A stretch of 64,000 nucleotides of DNA from Pristiophorus japonicus (lineage: Eukaryota): NCBI RefSeq assembly GCF_044704955.1, contig NC_091979.1:162006001-162070000 (forward strand). The letters are read 5' to 3'. The notes under the pieces were generated by a model, which did no database searches, had not been told where the DNA came from, and was given only the letters and a program-made list of their open reading frames with translations. Shown one piece after another: positions 1 to 64,000 of this stretch (the stretch's first letter is position 1; each line of letters starts with the position of its first letter). The translations under genes were made by a program, and so were the position numbers.

Positions 1-197
1 CATGCATTAAAATAAGTCCTGTCCTTGCTCCAGTCCTTGGCTGCTGGGATGCACATTCCGTCCGTTAAATTAAACAAGACTCCATAGTTCATATAGTTGT
101 TTATTTCCAGCGTGCTCTGCTGTCCGTCGGTGTTGCCCAGGGTACGTGCATGTCGCAGGGCTATCCATATTACGAGTAGCGCCTTTCGTATTCCCAT
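1..197 (-). CDS. Putative envelope/secreted glycoprotein N-terminus (partial, open to window edge)
   Basis: Manual translation: MGIRKALLVIWIALRHARTLGNTDGQQSTLEINNYMNYGVLFNLTDGMCIPAAKDWSKDRTYFNA. Basic-then-hydrophobic signal-like start, NLT sequon, GGAATGG Kozak context, and the first ATG after the splice acceptor. Not in the ORF track because there is no stop in the window. Confidence 0.55.
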   Translation of the reverse strand, partial: MGIRKALLVIWIALRHARTLGNTDGQQSTLEINNYMNYGVLFNLTDGMCIPAAKDWSKDRTYFNA

Positions 198-285
198 TCC
201 GGTAAGTATTATCTGTAATTTTAAACAGACGGCCTGGTCGTCACCAGGGGTTAAGTTTTTTTGCTCTACGAGTGTCCCTGTCACC

Positions 286-307
286 CTGCAAAATCAGAAG
301 GACAAGG
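286..307 (-). promoter_or_regulatory. Splice acceptor upstream of the env-like ORF
   Basis: Minus strand CCTTGTCCTTCTGATTTTGCAG|G. Confidence 0.55.
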
Positions 308-2789
308 TTATAATCGAACCATTTCGAGCTGAATCTGTAGGGCGTGCGCCTGTGTCTTTACCCACTTAAATATTACCCAAACTTCTATTATGACCAAGGC
401 CAAAGCTATTCCTCCAAACATCGCTGTCTGCTTTACCGTTAGGTTGGGTTTGTGGACTACACCTACCCACCGTGGGGTACATTGGCTCTATTGCCAGAGG
501 TGATGGTGCTATGGCTGCGCACTGCACTATCCGTCTAGACCCGTTATCTCTTCCAGCCTGTTTATCTTAGCTTTTAACTCTTCAATTTGTTTTATTGAGT
601 ATCTATTTCTTTATTGTATCAGGCAAGTATTATTACATAAGCTAGTTCTGTTTTTATTTTTGTTTCCTCTGTTAGGTGAGTCTTTTTTTTTTCTATTAAG
701 AAATCCAAATTAATAATGTTCAGTATAAAACGGCTGTCAATGGAAAGGGTTAACTCCTTTCCAGGTTTGTAAGAAGACCTGATGTCATTACGTGACTTCA
801 CGTAATCATCTGAAAAAAAAGTCTTTGTGCCTTCAAAACTGGCTTCGAAATTAGGAATCCGTTAAAAACAGCATTAATCATTAGAGTAAACTCCAATGTT
901 TTCTTAACTTCTAATTCAAGTACTTGCCAAAGAATTTTTTTTTTAATTGTTTTAAAACAAGACCACACATACAATAGCAATTTTGTTTACTGAAATTCAA
1001 TTCTGTTTTTTTTTTATTTCTCTCTTTCTCCTCGTTATCTTCAAAACCCTCCTGCTTGTTTAGACTGTTCGGGACATTTTGGAAATCTTTTCAAACTGCA
1101 TTGAAACTTTTTCATAATTGAAAATTCGAATCCATGTAGAGTGTTTTTTTTTTACTTATTCCAATTTTTTTTCCTCTTCTAATTAAACCAATATCTTTTT
1201 CACAGCAAACATCAACTAGTATTTAGTAAGTTATGTCTTTTTCCATTTAGTCTGTTACATCTTTTTTTTTCTTTCTTCAAATTAGGTTTTGTATTTTACA
1301 CGGAGGGTTCGTAACTCCATAAAGTTGTTAATTTAAAATCATTTGTTTACTTTCAAAGTGGTGTCTTTATCTTTTTCTTTTTCTCCATAACTGGAATGGA
1401 GTCCAGCTTTTGAGTGCTGCCTTTCGTTATCTCAAAATGCTCCAGTTTCAAAGTCGTTACTAAAGCTTGTTGTTTTTTAACATTTTCCAAAAGTTCCTTT
1501 TACACCTTCGCAGATAGCTCGCCACTTGCCCAGGAGTTTGACCTGATCAGATTTAATTTAATCTTTCTCTCTTTTTTTTTTTTTAAATCCACCTCAGTAT
1601 TTCCTGTGCCTTCTCTGAATATCTCAAAATCCCAATTCAAACTTTGTAATTTCAATCTTTATTTAAAACTTTTTTTTTAGAAGCTCTTTTTTTTTTAAAG
1701 CATTCTTTATCTCATTCCGAGACTAAATTTATGTCTTTCAACCCAATCAATCATTGCATGTTTTCTTTCGGCAAGTAAGTGAGCATGTCAAATAAATATT
1801 TTGCTCAACAAACCTATTCTTTATTTGTTTATTCTCCTAGCTCCGTAACTTATCATCCGAATAAATCCACACCTGCGTTTCTAACTTAAATGTCTTAAAA
1901 CTTCCCACATACAGGACAACATTACAAAGGGTTTAAAAAAAGACTTTCACTCTGTTTCTAAAATAAACAGACACTTGCATTCCTCTTCCAACCAGGCTTT
2001 CGGAACATGAAAACATAAAAAAATTCATTCTGCAGTCAAAAATCACACAGACACTTCTCACTCAACGATCAGACATTTACAACAGTCTCTCTTCTTGTTT
2101 TGGCCGGCTCTATTTTTGGATCCATGACCTTTCAGGGAATTCGTAGTTTTATCTAAATAATTCCTCACATAACTAATTCCTGAGGATTCCACCCTGCTTT
2201 AATCATTTTTTCAATTAGCTTCTTTTGTTTTTCCGCCAGGTGGCGGGTAAGCGACCCTTCTGGTCCCCACTCGAGTTTACTTGTTTTCATGGCCATTCCT
2301 GGGTAGGACTGGTATCGTTAGGAATCTACTCTCAGAGGTCCGCTTTCTTTCTAGCGCGACTTGTAGTAAACTGTCTCTTGGCTACTGTCAGGTCACAAGT
2401 TCTGCTGTTACACAAACTTATACAATTCTTAAAAACGCGTTTAAGCAATTCCCGCAGTGCTCTACGTATCCTTAACGACTACCTACCACCGCTCAGCCCG
2501 TTGGTCCGACCCTGTTCACAGGTTTGGATTCCGTTAGCCGCTGTACACCGCTTGGTTCTACCCCGGGGTATTTCAAATTTCACTACTGGGTCCGGAAGAT
2601 GTCTCTCGGTATCACGATCCCACGGTCTAAGTGTGTTCCCTACGCCTACTTGGTTCCTGGCCGTCACGTGGGACAAAAGTCCTCTTAATTCAGGCTCAGG
2701 CTAGGCGTTTGAGATATTAGACCGTCTCCTCATGTCGATCAACCAGCTTCCACCTTCCGCACCCTTTATACTTAAAAATTGTTTTTTAT

Positions 2790-2798
2790 ACTCACCCG
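2790..2798 (-). promoter_or_regulatory. Major splice donor just downstream of the PBS
   Basis: Minus strand CGG|GTGAGT about 35 nt after the PBS, the usual retroviral position. Confidence 0.6.
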
Positions 2799-2831
2799 GG
2801 TTTTTTCCAAGGGCGTCCAGCGACTCCGGGA

Positions 2832-2850
2832 AATCCTGCCGACTACGCCA
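2832..2850 (-). promoter_or_regulatory. Primer binding site complementary to tRNA-Ser (AGA/TGA type)
   Basis: Plus strand AATCCTGCCGACTACGCCA equals the 3' end plus CCA of vertebrate tRNA-Ser and lies 1 nt from the LTR end. Confidence 0.88.
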
Positions 2851-2851
2851 T

Positions 2852-3531
2852 TGTTAGCGTTAGTGTTTTCTTAGAAGAATCACTCAACACTCAGGGTCGG
2901 TTCCAATGCTGAAGCAGCTTTTATTACGCTCAGCGGGAAGGAAAAACTCAGGACCGTATCCAGGTTTCTCTTCACAGAACAAAGGATTACATGCACCTTT
3001 ATATGTTTCACAACAGTTACAAAACAGTTTACTACAGCTACACAGCCCATCACGGCTGGACACAAGCCAATCACAATGATTATAGATTACATATAGGTTA
3101 TTTTAACCCAATAGAATTCCCCTTATGTCTCAGGAACCATGTGTTCGTCTTTTGTCAGCTTGGGCTGATTGATATAGGTTCTCTCACTAGTTCTTTCTTC
3201 TTGGAGAAATAATTGGTTTCTAACCTTGTTTACAGGAGATGGGTTCTCTTATCTCTTTCTTCCTGGGGAATTAATTGGTTTATGGCCTTGAATATGGGAG
3301 ATGGGTTCTCTCCTCATTATTCTTATCCTGCATCCAAGGCATTCCTATAGTGGGCCTCACAGGGTTATTGCTCGGTCATTGAACATTCAACAGTTCACAG
3401 CTTGACTACCTGATTTCCCATCATGCCTGGGCAGCCATTTTATGTGTGGCCACTTAAGCTTATGTGAGTTCTAAATATCCAGCAGGTGCCTAATGCCTAA
3501 GTCTATATATATCTTTCGACTCTCTACAACA
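2852..3531 (-). repeat. 5' LTR of the retrovirus-like element
   Basis: TGTTGTAG...GCTAACA termini. Minus-strand ATATAAA at 2998-3004 and AATAAA at 2920-2925. About 63-bp imperfect direct repeats (~3174-3312) in U3. Confidence 0.8.
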
Positions 3532-6185
3532 TTCATAGTCTCCTTTATTTAAGCTTAATGGGCCCAAGTTTCCACATGATAAAAAACGGGCGCCCCTCCG
3601 AGCTGGGCGCCCATTTTTCGCGCCTAAAACGGTGCCTAAAAAAAACCTCGCAATTCTGGAGCATTCTGCAGCTCCTTGTCTGCCTGGCGCGGCACCCAGG
3701 GGGGCGGAGCCTACACTCGCGCCGATTTTGTAAGTGGGAGGGGGCGGGTACTATTTAAATTAGTTTTTTTTCCTGCCGGCCACGTTGCGCGTGCGCGTTG
3801 GAGCGTTCGCGCATGCTCAGTGTGAAAAAAACATTGGCACTCGGCCATTTTTGTAGTTCTTTGTAGCTGTTTAATTTTTGAACATTTTTTTAATAAAAGC
3901 ACATTAGCACTTGCGGCCTTCTCACTGTCTCCTTCCCCCCTCCCCCGCGGGAACGAAACGGCTGTTTAATTCCCCCCCCTCCCCTCCACGGGAACGAACG
4001 GCTGCAGAATTCTCCGTGCCTGAAGCACTTGCACACAGGTAGGAAGATGTTTTATTTAATCTTTTCTTTGCTTATAAATGTTTATTCAGGTTGGATTTAT
4101 TTGTATAATATTTGTAGAAGTATAAATAAGGATTTATTGTAGAATTTAATGAGTTCCCTCCCCCCCCCCTCCCCCCACCTCGTTCTGGACGCCTAATTTG
4201 TAACCTGCGCCTGATTTTTTAATGTGTAGAACAGGTTTTTTCAGTTCTACAAAAATCTTCACTTGCTCCATTCTACTTTAGTTTGGAGTACGTTTTCACT
4301 GTGGAAACTTTCAAATCAGGCGTCAGTGGCCGGACACGCCCCTTTTGAAGAAAAAATTCTGTTCCAAAGTAGAACTGTTCTACCTGACTAGAACTGCAGA
4401 AAAAAAAATGTGGAGAATTGCGATTTCTAAGATAGTCCGTTCTCCACCAGTTGCTCCTAAAAATCAGGCGCAAATCATGTGGAAACTTGGGCCCAATATG
4501 CTGGTTTGAGATCCAACTTTCTCACCCTCCATCTGAATTTGAAATTCAACCATGCTATGATCACACATTGCAAGAGGATCCTTTACTCGGAGATTGTTTA
4601 TTAATCCTGTTCCATTACACAGGACCAGATCTAAGATAGCCTGCCCCCTGGTTGGTTCCGTTACATACTGCTCAAAGAACCCGTCCCTCATACACTCTGT
4701 GAACTCTTCCTCAAGTCTACCCTGACCAATTTGAATTGTCCAATCAATATGGAGGTTAAAATCACCCATGATTATTGCTGCTCCCTTTTTACAAGCCCCC
4801 ATTATTTCCTGGTTTATGCTCCGACCAACAGAGTTGCTACTGTTAGGGGGCCTATAGACTGCGCCCACCAGTGACTTTTTCCTCTTATTATTCGTTATCT
4901 CCACCCAAACTGTTTCAACATCCTGATCATTTGAGCCAATATTGTTTCTCACTATTGTAGTGATTCCATCCTTTATCAATAGAGCTACCCCACCTCCTTT
5001 TCCTTTCTGTTTGTCCTTCCGGATTGTCAAATACCCCATAATATTTAATTCACAGTCCTGTCAATTCACCTTGCAACCATGTCTCTGTGATGGCTATCAG
5101 ATCATACCCATTTGTATCTATTTGTGCCGTCAACTCATCTATTTTGTTACTAATGCTACGTTCATTTAGACAAAGTGCCATTAAATTTGTTTTTTTCCTT
5201 TTTTTCCTGCTTGTTTGCTCTCTCCTTCAAACTCACTTTCTTTATTTTTGCTTTCTAATTCCAGATTTACTCCTCTCCCTACTGAATCTATTTTCATATT
5301 CCCATCCCCCTGCCAAGTTAGTTTAAATCCTCCCCAACAGCACGAGCAACCACCCTACCCCGCGAGGATATTGGTCCCGGCTTTGTTGCAGTGCAAACCG
5401 TCCGGCTTATTCAGGTCCCACCTCCCCCAGAAGCGTTCCCAATGCCTCAGGAAATTAAAGCCCTCCCTCCTACATCTTCTCTCCAGCCACACATTCATCT
5501 GCTCTATCCTCCTATTTCTGTTCTCACTGGCTCGTGGCACTGGGAGTAATCCGGAGATTACTACCTTTGAGGTCCTGCTTTTTAATCTCTCTCCTAGCTC
5601 CCTAAACTCAGACTGCAGGACCTTATCCCTCTTTCTACCTATGTCATTGGTCCCAATATGGACTGCGACCTCTGGCTGTTCATCTTCTCCCCCCGTGCAG
5701 CCACTCAGTGACATCCTTGACCCTGGCACCAGGGAGGTAACATACCATCCTGGAGTCACATCTGGGGCTGCAGAAATGCCTGTCTGCTCCCCTGACTATT
5801 GAATCCCCTACCACTATAGCTCTTCCATTCTTATTCCTCCTCGCCGTGCAGCTGAGCCATCCATGGTGCCGTGGATTTGGCTCTGGCTGCACTCCTCAGA
5901 GCCACCATCACCCCCACCGGTACTCGGAACAGAGTACCGGTTGGAGAGCGAGATGGACTCAGGGGACTCCTGCACTACCTGCCTAGTCCTCCTCGTCCGT
6001 CCGGCAGTCACCCATTCCCTCTCTGCCAGCACACTCTTAAACTGCGGGGTGACCATCTCTAGAAATGTGCTATCCATGTAGCTCCCAGTCTCTCGGATGC
6101 ACCGCAGTAACTTCAGTCGCCGTTCAAGCTCCAAAATGCGGAATTCGATTTGGTGCAGCTGGAGACACCTCCTGCACACGTGGTC
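3532..6185 (-). mobile_element. CR1 LINE (ORF1 zinc-finger/esterase and ORF2 APE endonuclease), degenerate; interrupted by a MITE and by the LTR element
   Basis: ORF1 motifs IVVGDS, HIGTND, DGLH (SGNH esterase); ORF2 VYRPP, MGDFN, LDLV, DH. Removing the MITE restores GSQTSILSLNKGDYE down to 3532. Confidence 0.9.
3560..4494. mobile_element. PIF/Harbinger-type MITE
   Basis: Perfect 21-bp TIR GGGCCCAAGTTTCCACATGAT (3560-3580 / 4474-4494) with a 3-bp AAT target-site duplication; no coding capacity. Confidence 0.92.
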
Positions 6186-6512
6186 ATTTTTACCTGACTG
6201 GTAAAATCATTTCAAGTGAAAGATTGTTAATCAGGCCGCTGTAGATGAGAAGCTCCTTCATCACACCAGTAAAATTGCCCTGTCAGTGTTCCTGCCAGAT
6301 TCTAATGCTGTGATACTCGATGCTGTGACAACAAGGCCCTAAGAAGTGTTTAATGGAGTATGAGACTTGCTTCAGTGATTTGGAGAAGTAATTTGCAGTG
6401 TGAGAAATTCTTCCTCCAGAATATTGGTGCTTTTTGCTTGAGATAGAAAAAGAACCGTGGCCTATTTTAATGAAGGCGACCACGCTTTTAGATTTATATT
6501 TTCAATTTTAAC

Positions 6513-9500
6513 CTTTCCTGGGGCATTGGAACCGGTTCTGGGGGAGGTGGGACCAGTACAAACCGGACGGCCTGCACCGGAACCTATGTCCTAGGCAGAG
6601 TGTTTGCTAGTGCTGTTGGGGAGGGGTTAAACTAATATGGCAGGGGGATGGGAACCTATGCAGGGAGGCAGAGGGAAGTAAAAAGGGGAAAGAAGAAAAA
6701 GGTTGGAAGGAGAAAAGCAAGAGTGGAGGGCAGAGAAATCAAGGGCAAAAATCAAAAAGGGCCACATTACAACATAATTCTAAAAGGACAAAGTGTATTA
6801 AAAAAACAAGCCTGAAGGCTCTGAGTCTCAATGCGAGGAGCATTCATAATAAGGGGGACGAATTAACTGCACAGATAGCTGTTAACGGATATGATGTAAT
6901 TGAGATTACGGAGACATGGCTCCAGGGTAACCAAGGCTGGGAACTCAACATCCAGGGGTATTCAATATTCAGGAAGGATAGACAGGAAGGAAAAGGAGGT
7001 GGGGTAGTGTTAATGGTTATAGAGGAGGTTAACACAATAGTAAGGAAGGACATTAGCGTAGATGATGTGGAATCTAAATGGGTAGAGCTGCGAAACACCA
7101 AAGGGCAGAAAATGTTAGAGGGAGTTGTGTACAGACCACCAAACAGTAGTAGGGAGGTTGGGGATGGCATTAAACAGGAAATTAGGAATGCGCGCAATAA
7201 GGATACAGCATGGGTGACTTTAACCTACATATTGATTGGACTAACCAAACTGGTAACAATACTGTGGAGGAGGATTTCCTGAAGTGTATAAGGGACGGTT
7301 TTCTCGACCAATATGTCGAGGAACTGACTGGAGAGATGGCCATCCTAGATTGGGTCTTGTGTAACGCGAGAGGATTAATTAGCAATATGGTCGTGTGTGG
7401 CTCCTTGGGGATGAGTGACCGTAATATGGTGGAATTCTTCATTAAGATGGAGAGCGACACAGTTAATTCAGAGACTAGAGTTCTGAACTTAAAGAAAGGA
7501 AACTTTGATGGTATGAGATGTGATTTGGCTAGGATAGATTGGCGAATGATACTTAAAGGGTTGACAGTGGACAGGCAATGGCAGACATTTAAAAATCACA
7601 TGGATAAATTATAGCTATTGTACATCCCTGTCTGGTGTAAAAATAAAACAGGAAAGGTGGCTCAACCATGGCTAACAAGGAAAATTAGGAATTGTGTTAA
7701 ATCCAAGGAAGAGGCATATAAATTGGCCAGAAAAAACAGCAAACCTGAGGACTGGGAGAAATTTAGAATTCAGCAGAGGATGACTAAGGGTTTAGTTAGG
7801 AGGGGGGAAATAGAGTATGAGAGTAAGCTTGCAGGGAACATAAAAACTGACTGCAAAAGCTTCTATAGATATGTGAAAAGAAAAAGATTAGTGAAGACTA
7901 ATGTAGTTCCCTTGCAGTCAGAATCAGGTGAATTCATAATGGGGAACAAGGAAATGGCAGACCAACTGAACAAATACTTTGGTTCTATCTTCACTAAGGA
8001 AAACACGAATAACCTCCCGAAAATACTAGGGGACCAAGGGTCTAGCGAGAAGCGGGAACTGAGGGAAATCCTTATTAGTCAGGAAATGGTGTTCGGGAAA
8101 CTGATGGGACTGAAGGTCGATAAATCCCCAGGGTCTGATAGTCTGCATCCCAGAGTATTTAAGGAAGTGGCCCTCGAAATAGTAGATGCATTGGTGGTCA
8201 TTTTCCAAAATTCCATGGATTGGAGGGTAGCTAATATCACCCCACTTTTTAAAAAAGGAGGGAGAGAGAAAACAGGGTATTATAGACCGGTTAGCCTGAC
8301 ATCGGTGGTGGGGAAAATACTGGAATCAATTATTAAAGATGTAATAGCAGCGCATTTGGAAAGCAGTGACAGGATCGGTCCAAGTCAGCATGGATTTATG
8401 AAAGGGAAATCATGCTTGACAAATCTTCTAGAGTTTTTTGAGGATGTAACTAGTAGAGTGGATAAGGGAGAACCAGTGGATGTGGTGTATTTGGACTTTC
8501 AAAAGGCTTTTGACAAGGTCCTACACAAGAGATTATTGTGCAAAATTAAGGCACATTTTATTGGGGGGTAATATGTTGACGTGGATTGAGAACTGGTTGG
8601 CAGACAGGAAGCAAAGAGTGGGAATAAACGGGTCCTTTTCAGGCAGGCAGTGACTAGTGGGGTGCCGCAAGGTTCAGTGCTGGGACCCCAGCTATGTACA
8701 ACATACATTAATGATTTAGACGAAGGAATTGAATGGAATATCTCCAAGTTTGCAGATGACACTAAGCTGGGTGGCAGTGTGAGCTGTGAGGAGGATGCTA
8801 AGAGGCTTCAGGGTGACTTGGACAGGTTAGGTGAATGGGCAAATGCATGGCAGATGCAGTATAATGTCGATAAATGTTATTAACTTTGGTGGCAAAAACA
8901 GGAAGGTAGGTTATTATCTGAATGGTGACAGATTAGGAAAAGGGGAGGTGCAACGAGACCTGGGTGTCATGGTACATCAGTCACTGAAGGTAGGCATGCA
9001 GGTATAGCAGGCAGAAAATAAATCAAATGGCATGCTGGCCTTAGTAGCGAGAGGATTTGAGTATAGGAGCAGGAAGGTCTTACTGCAGTTGTACAGGGCC
9101 TTGGTGAGACCACACCTTGAGTATTGTGTGCAGTTTTGGTCTCCTAATCTGAGGAAGGACGTGCTTGCTATTGAGGGAGTGCAGCGAAGATTCACCAGAC
9201 TAATTCCCGGGATGGCAGGACTGAAGAAAGAGTGGATCGGCTAGGCTTATATTCACTGGAATTTAGAAGAATGAGAGGGGATCTCATAGAAACATATAAA
9301 ATTCTGACGGGATTGGACAGGTTAGATGCAGGAAGAATGTTCCCGATGTTGGGGAAGTCCAGAACCAGGGGACACAGTCTAAGGATAAGGGGTAAGCCAT
9401 ATCGGACCGAGATGAGGAGAAACCTTTTCAACCAGAGAGTGGTGAACCTGTGGAATTCTCTACCACAGAAAGTTGTTGAGTCCAGTTCATTGGATATATT

Positions 9501-9670
9501 CAAGAGGGAGTTAGATGTGGCCCTTACGGCTAAGGGGATCAGTGGGTATGAGAAGGCGGGAGTGGGGTACTGAAGTTGCATGATCAGCCATGATCATATT
9601 GAATGGTGGTGCAGGCTTGAAGGGTGAATGGCCTACTCCTGCACCTATTTTCTATGTTTCTATGTTTCTA
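6513..9670 (+). mobile_element. CR1 LINE, 5'-truncated, disrupted ORF2 (APE-RT)
   Basis: ORF fragments with [32 protein letters not shown]; (TTTCTATG)n 3' tail. Confidence 0.93.
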
Positions 9671-10594
9671 ACTCTCTCTTGCAGGAAAATAGTTGGGGAG
9701 ATGTAAGTATGCAAATTAACATTTGCTGCTCTCTTCGGATACTTTTTAAATGGAATATAAAAATCCATTCTTGCTAACCTTTTATTTTTACTTGAACTCT
9801 TTCAGATTTTCACTTTGTTTGAATTCCCTTTCGTGACCATGCTGGTCGAATATTTAAGTAGTTAAAGCAATACCTTGGAATGCCTCGCCTTTCTCCTTTA
9901 ACCATGTATTTTTATATTTCTGGTGCTCGTCACATCGTGCAGCGTTACCCTGTTTCCCATGGATTGTTGGAAAACCACACTGTCAATATACTTTCAGCTA
10001 CTAATAGTTTCCAGATTTAATGCGCTCTAAGTTTAAATTAAAATCTCCTGCATTTTGACAGTGGATATATAATTAAAGTAAACAGCAGATTTCTTATTTT
10101 GGGTACTTTAAATATGTGACCTTTGTTACAAATCTTGGGTATTTTTAAGACTTCAGTAACCTTCTGAGATCACTAAAGCGTTGTTCTACTCTGTATTTTC
10201 AGCACTGAGCAGAGTTTGTCATTTAGTGTCGTGCAATTGATATTAAGAGAATCTGCCGAGTACCTTGGGCCATTAGATTTTTGCGATAAGAGATAATATT
10301 TTCATAACTTTAAATTTAAATATTAAAAAGAGCGGGCAGAGGAACAATTTATTTAACATTTAAAAAGTTTTTAAATCTTCCTTTACTTTTAGGCAGGGAC
10401 TGATAGAGAAGAGCCAGATTGCTTCTCTGAAGTAATACTTGAAAGTAAATAATGTCCACCTCCAGCAGCTCCTATCATTTCTTATAACCTCTTCCTTTTT
10501 AGAAAGGTGTTGATTGTCAGGCAGGACCATTTACAAGCATAAACGATATCGATAAGAAAGTACTTGGACAGTAAAGTAAATGCTGAAACAATTT

Positions 10595-10600
10595 TTTATT
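10595..10600 (-). terminator. Polyadenylation signal of gamma-crystallin gene A
   Basis: AATAAA on the minus strand 35 nt after the stop codon. Confidence 0.7.
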
Positions 10601-10635
10601 TTCTGCTCATTTTTCTTAAAGGACGCTCATGAAGT

Positions 10636-10911
10636 TTAGATGACCACAATGCGGCGGAAAGAGCCGACAGTAGCCACGATGGCACCCCAGTCATTGAATC
10701 TCCTGTATTCACCGGGTCTCATGAAGTACTGCCGGCCTCTGTAGTTGGGATGTTCATAGAAGGTCCAGTAACCGTCCATCACATGGCAGGAGTGAATGTC
10801 ATGATGGTGGAAACGATCGTAGACAGATGGACAGTCATCCAGGAATTCCATCATCTGACCTCCAAAGTCAGGCCTCTCATGAACTTTTATTTTGTATGAA
10901 GCCCCGCTTGT
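10636..10911 (-). CDS. cryg: Gamma-crystallin gene A exon 3 (C-terminal domain)
   Basis: CAG acceptor at 10912-10914; [22 protein letters not shown]; TAA at 10636-10638. Confidence 0.93.
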
Positions 10912-13728
10912 CTGAGATGAAACATGTTATTTATTATTTAATATAAACCTAACACAAATTCATCCACAGTTACTTGAGTACATCATCCTTGAATCTAACA
11001 TATCGGGGCCGAAGTTGCGCTTTCTATAAGACCCATGGCTGCCTGAAAGTGATGGCCATGGGTGAGTGCAGACTGCCCTTCCTCCGCTTTGGAGCAGCGT
11101 AGGGGACCATTCCGCCCATTTTCCCATTGCGGCATGCACGTGCCAACCCCTAACCAACCAGCGCTGACCCCTTCCCGAATTTACCCCGTGGGAAATTGCC
11201 TCCTTCAAAAATTGAAAAACCCCTTCTTGGGTGCCAGGCCGCTGGCCCAGCCGAAACCCTCCCTGGGGGCCCGTGTTTGCCACTAAAGTGTCTGCAGAGT
11301 TTCTGCGACCCTCCCCTTTAACTGATGGGGAGGAACGTTGTGACGCGCCAGTGAGATGATGCCATCAGTGCAGCGCTGATGACTTGCAGCTTCGGTCACT
11401 CCGTCCCACCCCCACTTCCGCCCCAGTGATGAGGTCCCTTCCGCCCTGCTTCGGAAAAAAAGTACCAAGTGCTTAATTTCTCCGGTTTGGTCGTCCCATG
11501 CATTGGGGTGGACGGAACACTTCAAGAGTGGTAGGTGCGACTCGTTTCGGGCGGTGGGCAATTTCGGCCCTGATTCAAAATAAATAACACACTGATGATC
11601 GCCAAAAGATAACACTCGTCAATGAAGTAAGGGGACAGCAACAGACATTAAGGGGACTTTGAATTTGATTCTACTGTAACTTCTAAATTGCACTGCAATC
11701 CTTAAGGCACTGACTCTCATTGGGGTATGGCTCTATAGACAATGGTCATACCTTAACCAAACAGTGAGAAATTCGTGTCTGAGCCTAGTCACTGAATACC
11801 AACAGATTAGGGAGACCATCACAGTTGAACCAGATCCTGTAAGCCTCCTATGTTCACTACTCTGCTATTTTTGTACATTTAGGTATGAAGAATGAGGATG
11901 CTACATACTCCTTGGAAAATAAGTGTCTAAATGGGGTAGAGGAGCAGAGGGATTTGGGGGTACAAATACACAAATCACTAAAAGTAGTGACGCAGGTTAA
12001 TAAGGCCATAAAAATGCAAAGCACTGGGGTTCATTTCTGGAGTGATAGAATTGAAAAGCAGAGAAATTATGTTAAGTTTGCATAGAACCTTGTTAGACCA
12101 CACTTGGAGTACTGTGAACAGTTCTGGTCTCCATATTATAAAAGGGGCATTGAGGCACTGGAAAAGGTGCAAAGAAGAGTTACTAGAATGATACCTATCA
12201 GGAAGGACTCTGTTCTCTGGAAAAGAGAAGACTGAATGGTGACCTGATAGAGTCTTTAAGATTATGAAAGGGTTTGATAGGGTAGACCTTCTTCCACTTG
12301 CAGGCTAGATCAGAACTAGGGGCCATAAATGTAAGATAGTCACTAATAAATCCAACAGGGAATTCAGGTGAATAGAATGTGGACCACAGTAGTTGGGGTG
12401 AATAGCATAGATGCATTTAAGGGGAAGACAGATAAGCACATGAGTGAGAAAGGGATAGAAGGATATATTGATGTGGTTCGATGATGCAGGCTGGTGTGGA
12501 ACACAAACACCGGCATGGATCTGTTGGGCCGAATGGGCTGTTTCTGTACTGTAAATACTTTGTAATACTTTTTGTCATTTATCCAATTCCCTTTTCAAAG
12601 TTACAATAGAATCTGCTTCCACCATCTTTTCAGGCAGTGCATTCCAGGTCATAACAATTCACTGCTAAAATGATTCTCCTCATCTCCCTTCTGGTTTTTT
12701 TTGCTAATTATCTTAAATCTATTATTCTCTGGTTAACGGCCCACCCACCAATGGAAACACTTTCTTGTTATTTACACTATCAAAACTCCCTCATAATTTT
12801 GAGCTCCTCAATTAAATCTCCCCTTAGCCTTCTCTGTTTTACGGAGAACAATCCCAACTTCTCTAGTCCCTCCGAATAAATGAAGTAATTCATCCCTGGT
12901 ATAATTATGGTAAATCTCCTCTGCACCCTCTTCAAAGCTTTGACATCCTTCTTAAAGAATGGTGCCCAGAATTGGACACAACACTCAGGCTGAGGGCTAA
13001 TCAGTAATTTATACAGTTTTATCATAACGTCCTCGTTTGAATTAAACCAGAGATTTTTCTGGTAAGGCTTGCTTGGCTATCGCGGATAGGTGGTGGGGGG
13101 GAGGCTTAAATGACATTGTAAGGATATAGAGTATACTTCCCCCTGTTCCACTGTTCATTAATATGTGCAAACAAATCAGCTTAAATATGAATGGGGTTCC
13201 TTGTTCTATGCTTTTTTAATCATATTAGTGATGAGAAGTTAACCATCCTGTACATTTCTTGTCCACTCTATAGATTAAAATGTATCTTTTGTCAATAAAG
13301 TAAAAGGTATATGAATTATAGTGAAATATTATACACTTAACATATAAAGATGTACAATAATTTCAAATAATAATCATATTGGGTCACTTACATAGCTATA
13401 CGTGCGACATGACCTGATGTTGTCATTGAATCCCATCCAGCGCTGGTAGTCAGGATATTCTCCCCTGCTCAGAACATACTGGTATCCCATGTAATTGGGT
13501 CTCTCATACACCACCCACCAGTCACTCTCCACACGGATGGAGTTACAGCGGCTGAAGTAAGAGTGCAGGTCAGCACAGTCAGTATTGCACTCGTAGTGCC
13601 GACCCTGGAAGTTCCTGTCCTCATAGAAGGTGATCTGTAGTATTAGAAAAATGTTAGCTATGCTGAAGCGTAACTGTTTTTAACAAAACAAAATATCATA
13701 GAAAACAAATCATTTTTACCTTAACCAT
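10636..13728 (-). CDS. cryg: Gamma-crystallin gene A (shark gamma-S1/gamma-M-like), 175 aa, join(13720-13728,13392-13634,10636-10911)
   Basis: Canonical 9/243/276-bp exons with GT-AG phase-0 introns. Protein [19 protein letters not shown]...[22 protein letters not shown]...[23 protein letters not shown]...GSFRRIVVI with four Greek-key motifs and no internal stop. Confidence 0.93.
11005..11571. mobile_element. Harbinger-type MITE in intron 2 of gene A
   Basis: GC-rich block bounded by imperfect TIRs GGGGCCGAAGTTGC / GCAATTTCGGCCCT; TSD not clean. Confidence 0.7.
11880..12565 (+). mobile_element. Old CR1-clade LINE 3' fragment
   Basis: [14 protein letters not shown]-type remnants and a CR1-like 3' UTR (GGGCCGAATGG). 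Confidence 0.8.
12580..13030 (-). mobile_element. Old CR1-clade LINE 3' fragment
   Basis: [19 protein letters not shown]...RRLRGDLIE. Confidence 0.8.
13392..13634 (-). CDS. cryg: Gamma-crystallin gene A exon 2 (N-terminal domain)
   Basis: 243 bp flanked by TACAG and GTAAGT; 81 open codons. Confidence 0.93.
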
Positions 13729-13781
13729 TTTGAAGACACTGCCAGAGCTATAGTCGTGTGCCAGGAGTTAGAGATGATGGC

Positions 13782-13843
13782 TTTTTATAGACCCAACCTT
13801 TGTTATTTCATTGAAGAATTCCAAAACATTTTCCAAGTCAGCA
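13782..13843 (-). promoter_or_regulatory. Gene A proximal promoter: TATA box, Sox-like site, half-MARE
   Basis: TATAAAAA 13782-13789 (minus), CTTTGTT 13798-13804, TGCTGAC 13837-13843 (minus). Sox and Maf sites are the known drivers of gamma-crystallin promoters. Confidence 0.6.
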
Positions 13844-14189
13844 GATTCTTCTATGACATGTCTTGTACTCTTTGTTGGCACTCACTTGATGTATTGATGC
13901 AGAAAGTATAGACTGAGTATTAAGTCTTTGTTCAGTCGATTTACCATGGCACGTTACAAATGCAATGCATTTTCTATTTGAAAATAACATAGTGAGGATT
14001 CTTAAAAGTTAGAAATAATTAGAAAATAGTTTGTTTAAAAAAATTACATGAAACATAACAATCAGGTCCTTTTTATCAAAATCAAAACACTTTTAATTTA
14101 TAAGTATGTCAAAGCAAGCATACTCTGTATTTTTTGTAATATTACACAATGAATCATGTATCAGCAGGAATCAGTGTTACATAGAATTA

Positions 14190-14655
14190 CATAGAATTTT
14201 ACAGCACAGAAAAAGGCAATTTGGTCCAACAGGTCTATGCCGGTATTTATACTCCACACAAGCCTTCCCCTTCATTACTGCATCTCACCCTATCAACATA
14301 CCCTTCTATTCCTGTCTCCCTCGTGTGTTTATCTAGCTTCTCCTTAAATGCAGCTATGCAATTAGCCTCAACCACTTCACAATCTCACCACTCTCTGAGT
14401 AAAGAAGCTTCTGGAATTCCTGAAAGGATTTATTTGTGACATTCTTATATTTATAGCCCCTAGTTTTGGAGTGGAAACATCTTCTCTATATTTACCTTAT
14501 CAAACTCCTTCATAATTTTAAAGACCACTATCAGGTCACCTCTCAGTCTACTCTTTTCTAGAGAAAACAAACCCACCCTATTCAGTCTTTCCTGATAGTT
14601 GCTCCCTCTCAGTTCTGGTATCAACCTTGTCAATTTTTTTGCACATCCTCCAGTG
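14190..14655 (-). mobile_element. Old CR1-clade LINE 3' fragment
   Basis: YQERLNRVGLFSLEKSRLRGDLI plus a CR1-like 3' UTR and tail. Confidence 0.75.
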
Positions 14656-15884
14656 CTATGAAAAATACAACAAAAAGAGATGCTGATTGCACAGTTCATA
14701 TTCACTTTCCCTGTATATCACCAATATCATTTCCATCAATGGAGAAAAAGCTATCTTTAAAATTTTCAAGCTATATTGATTATGATAATCTCCCGTAACT
14801 CAAAAATCTAGTCCATGTGCCAAACTCATCTAGAAATGGAAAAGCTTGAAACGCTTGATCTGGGATTGCAGAGGGAGCCATTTCTAGCTGAGCATGTACT
14901 GGGGTGGAAGCCATCATGTCTATATCCATTCTGGAGGTTAGTACGGTACCTCCTGTCCTATGATGTTTCGGGGAACTATAGTTGGTTCCAATAGGTTTAG
15001 TTCTGTCATGCGCTTAATTGCTTGTGAGTATTTCAACAAACCAACCCTAAAATCTGGATTAATTTGCAGGTTATGTAACAATCAGTTACTGGAACAGAAT
15101 ATAATACCTTGTTTTTATTTAATGAGATGTGCAAATTCTGTAAGCCTTTCAGATACTGCATTCTGTTATGTTGAAATCCTGAATAAAACGAGACTTAGAA
15201 AACATTTTGAAGCTTTTTTCTAGGAAAATGTACGTTGTGGAGATTTTTGCCAAGTCAAGGACAAAAACTATGCAATGGAAAAATGGGTGAAAAGCTGCTC
15301 AACAGATAGCGATCACTTCACACAAAGCATTTCAAAATATATCTGTCTGTTATTAAACAATCTTATAAAGGGAGCATGCTAGTTGTCCACAAAGCTTATC
15401 TCCTGTTTTTACAATCTTTAGTCACACTAAGTGTCAACATTTACAACTGTAAATTGCTTTGTCAATATTTCTTATTCAATTTTGTTACAACTGTCATGAT
15501 GATGTAGTTGCAGGATATGGCCACTAGGTGGCTCTGTAGAGTGAGTTTCCGAAGTCTCTCTCCCAACTCAGTTGCCCCCTTGCATATAAAATAGCTTTAT
15601 AGATATCAACTGACTGGGCAATGCCATAGACAATTTATTAGTATGATTTAAAAAATATTGGCTATTCCTTCCTTATTCATCAGTTTAGCAGTTTCATTCA
15701 GATGTTGAAATGTTCCTTGAGTGTAACCATGTTTTATAACTGCCAAAATAAATCATCACTTTCAGGGGCAGATTTGTAAGTTTGTGTGATAGTGTAAAAT
15801 GGGTTGCAATGGGAATGAAACTGAGGAGACATTTTTTTATTCATTCACAGGATGTGGGCATCGCTGGCAAAACCAGCATTTATT

Positions 15885-18800
15885 TATGATGGGGAAGTCA
15901 TGTTTGACTAATTTGCTGGAATTCTTTGAGGATGTATCGGACAAGGTGGATAAAGGGGAACCAGTGGATGTGGTGTATTTGGACTTCCAGAAGGCATTTG
16001 ACAAGGTGCCACATAAAAGGTTACTGCACAAAATAAAAGTTCACGGGGTTGGGAGTAATATATTAGCATGGATAGAGGATTGGCTAACTAACAGAAAACA
16101 GAGAGTCAGGATAAATAGTTCATTCTCTGGTTTGCAACCAATAGCTAGTGGGGTGTCGCAGGGATCAATGTTGGGACCCCCAACTATTTACAATCTATAT
16201 TAACGACTTGGAAGAAGGGACTGAGTGTAATGTAGCCAAGTTTGCTGATGATACAAAGATGGGAGGAAAAGCAATGTGTGAGGAGGACACAAAAAATCTG
16301 CATAAGGACATAAACAGGTTAAGTGAGTGGGCAAAAATTCAGTAGATGGAGTATAATGTCGGAAAGTGAGGTCATGCACTTTGGCAGAAAAAGAGCAAGT
16401 TATTATCTAAATGGAGAAAGATGGCAGTGCTGCAGTACAGCGGGACCTTGGGGTACTTGTGTATGAAACATAAAAGGATAGTGTTGTCTTGAATGAAGAG
16501 TCAGACTAGATACTGCAAGCTCAAAGTAAGTGTGACCATAGTCCTTCATTACAGATCTCAGAGTGCCTCTCCAGCCTGTGACGCTTCCTTATATACAGGT
16601 GCTCCCAAGGGATTGTGGGGTCCCTTGGGACTCCAGGGGATAAGCCCTCTGGTGGTTGGATATGGTAATTACAGGTTACATACAGAACAACACTCCCCCC
16701 CCACTAAAGTCAATAGTGTAACTATTTACAATATGAGTCGATCTGGGGCCTTCCTTTCCCTGGTTGATTGTCTTGGTGCAAATGCTGGAGTTGGTGAGTC
16801 ATTTGTTGGGCCTTCGCTGGGCTGCTGTGCAGCTGGCCTTGCTGGACTGCTGGGGGTGATGGGTTCTGCTTCGTGGTCAACCGCTGGGTCGGTTGCCACT
16901 TGTGTGTTTGTTGGAGGGTCGAAAAAGGTAGACTCTATTGTGGGTTGTTCTGGATAGTCCGTAAATCTGAGTTTGGTTTGGTCCAAGTGTTTTCTGCAGG
17001 TGAGTCTATTTGAGCGTTTGACCACAAACACCCTACCCCCCTCTTTGGCGAAAACAGTGCCATCAATCCACTTGGGACCTTGTCCATAGTTCAACACAAA
17101 TACAGGATCATTTACTTCAATTTCTCGTGACACATTTGCATGATCATGATATGTATTCTGTTGAAGCCGCCTGCTCTCTACCTGTTCATGTAAATCAGGG
17201 TAGATTAACGAGAGCCTTGTCTTAAGTGTCCTTTTCATGAGCAGTTCAGCGGGAGGGACCCCGCTGAGCAAGTGGGGTCTTCTGCGGTAACTAAGCAGGA
17301 CTTGGGATAAGCGAGTCTGCAGTTAGCCTTCAGTTACCCTTTTCAAGCTCTGCTTGATTGTTTGAACTGCTCGTTCTACCTGACCATTGGACGCTGGCTT
17401 AAACGGGGCAGGCGTGACATGTTTGACCCCATTGCGGGTCATGAATTCCTTGAATTTGGCACTGGTAAAGCACGGCCCATTGTCACTTACAAGGACATCA
17501 GGCAGGCCGTGCATGGCAAACATGGCCCATAGGCTTTCAATGGTGGCAGCGGACATGCTTGCCGACATTATCATACATTCAATCCACTTGGAGTATGCAT
17601 CCACAACCACTTAAAAATGTTTTTCCCAAGAATGGGCCTGCATACTCGACATGAACCTTAGACCACGGATTGGAGGGCCAAGACCATAAACTTAGTGGTA
17701 CCTCCCTGGGTGCATTGCTTAACTGTGAACATGTATTACATTTGTGCATGCAGGACTCTAAGTCTGCATCGATACCGGGCCACCACACGTGGGATCTGGC
17801 TATCGCTTTTATCATTACAATGCCTGGGTGGGTACTGTGGAGATCACTAATGAAAGTGTCCCTGCCCTTTTTTGGTATAACTACATGATTACCCCATAGG
17901 AGGCAGTCTGCCTGTATAGACATTTCATCTTTGCACCGCTGCTACGGCTTTATTTCTTCCTGCATCTTTAACGGGACACTAGACCAACTCCCGTGGAGCA
18001 CACAGTTTTTTACTAAGGACAGTGGGCAGTCCTGGCTCATCCAGGTTCCAATTTGTTGGTCAGTAACAGGTGATTGCTCACTCTCGAATGCTTCCATTAC
18101 CATAACTAGATCTGCGGGCTGTGCCATCTCCACCCTGGTGGTGGGCAACGGTAGCCTACTGCGAGCATCGGCACAGTTTTCTGTGCCTAGCCCGTGGCGG
18201 CTGGCGTAGTTGTATGCGAACAACGTGAGCGCCCATCTCTGGATGCGGGCCGATGCATTCGTATTTATCCCCTTATTTCCAGAAAAGATGGATAGAAGTG
18301 TCTTATGGTCAGTTTCCAATTCAAATTTGAGCCCGAACAGATATTGATGCATTTTCTTTACCCCGTAAACACACGCTAACACTTCTTTATCAATCATATT
18401 GTAGGCCCTCTTGGTCTTAGACAGACTTCTGGATGCATAAGCAACCAGTTAAAATTTCCCAAATTCATTAGCTTGTTGAAATACACACGTGACCCCGTAT
18501 GATGATGCATCATATGCTAGTACCAAACGTTAACATGGATCGTACAACACAAGCAATTTGTTTGAACATAACAGCTTCCTAGCTTTCTCAAAGGCATTTT
18601 CTTGGCTTTTACCCCAAACCCATTCATCTCCTTGATGCAGTAAAAAGTGCAGGGGTTCTAACAATGTGTTAAGACCCGGTAAGAAGTTACCAAAGTATTT
18701 CAGGATTCCTAGAAACGACCGCAGCTCCGTCACGTTCTGTGGTCTTGGTGCATTTTTGATTGCCTCCGTCTTCGAATCGGTGGGCCTGATGCCATCTGCC

Positions 18801-21672
18801 GCGATTCTTCTCCCCAGGAACTCCACTTCAGGCACCAGGAAAATGCACTTAAAGCATTTTAGCCTGAGCCCCACATGATTAAGCCGACTAAGAACCTCCT
18901 CCAGGTTCTGCAGGTGCTCGACGATGTCCCGACCTGTCCTGGAAGACCACGGTGCACAGGACACACTTCAGCAAGCTTTCCATGTTCCTCTGGAATATCG
19001 CTGCGGCCGATCGAATCCCAAATGGGCACCAACCTGTTGTAAATGAAAAGACCTTTGTGCGTGTTGATGCAGGTGAGGCCTTTCAAAGATTCCTCCTGCT
19101 CCTGTGTCATGTAGGCTGAGGTCAATTCCAGCTTTGTGAACGTTTTCCCTCCCGCCAGCGTCACAAATAAGTCGTCTGCATTGGGTAGCGGGTATTGATC
19201 TTGCAGTGAGAAACAATTGATAGTTACTTTGTAATCACCACAGATTCTGACGGTGCCGTCTCCCTTGAGGACTGGAACAATCGGACTGGCCCACTCATTG
19301 AATTCGATCGGCGAAATGATGCCCTCTCGTTGTAGCCTGTACAGCTCGATCTCCACCCTCTCTCTCATTAAGTAAGGTACCGCTCTCGCTTTGTGATGGA
19401 TGGATCGCGCCCCTGGAAGCAAATGGATCTGCACTTTTGCTCTTTGGAACTTCCCGATGCCTGGTTCGAACAGCGCGGGGAACTTGCTTAGGACCTGGGC
19501 ACGTGACCTGGTCGACGGACGAAAGCACTCGGACGTCATCCCAGTTCCAGCATATCTTTCCCAGCCAGCTCCTGCCGAACAGCGTGGGGCCATCGCCCGG
19601 TACCACCCAGAGTGGTAAATCGTGCACCGCTCCATCGTAAGAGACCTTTATGGTAGCACTGCCAATTACGGGAATCAGTTTCTTTGTGTACATTCTAAGT
19701 TTGGTACGAATGGAAGTCAGGACTGGCCTTGAAGCCTTGTTGCACCACAACTTATCAAAAGTCTTTTTACTCATTATGGACTGGCTTGCGCCCATGTCCA
19801 GCTCCATCAGCATTATCGGGAGACACTTTGTGGTAAATGTGTGCACCCCATATACCTCTGCCTCGTCGGTCTGAGGCTCTGGTTCATCATGATCCTCCTC
19901 TGCAACATGGTGTTTTGGAGGATTAGCAGGATTTTCAGCTCGCCTGCACATACATTGGAGGTGTCCCATTGTTCCACAGCCATTGCAAACATATCCTTTG
20001 AAGCGGCATGGATGGAATCGATGATCACCCCCGCAGCGCCAACAAGGTGTTAATTGCTTTGTATTCACCACCCTTGATGGCGGACTCTGAGTCATCTGCG
20101 GACATGTAGCTACAGGCGTGTAAGACCTGCCATGTGCATTTCGATTCGAAAACAACATTACTTTGTTCACAGTACTTGCAGCAGCACTAGTTTGCTGGGA
20201 AATTTGTTTGGTATTGTCACTGGTGGAGATAAACGCCTGGGCTATCGCGATGGCTTTACTCAATGTTGGGGTTTGTACAGTCAAAAGTTTGCAAAGTATT
20301 ACTTCATGGCCAATGCCAAGTAAAAGAAGTCCCTGAGCATATGTTTCAAGTGTCCTTCAAATTCGCAATGTCCTGCAAGGCGCCTTAGCTCGGCAACGTA
20401 GCTCTCCACTTCCTGGCCTTCAGACCTCTTGTATGTGTAGAACCGATACCTCGCCATCAGAACACTTTCCTTCGGGTTTAGATGCTCCTGGACTAGTGTG
20501 CACAACTCATCGTATGACTTGTCTGTGGGTTTTGCTGGAGGGAGCAGGTTTTTCATGAGGCCATACGTTGGTGCCCCGCAAATGGTGAGGAGGATCACCC
20601 TTTGTTTGGCAGCGTTCCCTTCTCCTTCCAGCTTGTTGGCCACGAAGTATTGGTCAGGTCACTCCACGAAGGTTTCCCAATCATCTCCCTCCAAAAATTT
20701 CTCCAGGATGCCCACAGTTCTCTTCATTGTTGTGTTGGTGTTCATCATCTGTATCTCGTCGCCAGTTGTTATGTCTTGAATGAAGAGTCAGGCTAGAAAC
20801 TGCAAGCTCAAAGTAAGTGTGACCATAGTCCTATATTACAGATCTCAGAGTGCCTCTCCAGCCTGTGAGGCCTCCTTATATACAGATGCTCCAAAGGGAT
20901 TGTGGGATTTCTTGGGACTCCAGGGGATAAGCCCTCTGGTGGTTAGATATGGTAATTACATGTTTACATACATAACAGATAGTATGCAGGTATAACAAGT
21001 GATCAGAAAGGCCAATGGAATCTTGGCCGTTATTGCAAAGGAGATGGAGTATAAAAGCAGGGACATTTTGCTACAGCTATATTGAGGCCATATTGGTGAG
21101 GCCATACCTGGAATACTGCGTGCAGTTTTGGTTTCCATATTTATGAAAGGATATACTTGCTTTGGAGGCAGTTCAGAGAACATTCACTAGATTGATTCCA
21201 GAGATGAGTGTTTGACTTATGAGGAAAGGTTGAATAGGTTGGGCCTCTACTCATTGGAATTCAGAAGAATGAGAGGTGATCTTATCTAAACGTATAAGAT
21301 TATGAGGGGGCTTGACAAGGTGGATGCTGAGAGGATGTTTCCACTGATAGAGGAGACTAGAATGAGAGGGCATGATCTTAGAATAAGGGGTTGCCCATTT
21401 AAAACTGAGATGAGGAGAAAGTTCTTCTCTCAGAGGGTTGTAAATCTGTGGAATTCTTTGCCTCAGAGAGCTGTGGAAGCTGGGACATTGAATAAATTTA
21501 AGACAGAAATAGACAATTTCTTAATCGATAAGGAGATAAGGGATTATGGGGAGCGGACAGGGAAGTGGAGCTGAGTCCATGATCAGATCAGCCATGATCT
21601 TATTGAATGAAGGAGCAGGCTCGAGGGGCCGTATGGCCGACTTCTGTTCCTATTTCTTATGTTCTTATGTTC
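15885..21672 (+). mobile_element. CR1 LINE, 5'-truncated, interrupted by a Gypsy element
   Basis: KSCLTNLLEFFE, LDFQKAFDKVPH and FADD before 16482; C-terminal ORF2 and (TTCTTATG)n tail after 20977. Confidence 0.92.
16482..20977 (-). mobile_element. Gypsy (Mag-like) LTR retrotransposon 1, both LTRs present, gag-pol disrupted
   Basis: LTRs 16482-16689 and 20767-20977 (TG...CA), 5-bp TSD GATAG, PBS TGGCGACGAG (20755-20764, tRNA-Ser GCU), PPT next to the 3' LTR. Gag CCHC (CWRCGGDH), RT (WASPIVPV, RICGDYK), RNase H (ETDHK) and integrase (VSDNGP) in Gypsy order. Confidence 0.96.
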
Positions 21673-22237
21673 TTATTGCCCATCCCTAATTGCCGTTGAG
21701 AAGGTGGTGGTTAGCTGTCTGCTTAAACCGCTGCAATCTGTGTGGTGAAGGTACTCAAACAGTGCTGTTAGGGAGGGAGTTCCAGGATTTTGACCCAGCA
21801 ACGATGAAGGAACGGCAATATATTTCCAAGACAGGATGCTGTATAACTTGGAGGGGAACTTGCAGGTGATGGTATTCCCATGCGACCTCTGCCCTTGTCC
21901 ATCTAGGTGGTGGAAGTCGCAGGTTTGGGAGGTGCTGCCGAAGAAGCCTTGGCAAGTTGCTGCAGTGCATCTTGTAGATGGTACACACTGTAGCCACGGT
22001 GGGAGTGAATGTTTAAGGTGGTGTATGGAGTGCCAATCAAACAGGCTGCTTTGTCCTGGATGGTGTCGAGCTTCTTGAGTGTTGTTGGAGCTGCACTCAT
22101 CCAGGCAGGTGGTGAGTATGCCGTCACACTCCTGACTTGTGTTTGTAGATGGTGAAAAGGCTTTGGGGAGACAAGAGGTGAGACACCCGCCGCAAAATAC
22201 CCAGCCTCTGACCTGCTCTTGTAGCCACAGTAATTAG

Positions 22238-23238
22238 GGGCCCAATTTTCCCCAACCCCTTTTTTCGGCGCACTTAACTTAAATGCGGCAACTTTGCGCG
22301 CTGGAAATGGCGCCGAAAAAAAGGGGCCCGATCCTGCTCGCTCTGCTGACTCTCTTGTGTCCCAGCGTGGCGTAGCTTGTGTAGTGGGGGACGGAGCAAC
22401 AGCCCAATGCAGAAAGCACTGCCGGCAGCTGCGCGCATGCGCAGTGGAGTCTGCGCTCATGCTCGTCGCCCTCCCAGCATGCCCTGTGGGCTGTGAGTAG
22501 GACCCGATTCTCGCAGGCCCTATCCCAGGCCGAAGGGATGCCCCGATCTTCGCCACACCTATCCCCGGCTGAGTGGCCTCTCGCACCAGCTGGTCGGCCC
22601 GCTGACTTCCCAGGCCGAGGTAGGACTTCAGTTTTATTTTTTATTTATTGATGGTTGTGGTTGAGAGTTTTGATTGGGAGGCGGGGGGGGTGGGTGGGGG
22701 GGAGGAGGAGAGTTTGCGGAGGGGGGGTGGGGAGAAAGAGTGTTTTGATGGGGGGAGGGGGGGGGACTTGATTCTGGCATAAAAGGTAGGATTTCTATTT
22801 TTTATTTGTTATTGATTGATTGCTTATTGCTTTTTGTGGCTTGTTTAGTGCTTTGTAAGTCTTGGTGCAGGTCCTCAGGTTCCTTGTATTTTTTATTTGT
22901 TATATAATGCTTATTTTTGTGCTTTGTTTAGTGCTTTAAATGTACTAACCTGCACCGAATTCTTAACTTCCTGCAAGGTTTTTCAGAGTGGCCACATACG
23001 CTGACCTAAGTCAATTTGGAGTAAGTATTAGCTGGCCAAAGTGGCATAAATGACCAAAATTGGCGTAAATATCTGGGAATCCCCCCTTTTGAAAAAAAAA
23101 ACTTAACTAAAAAAAATCGTACCTAACTGACTTACTCTGGAGCAAATGTTTAGAGGAAAATGGCATTTTTTAAACTTACGCCAGAAAAAACAACTTACTC
23201 CAAAAAAATTGATGCAAGTCATGGCCAAAATTGGGCCC
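22238..23238. mobile_element. Harbinger-type MITE (1.0 kb)
   Basis: TIR GGGCCCAATTTT / AAAATTGGGCCC, TSD TAG; second copy in opposite orientation at 56759-57736. Confidence 0.9.
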
Positions 23239-24104
23239 TAGATGAGGAGATGTAATACAGGCTGCCGATTTCCTGTCAACCATTTTACGTTATCGCATAA
23301 AGTCAAAATTACCCCCTCAGATTTTGAAATTTAAATCTTGAACTTGTTAAAATTAATATAAAAATAAATTACCAAGCCGCATCATTGGGTAACTTTCCCA
23401 TCAAGAAATCATTAATTAAATGCTCAGTATAAAATGGTTTTCTACAATTTCTCACCAAAATGAATTATAACTGAAGTATCAAAGGTGATTGAAATGTCAC
23501 AAAAAGATTGCTTTCTCTTCATTTCTCCTTCAGTATTCATGAGTGTGACATTTATTTGAATGTATGAATAGTTCCTAAAGTTATTTTAAGGCACAATGAT
23601 CAAGACATTCATTGTACAAAGTCTTAAACCCAGTATGATAAAGTTATCAAGTACTACAATACCTTTAAAAGGAAAATTTCAAATACATCAAGAATGCAGC
23701 TGTAGGGTTTGAAAGTATAGTGATGGGGAAGAGTGAGGTTACATCCTATTATACAGTAACTAACAGTAATTTAGTCTTTTTAATGGGCCAGTGGAAATAT
23801 ATAAACTGCTTTCAACTCATTCCTCTTGTTCATTAATAGGCAGTTAAACTATATATTTTGTATCAACATGAAACAGTCTCGCTTCCCACTAACATTAAAC
23901 TGGGTGAATTTGCTAAACTTGCATCACTTTTCCTGAGCACTATGAGACCACCTGAAGTGTCACATTGTTCCAGCTTTGCACCTGTTGCAACCATCGGATG
24001 AACCGCCTGGAAACTATGTAATATAACTTTTTCATGTTTTAATAGTCCTGCCAGCTCTCTGTTCCACACAGCCAAGCAGAGTTCCACAATATGTTCAGAA
24101 AGAA

Positions 24105-24450
24105 AGGGAACTTGACTTTATACAATATCTTTTTAGAACCTCAGGATGTACTTTTGAAGCGTGGTCACTGTTATTTTGTAGGCAAACATGGCAGCCAATT
24201 TGCACACAGCAAGGTCGCACAAACAGCAATGAGGTAAATGACCAGAAAATCTGTTTTTAGTGGTGTTGGTAGAGAGATAAATGTTGACCAGGACACCAGG
24301 AGAACTGTCCTGCTTATCTTCAAATAGAACCATGGGATTTTTTACATCCACCTGAGAGGGCAGATGGGACCTTGGTTTAAAACCTCATCTGAAGGACAGC
24401 ACATCCAACTGTACAGTTCTCACTCAGTGTTGCACTGAAGTACCTGACTA
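24105..24450 (-). mobile_element. DeuSINE (SacSINE1/AmnSINE1-related) remnant
   Basis: Minus strand contains the Deu-domain-like core CTGTCCTTCAGATGAGGTTTTAAACCAAGGTCCCATCTGCCCTCTCAGGTGGATGTAAAAATCCCATGG (recognised from memory). Confidence 0.7.
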
Positions 24451-25829
24451 TGGAGTAATATGGAGCCAGCATTCAAACAGCATTGCAAGTTCCTGTGTTA
24501 AGTTGGTATCTGTGATATAACAGCATCGTAACATTTACATGTTTCTTCACTGAGCTAATATGAATATTTATCACTCTTTCCTCTCTCCCATCTAATCTAT
24601 GAAATATTGCAGAGCTTTTTTCTCAAAGAGGCAAAATTTGTAAACCAAGTTTGAAGGCAATAGTAACATGATTATTATACCACAAAGACTTGCTTCAAAT
24701 AAATGATAAGATAAGATATTAAAATATATGCTTTCCAAAGCAATTAGGAATTTTACTGTTTAAGACATTCTTCAAATAGTTTTGTAAATATTATTTTTTG
24801 CATGAAAAATGGAATTGGAGGTGCTTCAATGATCAAAGTCTTTTAGATTCCTTGTAAAAATAAGTCTGTTTCATTGAACCATGAAAATGAATTGGTTTAA
24901 CATTCCTGGCTTATCGTACCATGCATGTTCCAATCCATGCCAGCCCAGACAGGAGCACAGTTTGAAAGCACGGATAGTCTGTATTGTTCTTATGCCAGTA
25001 CAATGTAAGAACTGGCATTCTGATGTCTGATCAAGCCATAGCTACTGGCATTCACTTTGAAGATGCGGTGTGGTTTTGTCACATCTTTAAAGACTATGCT
25101 GTCCAGAAATATTCATTGACTTTAGTATATGAGTGGATGCGCCCTTAAAGTTTAAGAAGATATGTAGCCAGCTCCCTTGATAGCTTAATTAGTAAATACG
25201 CTGCCCAATGTGGTATTGACTCATACTGTCAAGGAAGTTTTCAGATTCAATCTCCAGTCTAAGCTAATCTTAGCCAAGGCTACAGTTTATGACCAAAGTT
25301 TGCCTCTGAACCCTTGGACTAGGAAATAGGACAAATATAGCTGTGTTCCTGCTGCTGATTGCTATCCAGTGAATCTCACCAGAAAGTGTACAGGTAAAAA
25401 AAAAGATCAGGCTAGGTGATTATTTCCTCCCCAACTCCACAGTTGTTTCCATGCATCTCTACACTTACCTCGCTAATAAGTCTTGGTTCAAATCCCTCTC
25501 GTCCAGTTTACACTCTGCCATATACTGTGTGCACCTTGGTCCATGTCACTAACAGCATTGTCTATGATTGGTGCAGTTTCGCTCACTAACTCCTAAAGTA
25601 TTTTGTGTTACTCCCAGAGCTCAGAAAAAGGTCTGTCTGAAGCCTAATCCCAATCACAATAAAAGTCGATGGATTATATCATCTCCCGCCCAATCATTTC
25701 TTTCTCACTCAGCTTCACAATCAGACCAAAATTTCTATCAGTATCTGCAGAATAAATATTTAGTTAAGTCTGACACCAAGTGCATAATTTCTGATCAATT
25801 AGTGCATATTGCTAATATGCTGATTAATG

Positions 25830-26625
25830 TTATGAAACTGGGGGTAAGTTAATATGGAGGAGGACTGCGACAAAATACAGGAAGACATTAATTAACTTAC
25901 AGAATGGGAAAATGAACTCCAATACGGATAGGTGTGAGTTATTACATTTTAGTGGAAGAATAAGGATAGAGGAGCCGGAGGGTCTGGGGGGACAGATACA
26001 CAAATTACTAAAAGTAGCGATGCAGGTTAGTAAGACCATAAAAAAGCAAATTAAGTACTGGGGTTCATTTCAAAGGGATAGAATTAAAAAGCAGAGAAGT
26101 TATGTTAAACGTGTATAGAACCTTGGTTAGACCACACTTGGATTACTGTGAACAGTTCTGATCTACATGTTATAAAAAGGATATAGAAGCACTAGAAAAG
26201 GTGCTTGAAGATTGAACAAGCTGGAGCTTTCTCTAGAAAAGAGAAGACTGAGAAGTGACTTAATAGAGGCCTTTAAGATTTTGAAAGTGTTTGATAGGGT
26301 ACACGTAGAAAAGATGTTTCCATTTGAGGGGCAGACCAGAACTAGGCGCCATAAATATAAGATAGTCATTAATAATTCCAGAAGAAATTTCTTTACCCAG
26401 AGCGTGGTTAGAATGTGGAACTCGCTACCACAAGGAGCAGTTGAGGTGACTAGCATTGATGCATTAATGTGGAAGCTAGCTAAACACATGAGATGGAAAG
26501 GAATAGAAGGATATGTTGATGGGGTAAGATGAAGAGGGGTGGGGGGAGGTTCGTGTGGAGTATAAACACTGACATGGATCTGTTGGGCTGAATGGTCTGT
26601 TTCTGTGCTGTAAATACTATGCAAT
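25830..26625 (+). mobile_element. Old CR1-clade LINE 3' fragment
   Basis: LSLEKRRLRSDLIEAFKIL...RRNFFTQSVVRMWNSLP plus 3' UTR. Confidence 0.82.
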
Positions 26626-26648
26626 ACTAGGTAATGAAAGGAAACTAT

Positions 26649-26805
26649 GGGGTAGATTTTGATTTTCTGTGAAATTGTAAAATGGGTGATAGCGAATCAG
26701 TAGTTTGTTTTGCATCTCTGTAAACCTGTTTTACATCTCTGTAAACCGAGCTGCAGATTCTCTATCACCTGCTTTACACTATGATACAAAGTTAAAATCT
26801 ACCCC
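26649..26805. mobile_element. Small hairpin MITE
   Basis: Ends GGGGTAGATTTT / AAAATCTACCCC with extended imperfect internal symmetry; related ends near 23300 and 58762. Confidence 0.65.
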
Positions 26806-26859
26806 ATATCCTCATGGGTCATAGCCATATCACTGAAGTCAGTTTTATTTTTGAAGCTT

Positions 26860-27115
26860 TCTTGGATTGAGGTTGTGACTTATACAGATAATTTGCAACA
26901 TGGCGAGGTTGAAAAGCTTGAGCCTCAGTTTCTACCGTGGCCTTTCTCTGTACTCAGGATGTTTGTAGGAGATCCAAACACCTTCTGCGTGGCAGGAGTG
27001 GAGTTCATTGCAGTGGAAATAATGATAAGTGGATGAGCAATCATTGCTGAATTCCATCACATATCCTGAAAAGGGAGCTGTATCATTAATCCTTATTTGA
27101 TATGGATGACTGGTG
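26860..27115 (-). pseudogene. Gamma-crystallin exon-3 relic
   Basis: HPYQIRINDTAPFSGYVMEFSNDCSSTYHYFHCNELHSCHAEGVWISYKHPEYRERPR* aligns with [57 protein letters not shown]. It has a premature stop and a decayed end, and is on the same strand as the intact genes. Confidence 0.8.
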
Positions 27116-27351
27116 CATATCATGAACATAACTAACTACCGGTTTGACATCTAATTGCTTATCTACTAAATGTTTAAAGGAAAATGTGAATGGTATTCAT
27201 TAAATAGTAACTACAAGAAATAGTTTTAATCAAAAGGACAAGGCATAATTGTTCTACAATATGAATAAGTTGCTGTGATCTGAAAAAACACATAGTTATA
27301 GAATAAAAATATATCCTGTATCAAATCAGTTGAGGTGATCTGAATTAGACT

Positions 27352-30300
27352 GGGACCTAGAAATTTGGGGGTTTAACGCTACTGCCATAATTGAGTGAAA
27401 AAATGGTGCCAGGTCCCGCGGCGGCCGCCATTTTGGGATGGCCGGCAGCGCTGCTGATAGAAGAGATTGCTGAAATTATTTAAATTAAGGTGCAATCATT
27501 TGCACCTGACTTGTTTATGCAATTTGACTGGCTCTGTGCAACTTTGTGCAACTCCACCAGCTTTATTAACTTCTTTCAAAGTTCAAAAGGTGTGGTATAC
27601 TCCCTACGACATCATAAACACACAGGCTAGAAGATGGCTCGTCACACAGGAACTTGTCAGGTGACCTGTCACCTGATGCCTTTATTGTAATTACAGCAAT
27701 GGCTGCATTACCACAGTAGTCCACTAGGTGGAGCAGTCATCCATTAGATGGAGCTATATATTACATAAGGTGACAGAACATTAACTTATTTTTTTAAAGG
27801 CTTCTGCTCACAACACGTGCTCACAGTCATGGGGTCTCCACCGGCAGTTGTCCTCATGCGCAAAGATCTTCGGCAGAGGGAACAGAGGCAATGAAGAAGA
27901 CAAGAAGATACACACGTAGGGAGGAGGAGGAGGGCCATGATGGCTCTTAACAGGAGGCTCTACCCACCTAGGGTCTTTTGAGAGCTCATCTCTTACATCC
28001 ACTTAAGCGAGAAGCAATGGATTAGGAGGAGGCCACAGAACCAGGGAGGTGGCCACAGAATCAGGCCTGCAGCTCCAGAGCAGGGCGACCACAGCTCTCC
28101 CAGTGGCAGTCAACGTCACCATGTCTCTCAATTTCTTCTCCAGTCTGCAGCAGGAGATATCACTGACATCTTACAGTTCACTGACCATTGCTGCATCCAG
28201 AAGGTCACTGAGGCCAGGAGAAGGGACTACGTTGTCTTTTCTCTGAGCAGAGAGAAGCAGAACGAGCATACATGTGGCTTTGCCAGGATAGTGGGCTTCC
28301 CCATGGTGCAGAGTGCCATCAACTGCACCTATGTAGCTTTGCGGGCGCCGCATAAAAATCCTGAGATCTTCCGTAACCGCAAAGACTATCACTCACTTAA
28401 TCTGAAGGTGGTGTGCGACCATGTGCAGCACTTCCTGATGGTCAATGCCTGCTTTCCTGGCAGCAGCCATGATGCTTTCACCCTGCATCAGTCCAATCAT
28501 CCAACAATCATCCAGCCACCTCAGCAAACTCAATGGTGGCTGATCGGAGACAAGAGATGACCATTGTCCACTTGGCTCATGACTCCCCTCCACAGTCCCA
28601 ACACTCTTGCCCGGCACTCACATAATGAGAGCCATGTTTCGACCAGGAACATCATTGAGCAGACCATCGGGTGCTGAAGCAATGGTTCTGCTACCTTGAT
28701 CACTCGGGAGGAGCCCTCCAGTATTCGGCGGGGCAAGTATCCATTCTGTGGTGGACTGCTGCATGCTTCACAACTTGGCCACCATGAGGGCACAGCCCTT
28801 TTTTGCAGGGCTTGCGTAACCACCTAGGAGGAGCAGGAGGGAGAGGAGGATGATGTGGAGGAAGAGGAGGTAGAGGAAGAGGATGAGGAGCGAGGGAGGA
28901 GATAGGCAGACAATCTCCCATCTGGACGGGCTTTCCATGAATGGCTCATCAGACTCCGATTCCGATGAATGAAACCCCAGATCCGCGTTGCTCACCACAT
29001 CCTCATCATACCATCCTTCTGTCACGGAATATCACAGCATCTTCCTGGGCATAAAACTGAATTGAGAGACACCACAAAAACAAAATTAATACATTTATCA
29101 CACATATTTACAGGATAAATATTAACGAATCACCTGCGTGCAATCCCATAGTGTCTATTGTTCGTGTGCCTTTTCCTACTCTAGTCTTCCTACAAAGTGC
29201 TCCCCCAGTGGCTGTAGTATCGCTGGTGGAAGGCTGCTGAGTTTCCATGTGGGAGACTTCAGATGGACAACCTCGAGCAGTTACGGTCCTAGAAGGCCCG
29301 ACTATAAACTGCACCACCTCGGCATGGGTGGCAGCAGTCTGGGCTGGCTGGCTGATAGGGCAATGGTGGAGTGGCAGTGATGGGAGCAAGAATGCCATCA
29401 TCCTGAGAGAGGACAGCAGGGTCCTGCTCCACTGACCCACTGCCACACCCCCCGGAGCGGCAACTCAGTATTCCTAGTAATCTGTTGGAGGTCAGATTGC
29501 TGGGCTACTGTGACACCCTGCAAGAACCAGTCAATACTCGTAATCCCTGCCATGATGGCAGCAGTCAGAGCTTTGTGCCTTCAAGCTGAAACTGCATGAG
29601 AGCAGTCTGTGCTTCCTTTGCAGCACCAAGACGTTGGATTGCTTCCACCTGTGCTGCAATGGAAACTGCGACATCACCCGTCATGCACACCATCACAACA
29701 CGATCTCTTTGGGAGTGTACCATCATTTCAAGGCTGGAAATCCTGGGGTCCAAGCTCTGTGCAGAGCCCCTCCAGGGAGTTGGCCCCCGAGCTACCTTCT
29801 TATGCCCGGTGCCTCACCCTGTGCAGATCCCATGACCACACTAGACTCTAAAGTACGCAAAGTGCCAGTTTCAGAGCTGGTGTCTGCGAGTGACAGATTC
29901 AGTGATGCATCCTTTTCTTCTTCTCCTCCCTCGCTCTCTTCCATGACCTTGGACAGGTTGCTTGGGTGCTTGTTGATTATCTGAAAGCAGAAAGGCTCAA
30001 GAGTCGAGTTATGGTGAGGGGGGTAGGAGGAAAGCCCGTTAACATGCATGCATGAGTAGCTTGAAAGTGAGAAGAGATTGGGGGATGAGGAGGAAGTGAG
30101 GTGTGAGAAGAAGGATTAGGAATGAACATTATTGTCCCCAAGGGGTTCCACCTCGCTGGTTGCCACAGCCTCTACCACATACCCCCGAATGAGCTCGAGA
30201 AGTCGCTACTCGAGCTGGCTGAAGTCCTGCACTTCAGCCTGATCCCTGCCTCTCTGTTGCTGCTCCCAGCAATTATGTGGCAGTCTGGCCTGCAAGAGAA

Positions 30301-31045
30301 CGAGAAGTGTGTGAGTGAGTGTGGTGCAATATGTTTGGGTGATGTGTCTGTCATGGTTGAATAGCTGTGTGTGCAAGGTATGAGATGTGGATGTGAGTGT
30401 TGCAGCAGTGGTAAGGTTATGAGGTGAAGCGAAGCTTTGATTGCAAGGTGTGAGTGGCGATAGGTTGAGATTGTTGGTAGGGGTGTGGTGCATTGAGCAG
30501 TGTGTGAGGCTTGTGCTGCAGATGGTAGTATGTGGCATTTGCTGAAATCTTCACTCACCTTGACTACTGTGTGAATTCATTAAATTTCTTCCTGCACTGC
30601 ATGGCGGACCTTGGCATTACAGTACTCATCTTTACATGGTCTGCTAGCTCCTGCCACATGGTACAGGAGGTGGACGGCAAGGGCTTGCTGCCATTTGGGG
30701 GAAAGAGTGCAGCACACCTCCTCTCCATGGCCACAAAGAGTGCCTCCAGAGCTTCATCGGAAAACCTCCTGGTGCTCTCGCTCTCGCTCTTGCTCTTGCT
30801 CTTGCCTTTTTAGGGTTCCAACTACCCTGACAATGAGGTGCTGTAACATCAATTCATCTCCCCTTTAAGTAGTGAAAAAAGCCTGTGGCACACATGACTG
30901 GGAATTACACTGACCCCGATATTGGTCCACCTGTTGAGTGTTAAGTAAATGAGCAGCAGGTTTAGTGCTGAAATCATGACTATAATCATGTTAATGAAGA
31001 GTGAACACGAATTTTGAGTGCTACCTGGACCATTTTGAAGTGGCA
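27352..31045. mobile_element. Degenerate PIF/Harbinger transposon (transposase on +, ~27820-28970; Myb/SANT gene on -, ~29100-30800)
   Basis: GFPMVQSAINCTYVALRAP, NRKDYHSLN, FPGSSHDAF and LIGDK (HARBI1-like); RRFSDEALEAL Myb/SANT-like start on minus; ends approximate. Confidence 0.8.
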
Positions 31046-31374
31046 TAAAGCAGAAAGAATTGCATTTACATAGTGCCTTTCACAACCACAGATGCCTCAA
31101 AGCGCTTTCTAGCCATTGAAGTACTTTTGAAGGGTAGTCACTGTTGTAATGTTGCATAACATTGTTTGACCTCAACACTACCTGTTTTGTGTCTATATCC
31201 AACTTCTAGGCCATTATGTTCCAAACAGCAATTGGATTCTGTTATTCCATGTTATTGCATCTCTCCTGTAATTGGGTTCAGTGGAAATAATTTGGGTAGT
31301 TTCAACCCTGTGGGCATGAGCACTAAATTGACAGCTTCTGAGAGGCTCCAAGGATGGTTGGTATGGGAGACAGA

Positions 31375-31927
31375 GGGCCTGAATTTGATGAAGTCCTCCG
31401 TTCGCCCAAGTTCCGTCGATGGCCGCCGATGGTTTTCATCGGAGAGATCCCTCGAAGGTCAGCGGGCGGCAAATGAGTGACTTATGCCACCAATCTGGGT
31501 GGCAACCGGCGGCAGCTCTTATTCTTAGTGGCAAAGGCGAGGGTCGAAGAGCTGAAAAACAAAAGCATAAGAAAAACAAACATCTGAAGACCTTCAGGGG
31601 ACCCCATCCAGGTAAGTCGCTATGAAAAAAAAATGTTTTAAAAGTTCACTTACCTTTCTATCAGGATCTTCCTACCTACCATCAGGGACAGACCAGCCTC
31701 CAGCCAGTGGTCCTGGCGCCCACTCCCACCGATTCCCGCCCGCACCAATCTGGCAGCTCGGCAGGCGAGAGGCCGGTTGCTTCACTCGGCCGCCCGCTGA
31801 TGACAGCGGGCGGTTCCCGGCAGCTCTCCCCTCCCGCCCGTCCCAGGCCACCTCAAAAGTGCCACTGGGTGGATCTTCACGAGGAATATCGGCGACAGTG
31901 GGTGGTAAGGTGATCAAATTTGGGCCC
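31375..31927. mobile_element. Harbinger-type MITE
   Basis: TIR GGGCCTGAATTTGAT / ATCAAATTTGGGCCC (13/15 match), TSD AGA. Confidence 0.85.
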
Positions 31928-32219
31928 AGAGATTCCAGTCTGGTGCAATAGGTAGTGTTCTTCTGAGGTGAAGTTAGTTATGTTGTTGGTGCAGAATATA
32001 AGGAGACACTATAAACACAGAGGGAGCTAAAGCATGAGTAAGAAAAGTAAGAGCAGTCATTACTGTACTCAGTACCAACTCTGAAAGTCATTGCAGCACA
32101 TGATTTGCAGGAATAATAAAAGGCATGTTTTTTAAAAGCTCCAAGTAGTAATATAAATTATATTTTAAATCAGAGACAATAAAGCTGTCTTTTGTGCAGA
32201 ATACCTTTCCAGAACAAAA

Positions 32220-33630
32220 TACATAAGAAACATACAAACATAGAAGCCATAGAAAATAGATGCAGGAGTAGGCCATTCGGCCCTTTGAGCCAGCACCACC
32301 ATTCAACAAGATCATGGCTGATCATTCACCTCAGTACCCCTTTCCTGCTTTCTCTCCATATCCCTTGATCCCTTTAGCCATATCTAGCTCCCTCTTGAAT
32401 ATATCCAATGAACTGGCATCAACAACTCTCTGCAGTAGGGAATTCCACAGGTTAACAACCCTCTGAGTGAAGAAGTTTCTCCTCATCTCAGTCCTAAATG
32501 GCTTACCCCTTATCCTTAGACTATGTCCCCTGGTTCTAGACTTCTCCAACATCGGGAACATTCTTCCTGCATCTAACCCGTCCAGATCCGTCAGAATTTT
32601 ATATGTTTCTATGATATCCCCGCTCATCCTTCTAAACTCCAGTGAATACAAGCCCAGTTGATCCAGTCTTTCTTGATATGTCAGTCCCGCCATCCTGGGA
32701 ATCAGTCTGGTGAACCTTCGCTGCATCCCTCAATAGCAAGAACGTCCTTCCTCAGATTAGGAGACCAAAACTGAACACAATATTCCAGGTGAGGCCTCAC
32801 TAAGGTCCTGTACAACTGCAGTAAGACCTCCCTGCTCCTATACTCAAATCCCCTAGCTATGAAGGCCAACACACCATTTGTCTTCTTCACCGCCTGCTGT
32901 ACCTGCATGCCAACTTTCAATGACTCGTGTACCATGACACCCAGGTCTCGTTGCACTTCCACTTTTTCTAATCTGCCACAATTCAGATAATATTCTGCCT
33001 TTGTGTTTTTGCCACCAAAGTGGATAATCTCACATTTATCCACATTATACTGCATGTGCCATGCATTTGCCCACTCACCTAACCTATCCAAGTCACCCTG
33101 CAGCCTCTTAGCGTCCTCCTCACAGCTCACACCACCGCCCAGCTTAGTGTCATCTGCAAACTTGGAGATATTACACTCAATTCCTTCATCTAAATCATTA
33201 ATGTATATTGTAAATAGCTAGAGCCCCAGCACAGAGCCCTGCGGCACCCCACAAGTCACTGTCTGCCAGTCTGAAAAGGACCCGTTTATCCCGACTCTCT
33301 GCTTACTGTCTGCCGACCAGTTCTCTATCCACGTCAGTACATTACCCCCAATACCATGTGCTTTAATTTTGCACACAAATCTCTTGTGTGGGACCTTGTC
33401 AAAAGCCTTTTGAAATTCCAAATACACCACATCCACTGGTTCTCCCTTGTCCACTCGACTAGTTACATCCTCAAAAAATTCTGGAAGATTTGTCAAGTAT
33501 GATTTACCTTTCATAATTCCATGCTGATTGGACTGATCCAGCCACTGCTTTCCAACATTTTCCCCACTACTGATGTCAGGCTAACTGGTCTATAATTACC
33601 CGTTTTCTCTCTTCCTCCTTTCTTAAAAAG
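32220..33630 (-). mobile_element. CR1 LINE, 5'-truncated
   Basis: RT and C-terminal ORF2 fragments ([22 protein letters not shown]) and an octamer-repeat tail at 32220-32255. Confidence 0.92.
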
Positions 33631-34331
33631 ATTGAATCCAGTCAGCATTTAATAAGTTTTAAATGCATTTTAAAGTACATATTAAGCATTCACGAATGTA
33701 AATAATTAAGTTTTTCAGAATCATAGGATTTTACAACGCAGGAGAGAATTCAGCCCATCGTGACTGTGCCAGCTCTTTGAAAGAGCTATCCAATTCGTCC
33801 CACTCCCCTGCTCTTTCCCCATACCCCTGCAATTTTCTCCCTTTCAAGTATTTATCCAATCCCCATTTGAAAGTTACTACTGAATTTGCTTCCATCACCC
33901 TTTCAGGTAATGCATTCTATAGTAGTGATTTGAAAACCATATTTACCAAAGAACTACTTTGTAGAAAAGACAAAGGGCTCAATTTTGCCCAAGCCCGTTT
34001 TTTGGCATAATGCCAGAGTTACGTCCGTTTTTCTAAGCCAGAAATGCATCAAAAATATTTTTCCATAATTTCCCCGCTGTATTTTTCAAATTTGGCACCG
34101 CGCAGCCTGTCCAGTCACCTCAGGGAACGGAGCCTGCTGTCTGCGGTGAAAAAATGATGCCGCACCTTCTACGCAGGCGTGAAAAAAAAAGGACATTTTT
34201 GGCGTGATCCCAATGGACGTGCATGCGCAGTACAGCTCCGGATCTGCAATCGGCCATTTTTAAGAGCCAGTGTGTGTGAGAACGTTGAGTGCTGTGTGGG
34301 AGCATTGGAAAAATTGGAGCTGCAATACAAG

Positions 34332-36491
34332 ATGCAATGTGGTGCAAGGACCAAGAATTTCTTACAGGATGAAGTGGAGACACTAGTTACTGTGATTGAG
34401 ACCAGAGGGCATGAGCTGGACACCAGCAGAGGTCACATAAAAGTTCCACCCAAAGAAATGAAGAAACGCTGGAACCAAGTTGCAGAAGATTACTGTGCAA
34501 TGGTGATCACCACGAGATCTAGAGGCCAATGTAAAAAGAAGTGGCAGGACCTTGGTCAAGTAGTTAGTGTAAGTAATATTTTCATTTATTCAATGGAATT
34601 GCAATTGTAAATGTGACCAGCTGTATATGGACCCCCAGCAGAAAGAAACCCTCTCTAAACAGTTGCATTTTCATCTTTGCAGAGGAAGGTGGCATAACAA
34701 AAGGGAAAGAACTCGAACAGGAGGAGGCCTGGTAAATCAGCAGCCACTGACATCCTTAGAAGAGAGGGTCACTGCTTTGATGGGTCCTGCCTGGAGAAAA
34801 GCAACCACCACTGCACAAGCTGGGCCCACAGTCGAGGGAGAGGGTAAGTCCTGCAAATTTCAGAGTCTGGCTTTGCTAAATGTTAAGTACTGCGCGGGCT
34901 AGCCATGCTTTGGTTCCTGGGGATGTTTCCTTCAGCTACACTTAGGTTGATGCAATGTGCTGTCATTCATTGTGGTTCTTCAAATCAACCTGCTGCCTGC
35001 GCTGTGTGAGCCTACTCATGCCACCCACCCTGCCCCCTCCTCTGCTGCTAACCATTTGTCTGTTCTGTTACATTTTGCAGAACTTGAGGCCAACCCTGAC
35101 GATGCAGAAGAAGATTCAGACGAGGACGAGCCTCAAGAGAAGAACATCTTCCAATTCCTCCCTCCAGAACAAGAGTATGGGGGTGAGAGGAGGGGGAGGG
35201 AATGGAGATGGATGAAGCCCCCACTGTTTTACTGACTTTGGAGGAGGTGCAGGTGCCACCCATTGAGGTGCCAGCCCCTTCTGTGACTAGCGGTTTGAGT
35301 GTTGGTGGGACATTCCATGGTTTCACACCTTCCGAGGCTGCAGGTCCTAGTGTTGGGGTGCAGCGAGGCACAGACAGGGCCCCACCTTCCAAGGCTGCAG
35401 GTCCCAGTGGTGGGCTACAGTGAGGCACACCCAGGATGAGGAGGGAAAGGAGAGCTCTACAGCGCTCTGCTGAAGTGCAGGATTTAACAGATGTGGTTCA
35501 GACGATGGCACTGAGTGCGGAGAGCATTGACCTCACATGATCATTCCTGGACACCATCAGTGGGGTGGGTGATGAGGTAGCGGGACTGTCGGGAGAAGTA
35601 ACAGCAATCTCACGAGAAATGGGAACAATGTCCAGGACCATGAGTGAGGGAATATCTCAGTCAATTGAAACCATGTCAGTGACCATGAGGGAGGGAACAT
35701 CAGTGGAATTCATTGCTTCGGAGAGCTGTATAAGCTGGGACATTAAATAAATTTAAGACAGAAATAGACAGTTTCTTAAATGATATGGGGATAAGGGGTT
35801 ATTGGGAGTGGGCAGGGAATTGGAACTGAGTCCATGATCAAATCAGCCATGATCTTATTGAATGGCAGAGTAAGCTCGAGGGGCCTTATGGCCTACTCCT
35901 GCTCCTATTTCTTATGTTCTTATGTTCTTATGTTCACAGGTAGCTGATGCGCTGTCAGTGAACATTAGGGAGGGAATGTCAGAGATGGTGCAAACACTAT
36001 CAGTGAATATGAGGGAGGGAATGTCACAGGTAGTGCAAACACTATCAGTGAACATAGGGAGGGATTGTTGCAGTTAGTTGAGACACTTTTGCTCAACATG
36101 AGGGAGGGAATGTTACAGGTCATTGAGACACTGTCAGGGCGCATGAGGGACGGCATGTTGGAGTTAGCTGCTGCAATAAGGGAACACACCCAGACTCCAC
36201 GCCTATTGACCGAATCACTCCCACTCCAATCCCGACACCAACCTCTGAAAGGCCCCAAGCCGGGCCCTCCACATTGCCGTCTGGGCCCTCCACATTGCTG
36301 CCTGAGCCCGCCAATTGCTGCCTGGGTCCTCCACATTGCTGCCTGCATGCCCCCCTCCTTCCTTCCCCCACCCGCTCCACAGATGCGCACTACCCGAGAT
36401 CGTAGAAAGAATAAGCTTGGTACCAACCCCAGAAACACTGTGCCACCGTCTGCGAGCAGGGGTAGTGGAGTCACCAAGAACAAGCGCGTAA
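34332..36491 (+). pseudogene. Harbinger Myb/SANT-like DNA-binding protein gene (spliced, disrupted)
   Basis: ARTKNFLQDEVETLV...KKRWNQVAE...RSRGQCKKKWQDL|GTAAGT, then RTRTGGG...LTSLEERV, an acidic tract and 15-aa repeats; interrupted by a CR1 tail. Confidence 0.8.
35703..35933 (+). mobile_element. CR1 3'-end fragment
   Basis: CR1 3' UTR and (TTCTTATG)n tail similar to 21450-21672. Confidence 0.85.
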
Positions 36492-36899
36492 GGGGGATGA
36501 GAGATGGGTGCTGCCTTTCTTTGCTGCTGTTGTTGTTATTATTATTATTGTTACTGTTGTAACTGTTGTTCTCAAATTAAAGTTTTTTGTAAGTTATGTA
36601 AATTTACAAGTTTAAAAGTTAGTAAGTGATCTTAAAGTTTTTAACTGATCTTAGAGTTTGTAAGTGATCTTAAAGTTTGTAAGTGAAAACTTTAAAGTTT
36701 GATACAAGAATCATTTTATTAAAGTTAAGTTAAGTACAAAGAACTTTTGAATAAAATATAGTTTACATGAAAACTCATTTCCATTATTTATTCGATTATT
36801 AACACAACTTTTGAAGTAAACAAGAATCATTTCCATCATTTGTTCCATTAACACAACACAACATTACGGAACAGGTCCAAACAGTAAACATGGTCCATG

Positions 36900-39800
36900 T
36901 GGAATAGTTGACGCTGAGCTCTCGTGCAGCAAAGCGTTCGTGGATAAGCTGCTGGCTTGAGCAATCGTTTAAAGGGGCACGATGGCCCGCCCTCCTCCGC
37001 CGACCTACTCCAGGTTCAGGTAGTTGCATGGCTTCCTCGTCCTTGGCCTCCTGTTTATCATCTGCATCTTCCTCATCGGTATCATCAGCCACTCTCACCG
37101 CAGGTGGGTTTTCTCCTAATAGCTGCTGCTACCTCATGAAGGCTAAGCTATGCAGCATGCAGCACACAACAGTGAACTGACCGACAATTTCAGGGGAATT
37201 TAGCAAGTAGCCTCCAGGCATCAGAAATGCTGTTTTAAGATGCCAATGGTCCTCTCCATGATGCTGCGTGTTGCAATGTGCGACATGTGGTATTCCCGGT
37301 CAGCTTCCGTCCGGGTTATGTGTAGGGGCATCATGAGCCAGGTGGCGAGGCTGTACCCTTTGTCTCCCAGTAGCCAGCTCTGTCCTTCTGGCTGCTGCTG
37401 AAACATGGCTGATATAACGCTCTCACGTAGGATGAACGCATCATGGGTGCTCCCAGGGTAACTTCCACCGACTGACATGATGTGATGCATGTCGTCACAC
37501 ACGAGCTGCACATCAATAGAGTGGAAGCCTTTTCTGTTCCTGTACATCTTGGAATCCTCCAAAGGTGCTCGCCTTTGGATGGTATCCAGGATGGTATGTT
37601 GCCTCCCTGGTGCAAGGGTCAAGGATGTTTCGGAGCGGGTGCAGGACATTCTAAAAAGGGAGGGAGAACAGCCAGTTGTCGTGGTGCACATTGATACCAA
37701 CGACATAGGTAAAAAAAGGGATGAGGTCCGATGAGACGAATTTAAGGAGCTAGGAGCTAAATTAAAAAGTAGGACCTCAAAATTAGTAATCTCGGGATTG
37801 CTACCAGTGCCATGTGCTAGTCAGAGTAGGAATCACAGGATAGCGCAGATGAATACGTGGCTTGAGCAGTGGTGCAGCAGGGAGGGATTCAAATTCCTGG
37901 GGCATTGGAACCGGTTCTGGGGGAGGTGGGACCTGTACAAACCGGACGGTCTGCACCTGGGCAGGACCGGAACCAATGTCCCAGGGGGAGTGTTTGCTAG
38001 TGCTGTTGGGGAGGAGTTAAACTAATATGGCAGGGGGATGGGAACCAATGCAGGGAGACAGAGGGAAACAAAAAGGAGACAAAAGCAAAAGACAGAAAGG
38101 AGATGAGTAAAAGTGGAGGGCAGAGAAACCCAAGGCAAAAAACAAAAAGGGCCACTGAATAGAAAGGGGCTGCAGGAGGGGTCAAAACTAAAAATCATGG
38201 TTTAAAACTAGGATTAAAACACTCTACCTAAATGCACGCAGCATTCGAAATAAAGTAAATGAGTTGACGGCACAAATCATTACAAATGGGTATGATTTGG
38301 TGGCCATTACAGAAACATGGTTGCAGGGTGGCCAAAACTGGGAATTAAACATACAGGGGTATCTGACAATTCGGAAAGATAGACAAGAAGGGAAAGGAGG
38401 TGGGGTAGCTCTGTTAATAAAGGATGATATCAGGGCAGTTGTGAGAGACGATATTGGTTCCAGTGAACAAAATGTTGAATCATTGTGGGTGGAGATTAGA
38501 GATAGTAGGGGGAAAAAGTCACTGGTGGGCGTAGTTTATAGGCCCCAAATAATAACTTCACGGTGGGGCGGGCAATAATCAAGGGAATAATGGAGGCATG
38601 TGAAAAAGGAACGGCAGTAGTCATGGGGGATTTTAATCTACATATCGATTGGTCAAATCAAATCGCACGGGGTAGCCTGGAGGAGGAATTCATACAATGC
38701 ATATGGGATTGTTTCTTAGAACAGTATGTTACAGAACCTACAAGGGAGCAAGCTATCTTAGATCTGGTCCTGTGTAATAAGACAGGAAAAATAAACGATC
38801 TCCTAGTAAAAGATCCTCTCGGAATGAGTGATCACAGTATGGTTGAATTTGTAATACAGATTGAGGGTGAGGAAGTTGTGTCAGAAATGAGCATACTATG
38901 CTTAAACAAAGGGGACTACAGTGGGATGAGGGCAGAGTTGGCTAAAGTAGACTGGGAACACAGACTAAACGTTGGCACAATTGAGGAACAGTGGAGGACT
39001 TTTAAGGAGCTCTTTCATAGTGCGCAACAAAAATATATTCCAGTGAAAAAGAAGGGTGGTAAGAGAAGGGATAACCAGCCATGGATAACCAAGGAAATAA
39101 AGGAGAGTATCAAATCAAAGACCAATGCGTATAAGGTGGCCAAAGTTAATGGGAAACTAGAAGATTGGGAAAATTTTAAACAACAGCAAAGAATGATTAA
39201 AAAAACAATAAAGAAAGGAAAGATAGATTTCGAAGGTAAACTTGCGCAAAACATAAAAACAGATAGTAAAAGCTTTTACAGATATATAAAACGGAAAAGA
39301 GTGACTAAAGTAAATGTTGGTCCCTTAGAAGATGAGAAGGGGGATTTAATAATGGGAAATGTGGAAATGGCTGAGACCTTAAACAATTATTTTGCTTCGG
39401 TCTTCACAGTGGAAGACACAAAAATCATGCCAAAAATTGCTGGTCACAGGAATGTGGGAAGGGAGGACCTTGAGACAATCACTATCACTAGCGGGGTAGT
39501 GCTGGACAGGCTAATGGGATTGAAGGTAGACAAGTCCCCTGGTCCTGATGAAATGCATCCCAGGGTATTAAAAGAGATGGCGGAAGTTACAGCAGATGCA
39601 TTTGTTATAATCAACCAAAATTCTCTGGACTCTGGGGAGGTACCAGCGGATTGGAAAGCAGCTAATGTAACGCCTCTGTTTAAAAAAGGGGGCAGACAAA
39701 AGGCAGGTAACTGTAGGCCGGATAGTTTAACATCTGTCGTGGGGAAAATGCTTGAAACTATCATTAAGGAAGAAATAGCAGGACATCTAGATAGAAATAG

Positions 39801-41635
39801 TGCAATCAAGCAGACGCAGCATGGATTCATGAAGGGGAAATCATGTTTAACTAATTTACTAGAATTCTTTGAGGATATAACGAGCATGGTGGATAGAGGT
39901 GTACCGATGGATGTGGTGTATTTAGATTTCCAAAAGGCATTCGATAAGGTGCCACACAAAAGGTTACTGCAGAAGATAGAGGTACGTGGAGTCAGAGGAA
40001 ATGTATTAACATGGATAGAGAATTGGCTAGCGAACAGAAAGCAGAGAGTTGGGATAAATGGGTCCTTTTCGGGTTGGAAATCGGTGGTTAGTGGTGTGCC
40101 ACAGGGATCGGTGCTGGGACCACAACTGTTGACAATACACATAGATGACCTGGAAGAGGGGACAGAGTGTAGTGTAACAAAATTTGCAGATGACACTAAG
40201 ATTAGTGGGAAAGCGGGTTGTGTAGAGGACACAGAGAGGATGCAAAGAGATTTGGATAGGTTAAGCGAATGGTCGAAGGTTTGGCAGATGGAATACAATG
40301 TCGGAAAGTGTGAGGTCATCCACCTTGGGAAAAAAAAACAGTAAAAGGGAATATTATTTGAATGGGGAGAAATTACAACATGCTGCGGTGCAGAGGGATC
40401 TGGGGGTCCTTGTGCATGAATCCCAAAAAGTTAGTTTGCAGGTGCAGCAGGTAATCAGGAAGGCAAATGGAATGTTGGCCTTCATTGCGAGAGGGATGGA
40501 GTACAAAAGCAGGGAGGTCCTGCTGCAACTGTACAGGGTATTGGTGAGGCCACACCTGGAGTACTGCGTGCAGTTTTCGTCACCTTACTTAAGGAAGGAT
40601 ATACTGGCTTTGGAGGGGGTACAGAGACGATTCACTGGGCTGATTCCGGAGATGAGGGGGTTACTTTATGATGATAGATTGAGTATACTGGGTCTTTACT
40701 CGTTGGAGTTCAGAAGGATGAAGGGTGATCTTATAGAAACATTTAAAATGATGAAAGGGATAGACAAGATAGAGGCAGAGAGGTTGTTTCCACTGGTAGG
40801 GGAGGCTAGAACTAGAGGGCACAGCCTCAAAATACGGGGGAGCCAATTTAAAACCGAGTTGAGAAGGAATTTCTTCTCCCAGAGGGTTGTGAATCTCTGG
40901 AATTCTCTGCCCAAGGAAGCAGTTGAGGTTAGCTCATTGAATGTATTCAAGTCACAGAACGATAGAATTTTAACCCATAAGGGAATTAAGGGTTACGGGG
41001 AGAGGGCAGGTAAGTGGAGCCATGATCTTATTGAATGGCGGAGCAGGCTCGAGGGGCTAGATGGTCTACTCCTGTTCCTAATTCTTATGTTTTTATAAGG
41101 CGATGTGAGTACAATCAATGCAGCCCTGTACTTTTGGGAAGCCAGCAATCCTGGAGAAGCCCACAGCCCTGAGACGCATTGCCTGGGTGGTCATGGGGAA
41201 CTTTATGTAGTCACTTTTCTGGGCATATAGTGCAGCTGTCACCTGCCGAATGCAGACGTGTGTTGCATGTTGAGAAATGGGGCACACATCCTAAGTTGTA
41301 GCTTGAAATGATCCAGAGGCATAGAATGAAAGTGCAGCTGTAACCTTCATTTCAACTGACAAAGCAGTCCTCCTGAGGCTTCTAGGTTGCAGGTCTGCTT
41401 TCAACAACTCACAGATCTCATTTACAATGTCTTTGCGGAAACACAGCCTTCTGACACAGTCTGCATCACTCAAGTGGAGGTACGAATGCCTGGCTCGATA
41501 TACCTGAGGTGGGTAAGGCCTCCTGCCCAGCACCCTATGGGCTCCGAGGTTCCTCATGCAAGATGTCAAATTATTTGTCTCCTCCGTAGCACCGTGATAC
41601 AGAAGGCACTCACAAGGTATGGCATTGTCAGTATT
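36900..41635 (-). pseudogene. Harbinger transposase (HARBI1-like DDE), split by a CR1
   Basis: AALSFYASGSFQ...GFPKVQGCIDCTHIAL (41635-41097) joins in frame to RAPLE..NRKGFHSI..YPGSTHDAF..LLGDKGY..MERTIGILK (37572 downward). Confidence 0.88.
37573..41096 (+). mobile_element. CR1 LINE with near-intact ORF2
   Basis: ORF1 esterase end, then ORF2 in three overlapping pieces (38264-38578, 38563-40344, 40298-41098) covering APE, RT (FADD) and the C-terminus. Confidence 0.95.
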
Positions 41636-42735
41636 AACATAGAAACATCGAAAATAGGTACAGGAGTAGGCCATTTGGCACTTCAAGCCTGCACCACCAA
41701 TCAATATGATCATGGCTGATCATGCAACTTCAGAACCCCATTCCTGCTTTCTCTCTATACCCCTTGAACCCTTTAGCCGTAGGGCCACATCTAACTCCAT
41801 TTTGAATATATCTAACGAACTGGCCTCATAAACTTTCTGTGCTGGAGAATTCCACAATTCTCTGAGTGAAGAAGTTTCTCCTCATCTCGGTCCCAAATGA
41901 CTGACTCCTTATCCCTAGTCTGTGAACCCTGGTTCTGGACTTCCCCAACATTGGAAACATTCTTCCTGCATCTAACATCTCCAATCCCGTCAGAATTGTA
42001 TATGTTTCTATGAGATCCCCTCTCATTCTTCTAAATTCCAATGAATATAAGCCTAGTCGATCCCATCTTTCTTCATATGTCAGTTCTGCCATCCCGGGAA
42101 TCAGTCTGGTGAACCTTCGCTGCACTCCCTCAATAGCAAAAATATCCTTCTCAGATTAGGATACCAAAACTGCACACAATACTCAATGTGTGGTCTCACC
42201 AAGGCCCTGTACCAGTAAGACCGGCCTGCTCCTTTACTCAAATCCTCTAGCTATGAAGGCCAGCATGCCATTTGCCTTCTTTACTGCCTACTGTACCTGC
42301 ATGCTGACCTTCAATGACTGATGTACCATGACACCCAGGTCTCGTTGCATCTCCCCTTTTACTAATCTGTCACCATTCAGATAATAATCTGCCTTCCTGT
42401 TTTTGCAACCAAAGTGGATAACCTCACACTTATCCTCATTATACTGCATCTGTCATGCATTTGCCCATTCACCTAACCTGTCCAAGTCACCCTGCAGCCT
42501 CCTAGCATCCTCCTCGCAGCTCGCACTGCCACCCAGCTTAGTGTCATCTGCAAACTTGGAGATATTAATTTAATTTCTTTGTCTAAATCATTAATGTATA
42601 TTGTAAATAATTGGGGTCCCAGCACTGCACCATGCGGCACCCCACTAGTCATTGCCTGCCATTCTGAAAAGGACCCGTTTATTCCCACTCTTTGCTTCCT
42701 GTCTGCCAACCAGTTCTCTATCCACGTCAATACAT

Positions 42736-42784
42736 TTAGGGTTAGGGTAAGGGTTAGGGTTAGGGTTAGGGTTAACCCTAACCC
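42736..42784. repeat. Short interstitial telomeric sequence, head-to-head
   Basis: TTAGGG TTAGGG TAAGGG TTAGGG TTAGGG TTAGGG T TAACCC TAACCC; absent from sibling CR1 copies (e.g. 33330-33360). Confidence 0.95.
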
Positions 42785-42882
42785 CAATACCAGGTGCCTT
42801 AATTTTGCACACTAATCTCTTGTGTGGGACCTTATCAAAAGCCTTTTGAAAGTCCAAATACAACACATCCACTGGTTCTCCC

Positions 42883-45800
42883 GAATGTGTTCCTAACACA
42901 GATGAGGCTGCACACAGGGAGGTTAAAGTAACAGCGACCTCAGTCTTTATAAAGACACTCCAGAGTGAGGAACAGGCCTTAGGGGCCGGTTTATATACAG
43001 TGCTCCCAAGGGATGCTGGGATCCCTTGGGACTTCAGGGGATGCGCTCCCTGGTGGCAGAACATGGGAGTGCATGCTTTACAGATACACAACATCACTCC
43101 ACCCCCAAAGTTAAAGTGAAAACTATTTACAAGGTTAGACGGTCGGGAGCCTTTCTTTCCCTGGTGGACTGCCTCGGTACAAATGTCTGTTCTGGTGTGT
43201 TGGCTGTGCCCTCACTGGGCTGGTGTGTTGTTGGCCCTGCAGCGCTGCTGGGTGAGCCTGGCCTTACTGTGCTGTTGGGCGTGATGGGTTCAATTTCCTG
43301 GTCCAGGGTGGTGTCGTTGATCCTTTGGGTGTGTGTTGTGGGCTCGAAAAAGGTGGTGTCTGCTGTGCTCAAGGTAATCTGTGAACCGCAGCCTCGTTTG
43401 GTCCAGGTGCTTTCTGCAAATTTGTCCATTTTCTAGTTTGACTACAAACAGCCTACTCCCTTTAGCTATCACCGTGCCCGCGATCCACTTGGGACCATGA
43501 CCATAATTTAGCGCATACACAGGGTCATTCAGATCAATTTCCCGTGACACAGTGGCGTGACCATCGTTTACATTTTGTTGCTGCCGCCTGCCCTTTACCT
43601 GATCATGCAGGTTGGGGTGAACCAGCGAGAGTCTGGTTTTAAGTGTCCTTTTCATGAGTAGCTCAGCCGGGGGCACCCCTGTGAGCGAGTGGGGTCTCGT
43701 GCGGTAGCTGAGCAGTACTCGGGACAGGCAGGTTTGGAGTGAGACTTCTGTGACTCGTTTAAGGCTCTGTTTGATTGTTTGTACTGTCCGCTCTGCCTGC
43801 CCACTGGAGCTGGTTTAAACGGGGCCGATGTGACATGTTTGATCCCATTGCGGGTCATGAATTCTTTAAATTCAGCACTGGTGAAACATGGCCCGCTGTC
43901 ACTGACCAGTATGTCAGGCAGGCCTTGGGTGGCAAACATGGCCCTCAGGCTTTCAATGGTGGGCAGTGGCGGTGCTTCCAGACATTATTTCACATTCAAT
44001 CCATATTGAAAAAGCATCCACCACCACCAGGAACATTTTACTGAGAAACGGACCTGCATAGTCTACATGGATCCTCAACCATGGTCTGGAGGGCCAGGAC
44101 CACAAACTTAGTGGTGCCTCTCTGGGCGTGTTGCTCAACTGAGCACACACGTTGCATTGCCGTACACAGGACTCAAAGTCAGAGTCGATACCGGGCCACC
44201 ACACCATACTATACCCGGGTGTGTGCTGTGGAGATCCGAGATGAATGGCTCACTGCCCTTTTTGGGTAACACTACGTGGTTACCCCACAACAGGCAGTCT
44301 GCCTGAATGGACAGCTCATCCTTTCACCGCTGGAATGGCTTGATTAGCTCTTGCATTTCAACACGGATGCTGGCCCAGCTCCCACACAGTATACAGTTTT
44401 TTACTCGGGACAGCAGAGGATCTTGGCTGGTCCAATCCTAATCTGGCGGGCCATGACAGGTGATTTATCATTTTCAAATGCTTCCATGACCATCAATAAG
44501 TCTGCGGGCTGCGCCACCATCAACAAGTTTGCAGGCTGCGCCATTTCCACCCCCGTGGTGGGCAATGGTAGCCAACTGAGAGCATCCGCACAGTTCTTGG
44601 TGCCTGGCCTGTGGCAGATGGTATAGTTATACGCTGATAGCGTGAGTGCCCACCTTTGTATGCGGGCTGAGGCATTAGTAGTTATCCCCTTGTTTTCAGC
44701 GAACAGGGATATGATGGGCTTGTGATCGGTTTCCAGCTCAAATTTGAGGCCAAACTGGTACTGATGCATTTTTTTTACCCTGAAAGTGCTGTCGGCCCTC
44801 TCGGCCTTAGACAAGCTCCTGGAGGCATAGGCGACATGTTGCAATTTCCCCGCAAGGTTAGCTTGTTGGAATACACACTACAATGCATTACATGCTAACA
44901 CAAGTCTTTTACAAGGGTTATACAGTACAAGCAGCTTGTTGGAGCATAAAATGTTTCTGGCTTTCTCAAAAGCAATTACTTGTTTTTTTTCCCATACCCA
45001 GTTCTCACCTTTACACAATAACACATGTAGGGGCTCTAAGAGGGTGCTTAACCCCAGTAGGAAGTTACCAAAATAGTTGAGGAGTCCCAGGAACGACCGC
45101 AGCTCCGTGATGTTCTGTGGCCTGGGCGCGTTCCTGATAGCCTCTGTCTTGGTGTCTGTGGGCCGAATGCCATCCGCCGTGATCTTTCTCCCCAAAAACT
45201 CCACTTCTGTTGCCATGAAGACGCATTTCGACCTCTTCAGCCGCAGCCCTACGCAATCCAGTCGCTGGAGGACCTCCTCCAGGTTTGTAGGTGCTCGACG
45301 GTGACCAATATGTCGTCCTGAAAAACCATCATGCGTGGTACCGACTTGAGTAGGCTTTCCATGTTTCTCTGGAAGGTCACTGCAGCCGACCGAATTTCAA
45401 ACGGGCATCTGCTGTAGATGAACAGTCCCTTGTGCGCGTTGATGCAGATGAGGCCCTTCAAAGACTCCTCCAGCTCCTGCGTCATGTAGGCCGAAGTCAG
45501 GTCGAGCTTGGTGAACGTCTTGCCTCCTGCCAGCGTCGCAAATAGGTCGTCTGCCTTCGGTAGCGGGTATTGGTGAGAAATGATTAATAGTTACTTTATA
45601 ATTGCTGCAAATCCTGACCGTGCCATCACTTTTGAGAACTGGAACAATTGGGCTGGCCCACTTGCTGAATTCCACTGGGGAGATGATGCTCTCGCGTTGC
45701 AGCCTGTCCAGCTCAATTTCCACTCTCTCCCTCATCATGTGAGGTACCGCTCACGCCTTGTGGTGAATGGGTCGTGCCTCTGGGACCAAGTGAATCCGCA

Positions 45801-47398
45801 CCTTCACCCCGGAAATGTTTCCAATGCCTCGCTCAAAAAGGGAAGGAAATTTGTTAAGAACCTGGATACATGAGGCCTCATTGACATGTGATAGCGTTCG
45901 GATGTCATCCCAGTTCCAGCGGATTTTGCCCAGCCAGCTCCTTCCAAGCAGTGTGGGGCCATCGCATGGGACAATCCAGAGTGGCAGTTCGTGCACCGTG
46001 CCCTCGTAAGTGACCTTGACCATGACGCTGCCCAGCACAGTGATGAGCTCTTTGGTGTACGTTCTCAGTTTCATGTGAATGGGGCTCAGGGCTGGTCTGA
46101 GTGCCTTGTTGCACCACAGTCTCTCAAACATCTTTTGACTCATGATGGATTGGCTAGCTCCAGTGTCCAGTTCCATGGCTATCGGTAAGCCATTCAATTT
46201 TACATTTCACATTATAGATGGACATTTTGTCGAAAATGTGTGCACCCCGTGTACTTCAGCATCTGCCTCCTCTCTCTGAGGCTCGAAATTGCTTTGATCC
46301 ACCATGGACTGATCTTCCTCTGCCACGTGGTGGTTAGCAGGTTTTGCAGAGCTTGCAGCTCGTCTGCAAGCTCATTGGAGGTGCCCCATTGTTCCACAGC
46401 TCTTGCAAACATACCCTTTGAAGCGGCATGAATAGGCTGAATGGAAGCCTCGACAACGCCAACAAGGTGTGAATTGCCTTGCATTCATCCTTTGTTGCGG
46501 ACTCTGAGTCATCTGGGTCACCTGAGGCCTGCTGGCAGTTGCAGACTCGTGGTTTCTTCCCTGTACATTTCTGCTCGCAAACACAGTTCCAGTTATTAAA
46601 TGAACATTGCGAGCACTTGTGTGCTGAGAGATTTGTTTGGTGTTATCACTGGTGGACATAAACGCCTGTGCTATCGCAATGGCCTTACTGAGTGTCGGTG
46701 TCTCTGCAGTCAAAAGTTTTCGTAAGGTGGTCTTGTGGACAATGCCCAGTTCAAAAAAGTCTCTGAGCATCTGTTCCACGTAGCCATCAAAATCACATTG
46801 TCCTGCAAGTCGCCTTAGCTCGGTGACGTAGCTCGCCACTTCCTGACCTTCAGATCGCTGGCACGTGTCGAACCGATACCTTGCCATCAGCATGCTCTCC
46901 CATGGGTTAAGATGCTCCCGAACCAGTGTACACAGCTCCTCATATGACTTATCTGTGGGTTTCACCGAGCCAGAAGATTCTTCATGAGGCTGTCGGTCGG
47001 TGTCCCGCAGGCCGCGAGGAGGACCGTTCTCCTTTTTGCAGCGCTTCCTTCTCCGTCCAACTCGTTGGCTACAATATACTAGTCTAGATGTTCAACATAG
47101 GCTTCCCAGTCCTCACCCTCCGAGAACTTTTCCAGGATGCCCACAGTTTGCTGCATCTTTGCGTTGGATTCGTATTCTCGTCGCCAGTTATTGTGTCCCT
47201 ACACAGATGAGACTGCACACAGGGAGGTTAAAGTAACAGTGACCTCAGTCTTTAATAAGACACTCCAGAGTGAGGAATAGGCCTTAGGGGCCGGCTAATA
47301 TATAGTACTCCTAAGGGATGCTGGGATCCCTTGGGACTTCAGGGGATGCACTCCCTGGTGGCGGAATATGGGAGTGCATGCTTTACAGGTACACAACA
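42883..47398 (-). mobile_element. Gypsy (Mag-like) LTR retrotransposon 2
   Basis: LTRs 42883-43093 and 47189-47398, TSD CTCCC, PBS TGGCGACGAG 47177-47186. Gag CCHC, protease LDTGAS, RT, RNase H and integrase fragments. Confidence 0.95.
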
Positions 47399-50300
47399 CT
47401 CCCTTATCCACTCTACTAGTTGCATCCTCAAAAAATTTTAGATTTGTCAAGCATGATTTCCTTTTCATAATTCCATGCTGACTTGGACTGATCCTGTCAC
47501 TGCTTTCCAAATGCGCTGCTATTACATCTTTAATAATTGATTCCAACATTTTCCCCACTACCGATGTCAGACTAACCGGTCTATAATTCCGTTTTCTCTC
47601 TCCCTCCTTTTTTAAAAAGTGGGGTCACATTAGCTACCCTCCAATCCATAGGAACTGAACCAGAGTCTAGAGAATGTGGAAAATTACTACCAATAGAACC
47701 ATTATTTCTAGGGCCACTTTCTTAAGTACTCTGGGATGAAGACTATCAGGCCCTGGGGATTTATCGGCCTTCAATCCCTTCAATTTCTCTAACACCATTT
47801 CCTGACTAATAAGGATTTCCCTCAGTTCCCCCTTCTCTCTAGACCCTCGGTCCCCTAGTATTTTCGGGAGATTATTTATATCTTCCTTAGTGAAGACAGA
47901 ACCGAAGTATTTGTTCAATTGGTCTGCCATTTCCTTGTTCCCCATTATGAATTCCCTTGATTCTGACTGCAAAGGACCTACATTAGTCTTCACTAATCTT
48001 TTTCTCTTCACATATCAATGGATGCTTTTGCAGTCAGTTTTTATGTTCCCTGCAAGCTTACTTTCAGACTCTATTTTCCCCCTCCTAATTAAACACTTTG
48101 TCCCCCTCTGCTGAATACTAAATTTCTCCCAGTCCTCAGGCTTGCTGTTTTTTCCGACCAATTTATATGCCTCTTCCTTGGATTTAACACTTTCCCTAAT
48201 TTCCCTTCTTAGCCACGATTGAGCCACCTTCCCTTTTTTATTCTTACACCACACAGGGATGTAGGATTGTTGTAGTTCATCCTTGTGATATTTAAATGTC
48301 TGCCATTGCCTATCCACCGTCAACCCTTTAAGCATCATTCTCCAGTCTATCCTAGCCAATTCACCTCTCATACCGTCGAAGTTTCCTTTCTTTAAGTTCA
48401 GGACCCTAGTCTCGGAATTAACTGTATCACTCTCCATCTTAATGAAGAATTCTACCATATTATGGTCACTCTTCCCCAAGGGGCCACGCATGACCAGATT
48501 GCTAATTAATCCTCTCTCGTTACACAAGATCCAGTCGAGGATGGCCTGCTCTCTAGTTGGTTCCTTGACATATTGGTCTAGAAAATCATCCCTTATGCAC
48601 TCCAGGAAATCCTCCTTCATAGTATTGCTACCAGTTTGGTTAGCCCAATCAATGTGCAGATTAAAATCACCCATGATCACTCCTGTAACCTTATTGCACG
48701 CGTCCCTAATTTCCTGTTTGATGCCATCCCCAACCTCCCTATTATAGTTTGGTGGTCTGTACACAACTCCCATTAATGTTTTCTGCCCTTTGCTGTTTCG
48801 CAGCTCTATCCATATTGATTCCACATCATCCATGTTAATGTCCTTCCTTACTGTTGCGTTAATCTCCTCTTTAACCAATAACGCTACCCCACCTCCTTTT
48901 CCTTCCTGTCTGTCCTTCCTGAATATTGAATACTCCTGGATGTTGAGTTCCCAGCCTTGGTTACCTTGGAGCCATGTCTCCATAATCCCAATTACATCAT
49001 ATCCGTTAACAGCTATCTGCGCAGTCATTCATCCATCTTATTACGAATGCTCCTCGCATTGAGACTCAGAGCCTTCAGGCTTGTTTTTTTTAACACTCTT
49101 TGTCCTTTTAGAATTATGTTGTAATGTGGCCCTTTTTGCTTTTTGCCTTGGGTTTCTCTGCCCTCCAAGCTTGCTTTTCTCCTTCCTACCTTTTGCTTCT
49201 TTCCCCTTTTTACTTCCCTCTGCCTCCCTGCATAGGTTCCCATCCACCTGCCTTTTTAGTTCAACCCCTCCCCAACAGCACTAGCAAACACTCCGCCTAG
49301 GACATAGGTTCCGGTCCTGCCCAGGTGCAGACCGTCTGGTTTCTACTGGTCCCACCTCCGCCAGAACCGGTTCCAATCTCCCAGGAATTTGAATCCCTCC
49401 CCCTTGCACCATTCCTCAAGCCATGTATTTAGCTGAGCTATCGTGCAATTCCTACTCTGACTAACACGTGGCACTGGTAGCAATCCTGAGATTACGACCT
49501 TTGAGGTCCTAATTTTTAATTTAACTCCTAGCTCCCTAAATTCAGTTTGGAGGACCTCATCCAGTTTTTTACCTATATCGTTGGTACCTATATGTACTAC
49601 GACAGCTGGCTGTTCACTCTCCCCCTCCAGAATGCGCTGCAGCCGCTCCGAGACATCCTGGAGTCTCGCTTGCGGCCGCAGAAACACTTGTCTATTCCTC
49701 TTACAACAGAATCACTATAGCTCTCCCACTCTTTTTCCTGCCCTCCTGTGCAGCAGAGCCACCCCTGATGCCATGGACTTGGCTGCTGCTGCCTTCCCCT
49801 GATGAGTCGTCTCCCCCAACAGTACCCAAGGTGGTGTATCTGTTTTGTAGGGAGATGCCCGCAGGGGACCCCTGACCTACCTTCCTTCCACTGCTCTTCC
49901 TGATGGTCACTCATTCCCTATTTGCCTGTGTCACCTTTACCTGCGGTGTGACCAACTCACTTAATGTGCTATTCACGACATCCTCAGCATCGTTGATGCT
50001 CCACTTTGAATCCCTCCGCAGCTCCAGTGCCACAATGCGGTCTGTCAGGAACTGCGGCTGGATACACTTCCTGCACATTTAGTTGTCAGGGACATATAGC
50101 ACAGGAGGAGATGACATGGTTCTGGATTCTCCTGCCATGACGTAACCCTTAAATTACTTAATTTGGCAACAATGCCAAAGGTTTCTTACTGCTAAGAACA
50201 AGAAAAAAGATAAAGAAAAAGAAAACTACTCACCACTCAACCAGCCAATCACTTACCCTCTTGGCTGTGACATCACCCTTCGATTACTTTTTACTTCTTT

Positions 50301-51199
50301 CTTACTTTTGACCCTGTTACAGCTGCAGCTAGCTCCTCCTCCGGCCGCTGCTCCCGAACTGCCGCCGACCTCGGACTGCTGCTGGGCCTTTATAGGCAGC
50401 CGCTGCTCCTCCTTTGGCCGCTGCTCCGGGTTAAATTTTACCTTTGCAAGAAGCTCACAATGGCAAGCAGGACAGGTTCTTTGTTGTCTCTCCCCAAGAT
50501 CTGTATGGACCACACCCAAGTCTTGTGACTTCTCCATTTCATCCCTGCCCTCCCCACCCCTGGGCTCATTACAGTCTTCTGACATCTCCTCCCCCGGTCT
50601 CATTTGCTGCCTAGTGCAGTCTTTCAATTGCCACCTCCACCTCACCCCGGGCGTGGGGCCGATTCTGACAGCTGGCGCTGTGACTCTCCAGCCCTATTTG
50701 AAGACGTTCAGTGGTAGCGTGTGAGTAAAAAAAAAATGAAAACTTCAGAATTCCATGAAACATCCATGTACTCCATTGAAAGGTAAAACAATGTCATCTT
50801 TATTATGGATATTTAAAGTGTATTTGACTCCCTCCAAAAACTTTGATGAACAACAATGGTGTCTTTCAGCGGCGATTTCTCAATGTGCGCTGCTTTCTGT
50901 TAACTCACCAGAAAGCTTTTCGGGAGTAGCCAGTTATACCGACCTAGCAGAAATTTTTTTAGGGCAAACTGTGAAAAATCTTCAAAACTGATGCAGACAT
51001 GAGGGAACCTAACGTCAAAAAAACTTAACATTACAAAATCATAACTAACTCAATTACGCCAGCGCAGATTCCATGGGGAAACATTGATTTAAATACTTAC
51101 GCAAAAAAAGGCACACGCCAAAACAATGGTGCAAATAACCCAGGAAAATTGAGCCCACAGAAACAAAGTGAAATTAATTGACATATTTATTCCTGAATG

Positions 51200-51580
51200 A
51201 TGATACTTTAACAGAATCCTAAAATCCACAATCAAATCACCCCTGCAACTTTTATATTCCAGGGAATACAAGCCTAGTTTATGTAATTTCTCCTCATAAT
51301 TTAACCCTTGGATCCCCTTGTAACATTCTGGTGAATTAGCGCTGCACTCCTTCCAAGGCCTTTGCTTTCTAAGTTGCAGTGCCCAGAACTGTATACAGTA
51401 TGTCAGATGTGATCTAATCAGGACTTTGTATAGCTGTAGAAAAATTCTTTCCATTTATATTATCGCCCACTAGTTAGTAAGCCTAACATTCCATTAGCAT
51501 TTTTGAGTATTTTTTTGTACCTGCCCACAACAGTTTATTGATCTATGGACCTCTAAATCTCTTTGGACTTCCACTATATG
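51200..51580 (-). mobile_element. Old CR1-clade LINE fragment
   Basis: LQLYKVLIRSHLTYCIQFWA...YEEKLHKLGLYSLE. Confidence 0.75.
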
Positions 51581-52075
51581 TTGAAGAAGCCCCAGATCCT
51601 TCCTCAGCAATTAGTTAAACAAGTTTTTCATCAATTAGAACTTCCAGCAGATAGAACAACATGTGGATGAATCTTCTGGCACCTATCAAAAAATAATACA
51701 TCCATTGTTCTATAATGGATTTACAATTTGAGTAGCTGTTGATCAAAGTGCTCCTGGGCCTCAAACTAGACAACTGACTTTGCATTCCAAGGTACAGAAA
51801 CAGTGGCTTCTTCTAGGAAATTATTGGTTGAAATTCATTTTTGAAATCCGCACTGTTAGCCGAGTTAGCCTATACAAAAAGGCTAGGCACAGAATTTCTC
51901 AGGAGTCAAAATTGGATGGTTCCTGGAATCCATCACAGGTAGTAGCACTAATATTAGATTTCAGCCCCTGTAAAAATAACATTTACAGCAATAATAATAA
52001 TTCTGCAATACAGTCAGCAATAGTAAATGGTGGTCGTGAAATTCCCGTGCCTAGCCGTGGCAGTTGTGGCTGGTT

Positions 52076-52225
52076 TAGAAACATAGAAACATAGAAACAT
52101 AGAAAATAGGTGCAGGAGTAGGCCATTCGGCCCTTCGAGCCTGCAGCGCCATTCAACGAGTTCATGGCTGAACATGCAACTTCAGTACCCCATTCCTGCT
52201 TTCTCGCCATACCCCTTGATCCCTC
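52076..52225 (-). mobile_element. CR1 3'-end fragment
   Basis: (AGAAACAT)n tail and CR1 3' UTR. Confidence 0.85.
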
Positions 52226-53007
52226 TAGTGGTAAGGACTGCACTGGTCACCATCTGAGGAAGGGTGATAGCGTGGCCGTTGCTTGCATATGGTGGAAGAA
52301 TTCAAATGAAGCAGATCATGACATCAATCAGTGTGTAATGCTGATTTGATGCATGATCTGCCATTTTAAATGTCTCCATTTCACTGAGCGCACTCTCCTA
52401 AGCATGCACAGCTGAACACAATGGAACCCCTCACCAGCACTACTTAAAGGGACACAATGCAACTTTGAGGCAAGTTGCTTTTTGCTTTGGTTCTGGTTCC
52501 CGTACACTTTGTTGGAGAAGTGCCTTGGTGTAAGATACTTAAAAAGTGGGAAAGTGTGCAGGGAGTACTGCTGGACATTGGGAAGCTGTTGACTTTTAAA
52601 GGAAGGCCTCTGATTACACCACTTGCCCCCAGTCATGGGGGCTCTACTTGCAGTCCCCCTCACACTGCAGCATGACAGAGAGATGGAGCAGAGGTAGCAA
52701 AGACAAGCTGCTCACAGAAGGAGGGGGAGGAGGGGGAGGAGGCCTGTCAGCAGGCGGCCTTACCTACCTAGGGTCTTCAGGGAGCACTTCTCCCCTGCGG
52801 GTGGAAGACTTGACTCCTTCTGTAGGCATCCTGCAACAAGGCCTCCAGTGTTGCATCGGAGAACCGAGGTGGACGCTCTCTTCCCTGTTGAGGCATATTG
52901 CTTCAGCTCCAGCCACAATGAAGTACTTCTGTATCAGAGCACCTCCCCTTTACGAAATGCAGACAGTCTTTGACTCCGCAGACAAACTTTAAATATAGAA
53001 CAGACTG

Positions 53008-54986
53008 TGTTATGTCTCAAATAAAGCAATGTGACTGAGTACACTCCAAAACAGACATCTATTGTAGATGAACAGACCTTTGTGTGTGCTGATGCAGCTG
53101 AGGCCTTTCGAAGATTCCACCAGCTCCTGCGTCATGTAGGTCGAGGTCAGGTCCAACTTGGTGAATGTCTTCCCTCCTGCCAGTGTCACAAATAGGTCAT
53201 CTGTCTTTGATAGTGGGTACTGATCCTGCAATGAAAAACAGTTAATCGGTACTTTATAGTCCCCACAAATTCTGATCATGCCATCGCCCTTGAGAACTGG
53301 AACAATCGGACTGGCCCACTCGTTTGAACTCAACCGGCGCGATGGTGCCCTCTCATTGCAGCCTGTTCAGCTCAATCTCCACTTTCTCTCGCATCATGTA
53401 TGGCACCGCACGTGTCTTGTGGTGGATGGGTCGTGTACCGGGAACCAAGTGGATCTGCACCTTTGCCCCAGAGAAATTTCCGATGCCTGGCTCAAACAAT
53501 GATGGGAACTTGCTCAAAACCTGGGCAAATGAGGCGTCATTGACGGACGAAAGCGCTCAAATGTCGTCCCAGTTCTGCGGATTTTTCCCAGCCAGCTTCT
53601 GCCGAATAGTGTGGAGCTATCTCCTGGTACAATCCATAGTGGTAGTTCGTGCACCGCTCCATCATAGGAGACTTTTACTGTTGCACTGCCAATTACAGGG
53701 GTCAGCTCTTTAGTGTAAGTTCTCAGCTTGGTATGAATAGGGCTCAACTTGGGCCTTTGTGCCTTGTGCTCCACAGCCTCTCAAAGGCCTTTTTGCTCAT
53801 GGATACTGGAATTCCATTCAGTTCAACTTTTAACATGATCGATGGACATTTCGTGGTGAAGGTGTGTATCCCGTACACTGTTGCCTCCTTGATTCGAGTC
53901 TCTAGTTCAGTTTGATCCACCATGGATCGGTCTTCCTCTGCAACGTAGTGGTTTGCAGGGTTTGCAGCTTGTCTGAACATTCAGTGGAGGTGTCCCATCG
54001 TTCCACAGCCTTTGCACGCATAGTGTTTGATGCGGCATTGATGGGCTCAATGATCACCTCCACAGTCCCAACAAGGTGTTAATTGCCTTGCATTCACACT
54101 TGATGGTGGGCCCTGAGTCATCTGAGGTCGTGCAGCTGCAGGCGTGTACATTCTGCCATATACATTCCTGCCTGAAAACGACGTTACTTTGTGTACAGTA
54201 CTAGCCTATGCATCTTTGTGCTGCGAAATTTGTTTGGTGTTATCCCTGGTGGATATAAATGCCGAGGCTATCGTTATGGCTTTGCTCAGGTTCGGTGTTT
54301 CAACAGTCAATAGTTTGCGAAGGATAACCTCATGGCCAATGCCAAGCACAAAAAAGTCTCTTAGCATTTGCTCCAGGAATCCACCGAATTCGCAATGTCC
54401 TGCAAGGCGCCTTAGTTCGGCGACGTAGCTCGCCACTTCTTGGCCTTCAGACCGTTGACACGTATAAAATCGACACCTTGCCATCAAAACGCTTTCTTTC
54501 AGATTTAGGTGCTCCCGGACCAGCGTACACAGTTCTTCATTCGATTTGGTTGTTTATTTCACCGGAGCAAGAAGCCATAGCCCCGCAGACGGTGAGGAGG
54601 ATCGCCTTTCGTTTGGCAGTGTTCTCATTCCCTTCCAGCTCGTTGGCCACGAAGTATTGGTCGAGTCGCTCCACGAAGGCTTCCCAATCGCCACCTTCTG
54701 AGAATTTCTCCAGGATACCAACAGTTCTCTGCATTTTCGCGTGATTGTTCATTATCTAATACTCATCACTAGTTGTTATGTCTCAAATAAAGCAATGTGA
54801 CTGAGTACTGTAAACTTGAGTAAGTGCGACCTTAGTCTTTTTATTCTAACTCCAGAGTGCTGGCACAGCATTGGAGGCCTGCTTATATGCAGTGTTCCCA
54901 AGGGAGGCTGGGATCCCTTGGGACTCCAACAGATGCGCCCTCTGGTGGTGGTAGAATGCTGGTTGCAAGGTGTTGCATACATAACA
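53008..54986 (-). mobile_element. Gypsy (Mag-like) LTR retrotransposon 3, internally deleted
   Basis: 5' LTR 54774-54986; only about 35 bp of the 3' LTR remain (53008-53042). TSD GACTG/AACTG, decayed PBS, gag-PR-RT N-half present, RNase H and integrase lost. Confidence 0.9.
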
Positions 54987-55254
54987 AACTGCACAGGATT
55001 TTGGTCCCCCTGTAGAGCACTGAGCCAACCACAGCGCATTTAGCACTGGGCTCAGCGCTGCAATCTTGGTAATGAGAAGCCAGCATGAATTTCAATGGGC
55101 AGATCGTTCATCACAATCCCCGCGTTAATTTTCAGGCCAAATCGAATTTTGCTCCCAGTGTATTTGTTGAATCTATGTATGGATAGATGTGAGCACAACT
55201 TGATATTATTGTTGAATCCTATCCAGGCAAGGCAGATACTCAGAATAATTTTCC

Positions 55255-55822
55255 CCGCTCAGAATGTACTGTTTACTGATCTCATAGAAAACTCAACAGT
55301 CACTCTAAACATGGACAGGGTTGCAGAGGTATTGGCAGGACAGACGCCCCAAGGTCAGTGTTCTCGCTCAGGCCAACATCCCCAGCATCGAAACATTGAC
55401 CACGCTCGATCAGCTCCGTTGAGCGGGCCACATCGTCCGCATATCCGACACGAGACCCCAAAGCAAGCGCTCGATGCAGAGGTGGGCCGAGGAAACACAA
55501 CAAAGACAACCTCAAAGCCTCCTTGACAAAGTGTAACATCCCCACCGACTCCTGGGAATCCCTGGCCCACAACTGCCCAAATTGGAGGAAGAACATCCAG
55601 GAGGGCGCTGAGCACCTCAAGTCCCATCATCAAGAATAAGCAGAAACCAAGCGTAGACAACGGAATGAGCGTGCGTCAACCCTTTCCTTCAACCACTGTG
55701 TGCCCCACCTGTGACAGAGACTGTTTGTCCTACATTGGACTCCTCAGTCACCTGAGAACTCATTTTTAGAGTGGAAGCAAGTCATCCTCGACTCCGAGGG
55801 ACTGCCTATGATGATGATGATG
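55255..55822 (+). mobile_element. RTE-clade LINE 3' fragment
   Basis: LKASLTKCNIPTDSWESLA..W, terminal C2H2-like CPTCDRDC..IGLLSHLRTH, (ATG)n tail. Confidence 0.75.
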
Positions 55823-56758
55823 GACAGGGTTGCAGAAAGACTGCAGTTTGTCAGAGTTAGGATCACGTGCAATTTGGCAGTGGGCATGGCTGGCCGACAA
55901 GGCTCCCCACCTGTTGTGGCAATCTTCAATCAGCCCCAAAGTGCTCTGGAAGTACTTGACTTTATCTAAGATACTCTGAGAAGAGATATTTAACAAATTA
56001 AAAGAATAGCTCATAAAATCACTAATATAACTGGTGAGGATATTAACAAATGTGGCTGATCTTCCCATTTTTAAAATCTTTTTGAAATTATATTTTCAAT
56101 CTTACATTTTCAGATTTATATTTCATGAAGCCATTCTACATTTTTCTGACATTGTGTTTATGGGAGGAGTGCATTCCTAGATTAAGGTTTCTTGGCATAG
56201 CTGGGCTGGGTGAAGTGTAAGGATTAAAATAGTTGGTTTATTCTTGGTCTTTGGAGTTCCTCTATGTTGGAGAATAAAGGATGCTGCTTACAAGTGATGC
56301 TGTTTATTAGAGACACTGGTGGGCCTCTGCCGGCTTAATCCCCCTCTTGTGCTATTTGGCTTTCTCTCTTTAGAAGGTGCTTTAGGTGTTAGGGCGAGTG
56401 GGAATTGTGCTGATTGGGATCATTTTATGAACAGTTAAGTGAAATTGTTCATTTAACATCCCACGATCTAAGGTTTTTTTTTAACAAGAGCTTTCAGTAT
56501 GTTTGAAACTTTTATTTTAATCACTTAACAAAATAGCTCTTTACATTTGCAACGTGGGCCTAATGGTCCCCTTCGGTGCAGTATTATTCCATGATTCTAT
56601 GATATTTATTCGCGGTTGAAGATATCTAATACCAATGTACTTCACAGTACAGTGATGTGTCTAAAGGTTATAATGATGGATGGACAGAAAGAAGAAAAGA
56701 AAGTTCGGACAGACTTCTCACCTGCCAAGATCTAGGAGAGGGTTTTAGGAACTTTAAA

Positions 56759-57736
56759 GGGCCCAATTTTGTCCATCACTTGCTCCAATTCTTTTTGGAG
56801 TAAGTTGGTTTTTCTGGCGCAAGTTAAAAAACGGCATTTTTCCCAAAAAATTTGCTCCAGAGTAGCTCAGTTAGGTACGATTTTTTTTTTGTTCAGTTTT
56901 TTTTTCAAAAGGGGGAGTTCCCAGCCACTTACACCAGTTTTGGCCATTTATGGCTCTTTGGCCAGCTCAAACTTACTCCAAATCGACTTAGGTCAGCGTA
57001 TGTGGCTAGCTCTGAAAAACATTGCGGGCAGCTAAGAATTCAGCGCAGGTTAGTACATTTAAAGCACCAAGACTTACAAAGCACTAAACAAGGCACAAAA
57101 AGTAATAAGCAATTAGTTAACAAATAAAAACTAGAAGGAAGCTGAGAGGACCTGCACGAAGACTTACAAAGCTCTAAACAAACCACAAAAAGTAATAAGC
57201 GATCAATCAATAACAAATAAAAAATAGAAGTCCTACCTTTATGCCAGAAACAATTTTTTTTTAAAGTCCCCCCACCAACCCAGCCCCACCCCCCTCCACA
57301 TCAAAACTCTCCTCCTCCGCCCCCCACAATCAAAACTCTCCTCACTAAACAAAGCACAACCATCAATAAATAAAAAATAAAACTCAAGTTCAACCTCGGC
57401 CCGGGAAGTCAGTGGGCCAGCTGGCTTGTGATGGGAGGCCACTCGGCCGGGGATAGGGGCTGCAAGCATCGGGTCCTGCTCACAGCCCGCAGGACATGCT
57501 GGGAGGGCGAGGAGCATGCGCGCAGCCCTCACTGCACAGGCGCGGAGCTGCCGGCAGTGTTTTCTGCGCTGGGCTGTTGCTCCCCCCCACTGCACTATGT
57601 ACGCCATGCTGGGACACTGGAGACTCGGCAGAGCAGGCAGGATGGGGCCACTTTTTTTCGGCGCCATTTCCAGCGCGCAAAGGCACCGCATTTAGGGTAA
57701 GTGTGCCGAAAAAAGGGGTTGGTGAAAATTGGGCCC
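56759..57736. mobile_element. Harbinger-type MITE, same family as 22238-23238, inverted
   Basis: TIR GGGCCCAATTTT / AAAATTGGGCCC; internal sequence closely matches the reverse complement of the first copy. Confidence 0.88.
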
Positions 57737-57894
57737 ATTGTTTTGATTGAGAAATTTAATTGAAGGGCCACGGACATCAGGGCAAGGCATCAACAAGGTC
57801 AAAATGACATGTCTTATATGTCATAAAATGACAACTAAAGAAACATTTTGCCCAGTGCTGACCTGTGCATCTGTGATCTGTTAGAGAACAGTAA

Positions 57895-58201
57895 CCCCCA
57901 AACCCGCGACCTCTACCACCTAGAAGGACAAGAACAGCAGGCGCATGGGAGCACCATTAACTGGAAAGTTCCCCTCCAAGTCACACCATCCTGACTTGGA
58001 AATATATCACCGTTCCCTCATCGTCGCTGGGTCAAAATCCTGGAACTCCCTCCCTAACAGCACTGTGGGAGCACCTTCACCACACAGATTGCAGCGGTTC
58101 AAGAAGGCGGATCACCACCATTTTCTCTAGAGAACTTAGGGATAGGCAATAAATGCTGGCTTTGCCAGTGATGCCCGCATCCCAGGAACAAATAAAAAAA
58201 A
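57895..58201 (+). mobile_element. L2/CR1-clade LINE 3' fragment
   Basis: AGSKSWNSLPNSTV...FKK and an A-rich tail; same family as 21673-22232. Confidence 0.75.
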
Positions 58202-58398
58202 CTGCAGAAGCCTGGGGCAGAGCACTGTCCCACCCAATTAGCATTTGGGAAAAGTAAAAGAGCGGAAATTAATGTTCATTAATGTGACAATGTTTTTTGT
58301 TATAATTATTTTTCATTGTATAATCTTTTCTTTTTAGCATGTTAGTTCTTACGAAGCATATTTTTTGATGTTCGACAAAAGGAATTGATTTCAATCAC

Positions 58399-58404
58399 TT
58401 TATT
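58399..58404 (-). terminator. Polyadenylation signal of gamma-crystallin gene B
   Basis: AATAAA on the minus strand 34 nt after the stop. Confidence 0.7.
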
Positions 58405-58438
58405 AGAATTTTGTATAATTATGTGGATGGAAACAACA

Positions 58439-58714
58439 TTACAAATCCCTCATGCGCCTGAAAGATCCGACAGTTGAGTTGTAGCCGCCCCAGTCACTGA
58501 ATCTCCTGTATTCACCGGGTCTCATGAAGTACTGTCGGCCTCTGTAGTTGGGTTGTTCATAGAAGTTCCAGTAACCGTCCATCACATGGCAGGAGTGAAT
58601 GTCACGGTAACGGAAACGATCGTAGACAGATGGACAGTCATCCATGAATTCCATCATCTGTCCTCCAAAGTCAGGCCTCTCGTAAATCTTCATTCGGTAG
58701 TTTCCACCTCGGTA
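58439..58714 (-). CDS. cryg: Gamma-crystallin gene B exon 3
   Basis: TTCCAG acceptor at 58715-58720; Greek keys 3-4; TAA 58439-58441. Confidence 0.95.
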
Positions 58715-59478
58715 CTGGAATAGAAATAAAATAACATTAGCCACGACATTATAAATAGATCGGGGTAGATTTTTACTTTCGGTGGCAGCGGAGAACTGGT
58801 GGTAGATGTTGTACACCCCACCCGATCTTCCATTCCAGTCCTTTCCATTGACTTCACTGGAAAGTAAAATCAGATGGGGTGCATAATAATTTTTCTCCCA
58901 TGTACATATCATGTGGCATTTAGAATTATCCAACTGGCCTTACTGCTGTAACAAAAATATGGGCAGGTAGATGCAACACACAAGAAGCCACAATAGACAG
59001 GAGAAACAGAAAACAATGTTTCCGCTTTTGACACCCACACACCTAATTGCTGAGCATATTCATCATTCATTAATCCTCAATTAGTTTAGAACACAACAGA
59101 CAAGATGCATAGAGGACAAAATGATAACTTACGTATGGATAAGTGCGACATGACCCAATGCTGTCATTGAATCCCATCCAGCGCTGGTAGTCAGGATATT
59201 CTCCCCTGCTCAGAGCATACTGGTATCCCATGTAATTGGGTCTCTCATACGCCACCCACCAGTCACTCTCCACACGGATGGAGTTACAGCGTCTGAAGTA
59301 AGGGGACAGGTCAGTACAGTCAGTACTGCACTCGTAGTGCCGACCCTGGAAGTTCCTGTCCTCGTAAAAGATGATCTGTGGGGCAAAATAATGTTTGATA
59401 AGTAAGCAAGCTTCAGCATTTTGAATGTAATTACTAAAACTGCTAGCATTTACTGAGATAAAAATTTACCTTTCCCAT
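58439..59478 (-). CDS. cryg: Gamma-crystallin gene B (shark gamma-S1-like), 175 aa, join(59470-59478,59133-59375,58439-58714)
   Basis: 9/243/276-bp exons, GT-AG introns. [23 protein letters not shown]...[43 protein letters not shown]...GSFRRMRDL, intact. Confidence 0.95.
59133..59375 (-). CDS. cryg: Gamma-crystallin gene B exon 2
   Basis: 243 bp between CACAG and GTAAGT; Greek keys 1-2. Confidence 0.95.
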
Positions 59479-59536
59479 TTTAAGGTTGTGTAGCGTCAAG
59501 AGAAACACTATTTTGAGGCCTACAGAATTGGTGACC

Positions 59537-59543
59537 TTTTATA
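59537..59543 (-). promoter_or_regulatory. TATA box of gene B
   Basis: TATAAAA about 60 nt upstream of the ATG, similar spacing to gene A. Confidence 0.7.
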
Positions 59544-61418
59544 CATACCAGAAAATGCACTGTAGGAAAACCTTTATTAGTTAAATGGCTACACTGAATT
59601 GTTCCCAGCATGCACTGCACTCTGTAAAGGAGTGACAGTCGTGATTTTGAACTGTTGCTGCTTTTTTTGTAATCCCTTTGTAACTTCTAGGCTTTTTGTA
59701 CAAAAAAGAACTACGCTTCTAAGTGATTTACGACAATGAGCTTTCTGGAATCCTCCAAACTGAGCAATAGCAACCTCAGCGAAAACATCCTGGGCTATGA
59801 CAGAACCCTTTTCATCAAAGGTTTCTATGTGGACAGTGCAGACTGTAAAATGAATAATGTGGGTGGTGAAACGCCAGTATTTCTCCATTTTATACTCATG
59901 TTCACACTTCGTTTGCTCAATGGATCAAAGGCAAGAATTTCAGTCTCTGATTATTTTAACGATTGCTTTCTTTCCCATGTTGGCCTCTACTTTAACTGGT
60001 GATGATTTTTAATTGTATATTCCTGAAAAGGAAAAAGTGATTTTAAAAGCATTCGCATTGTTAATGAGTCAGATTAATTCATAGTCAAATTTTATATCAA
60101 TTCACCCTGAGGGAAGACGGGAGGAGGCTCAAGTGGAGCATAAATGCAAGAATGGACAGTTTGGGCCAATTGGCCTGTTTCTGCACCATATATCCGATGT
60201 AATCCTATGTAATCTTAACAGGTCGATACACCCGTTCTTTATTATAAATGTTTGAGAGTAGAGTTTCCGCTTTGGGCACAATCAGAAAATTGCACCCAAC
60301 ATGCACTTGAACTCCCACTGGTTAGGTTAGGCTTCAAGTTTCCACTAAAATTCATTTGCATCATCACAAATGAAACAGTACAATTGGGCAGCATAAAAGG
60401 ACATAAACTTTTTTTTTCCTTTAAGAAGTATTCCTTGATATATTTAAGAGAGTTAATCTGCTGTAGTTTCATTAATATAGCTGAAAATAGGTTTATCACC
60501 AAAAATAAGCATTTTTGCTCGGGGTATCCGGTACTCCACCAGGTGAGTAACCTGATTTAAACAAAAATGATTTAAAAAAATTATACTGAGCCATTAAGCA
60601 GTTTCATTGGTACACACTAGTCAGTTTCTTAGTGAATTAAATATTTTTTGATATGAAAAAGCATTTAAAACGTGTGTGTGTGTCGAAGAAAATCAGCACA
60701 ATTTGAAGAGCTTTCCTGAACCAGTGCAATCAGTGGAAGTTTGACCTGGGGGTGTGGTCAGTTTTGTGGGCAAATTGAATCATGAACTAGCGTCAATGAT
60801 CACGGAAACCACAAGTGGCTTTGGGCGTAACTCAGTGCATTTAACATTTTCTGATCTTTTCCGCTGGTTCCGCAGATACTGCCCAGATTGCGCTGGAATC
60901 TGGCCTCAAAACAAACAGAAACAAGCAGCAATTTCCGGCTCCCGATGATTCATTTTATGCTCATCATAGTGAAGGATATCACTGTGGTAGAATGAAAAAT
61001 GTCCCATGGTAGGAATTGTGGTCTACGTCCACTTTCAGCAGCTTGCGACTGAACTGAAAGGCTCGAGGTCAGGCTTTGGGTCTCACTAGCATTTTATCCG
61101 TGAGCTGCGGGTAGCACCTGCACAGGCAACTCACGCATTGTGAAGACACAAATAAAAGCTTAAGGAATAGTTTCTTTACCTTGAGAACGAATTTATTGTG
61201 CAACTTGATACCTACTACAGTAAATATGAACTCGGTGGAGCCAGTAGAAAAACAAAAGATCAGAATCTTGACTCAATAGGGACCAACAAAAGTTAAGGAC
61301 TGAAAGGAGGAGGTCGGTACAAATAAGCCATGTAGGTTGTGAATGAGGATTTAAATGAGACTGGAACTTTTGAAAAGCACTAGCCCACATTGGCCAACCT
61401 TAAACTGATTGAGGGTGT

Positions 61419-64000
61419 CGTTATGTATGTAATAAATCGATAAACTGAATACTGTAAACTAACACAGGTATAAACCTGGTTCTGCTTTATTAGGGCCCAA
61501 AGTGATTACATTACATGATGGCTTGCCTTTTATACCTGGGCCGCACACACGTGCGTACAGCCCAATGACCGCCGACAGTGGCGCCACTTGGTGGCGAGTA
61601 ACCCCAAGCATACATACATGACAATATTCCCCTTTAAAATATTAGTAACAATCTTTTTACAAATTAAGATGGTCCGGGACTTTCCGCTCCCGAGTTGATC
61701 GTCTCAGTTCAACTCCAGCCTTGGGCGAGCGTTCTGAGTCTGCTATGACTGGGGGCTGGGTAGCCGATCTGATGGGAGTGGCAATGATCATGTCAGGGAA
61801 AGTCCAGATCCACTGACGACAGCAGAGTCCTCTGATGACTGAGGGTAGGTTGGTTGGTCACTGATTGTGTCTTCCTCAGACTGTTCTGGTTCATCCATGT
61901 GCCTGCATGTTTGCCCATTCTTAAGCTTGATGATAAACACTCTGTTACCCTTCTTAGCCATAACAGTACCGGTGATCCACTTGGGATATTGACCATAATT
62001 TAGTACATACACAGGATCGTTAACAGGAATGTCACGTGACACAGCAGCGCGATCATGATACCACTGCTGGCGTTGACGTCTGTATTAATGTGATTGTTCA
62101 AGTCAGGGTGGACAAGAGGGAGCTTGGTCTTGAGACCGCTCTTCATCAATAGTTCAGCAGGGGGGACCTCGGTAAGCGTGTGCGGTCTTATCCTGTAACT
62201 AAGCAATGTGCATGACAAGCGAGTCTGCAGTGAACCTTGAGTTACACGTTTCATACTCTGCTTGATGGTTTGGACAGCACACTCTGCTTGACCATTAGAT
62301 GGGGGGTTGAATGGTGCTGACCTCACAAGTTTGATACCATTGAGTTTCATGAACTCTTGAAACTCCAGACTAGTGAAGCAAGGTCCGTTGTCGCTTACAA
62401 CGATGTCGGGCAGACCATGAGTGGCAAACGTGACACAAAGGCTCTCAATGGTAGCTCTGGATGTACTGGATGACATAATTATACACTCTATCCACTTGGA
62501 ATATGCATTCAACACAACTAAAAACATCTTTCCCAGGAAGGGACCGGCAAAGTCGATGTGGATCCTGGACCATGGTTTAGATGGCCACGACCACAGATTC
62601 AGCGGCGATTCCGCTGGTGCTTTACTTAGCTGCATGCAAGTGTTGCACTGATGCACACCTGATTCCAGATCAGAGTCAATTCCAGGCCACCATCCATGAG
62701 ACCTGGCAATGACTTTCATCATGACAATACTGGGATGAGTGCTATGTATATCATGTACAAATTTCTCTCTGCCTTTCTTAGGCATAACAACACGATTACC
62801 CCACAGTAAACAATCTGACTGAATGGATAGTTTGTCTTTGCGACGGTTGTAAGGTTTGGTCTCATGACCCACTTGCTTGGGTATGGCAGACCAATCACCA
62901 CTAAGGATACAACCTCTCACAACCGATTATATCGGGTCTTGGCTAGTCCAGGTCTTAACTTGTTGAGCCGTGACAGGGGTTCCTTCACTTTCAAAAGCAT
63001 CCATAACTAACAGTAGGTCTGCAGGTTGTGGCAGCTCCACCTCCAGTGTGGGCAACAGCAGACGGCTCAGTGCATTGGCACAATTCTCGGTGCCAGGTCT
63101 ATGGCGAATTACATAATCATAAGCAGATAATGTCAGCGCCCACCTCTGGATGCGGGACGATGCATTGGTATTTATACCTTTGTTTTCCGAAAACAATGAA
63201 ATGAGTGGCTTGTGATCTGTTTCGAATTCAAACCAAAAACCAAACAGGTACCGATGCATCTTTTTAACCCCATACACATAGGCTTTTTTCTACCATAGTG
63301 TAGGCGCTTTCCGCCTTTGACAAACTTTTAGAAGCATACGCAACCGGTTGTAGTTTACCCGACTCATTAGCTTGTTAGAGCACGCAACCAACTTCATATG
63401 ACAAAGCATTACAGGCAAATACAAGACTCTTACATGGATCATAATGTACCAGCAGCTTGTTAGAGCAAAGTAGATTAGTAGCTTTCTCAAAAGCTCTATC
63501 TTGAGACGCACCCCAAACCCAGTTGTTGCCTTTTTATAGCAGCATGTGCAGTGGCTCTAATGAAGTGCTCAATCTAGGTAGGAAATTACTGAAGTAGTTG
63601 AGTAGACCAAGGAATGAATGCAGCTCCATCACATTTTTGATGGCGTTGGTTTTCGAGTCCGTAGGCCTGATGCCATCAGCGGCAATTTTCTTCCCCAGGA
63701 ATTCAACTTCCGGTGCCATGAAGACGCACTTCGAACACTTCAGTCTGAGTCCCACTTTGTCTAGATGATGTAGAACCTCTTCCAGGTTGTTCAGATGTTT
63801 GGCGGTGTCACGGCCTGTCACAAACAGTCCTTTATGAGTGTTGATGCACGTAAGTTTCTTTGACGTCTCGACCAGCTCCTGTGTCATGTAGGCCGACATC
63901 AGATCCAGTTTAGTGAACAAATTTCCCCTGCCTAGCGTTGCAAACAAGTCATCAGCCTTCGGTAACGGGTATTGATCCTGTTTCGAAACTTGGTTGATCG
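61419..64000 (-). mobile_element. Gypsy (Mag-like) LTR retrotransposon 4, 3' half; continues beyond the window
   Basis: 3' LTR ~61419-61623 and PPT. Integrase 62000-62920 (HSTH..C..C, HIDFAGP, VSDNGP), RNase H 62927-63277, RT with internal deletion 63534-63947. Confidence 0.93.

Follow-up and report, generated by a model that had tools for sequence, protein, structure and literature searches.

The window analysed here is a 64-kb stretch (G000:C3:162006001-162070000) of the 5.9-Gb assembly of the shark Pristiophorus japonicus. One end of it holds, on the minus strand, part of an endogenous retrovirus (ERV), and the adjoining DNA (L011) completes the element. In full the element measures 6,279 bp. 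Besides its two LTRs and primer site it has a polypurine tract, and it is flanked by a 5-bp target duplication. The 5' LTR (2852..3531) is 680 bp, runs from TGTT to AACA, and differs by 1 mismatch from the 3' LTR, also of 680 bp, which lies outside the window (G000:C3:162003253-162003932). An earlier note on this DNA, made from the window alone, had proposed that a second LTR be sought by leftward extension; it is present, together with the target duplication. The copy of the latter inside the window (3532..3536) reads ATGAA on the element strand; the other follows the 3' LTR and is not within the window. Within the 5' LTR are a pair of U3 repeats (3171..3311, 78% alike over 79 nt), a putative TATA box (TATAAA, 2998..3003) and a putative polyadenylation signal (AATAAA, 2920..2925), the last two recognized by sequence match. 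No match to the element was found in the rest of the 64-kb window, in agreement with the claim that it is unrelated to the four Mag-like elements.

A primer-binding site of 19 nt (2832..2850) is complementary to the tRNA-Ser(AGA) genes of the genome. The 3' word of this tRNA has 1022 exact genome matches, against 0 for a reversed control, and ARAGORN returned Ser(AGA) at 4/4 of the tRNA loci checked. A second variant of the primer site occurs in 13 of the 31 copies read; no tRNA-like word matched it with the two patterns tried. The leader (2297..2831) has ~93% identity with that of young helpers, the full-length relatives described below, and likely contains the packaging signal. It is followed by a gag stub of 43 codons (2165..2296), 92% identical to the helper Gag N-terminus. 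Next comes ~1.75 kb of A-rich non-coding filler (421..2164), which stands in place of gag-pol and is present in every pol-less copy examined. The 5' end of env (1..197) has a hydrophobic, signal-like start when read from position 197, the first ATG after the predicted splice acceptor.

The predicted splice donor, CGG|GTGAGT (2790..2798, cut 2796|2795), lies just inside the leader, and the predicted env acceptor, TTTTGCAG|G, is at 282..293 with its AG ending at 286. Both are common to helpers. The same pair occurs in 15/15 close copies of the element and in helpers L053 and L054, as expected if env mRNA is spliced at these predicted sites. A database gene model of a sister locus (P0012) predicts another pair, equivalent to a donor at 2487 and an acceptor at 212/213 of the window, and the second candidate donor, GGTG|GTAGGT, is at 2481..2490. 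The element is covered by three contig runs, all from a single study and of unrecorded kind; among the joints they list none falls at the predicted splice, 19 joints are unlisted, and the runs count neither for nor against splicing. The earlier note had read the LTR motifs, the tRNA-Ser primer site, the donor, the acceptor and the ATG at these very places. It had also described 2.5 kb free of any long ORF. No long ORF is indeed present between donor and acceptor, but the region is not free of genes, as it contains the gag stub at 2296-2165.

The env gene and its product

The frame that opens at 197 was previously described as open to the window edge. That holds up to the edge, but the frame stops after 93 codons, 27 past the edge in L011. 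It is lost at a short tandem repeat just beyond the window. After the repeat there is a stop and then an open body of 567 codons, or 530 aa from the Met, which possesses a furin site (RVKR) and a TM helix and lies in a different frame from the signal-like start. This F-like body, the polypurine tract and the 3' LTR occupy L011:4162-1753, outside the window. An ORF that ended shortly past the edge, with no fusion-protein features or TM segment, had been named beforehand as speaking against an env. The ORF does end there; a TM segment, however, was found, as were features of a fusion protein.

The close copies are nearest relatives by choice, sampled from the surroundings of the 40 top-scoring LTR matches (18 stretches). 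They comprise 15 copies with two LTRs (13 independent insertions), 2 solo LTRs and 1 copy cut by the stretch limit. The signal-peptide frame ends early in all 15, after 93 codons in 14 and after 85 in one, and the 567-codon body is open in 13/15. Both frames are nearly invariant among young copies. Fifteen further copies have the tandem repeat without the stop; none contains a whole env (0/15), and most have additional breaks. The tandem repeat by itself is no proof of a break, because L067 carries it and has env back in frame. Outside the close set, signal peptide and body share one frame in 3 of 8 pol-less copies that were chosen for long frames. The earlier suggestion that env had been kept open does not hold. 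Co-option of the window env, a question raised along with it, is not supported, because the frame is broken in 15/15 close copies and in 15/15 further copies with the break pattern. In addition, the copies number in the hundreds and their private env changes look neutral. A whole ORF at one conserved locus under purifying selection, as a co-opted gene would have, was not found.

Among labelled homologues, those nearest to the env product come from sharks, which makes the proposed cartilaginous-fish origin likely. Comparison of the env frames with Pfam and with the sequences of solved structures gave nothing significant. A structure was modelled for a full-length Mustelus homologue (P0002, 60% identical) rather than for the window copy, from a 27-sequence alignment, with low overall confidence (pLDDT 58.6, pTM 0.36). 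In the PDB it has 241 matches at E <=0.001, to paramyxovirus and pneumovirus F proteins, with hPIV3 F the best (7.5e-11). Superposition gave Z 11.8 with hPIV3 F (rmsd 15.5, 325 aligned) and Z 11.3 with Langya F (rmsd 5.8, 328 aligned). Top matches among viral models include WEHV-1 Env (E 2.8e-12) and WDSV Env (6.6e-11), and foamy Env was matched as well. A profile of the Env family found SnRV Env with a probability of 89.5% (E 2e-6) and, in a small set, foamy Env ORFs (E 1.5e-7). One full-length helper Env is 707 aa from the Met, with RVKR, a TM peak and a short tail that ends ~140 nt from the LTR; it contains neither the gamma-type CX6CC motif nor the immunosuppressive domain. Distant members of the family occur in frogs and a skate. 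The Env of this family is predicted to be a furin-cut class I fusogen of the F type, with the core fold of paramyxovirus and pneumovirus F, heptads and a TM segment. The fusion-protein features that the earlier note proposed to look for appear to be present, with the F fold predicted from the homologue model.

An F-like Env has been reported for lokiretroviruses (PMC7947760), and foamy Env is F-like according to PMC11468914. The Env of WDSV and WEHV is described in PMC9967133 as being without the gamma-type hallmarks. The literature searched did not yield any report that epsilonretroviral or SnRV-clade Env has an F fold, a weak result as subscription papers and supplements were outside the search. 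Related sequences may be present in the supplements of the anamniote Env paper, PMC6001957 and PMC7947760. The shark family would tie the Env of snakehead retrovirus, walleye epsilonretrovirus and foamy viruses to the paramyxovirus F fold. Such a link bears on the origins of retroviral envelopes, for which PMC7947760 gives four scenarios.

Full-length relatives of the element

The genome was searched with the related protein P0012, which gave 18,123 first-look candidates. Among the 104 that were scored, many have frames of 737-765 codons. Twenty sister copies were taken for their long env frames; 12 possess pol and 8 do not, and 6 of the 12 have gag, pol and env all open. These helpers are ~9.4 kb long, with open ORFs of 469-472 aa (gag) and 1,178-1,181 aa (pol). 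In the one example scanned, Gag contains two zinc knuckles and Pol contains retroviral protease, RT, tether, RNase H and integrase. Gag and pol share one frame across a UGA, found at the junction in 7/7 read. Of the 8 helpers in which the target duplication can be resolved, 7 have one of 5 bp; among 11 LTR pairs compared, 3 are identical and 3 others exceed 99%. The helpers carry gag, pol and env between LTRs, as members of the Retroviridae do, and the window copy lacks pol.

The window element and the helpers have in common the LTR, the leader, ~40 gag codons and, after the filler, env. The filler has no match in helper gag-pol, in SnRV Gag or in a protein search, and no open frame longer than 119 codons was seen among 150 scored of 3160 candidates. 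Between subfamilies it is 87-99% identical. The upstream region had been described as decayed; instead, it is mostly filler that has no helper counterpart and that replaces the whole of pol and the part of gag from roughly codon 40 onwards. The description as a non-autonomous provirus that carries env was apt, as LTRs, primer site, polypurine tract and target duplication are kept and pol is missing. Autonomous relatives are present in the same genome. The genome-wide search for pol-bearing partners, which had been advised, yielded helpers that could mobilise the element in trans.

The 15 close copies are 6,221-6,281 bp long, have 0-1 LTR mismatches and differ from one another by 1-63 substitutions. 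Exact genome matches number 823 for the env break pattern (the tandem repeat), 406 for the env stop, 83 for a helper RT word and 1022 for a filler word. The last is no clean count of pol-less copies, because the word is also found in pol-bearing mosaics. Target duplications in the window subfamily are 5 bp in 5/13 and 4 bp in 8/13. One LTR mismatch would correspond to ~3 My at the borrowed shark rate of 2.2e-10 substitutions per site each year, given in PMC4422223. The window copy is a very young provirus, one among hundreds, of an undescribed shark family, which has expanded very recently and on a large scale in the germ line of what is likely a shark; the ERVs described from such hosts had ages of tens of millions of years.

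The reading that we favour, with a probability of roughly 85%, is that the window holds a young non-autonomous ERV of 6.3 kb that has lost gag-pol, whose env is broken and which likely depends for its copying on Gag-Pol supplied in trans by full-length sisters that are probably related to SnRV. The LTR would drive transcription of the pol-less provirus, helper Gag would package its RNA, tRNA-Ser would prime reverse transcription and helper integrase would insert the new copy. Template switching between co-packaged RNAs would periodically bring back a helper env, which would then decay. The long open env body of the window copy would likely be a recent import of this kind and not a sign of function. 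Trans-mobilisation by helper proteins is likely; the signs of it, fresh insertions and mosaics, are indirect. The two kinds of provirus appear to form a clear pair of helper and parasite, with mosaics caught mid-process.

The affinities of the helpers can be inferred from their predicted proteins. Among exogenous references, the helper RT matches SnRV best (46%, 202 bits vs 156 for gamma and 152 for foamy). The SnRV reference used (L159) agrees with the published SnRV length and UAGGGC junction, as given in PMC12193657 and PMC13517186. The Gag zinc-knuckle region matches SnRV at 54% over 41 aa only (E 3e-12), the sole clear Gag match. For helper RNase H, integrase and protease, gammaretroviruses give the top score or share it; for RNase H the values are 108-123 bits with gamma, 107 with SnRV and 44 with foamy. 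An RT tree of 32 rows, with L169 and L143 removed by a motif filter, has the shark clade (97/99) outside the gamma and epsilon-like group (96/89) and joins it to SnRV at 79/52 only, with few references. The tree is without WDSV, SSSV, ZFERV, ERV-L and lokiretrovirus references, its supports are read with a re-rooting shift, and its deltaretrovirus rows are long branches. By domain content the helpers are retroviruses and not Gypsy elements. A relationship with SnRV appears more likely than an epsilon-like one, and a lokiretrovirus identity is disfavoured on indirect grounds.

The alternative that survives best keeps the same mechanism and makes the helper epsilon-like (SSSV/ZFERV-type, clade Mu) or a lokiretrovirus. 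The UGA junction is that of SSSV, ZFERV and RMERV, where SnRV has UAG (PMC13517186), the gammaretroviral scores of RNase H and integrase and the MLV RT as best solved match point the same way, WEHV-1 and WDSV Env are among the top structure matches, and the F-like Env recalls lokiretroviruses. It is nevertheless doubtful, as there are SnRV matches in all three of RT, Gag and Env, a comparison that weakens the epsilon-like option, and the shark RTs fall outside the gamma and epsilon-like clade of a tree that lacks the references named above. Moreover, helper target duplications are mostly 5 bp, against 4 bp for ERV1 (PMC4299795), and the helper RNase H is not foamy-like, unlike that of lokiretroviruses.

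Probable exchange of env and other readings

For the env body of the window copy, identity is 98% with young helpers and 91-94% with older pol-less copies, and the LTR of the window element is 85-88% identical to those of young helpers and its leader 93%. In the env tree, pol-less and pol-bearing copies are interleaved, and the filler forms a series of its own. Five mosaics of filler and pol, with 0-1 LTR mismatches, were found; env is deleted in part in five pol-bearing mosaics. The simplest reading of the window env is that it came in from a helper and has since been decaying, and it is likely that env has been re-acquired from helpers through recombination. Values of env dN/dS between subfamilies are mostly 0.05-0.17; most pairs of pol-less subfamilies give 0.12-0.17, and two give 0.36 and 0.70. 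Low values between pol-less subfamilies would be expected if env is repeatedly imported from helpers.

In 11 young copies, env changes taken together are 14 synonymous and 18 non-synonymous, a pN/pS of 0.37 (helpers 0.12). The synonymous excess has a p of 0.006 to 0.06 depending on transition bias, from small numbers. Seven of the 14 synonymous changes are alleles also found in helpers, and these explain the excess here, the numbers again being small. The private changes, 7 synonymous and 16 non-synonymous and likewise few, give a p of 0.25-0.53 against neutrality. The density of variable sites is 0.024 in env and 0.023 in filler. The window copy is a passenger and not a co-opted gene.

A different role is conceivable for other subfamilies. 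Some pol-less proviruses might provide the Env used by helpers or by env-deleted mosaics, acting in trans as one half of a split genome, and the window subfamily would then be a cheater that has lost this role. The pol-less lineage is old, given its filler divergence, yet env is always present, whole frames occur in the 3 of 8 sampled copies, dN/dS between subfamilies is about 0.15, and the five pol-bearing mosaics lack parts of env. Set against this, helpers have their own open env, a whole env is present in 0/30 copies with the break pattern or closest LTRs, many of which have identical LTRs, repeated import also predicts a low dN/dS, and the 8 copies had been picked for long frames. We regard such envelope donors as improbable.

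A use of the truncated Env by the host is more improbable still. Either the 93-aa peptide, if secreted, or the 530-aa body could act as a restriction factor or co-opted gene. Truncated Envs serve as restriction factors in mammals, and the near invariance of both frames in young copies would fit. The copies are, however, very young and dispersed in hundreds rather than confined to a single conserved locus, their private changes look neutral, and the body has no signal peptide and is broken in many ways in related copies. An env-bearing Ty3/Gypsy (errantivirus-like) derivative, an option in the earlier note, was ruled out: an F-type env with a tRNA-Ser primer in an LTR element does recall many errantiviruses (PMC13524379), but helper pol has a retroviral RT and a tether plus RNase H, the dual arrangement of retroviruses and not the single Ty3 type, and its RT scores 404 bits with MLV RT, the best solved structure, vs 204 with Ty3 and is only 27-32% identical to the window's Gypsy RTs.

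Comparison with known systems

SnRV and the ERVs of its clade (clade Huo of Xu et al. 2018, PMC6001957; elephant-shark CmiERV lineage I, PMC4422223) are the closest to the shark family, with the best RT match, a Gag zinc-knuckle motif and a homologous Env. SnRV-like ERVs are already known from a cartilaginous fish, the elephant shark (PMC4422223). The layout of gag-pol, with read-through of a stop, and the donor just 3' of the primer site are also as in SnRV. SnRV differs in its UAG junction, long Env tail and accessory 3' ORF, whereas the shark family has UGA, a short tail and no accessory 3' ORF. Its two zinc knuckles and shorter Env (707 aa from the Met) are likewise unlike SnRV, and the window copy, unlike ERVs of the SnRV clade, has no pol. 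The elephant-shark ERVs are dated to >50 My (PMC4422223), and the family described here has near-identical LTRs.

In lokiretroviruses (Wang and Han 2021, PMC7947760), too, RNase H is dual, and Env resembles F and has a signal peptide, coiled coils, a TM segment and an RXKR site. The shark RNase H is gamma/SnRV-like and not foamy-like, on scores only, and the RT is nearest to SnRV. The five host classes listed in that paper do not include cartilaginous fish, and no smc gene was seen in the shark family. Epsilonretroviruses (WDSV, WEHV) and foamy viruses have an Env that matches the shark family by structure, foamy also by profile. The shark Env is much shorter than theirs, and pol groups elsewhere.

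A broader picture can be sketched tentatively, although as a whole it seems rather unlikely. It would be a still-active shark system in which a long-lived pol-less satellite outnumbers its helper ~10:1, env is traded and some subfamilies are env donors, and in which the F-type Env common to SnRV, walleye epsilonretroviruses, foamy viruses and lokiretroviruses is the ancestral retroviral envelope. If true, the F-like fusogen would be ancestral and not an oddity of lokiretroviruses or foamy viruses.

VL30, ETn, MaLR and recombinant koala retrovirus are examples of defective ERVs and non-autonomous LTR elements that helpers mobilise. As in these, the window lineage retains its cis signals while the coding region is replaced or decayed, is more numerous than its helper and recombines with it. 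It differs in its shark host and in its filler, which had no match in the comparisons above, and it keeps and repeatedly appears to re-import env, rather than gag.

Filler and mosaic copies

The A-rich, non-coding filler that stands in place of gag-pol in the pol-less copies (window 421-2164) holds short gag-like relics. These are a coiled-coil-like stretch and a proline-rich stretch (window 421-700 and the filler of the fetched stretch L068), and they suggest that another retrovirus contributed a gag that has since decayed. The filler was scanned for open frames and a protein search was made, and no donor of the relics was found. Five mosaics (L079-L083), of 8.8 kb each, are also present. In these, gag is replaced by filler, which is followed by pol of the helpers, the full-length sister proviruses, and then by an env carrying a deletion. 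Their LTR pairs differ by 0-1 mismatches.

Insertion sites and target duplications

The provirus lies in a decayed LINE, presumably CR1/L2-like, seen at window 4464-5795 (minus strand) and, in the neighbouring DNA that completes the provirus (L011), from 1752 leftwards. This LINE carries ORFs for an endonuclease (PF14529) and a GDSL esterase (PF13472). An element of about 950 bp with 29-nt terminal inverted repeats (93%) was inserted into the same LINE (window 3552-4502), 16 bases from the provirus. It is likely a non-autonomous DNA transposon. Immediately past the 3' LTR, on the L011 side, there is a Gypsy-like gag piece.

Target duplications of 4 bp and 5 bp are mixed inside this single, very young family (L011-L025, L053-L083). 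L022, L023, and L025 (G000:C4102 and C12) represent a single insertion that has been duplicated, flanking DNA included, in tandem arrays spaced about 11.6 kb.

Primer site

The primer site (window 2832-2850) occurs in two variants, found in 18 and 13 of the 31 copies read (window and sister copies), and both are present among helpers and pol-less copies alike. Genomic tRNA-Ser words match only the window's variant; for the second (13/31), a genome pattern search with two patterns matched no tRNA-like word. The tRNA-Ser 3' word has 1022 matches genome-wide. It forms long tandem arrays, with a period near 1.95 kb, at about 11.7-20.5 Mb of G000:C23.

Distant members of the Env family

Distant members of the Env family, full-length or partial (P0039, P0030, P0036, P0038, and P0023), were found in the frogs Mantella, Pelodytes, and Xenopus, as well as in one skate and one bamboo shark. 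None of these is annotated. Mantella possesses 16 near-identical members.

What the first reader, a model, noticed from the sequence alone, without database searches (positions are those of the whole stretch)
42730..42790. Head-to-head telomeric repeats inserted into a CR1: likely scar of two-sided telomerase healing or mini-fusion
Seen: sibling CR1 copies read ...GTACATTACCCCCAATACC... (33337-33355). This copy reads ...ATACAT-(TTAGGG)2 TAAGGG (TTAGGG)3 T (TAACCC)2-CAATACC..., a ~45-bp insertion with the CR1 collinear on both sides. The G-rich strand runs 5'->3' toward the junction from both directions, and the arrays meet at a palindromic GGGTTAACCC. The original site offers telomerase-like seeds on each end (TTA on plus, GGG on minus). 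Established: short interstitial telomeric sequences arise at repaired double-strand breaks and are usually unidirectional, while head-to-head arrays mark telomere fusions. Inference: a germ-line break in which both ends were extended by telomerase and rejoined through TA microhomology, without chromosome rearrangement.
Basis: partly seen in the sequence, partly recalled or inferred. Interest (0 to 1): 0.7.

Follow-up and report, generated by a model that had tools for sequence, protein, structure and literature searches.

The report
Head-to-head telomere scar in shark retrotransposon
A 45-base patch of telomere repeats, about six facing one way and one and a half facing back, interrupts a dead jumping-gene copy in a shark or ray genome; it looks like the scar of a repaired DNA break, a rare but already described kind, and not like a chromosome fusion.

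Summary
The array is real (42736-42784). It lies in the reverse-transcriptase region of an old CR1 copy in an elasmobranch, and 4 of 4 sibling copies covering the site lack it. The simplest parse is a 2-bp loss plus a 45-nt insert, net +43, which shifts the frame. Two corrections: only 8 bases beyond the palindrome centre are new, because the last CCC is native; and the plus-side seed is 1 nt, not TTA, while the minus-side GGG seed holds. A break scar without fusion is likely (about 0.88). Telomerase at both ends (0.42) cannot be told from one-sided telomerase plus fold-back copying (0.33) at one locus. The model is in print: Sola 2021 proposed a second telomerase for head-to-head tracts at 3 of 41 loci. 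The TTAA junction is the commonest inward telomere junction in tumours and is fixed at a human chromosome 9 site (Muyas 2024). Read support across the array and an orthologous empty site were not obtained. New member of a known kind; interest 0.25.

The parts
42737..42781 (.). 45-nt telomeric insert (simplest single-event parse; replaces 2 native bases, net +43, frameshift in the CR1 RT region)
42736..42774 (+). Long G-rich arm: 6 units plus TTA; its first T is native (1-nt seed); one variant unit at 42748-42753
42773..42784 (-). Short inverted G-rich arm: 9 new nt on the minus strand (42781 to 42773, counting the shared TA) preceded by 3 native in-register G's (42784-42782)
42772..42775 (.). 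TTAA inversion point; shared TA at 42773-42774; centre of a 22-bp perfect palindrome (42763-42784)
41636..42882 (-). 3' part of host CR1-type LINE (RT region to 3' tail), about 89-91% identical to its nearest siblings
47399..50077 (-). 5' part of the same CR1 copy (endonuclease and first part of ORF2), collinear with siblings
42886..47398 (-). LTR retrotransposon (Gypsy-like, label inferred) that splits the CR1 about 100 bp from the array; LTRs 42886-43093 and 47192-47398, 192 of 207 identical; 5-bp target duplication at 42878-42882 and 47399-47403

Best explanation
A short interstitial telomeric sequence written into a germ-line double-strand break inside an already integrated, decaying CR1 copy. 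Two bases were lost at the break. Telomerase extended the left 3' end by about six repeats from a 1-nt match, and the right 3' end by one first round plus one repeat from a native GGG. The two G-rich tails paired through TA, the only self-complementary dinucleotide of the repeat, were trimmed, filled in and ligated, which restored the original chromosome. Shown: the insert, its geometry, the empty paralogues, the collinear flanks, the frameshift. Inferred: the break, the germ line, telomerase, and the order of steps. The wider claim (a post-insertion repair scar, no fusion) I put near 0.88; the confidence given is for the two-sided version.
For: 4 of 4 sibling copies are empty and the flanks match them about equally on both sides. 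A one-event parse needs only a 2-bp loss and no extra point change. The minus end has 3 nt in register; 14 of 40 horse and about a third of rodent short ITSs have 3 or more, against at most 1.6% by chance, and 7 of 40 horse loci have exactly 1, like the plus end here (PMC7215372 Table 6; PMC2246262 Table 4). Seven new in-register bases by random fill have p about 6e-5. A contig of another organism's run joins both flanks with 17 letters where the window has 60, again the 43-nt difference (run X6 record 30; probably a paralogue). The same model was proposed for 3 of 41 TERC-ITS loci (PMC8537989 section 3.2). TTAA is the commonest inward junction, 14% of pure fusions, explained by TA microhomology (PMC10762111).
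Against: The arms are very unequal (38 against 11 nt by x-drop; 8-9 new), and the better seed sits on the short arm. The plus seed is a single T, and the catshark telomerase RNA printed in PMC8537989 Table S1 would, read by eye, prime this end to give two T's, not three. Fold-back copying gives the same letters. The native sequence is inferred from paralogues 9-13% away whose C-run varies (5 or 6 C's), so the parse is not certain. No listed contig spans the array and no orthologous empty site was seen.
Confidence: 0.42

Rival explanations
1. One-sided telomerase plus templated inversion. Telomerase extended only the left end; its 3' TA folded back on an upstream repeat (or the right end copied the new C-strand), a repair polymerase copied 7-10 nt, and the new CCC annealed to the native GGG of the right end.
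For: It explains the very short inverted arm, and reads the 3-nt match as joining microhomology. In yeast, short fold-back inversions at breaks are mostly under 14 bp and are captured by the other end with 0-5 bp microhomology (PMC11724301 passages). TA fold-back is one of two mechanisms proposed for inward telomere junctions (PMC10762111).
Against: Priming would rest on 2 bp; the yeast case used a 10-bp imperfect inverted repeat. The left-end strand up to the junction folds no better than shuffles (z +1.17). No variant unit lies in the short arm, so mirroring cannot be tested. Among 49 clean metagenome junctions only 6 have a long/short ratio of 3 or more (the pattern forces a minimum on both arms and the organisms differ).
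Confidence: 0.33
2. Capture of a ready-made fragment: a small piece of already fused (inward) telomeric DNA, or cDNA of telomeric RNA, was ligated into the break by end joining, with no telomerase at the site.
For: Inward junctions with this exact breakpoint exist on short DNA fragments in ALT cells (PMC10762111). Junction overlaps of 1 and 3 nt are normal for end joining. TERRA-derived inserts are discussed as an alternative route to ITSs (PMC7215372 section 12).
Against: It needs a fragment broken 8 bp from a rare fusion point, and such fragments were described in ALT tumours, not in a telomerase-using germ line. Both arms are in register with native bases.
Confidence: 0.13
3. Assembly or read artefact (chimeric or fold-back read).
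For: No listed contig spans the array; the laying tool skipped 42729-42788.
Against: The right flank continues the CR1 instead of mirroring the left flank, only 2 bp are missing, and the array carries one variant unit. The same junction occurs at 120 metagenome loci.
Confidence: 0.05
4. The insert came with the CR1 from a source copy and is shared by many copies.
For: The genome could not be searched, so other carriers are not excluded.
Against: The +43 shift breaks ORF2 inside the RT domain, so a carrier could not move by its own enzyme. 4 of 4 siblings in the window are empty.
Confidence: 0.04
5. Relic of a true end-to-end chromosome fusion, as at human 2q13.
For: Head-to-head polarity is the defining mark of fusion ITSs (PMC8537989 introduction).
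Against: 45 bp only, no subtelomeric sequence, and both flanks are consecutive bases of one CR1 reading frame less 2 bp. Two chromosomes would have had to break at the same base of two CR1 copies.
Confidence: 0.02

Closest known systems
Head-to-head short ITS / TERC-ITS loci of mouse lemur (2) and Xenopus laevis (1) (Sola et al. 2021, PMC8537989)
   Same: Short head-to-head tracts at a repaired break, explained by a second telomerase acting on the other end; 6 of 27 primate and rodent TERC-ITSs also lie inside transposable elements.
   Different: Those loci carry a retrotranscribed telomerase-RNA fragment; this one has none. Their junction letters are in supplementary figures that were pictures and could not be read. 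The two catshark loci of that paper are types A and B and are not described as head-to-head in what I read.
Human 'chromosome 9 endogenous fusion' and inward ALT telomere fusions (Muyas et al. 2024, PMC10762111)
   Same: Identical TTAA breakpoint with TA microhomology; the chr9 site is a fixed interstitial head-to-head pair flanked by complex sequence.
   Different: Tumour fusions are telomere to telomere on fragments. The arm lengths and origin of the chr9 site were not seen (table not readable here).
Short ITSs of primates, rodents and horse (Nergadze 2007 PMC2246262; Santagostino 2020 PMC7215372)
   Same: Few near-exact repeats, small deletion at the site, in-register bases at the break.
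   Different: Usually one-way. The one horse head-to-head case described came with a 286-bp inversion, which is absent here.
Fusion ITS at human 2q13-14
   Same: Same head-to-head polarity.
   Different: Hundreds of bases between two subtelomeres of different chromosomes; here 45 bp inside one collinear LINE.
Short fold-back inverted insertions at breaks in yeast (PMC11724301)
   Same: A few inverted, templated bases captured by the second end with short microhomology.
   Different: No telomerase step, and a longer priming repeat.

Membership tests
Short ITS inserted at a double-strand break | A few near-exact TTAGGG units at an internal site | tested here: met
   6.5 units, 1 mismatch in 45 nt, flanked by LINE sequence
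Short ITS inserted at a double-strand break | Empty orthologous or allelic site | tested here: inconclusive
   4 of 4 paralogues empty; one empty contig in organism B at about 95% identity and depth 51.8 is probably a paralogue; no orthologue identified
Short ITS inserted at a double-strand break | End-joining-type change at the site (small deletion, addition or duplication) | tested here: met
   2-bp loss against the 33-kb sibling; no target duplication, longest repeat 6 nt; inferred from a paralogue
Short ITS inserted at a double-strand break | Native bases in register with the added repeats | tested here: met
   3 nt on the minus end, 1 nt on the plus end; the 1-nt match alone is not above chance
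Fusion ITS (human 2q13 type) | Head-to-head polarity | tested here: met
Fusion ITS (human 2q13 type) | Flanks are subtelomeres of two different chromosomes | tested here: not met
   Flanks are consecutive parts of one CR1
Fusion ITS (human 2q13 type) | Synteny break against relatives | not testable with these tools
   No eukaryotic genomes held; the outer-flank test within the window gave nothing
TERC-ITS | Telomerase-RNA fragment outside the template next to the repeats | tested here: not met
   All 45 inserted bases are telomeric register except one variant; no room for a fragment; compared by eye with the catshark RNA in PMC8537989 Table S1
Inward ALT telomere fusion | TTAA or TAA breakpoint with TA microhomology | tested here: met
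   TTAA at 42772-42775
Inward ALT telomere fusion | Arises in ALT cells between telomeric fragments | not testable with these tools
   Germ-line fossil; cell state unknown

The most novel reading that the evidence does not exclude
The scar records a hybrid repair route in a vertebrate germ line: telomerase lengthens one broken end, the new G-tail snaps back on its own TA, and a repair polymerase copies just enough C-strand to create microhomology with the other end. If so, very lopsided head-to-head micro-arrays would be a recurring, overlooked class of ITS (an 8-9-nt inverted arm reads as random filler). Shark genomes, where high-copy CR1 paralogues supply the empty site, would allow a direct count of one-sided against two-sided events. 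I did not see this hybrid proposed for short ITSs in searches (listings, and passages of the papers named), which is a limited look.
Probability: 0.25. Interest if true: 0.5.

Novelty: new member of a known kind. Interest (0 to 1): 0.25.

Why it matters
It is a clean example of a rare ITS subtype, and a reminder that head-to-head polarity does not by itself mean chromosome fusion. I saw no head-to-head short ITS reported from a shark or ray in one search (15 of 49 papers listed, titles and abstract starts only) or in PMC8537989, so it may extend the subtype to elasmobranchs. The phenomenon, the junction and the two-sided model are all in print, and the locus sits in dead repeat DNA with no sign of function. 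Its main use is methodological: paralogous CR1 copies give the pre-break sequence, so a genome-wide survey could test how the second arm is made.

Tried and rejected
Whole-genome search for other carriers and for other head-to-head ITSs: no genome is held.

Read check: 4 of 21 listed runs were laid (X1, X18 of organism A; X5, X6 of organism B), all as contigs. X1 may be the assembly's own sample and about 72% of it was read. The tool skipped 42729-42788 and dropped rows there; 32 pieces were shown and 231,507 were not, and none shown spans the array. Depth in bin 42742-42795 is far below its neighbours (X1 52,665 against 9.5 and 6.4 million; X18 5,868 against 374,324 and 518,348; X5 16.3 against 246 and 399; X6 6.7 against 100 and 54). 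That would fit a family without the insert, but repeat letters are skipped and human-like contigs are dropped, so I do not count it. Most laid contigs are paralogous CR1 copies, so the small word shares of organisms B-I say nothing about orthology.

Locus-specific junction pattern in metagenome contigs: 0 matches, uninformative.

Outer-flank continuity of the whole CR1: no third copy covers both flanks.

Dating: 1 mismatch in 45 (95% interval 0.06-11.8%) fits any age from recent to the CR1's own; LTR identity is 92.8%.

Hairpin as a selected structure: the finished scar folds (z -2.2), which follows from the palindrome and is no evidence of function.

TTA seed on the plus strand: rejected as written. 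Reading the last TAACCC unit as a one-base change of native sequence is possible but needs an extra mutation and leaves the inverted arm as short or shorter.

Earlier scan notes on this genome or this sequence: none. Supplements: Figures S1-S2 of PMC8537989 and file 4 of PMC10762111 are pictures and could hold junction sequences that bear on the comparison; the supplements of PMC7215372 were not read.

Full report
Setting. The window is elasmobranch DNA: a gamma-crystallin exon at 59.1-59.4 kb has its highest identities (88-92%) with shark and ray proteins. It is dense in LINE, LTR and DDE-transposon remains. No whole genome is held.

Observation. The array is as described: six G-rich units at 42736-42771 with one variant unit, TTAA at 42772-42775, then two TAACCC units. 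It is the only telomeric array in 64 kb, and the junction 16-mer was not matched in 100 shuffles. It sits in a minus-strand CR1-type LINE whose 3' part spans 41636-42882. An LTR element with a 5-bp target duplication splits that LINE about 100 bp further on, and the LINE resumes at 47399. All 4 sibling copies that cover the site are empty. For the three measured, identity is similar on both sides of the insert, as expected for one continuous copy.

Anatomy. Keeping the longest exact native prefix and suffix against the 33-kb sibling gives a 2-bp loss and a 45-nt insert at 42737-42781, net +43. Of the insert, 37 nt lie left of the palindrome centre and 8 right. So the inverted array is one and a half new units, and its last CCC is native. 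In register with the added repeats are 3 native bases on the minus end and 1 on the plus end. The sibling reads through this stretch in one RT frame, while the copy changes frame across the insert; the site falls inside the part that Pfam calls RVT_1 in another sibling's ORF. There is no target duplication and no telomerase-RNA fragment. The parse rests on paralogues 9-13% away, so it is the simplest reading, not a proven one.

Reads. Twenty-one runs hold part of the region. I laid four. The tool skipped the repeat letters, so the array is neither confirmed nor refuted. One positive item: run X6 record 30 joins both flanks with 17 letters in place of 60, the same 43-nt difference. At about 95% identity and depth 51.8 it is more likely a family contig than the orthologue. 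Against an artefact, the right flank does not mirror the left and the array carries a variant unit.

How common is the junction. Of 114 distinct junctions, 49 have at least 50 nt of flank on each side and no further telomeric hexamer within 30 nt; the other 65 were dropped from the counts that follow. Median arms are 22 and 16 nt, 6 of 49 have a ratio of 3 or more, and 12 of 49 carry a direct duplication of 10 bp or more against 10 of 2352 cross-locus controls. These are unidentified organisms, presumably eukaryotes, and the pattern sets minimum arm lengths. The result shows that the geometry is widespread; it does not show the shark mechanism.

Mechanism. A break inside the dead CR1, followed by telomeric addition and TA-guided rejoining, accounts for all letters. 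TA is the only self-complementary dinucleotide of the repeat, so any inversion route gives TTAA. The short arm can come from a second telomerase extension primed on GGG, or from fold-back copying of the first arm with CCC as the joining microhomology. One locus cannot separate these. I favour the first slightly (0.42 against 0.33) because a 3-nt seed is typical of telomerase-made ITSs and 2-bp self-priming is weak; the asymmetry, and the better seed lying on the shorter arm, pull the other way. Capture of a pre-fused fragment (0.13), artefact (0.05), inheritance from a source copy (0.04; the frameshift argues against) and true fusion (0.02) follow. These odds are my judgement.

Literature, and what I saw of each paper. 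PMC8537989 (passages, section 3.2 whole, Tables S1-S2 as text; figure pages unreadable): head-to-head tracts at 3 of 41 TERC-ITS loci, explained by a second telomerase on the other side of the break; two TERC-ITSs in a catshark. PMC10762111 (passages and a supplement search): this TTAA junction is the most abundant inward breakpoint (14%), arises from TA microhomology, has fold-back and ligation models, and is fixed at an interstitial human chr9 site. PMC7215372 (passages, one section) and PMC2246262 (passages): in-register statistics, and one horse head-to-head case made by inversion. PMC11724301 (passages): short fold-back inversions in yeast. 10.1101/2022.10.31.514589 (passages): end joining of an uncapped telomerase product is expected to give an interstitial insertion. 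PMC7002710, PMC11293586 and 10.1101/2025.05.15.654290 (passages): context only; in the passages seen, the last names only 2q14 as head-to-head among 522 human ITSs, so the subtype is rare. The label CR1 and the label Gypsy-like are from recall plus Pfam domains, not from a repeat library.

Earlier scan notes. None on this genome or sequence. Many unchecked notes describe head-to-head scars in bdelloid rotifers, and two describe telomere-repeat introns in marine microbes. I treat them as leads only.

Verdict. The feature is real as far as the assembly goes and is best filed as a head-to-head short ITS, not a fusion ITS and not a TERC-ITS. It is a new member of a known, uncommon kind, possibly the first noted in an elasmobranch within my limited searches. 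Interest 0.25.

Noticed in passing
metagenome loci L001-L120, e.g. L027, L059, L016, L070, L033, L100, L101: Short head-to-head TTAGGG inserts with a TTAA centre are common; 12 of 49 clean ones carry a direct duplication of 10-26 bp across the insert (control 10 of 2352), as from staggered breaks with both ends kept.
   Followed up: partly
high-GC loci among L002, L010, L039, L048, L053, L100: Several long-armed inserts begin after CT or CCT and end before AG or AAGG, which gives GT...AG intron-like borders, sometimes on both strands. This may be the telomere-repeat intron class that earlier scan notes reported in marine microbes.
   Followed up: no
window 42883-42885: Three extra bases lie between the left target duplication and the start of the LTR; the right side has none.
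   Followed up: no
window 58442-59462 (-), with matching exons at about 10649-10891 and 13386-13638: Two gamma-crystallin genes of an elasmobranch cluster, 88-92% alike in the matched exon regions.
   Followed up: partly
window 37619-41096 (+): A CR1-type copy of a more distant subfamily keeps a 600-codon open stretch with endonuclease and RT domains (38542-40344), so it is less decayed than its neighbours.
   Followed up: no
window 35955-36159 and 36262-36345: 45-bp and 21-bp tandem repeats inside an open frame next to DDE_Tnp_4 (Harbinger-like) remains.
   Followed up: no
window 16485-20977, 42886-47398, 53049-54986, 61894-63980: Four related LTR-element copies, 65-75% alike; two have both LTRs, each pair about 92-93% identical.
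   Followed up: no
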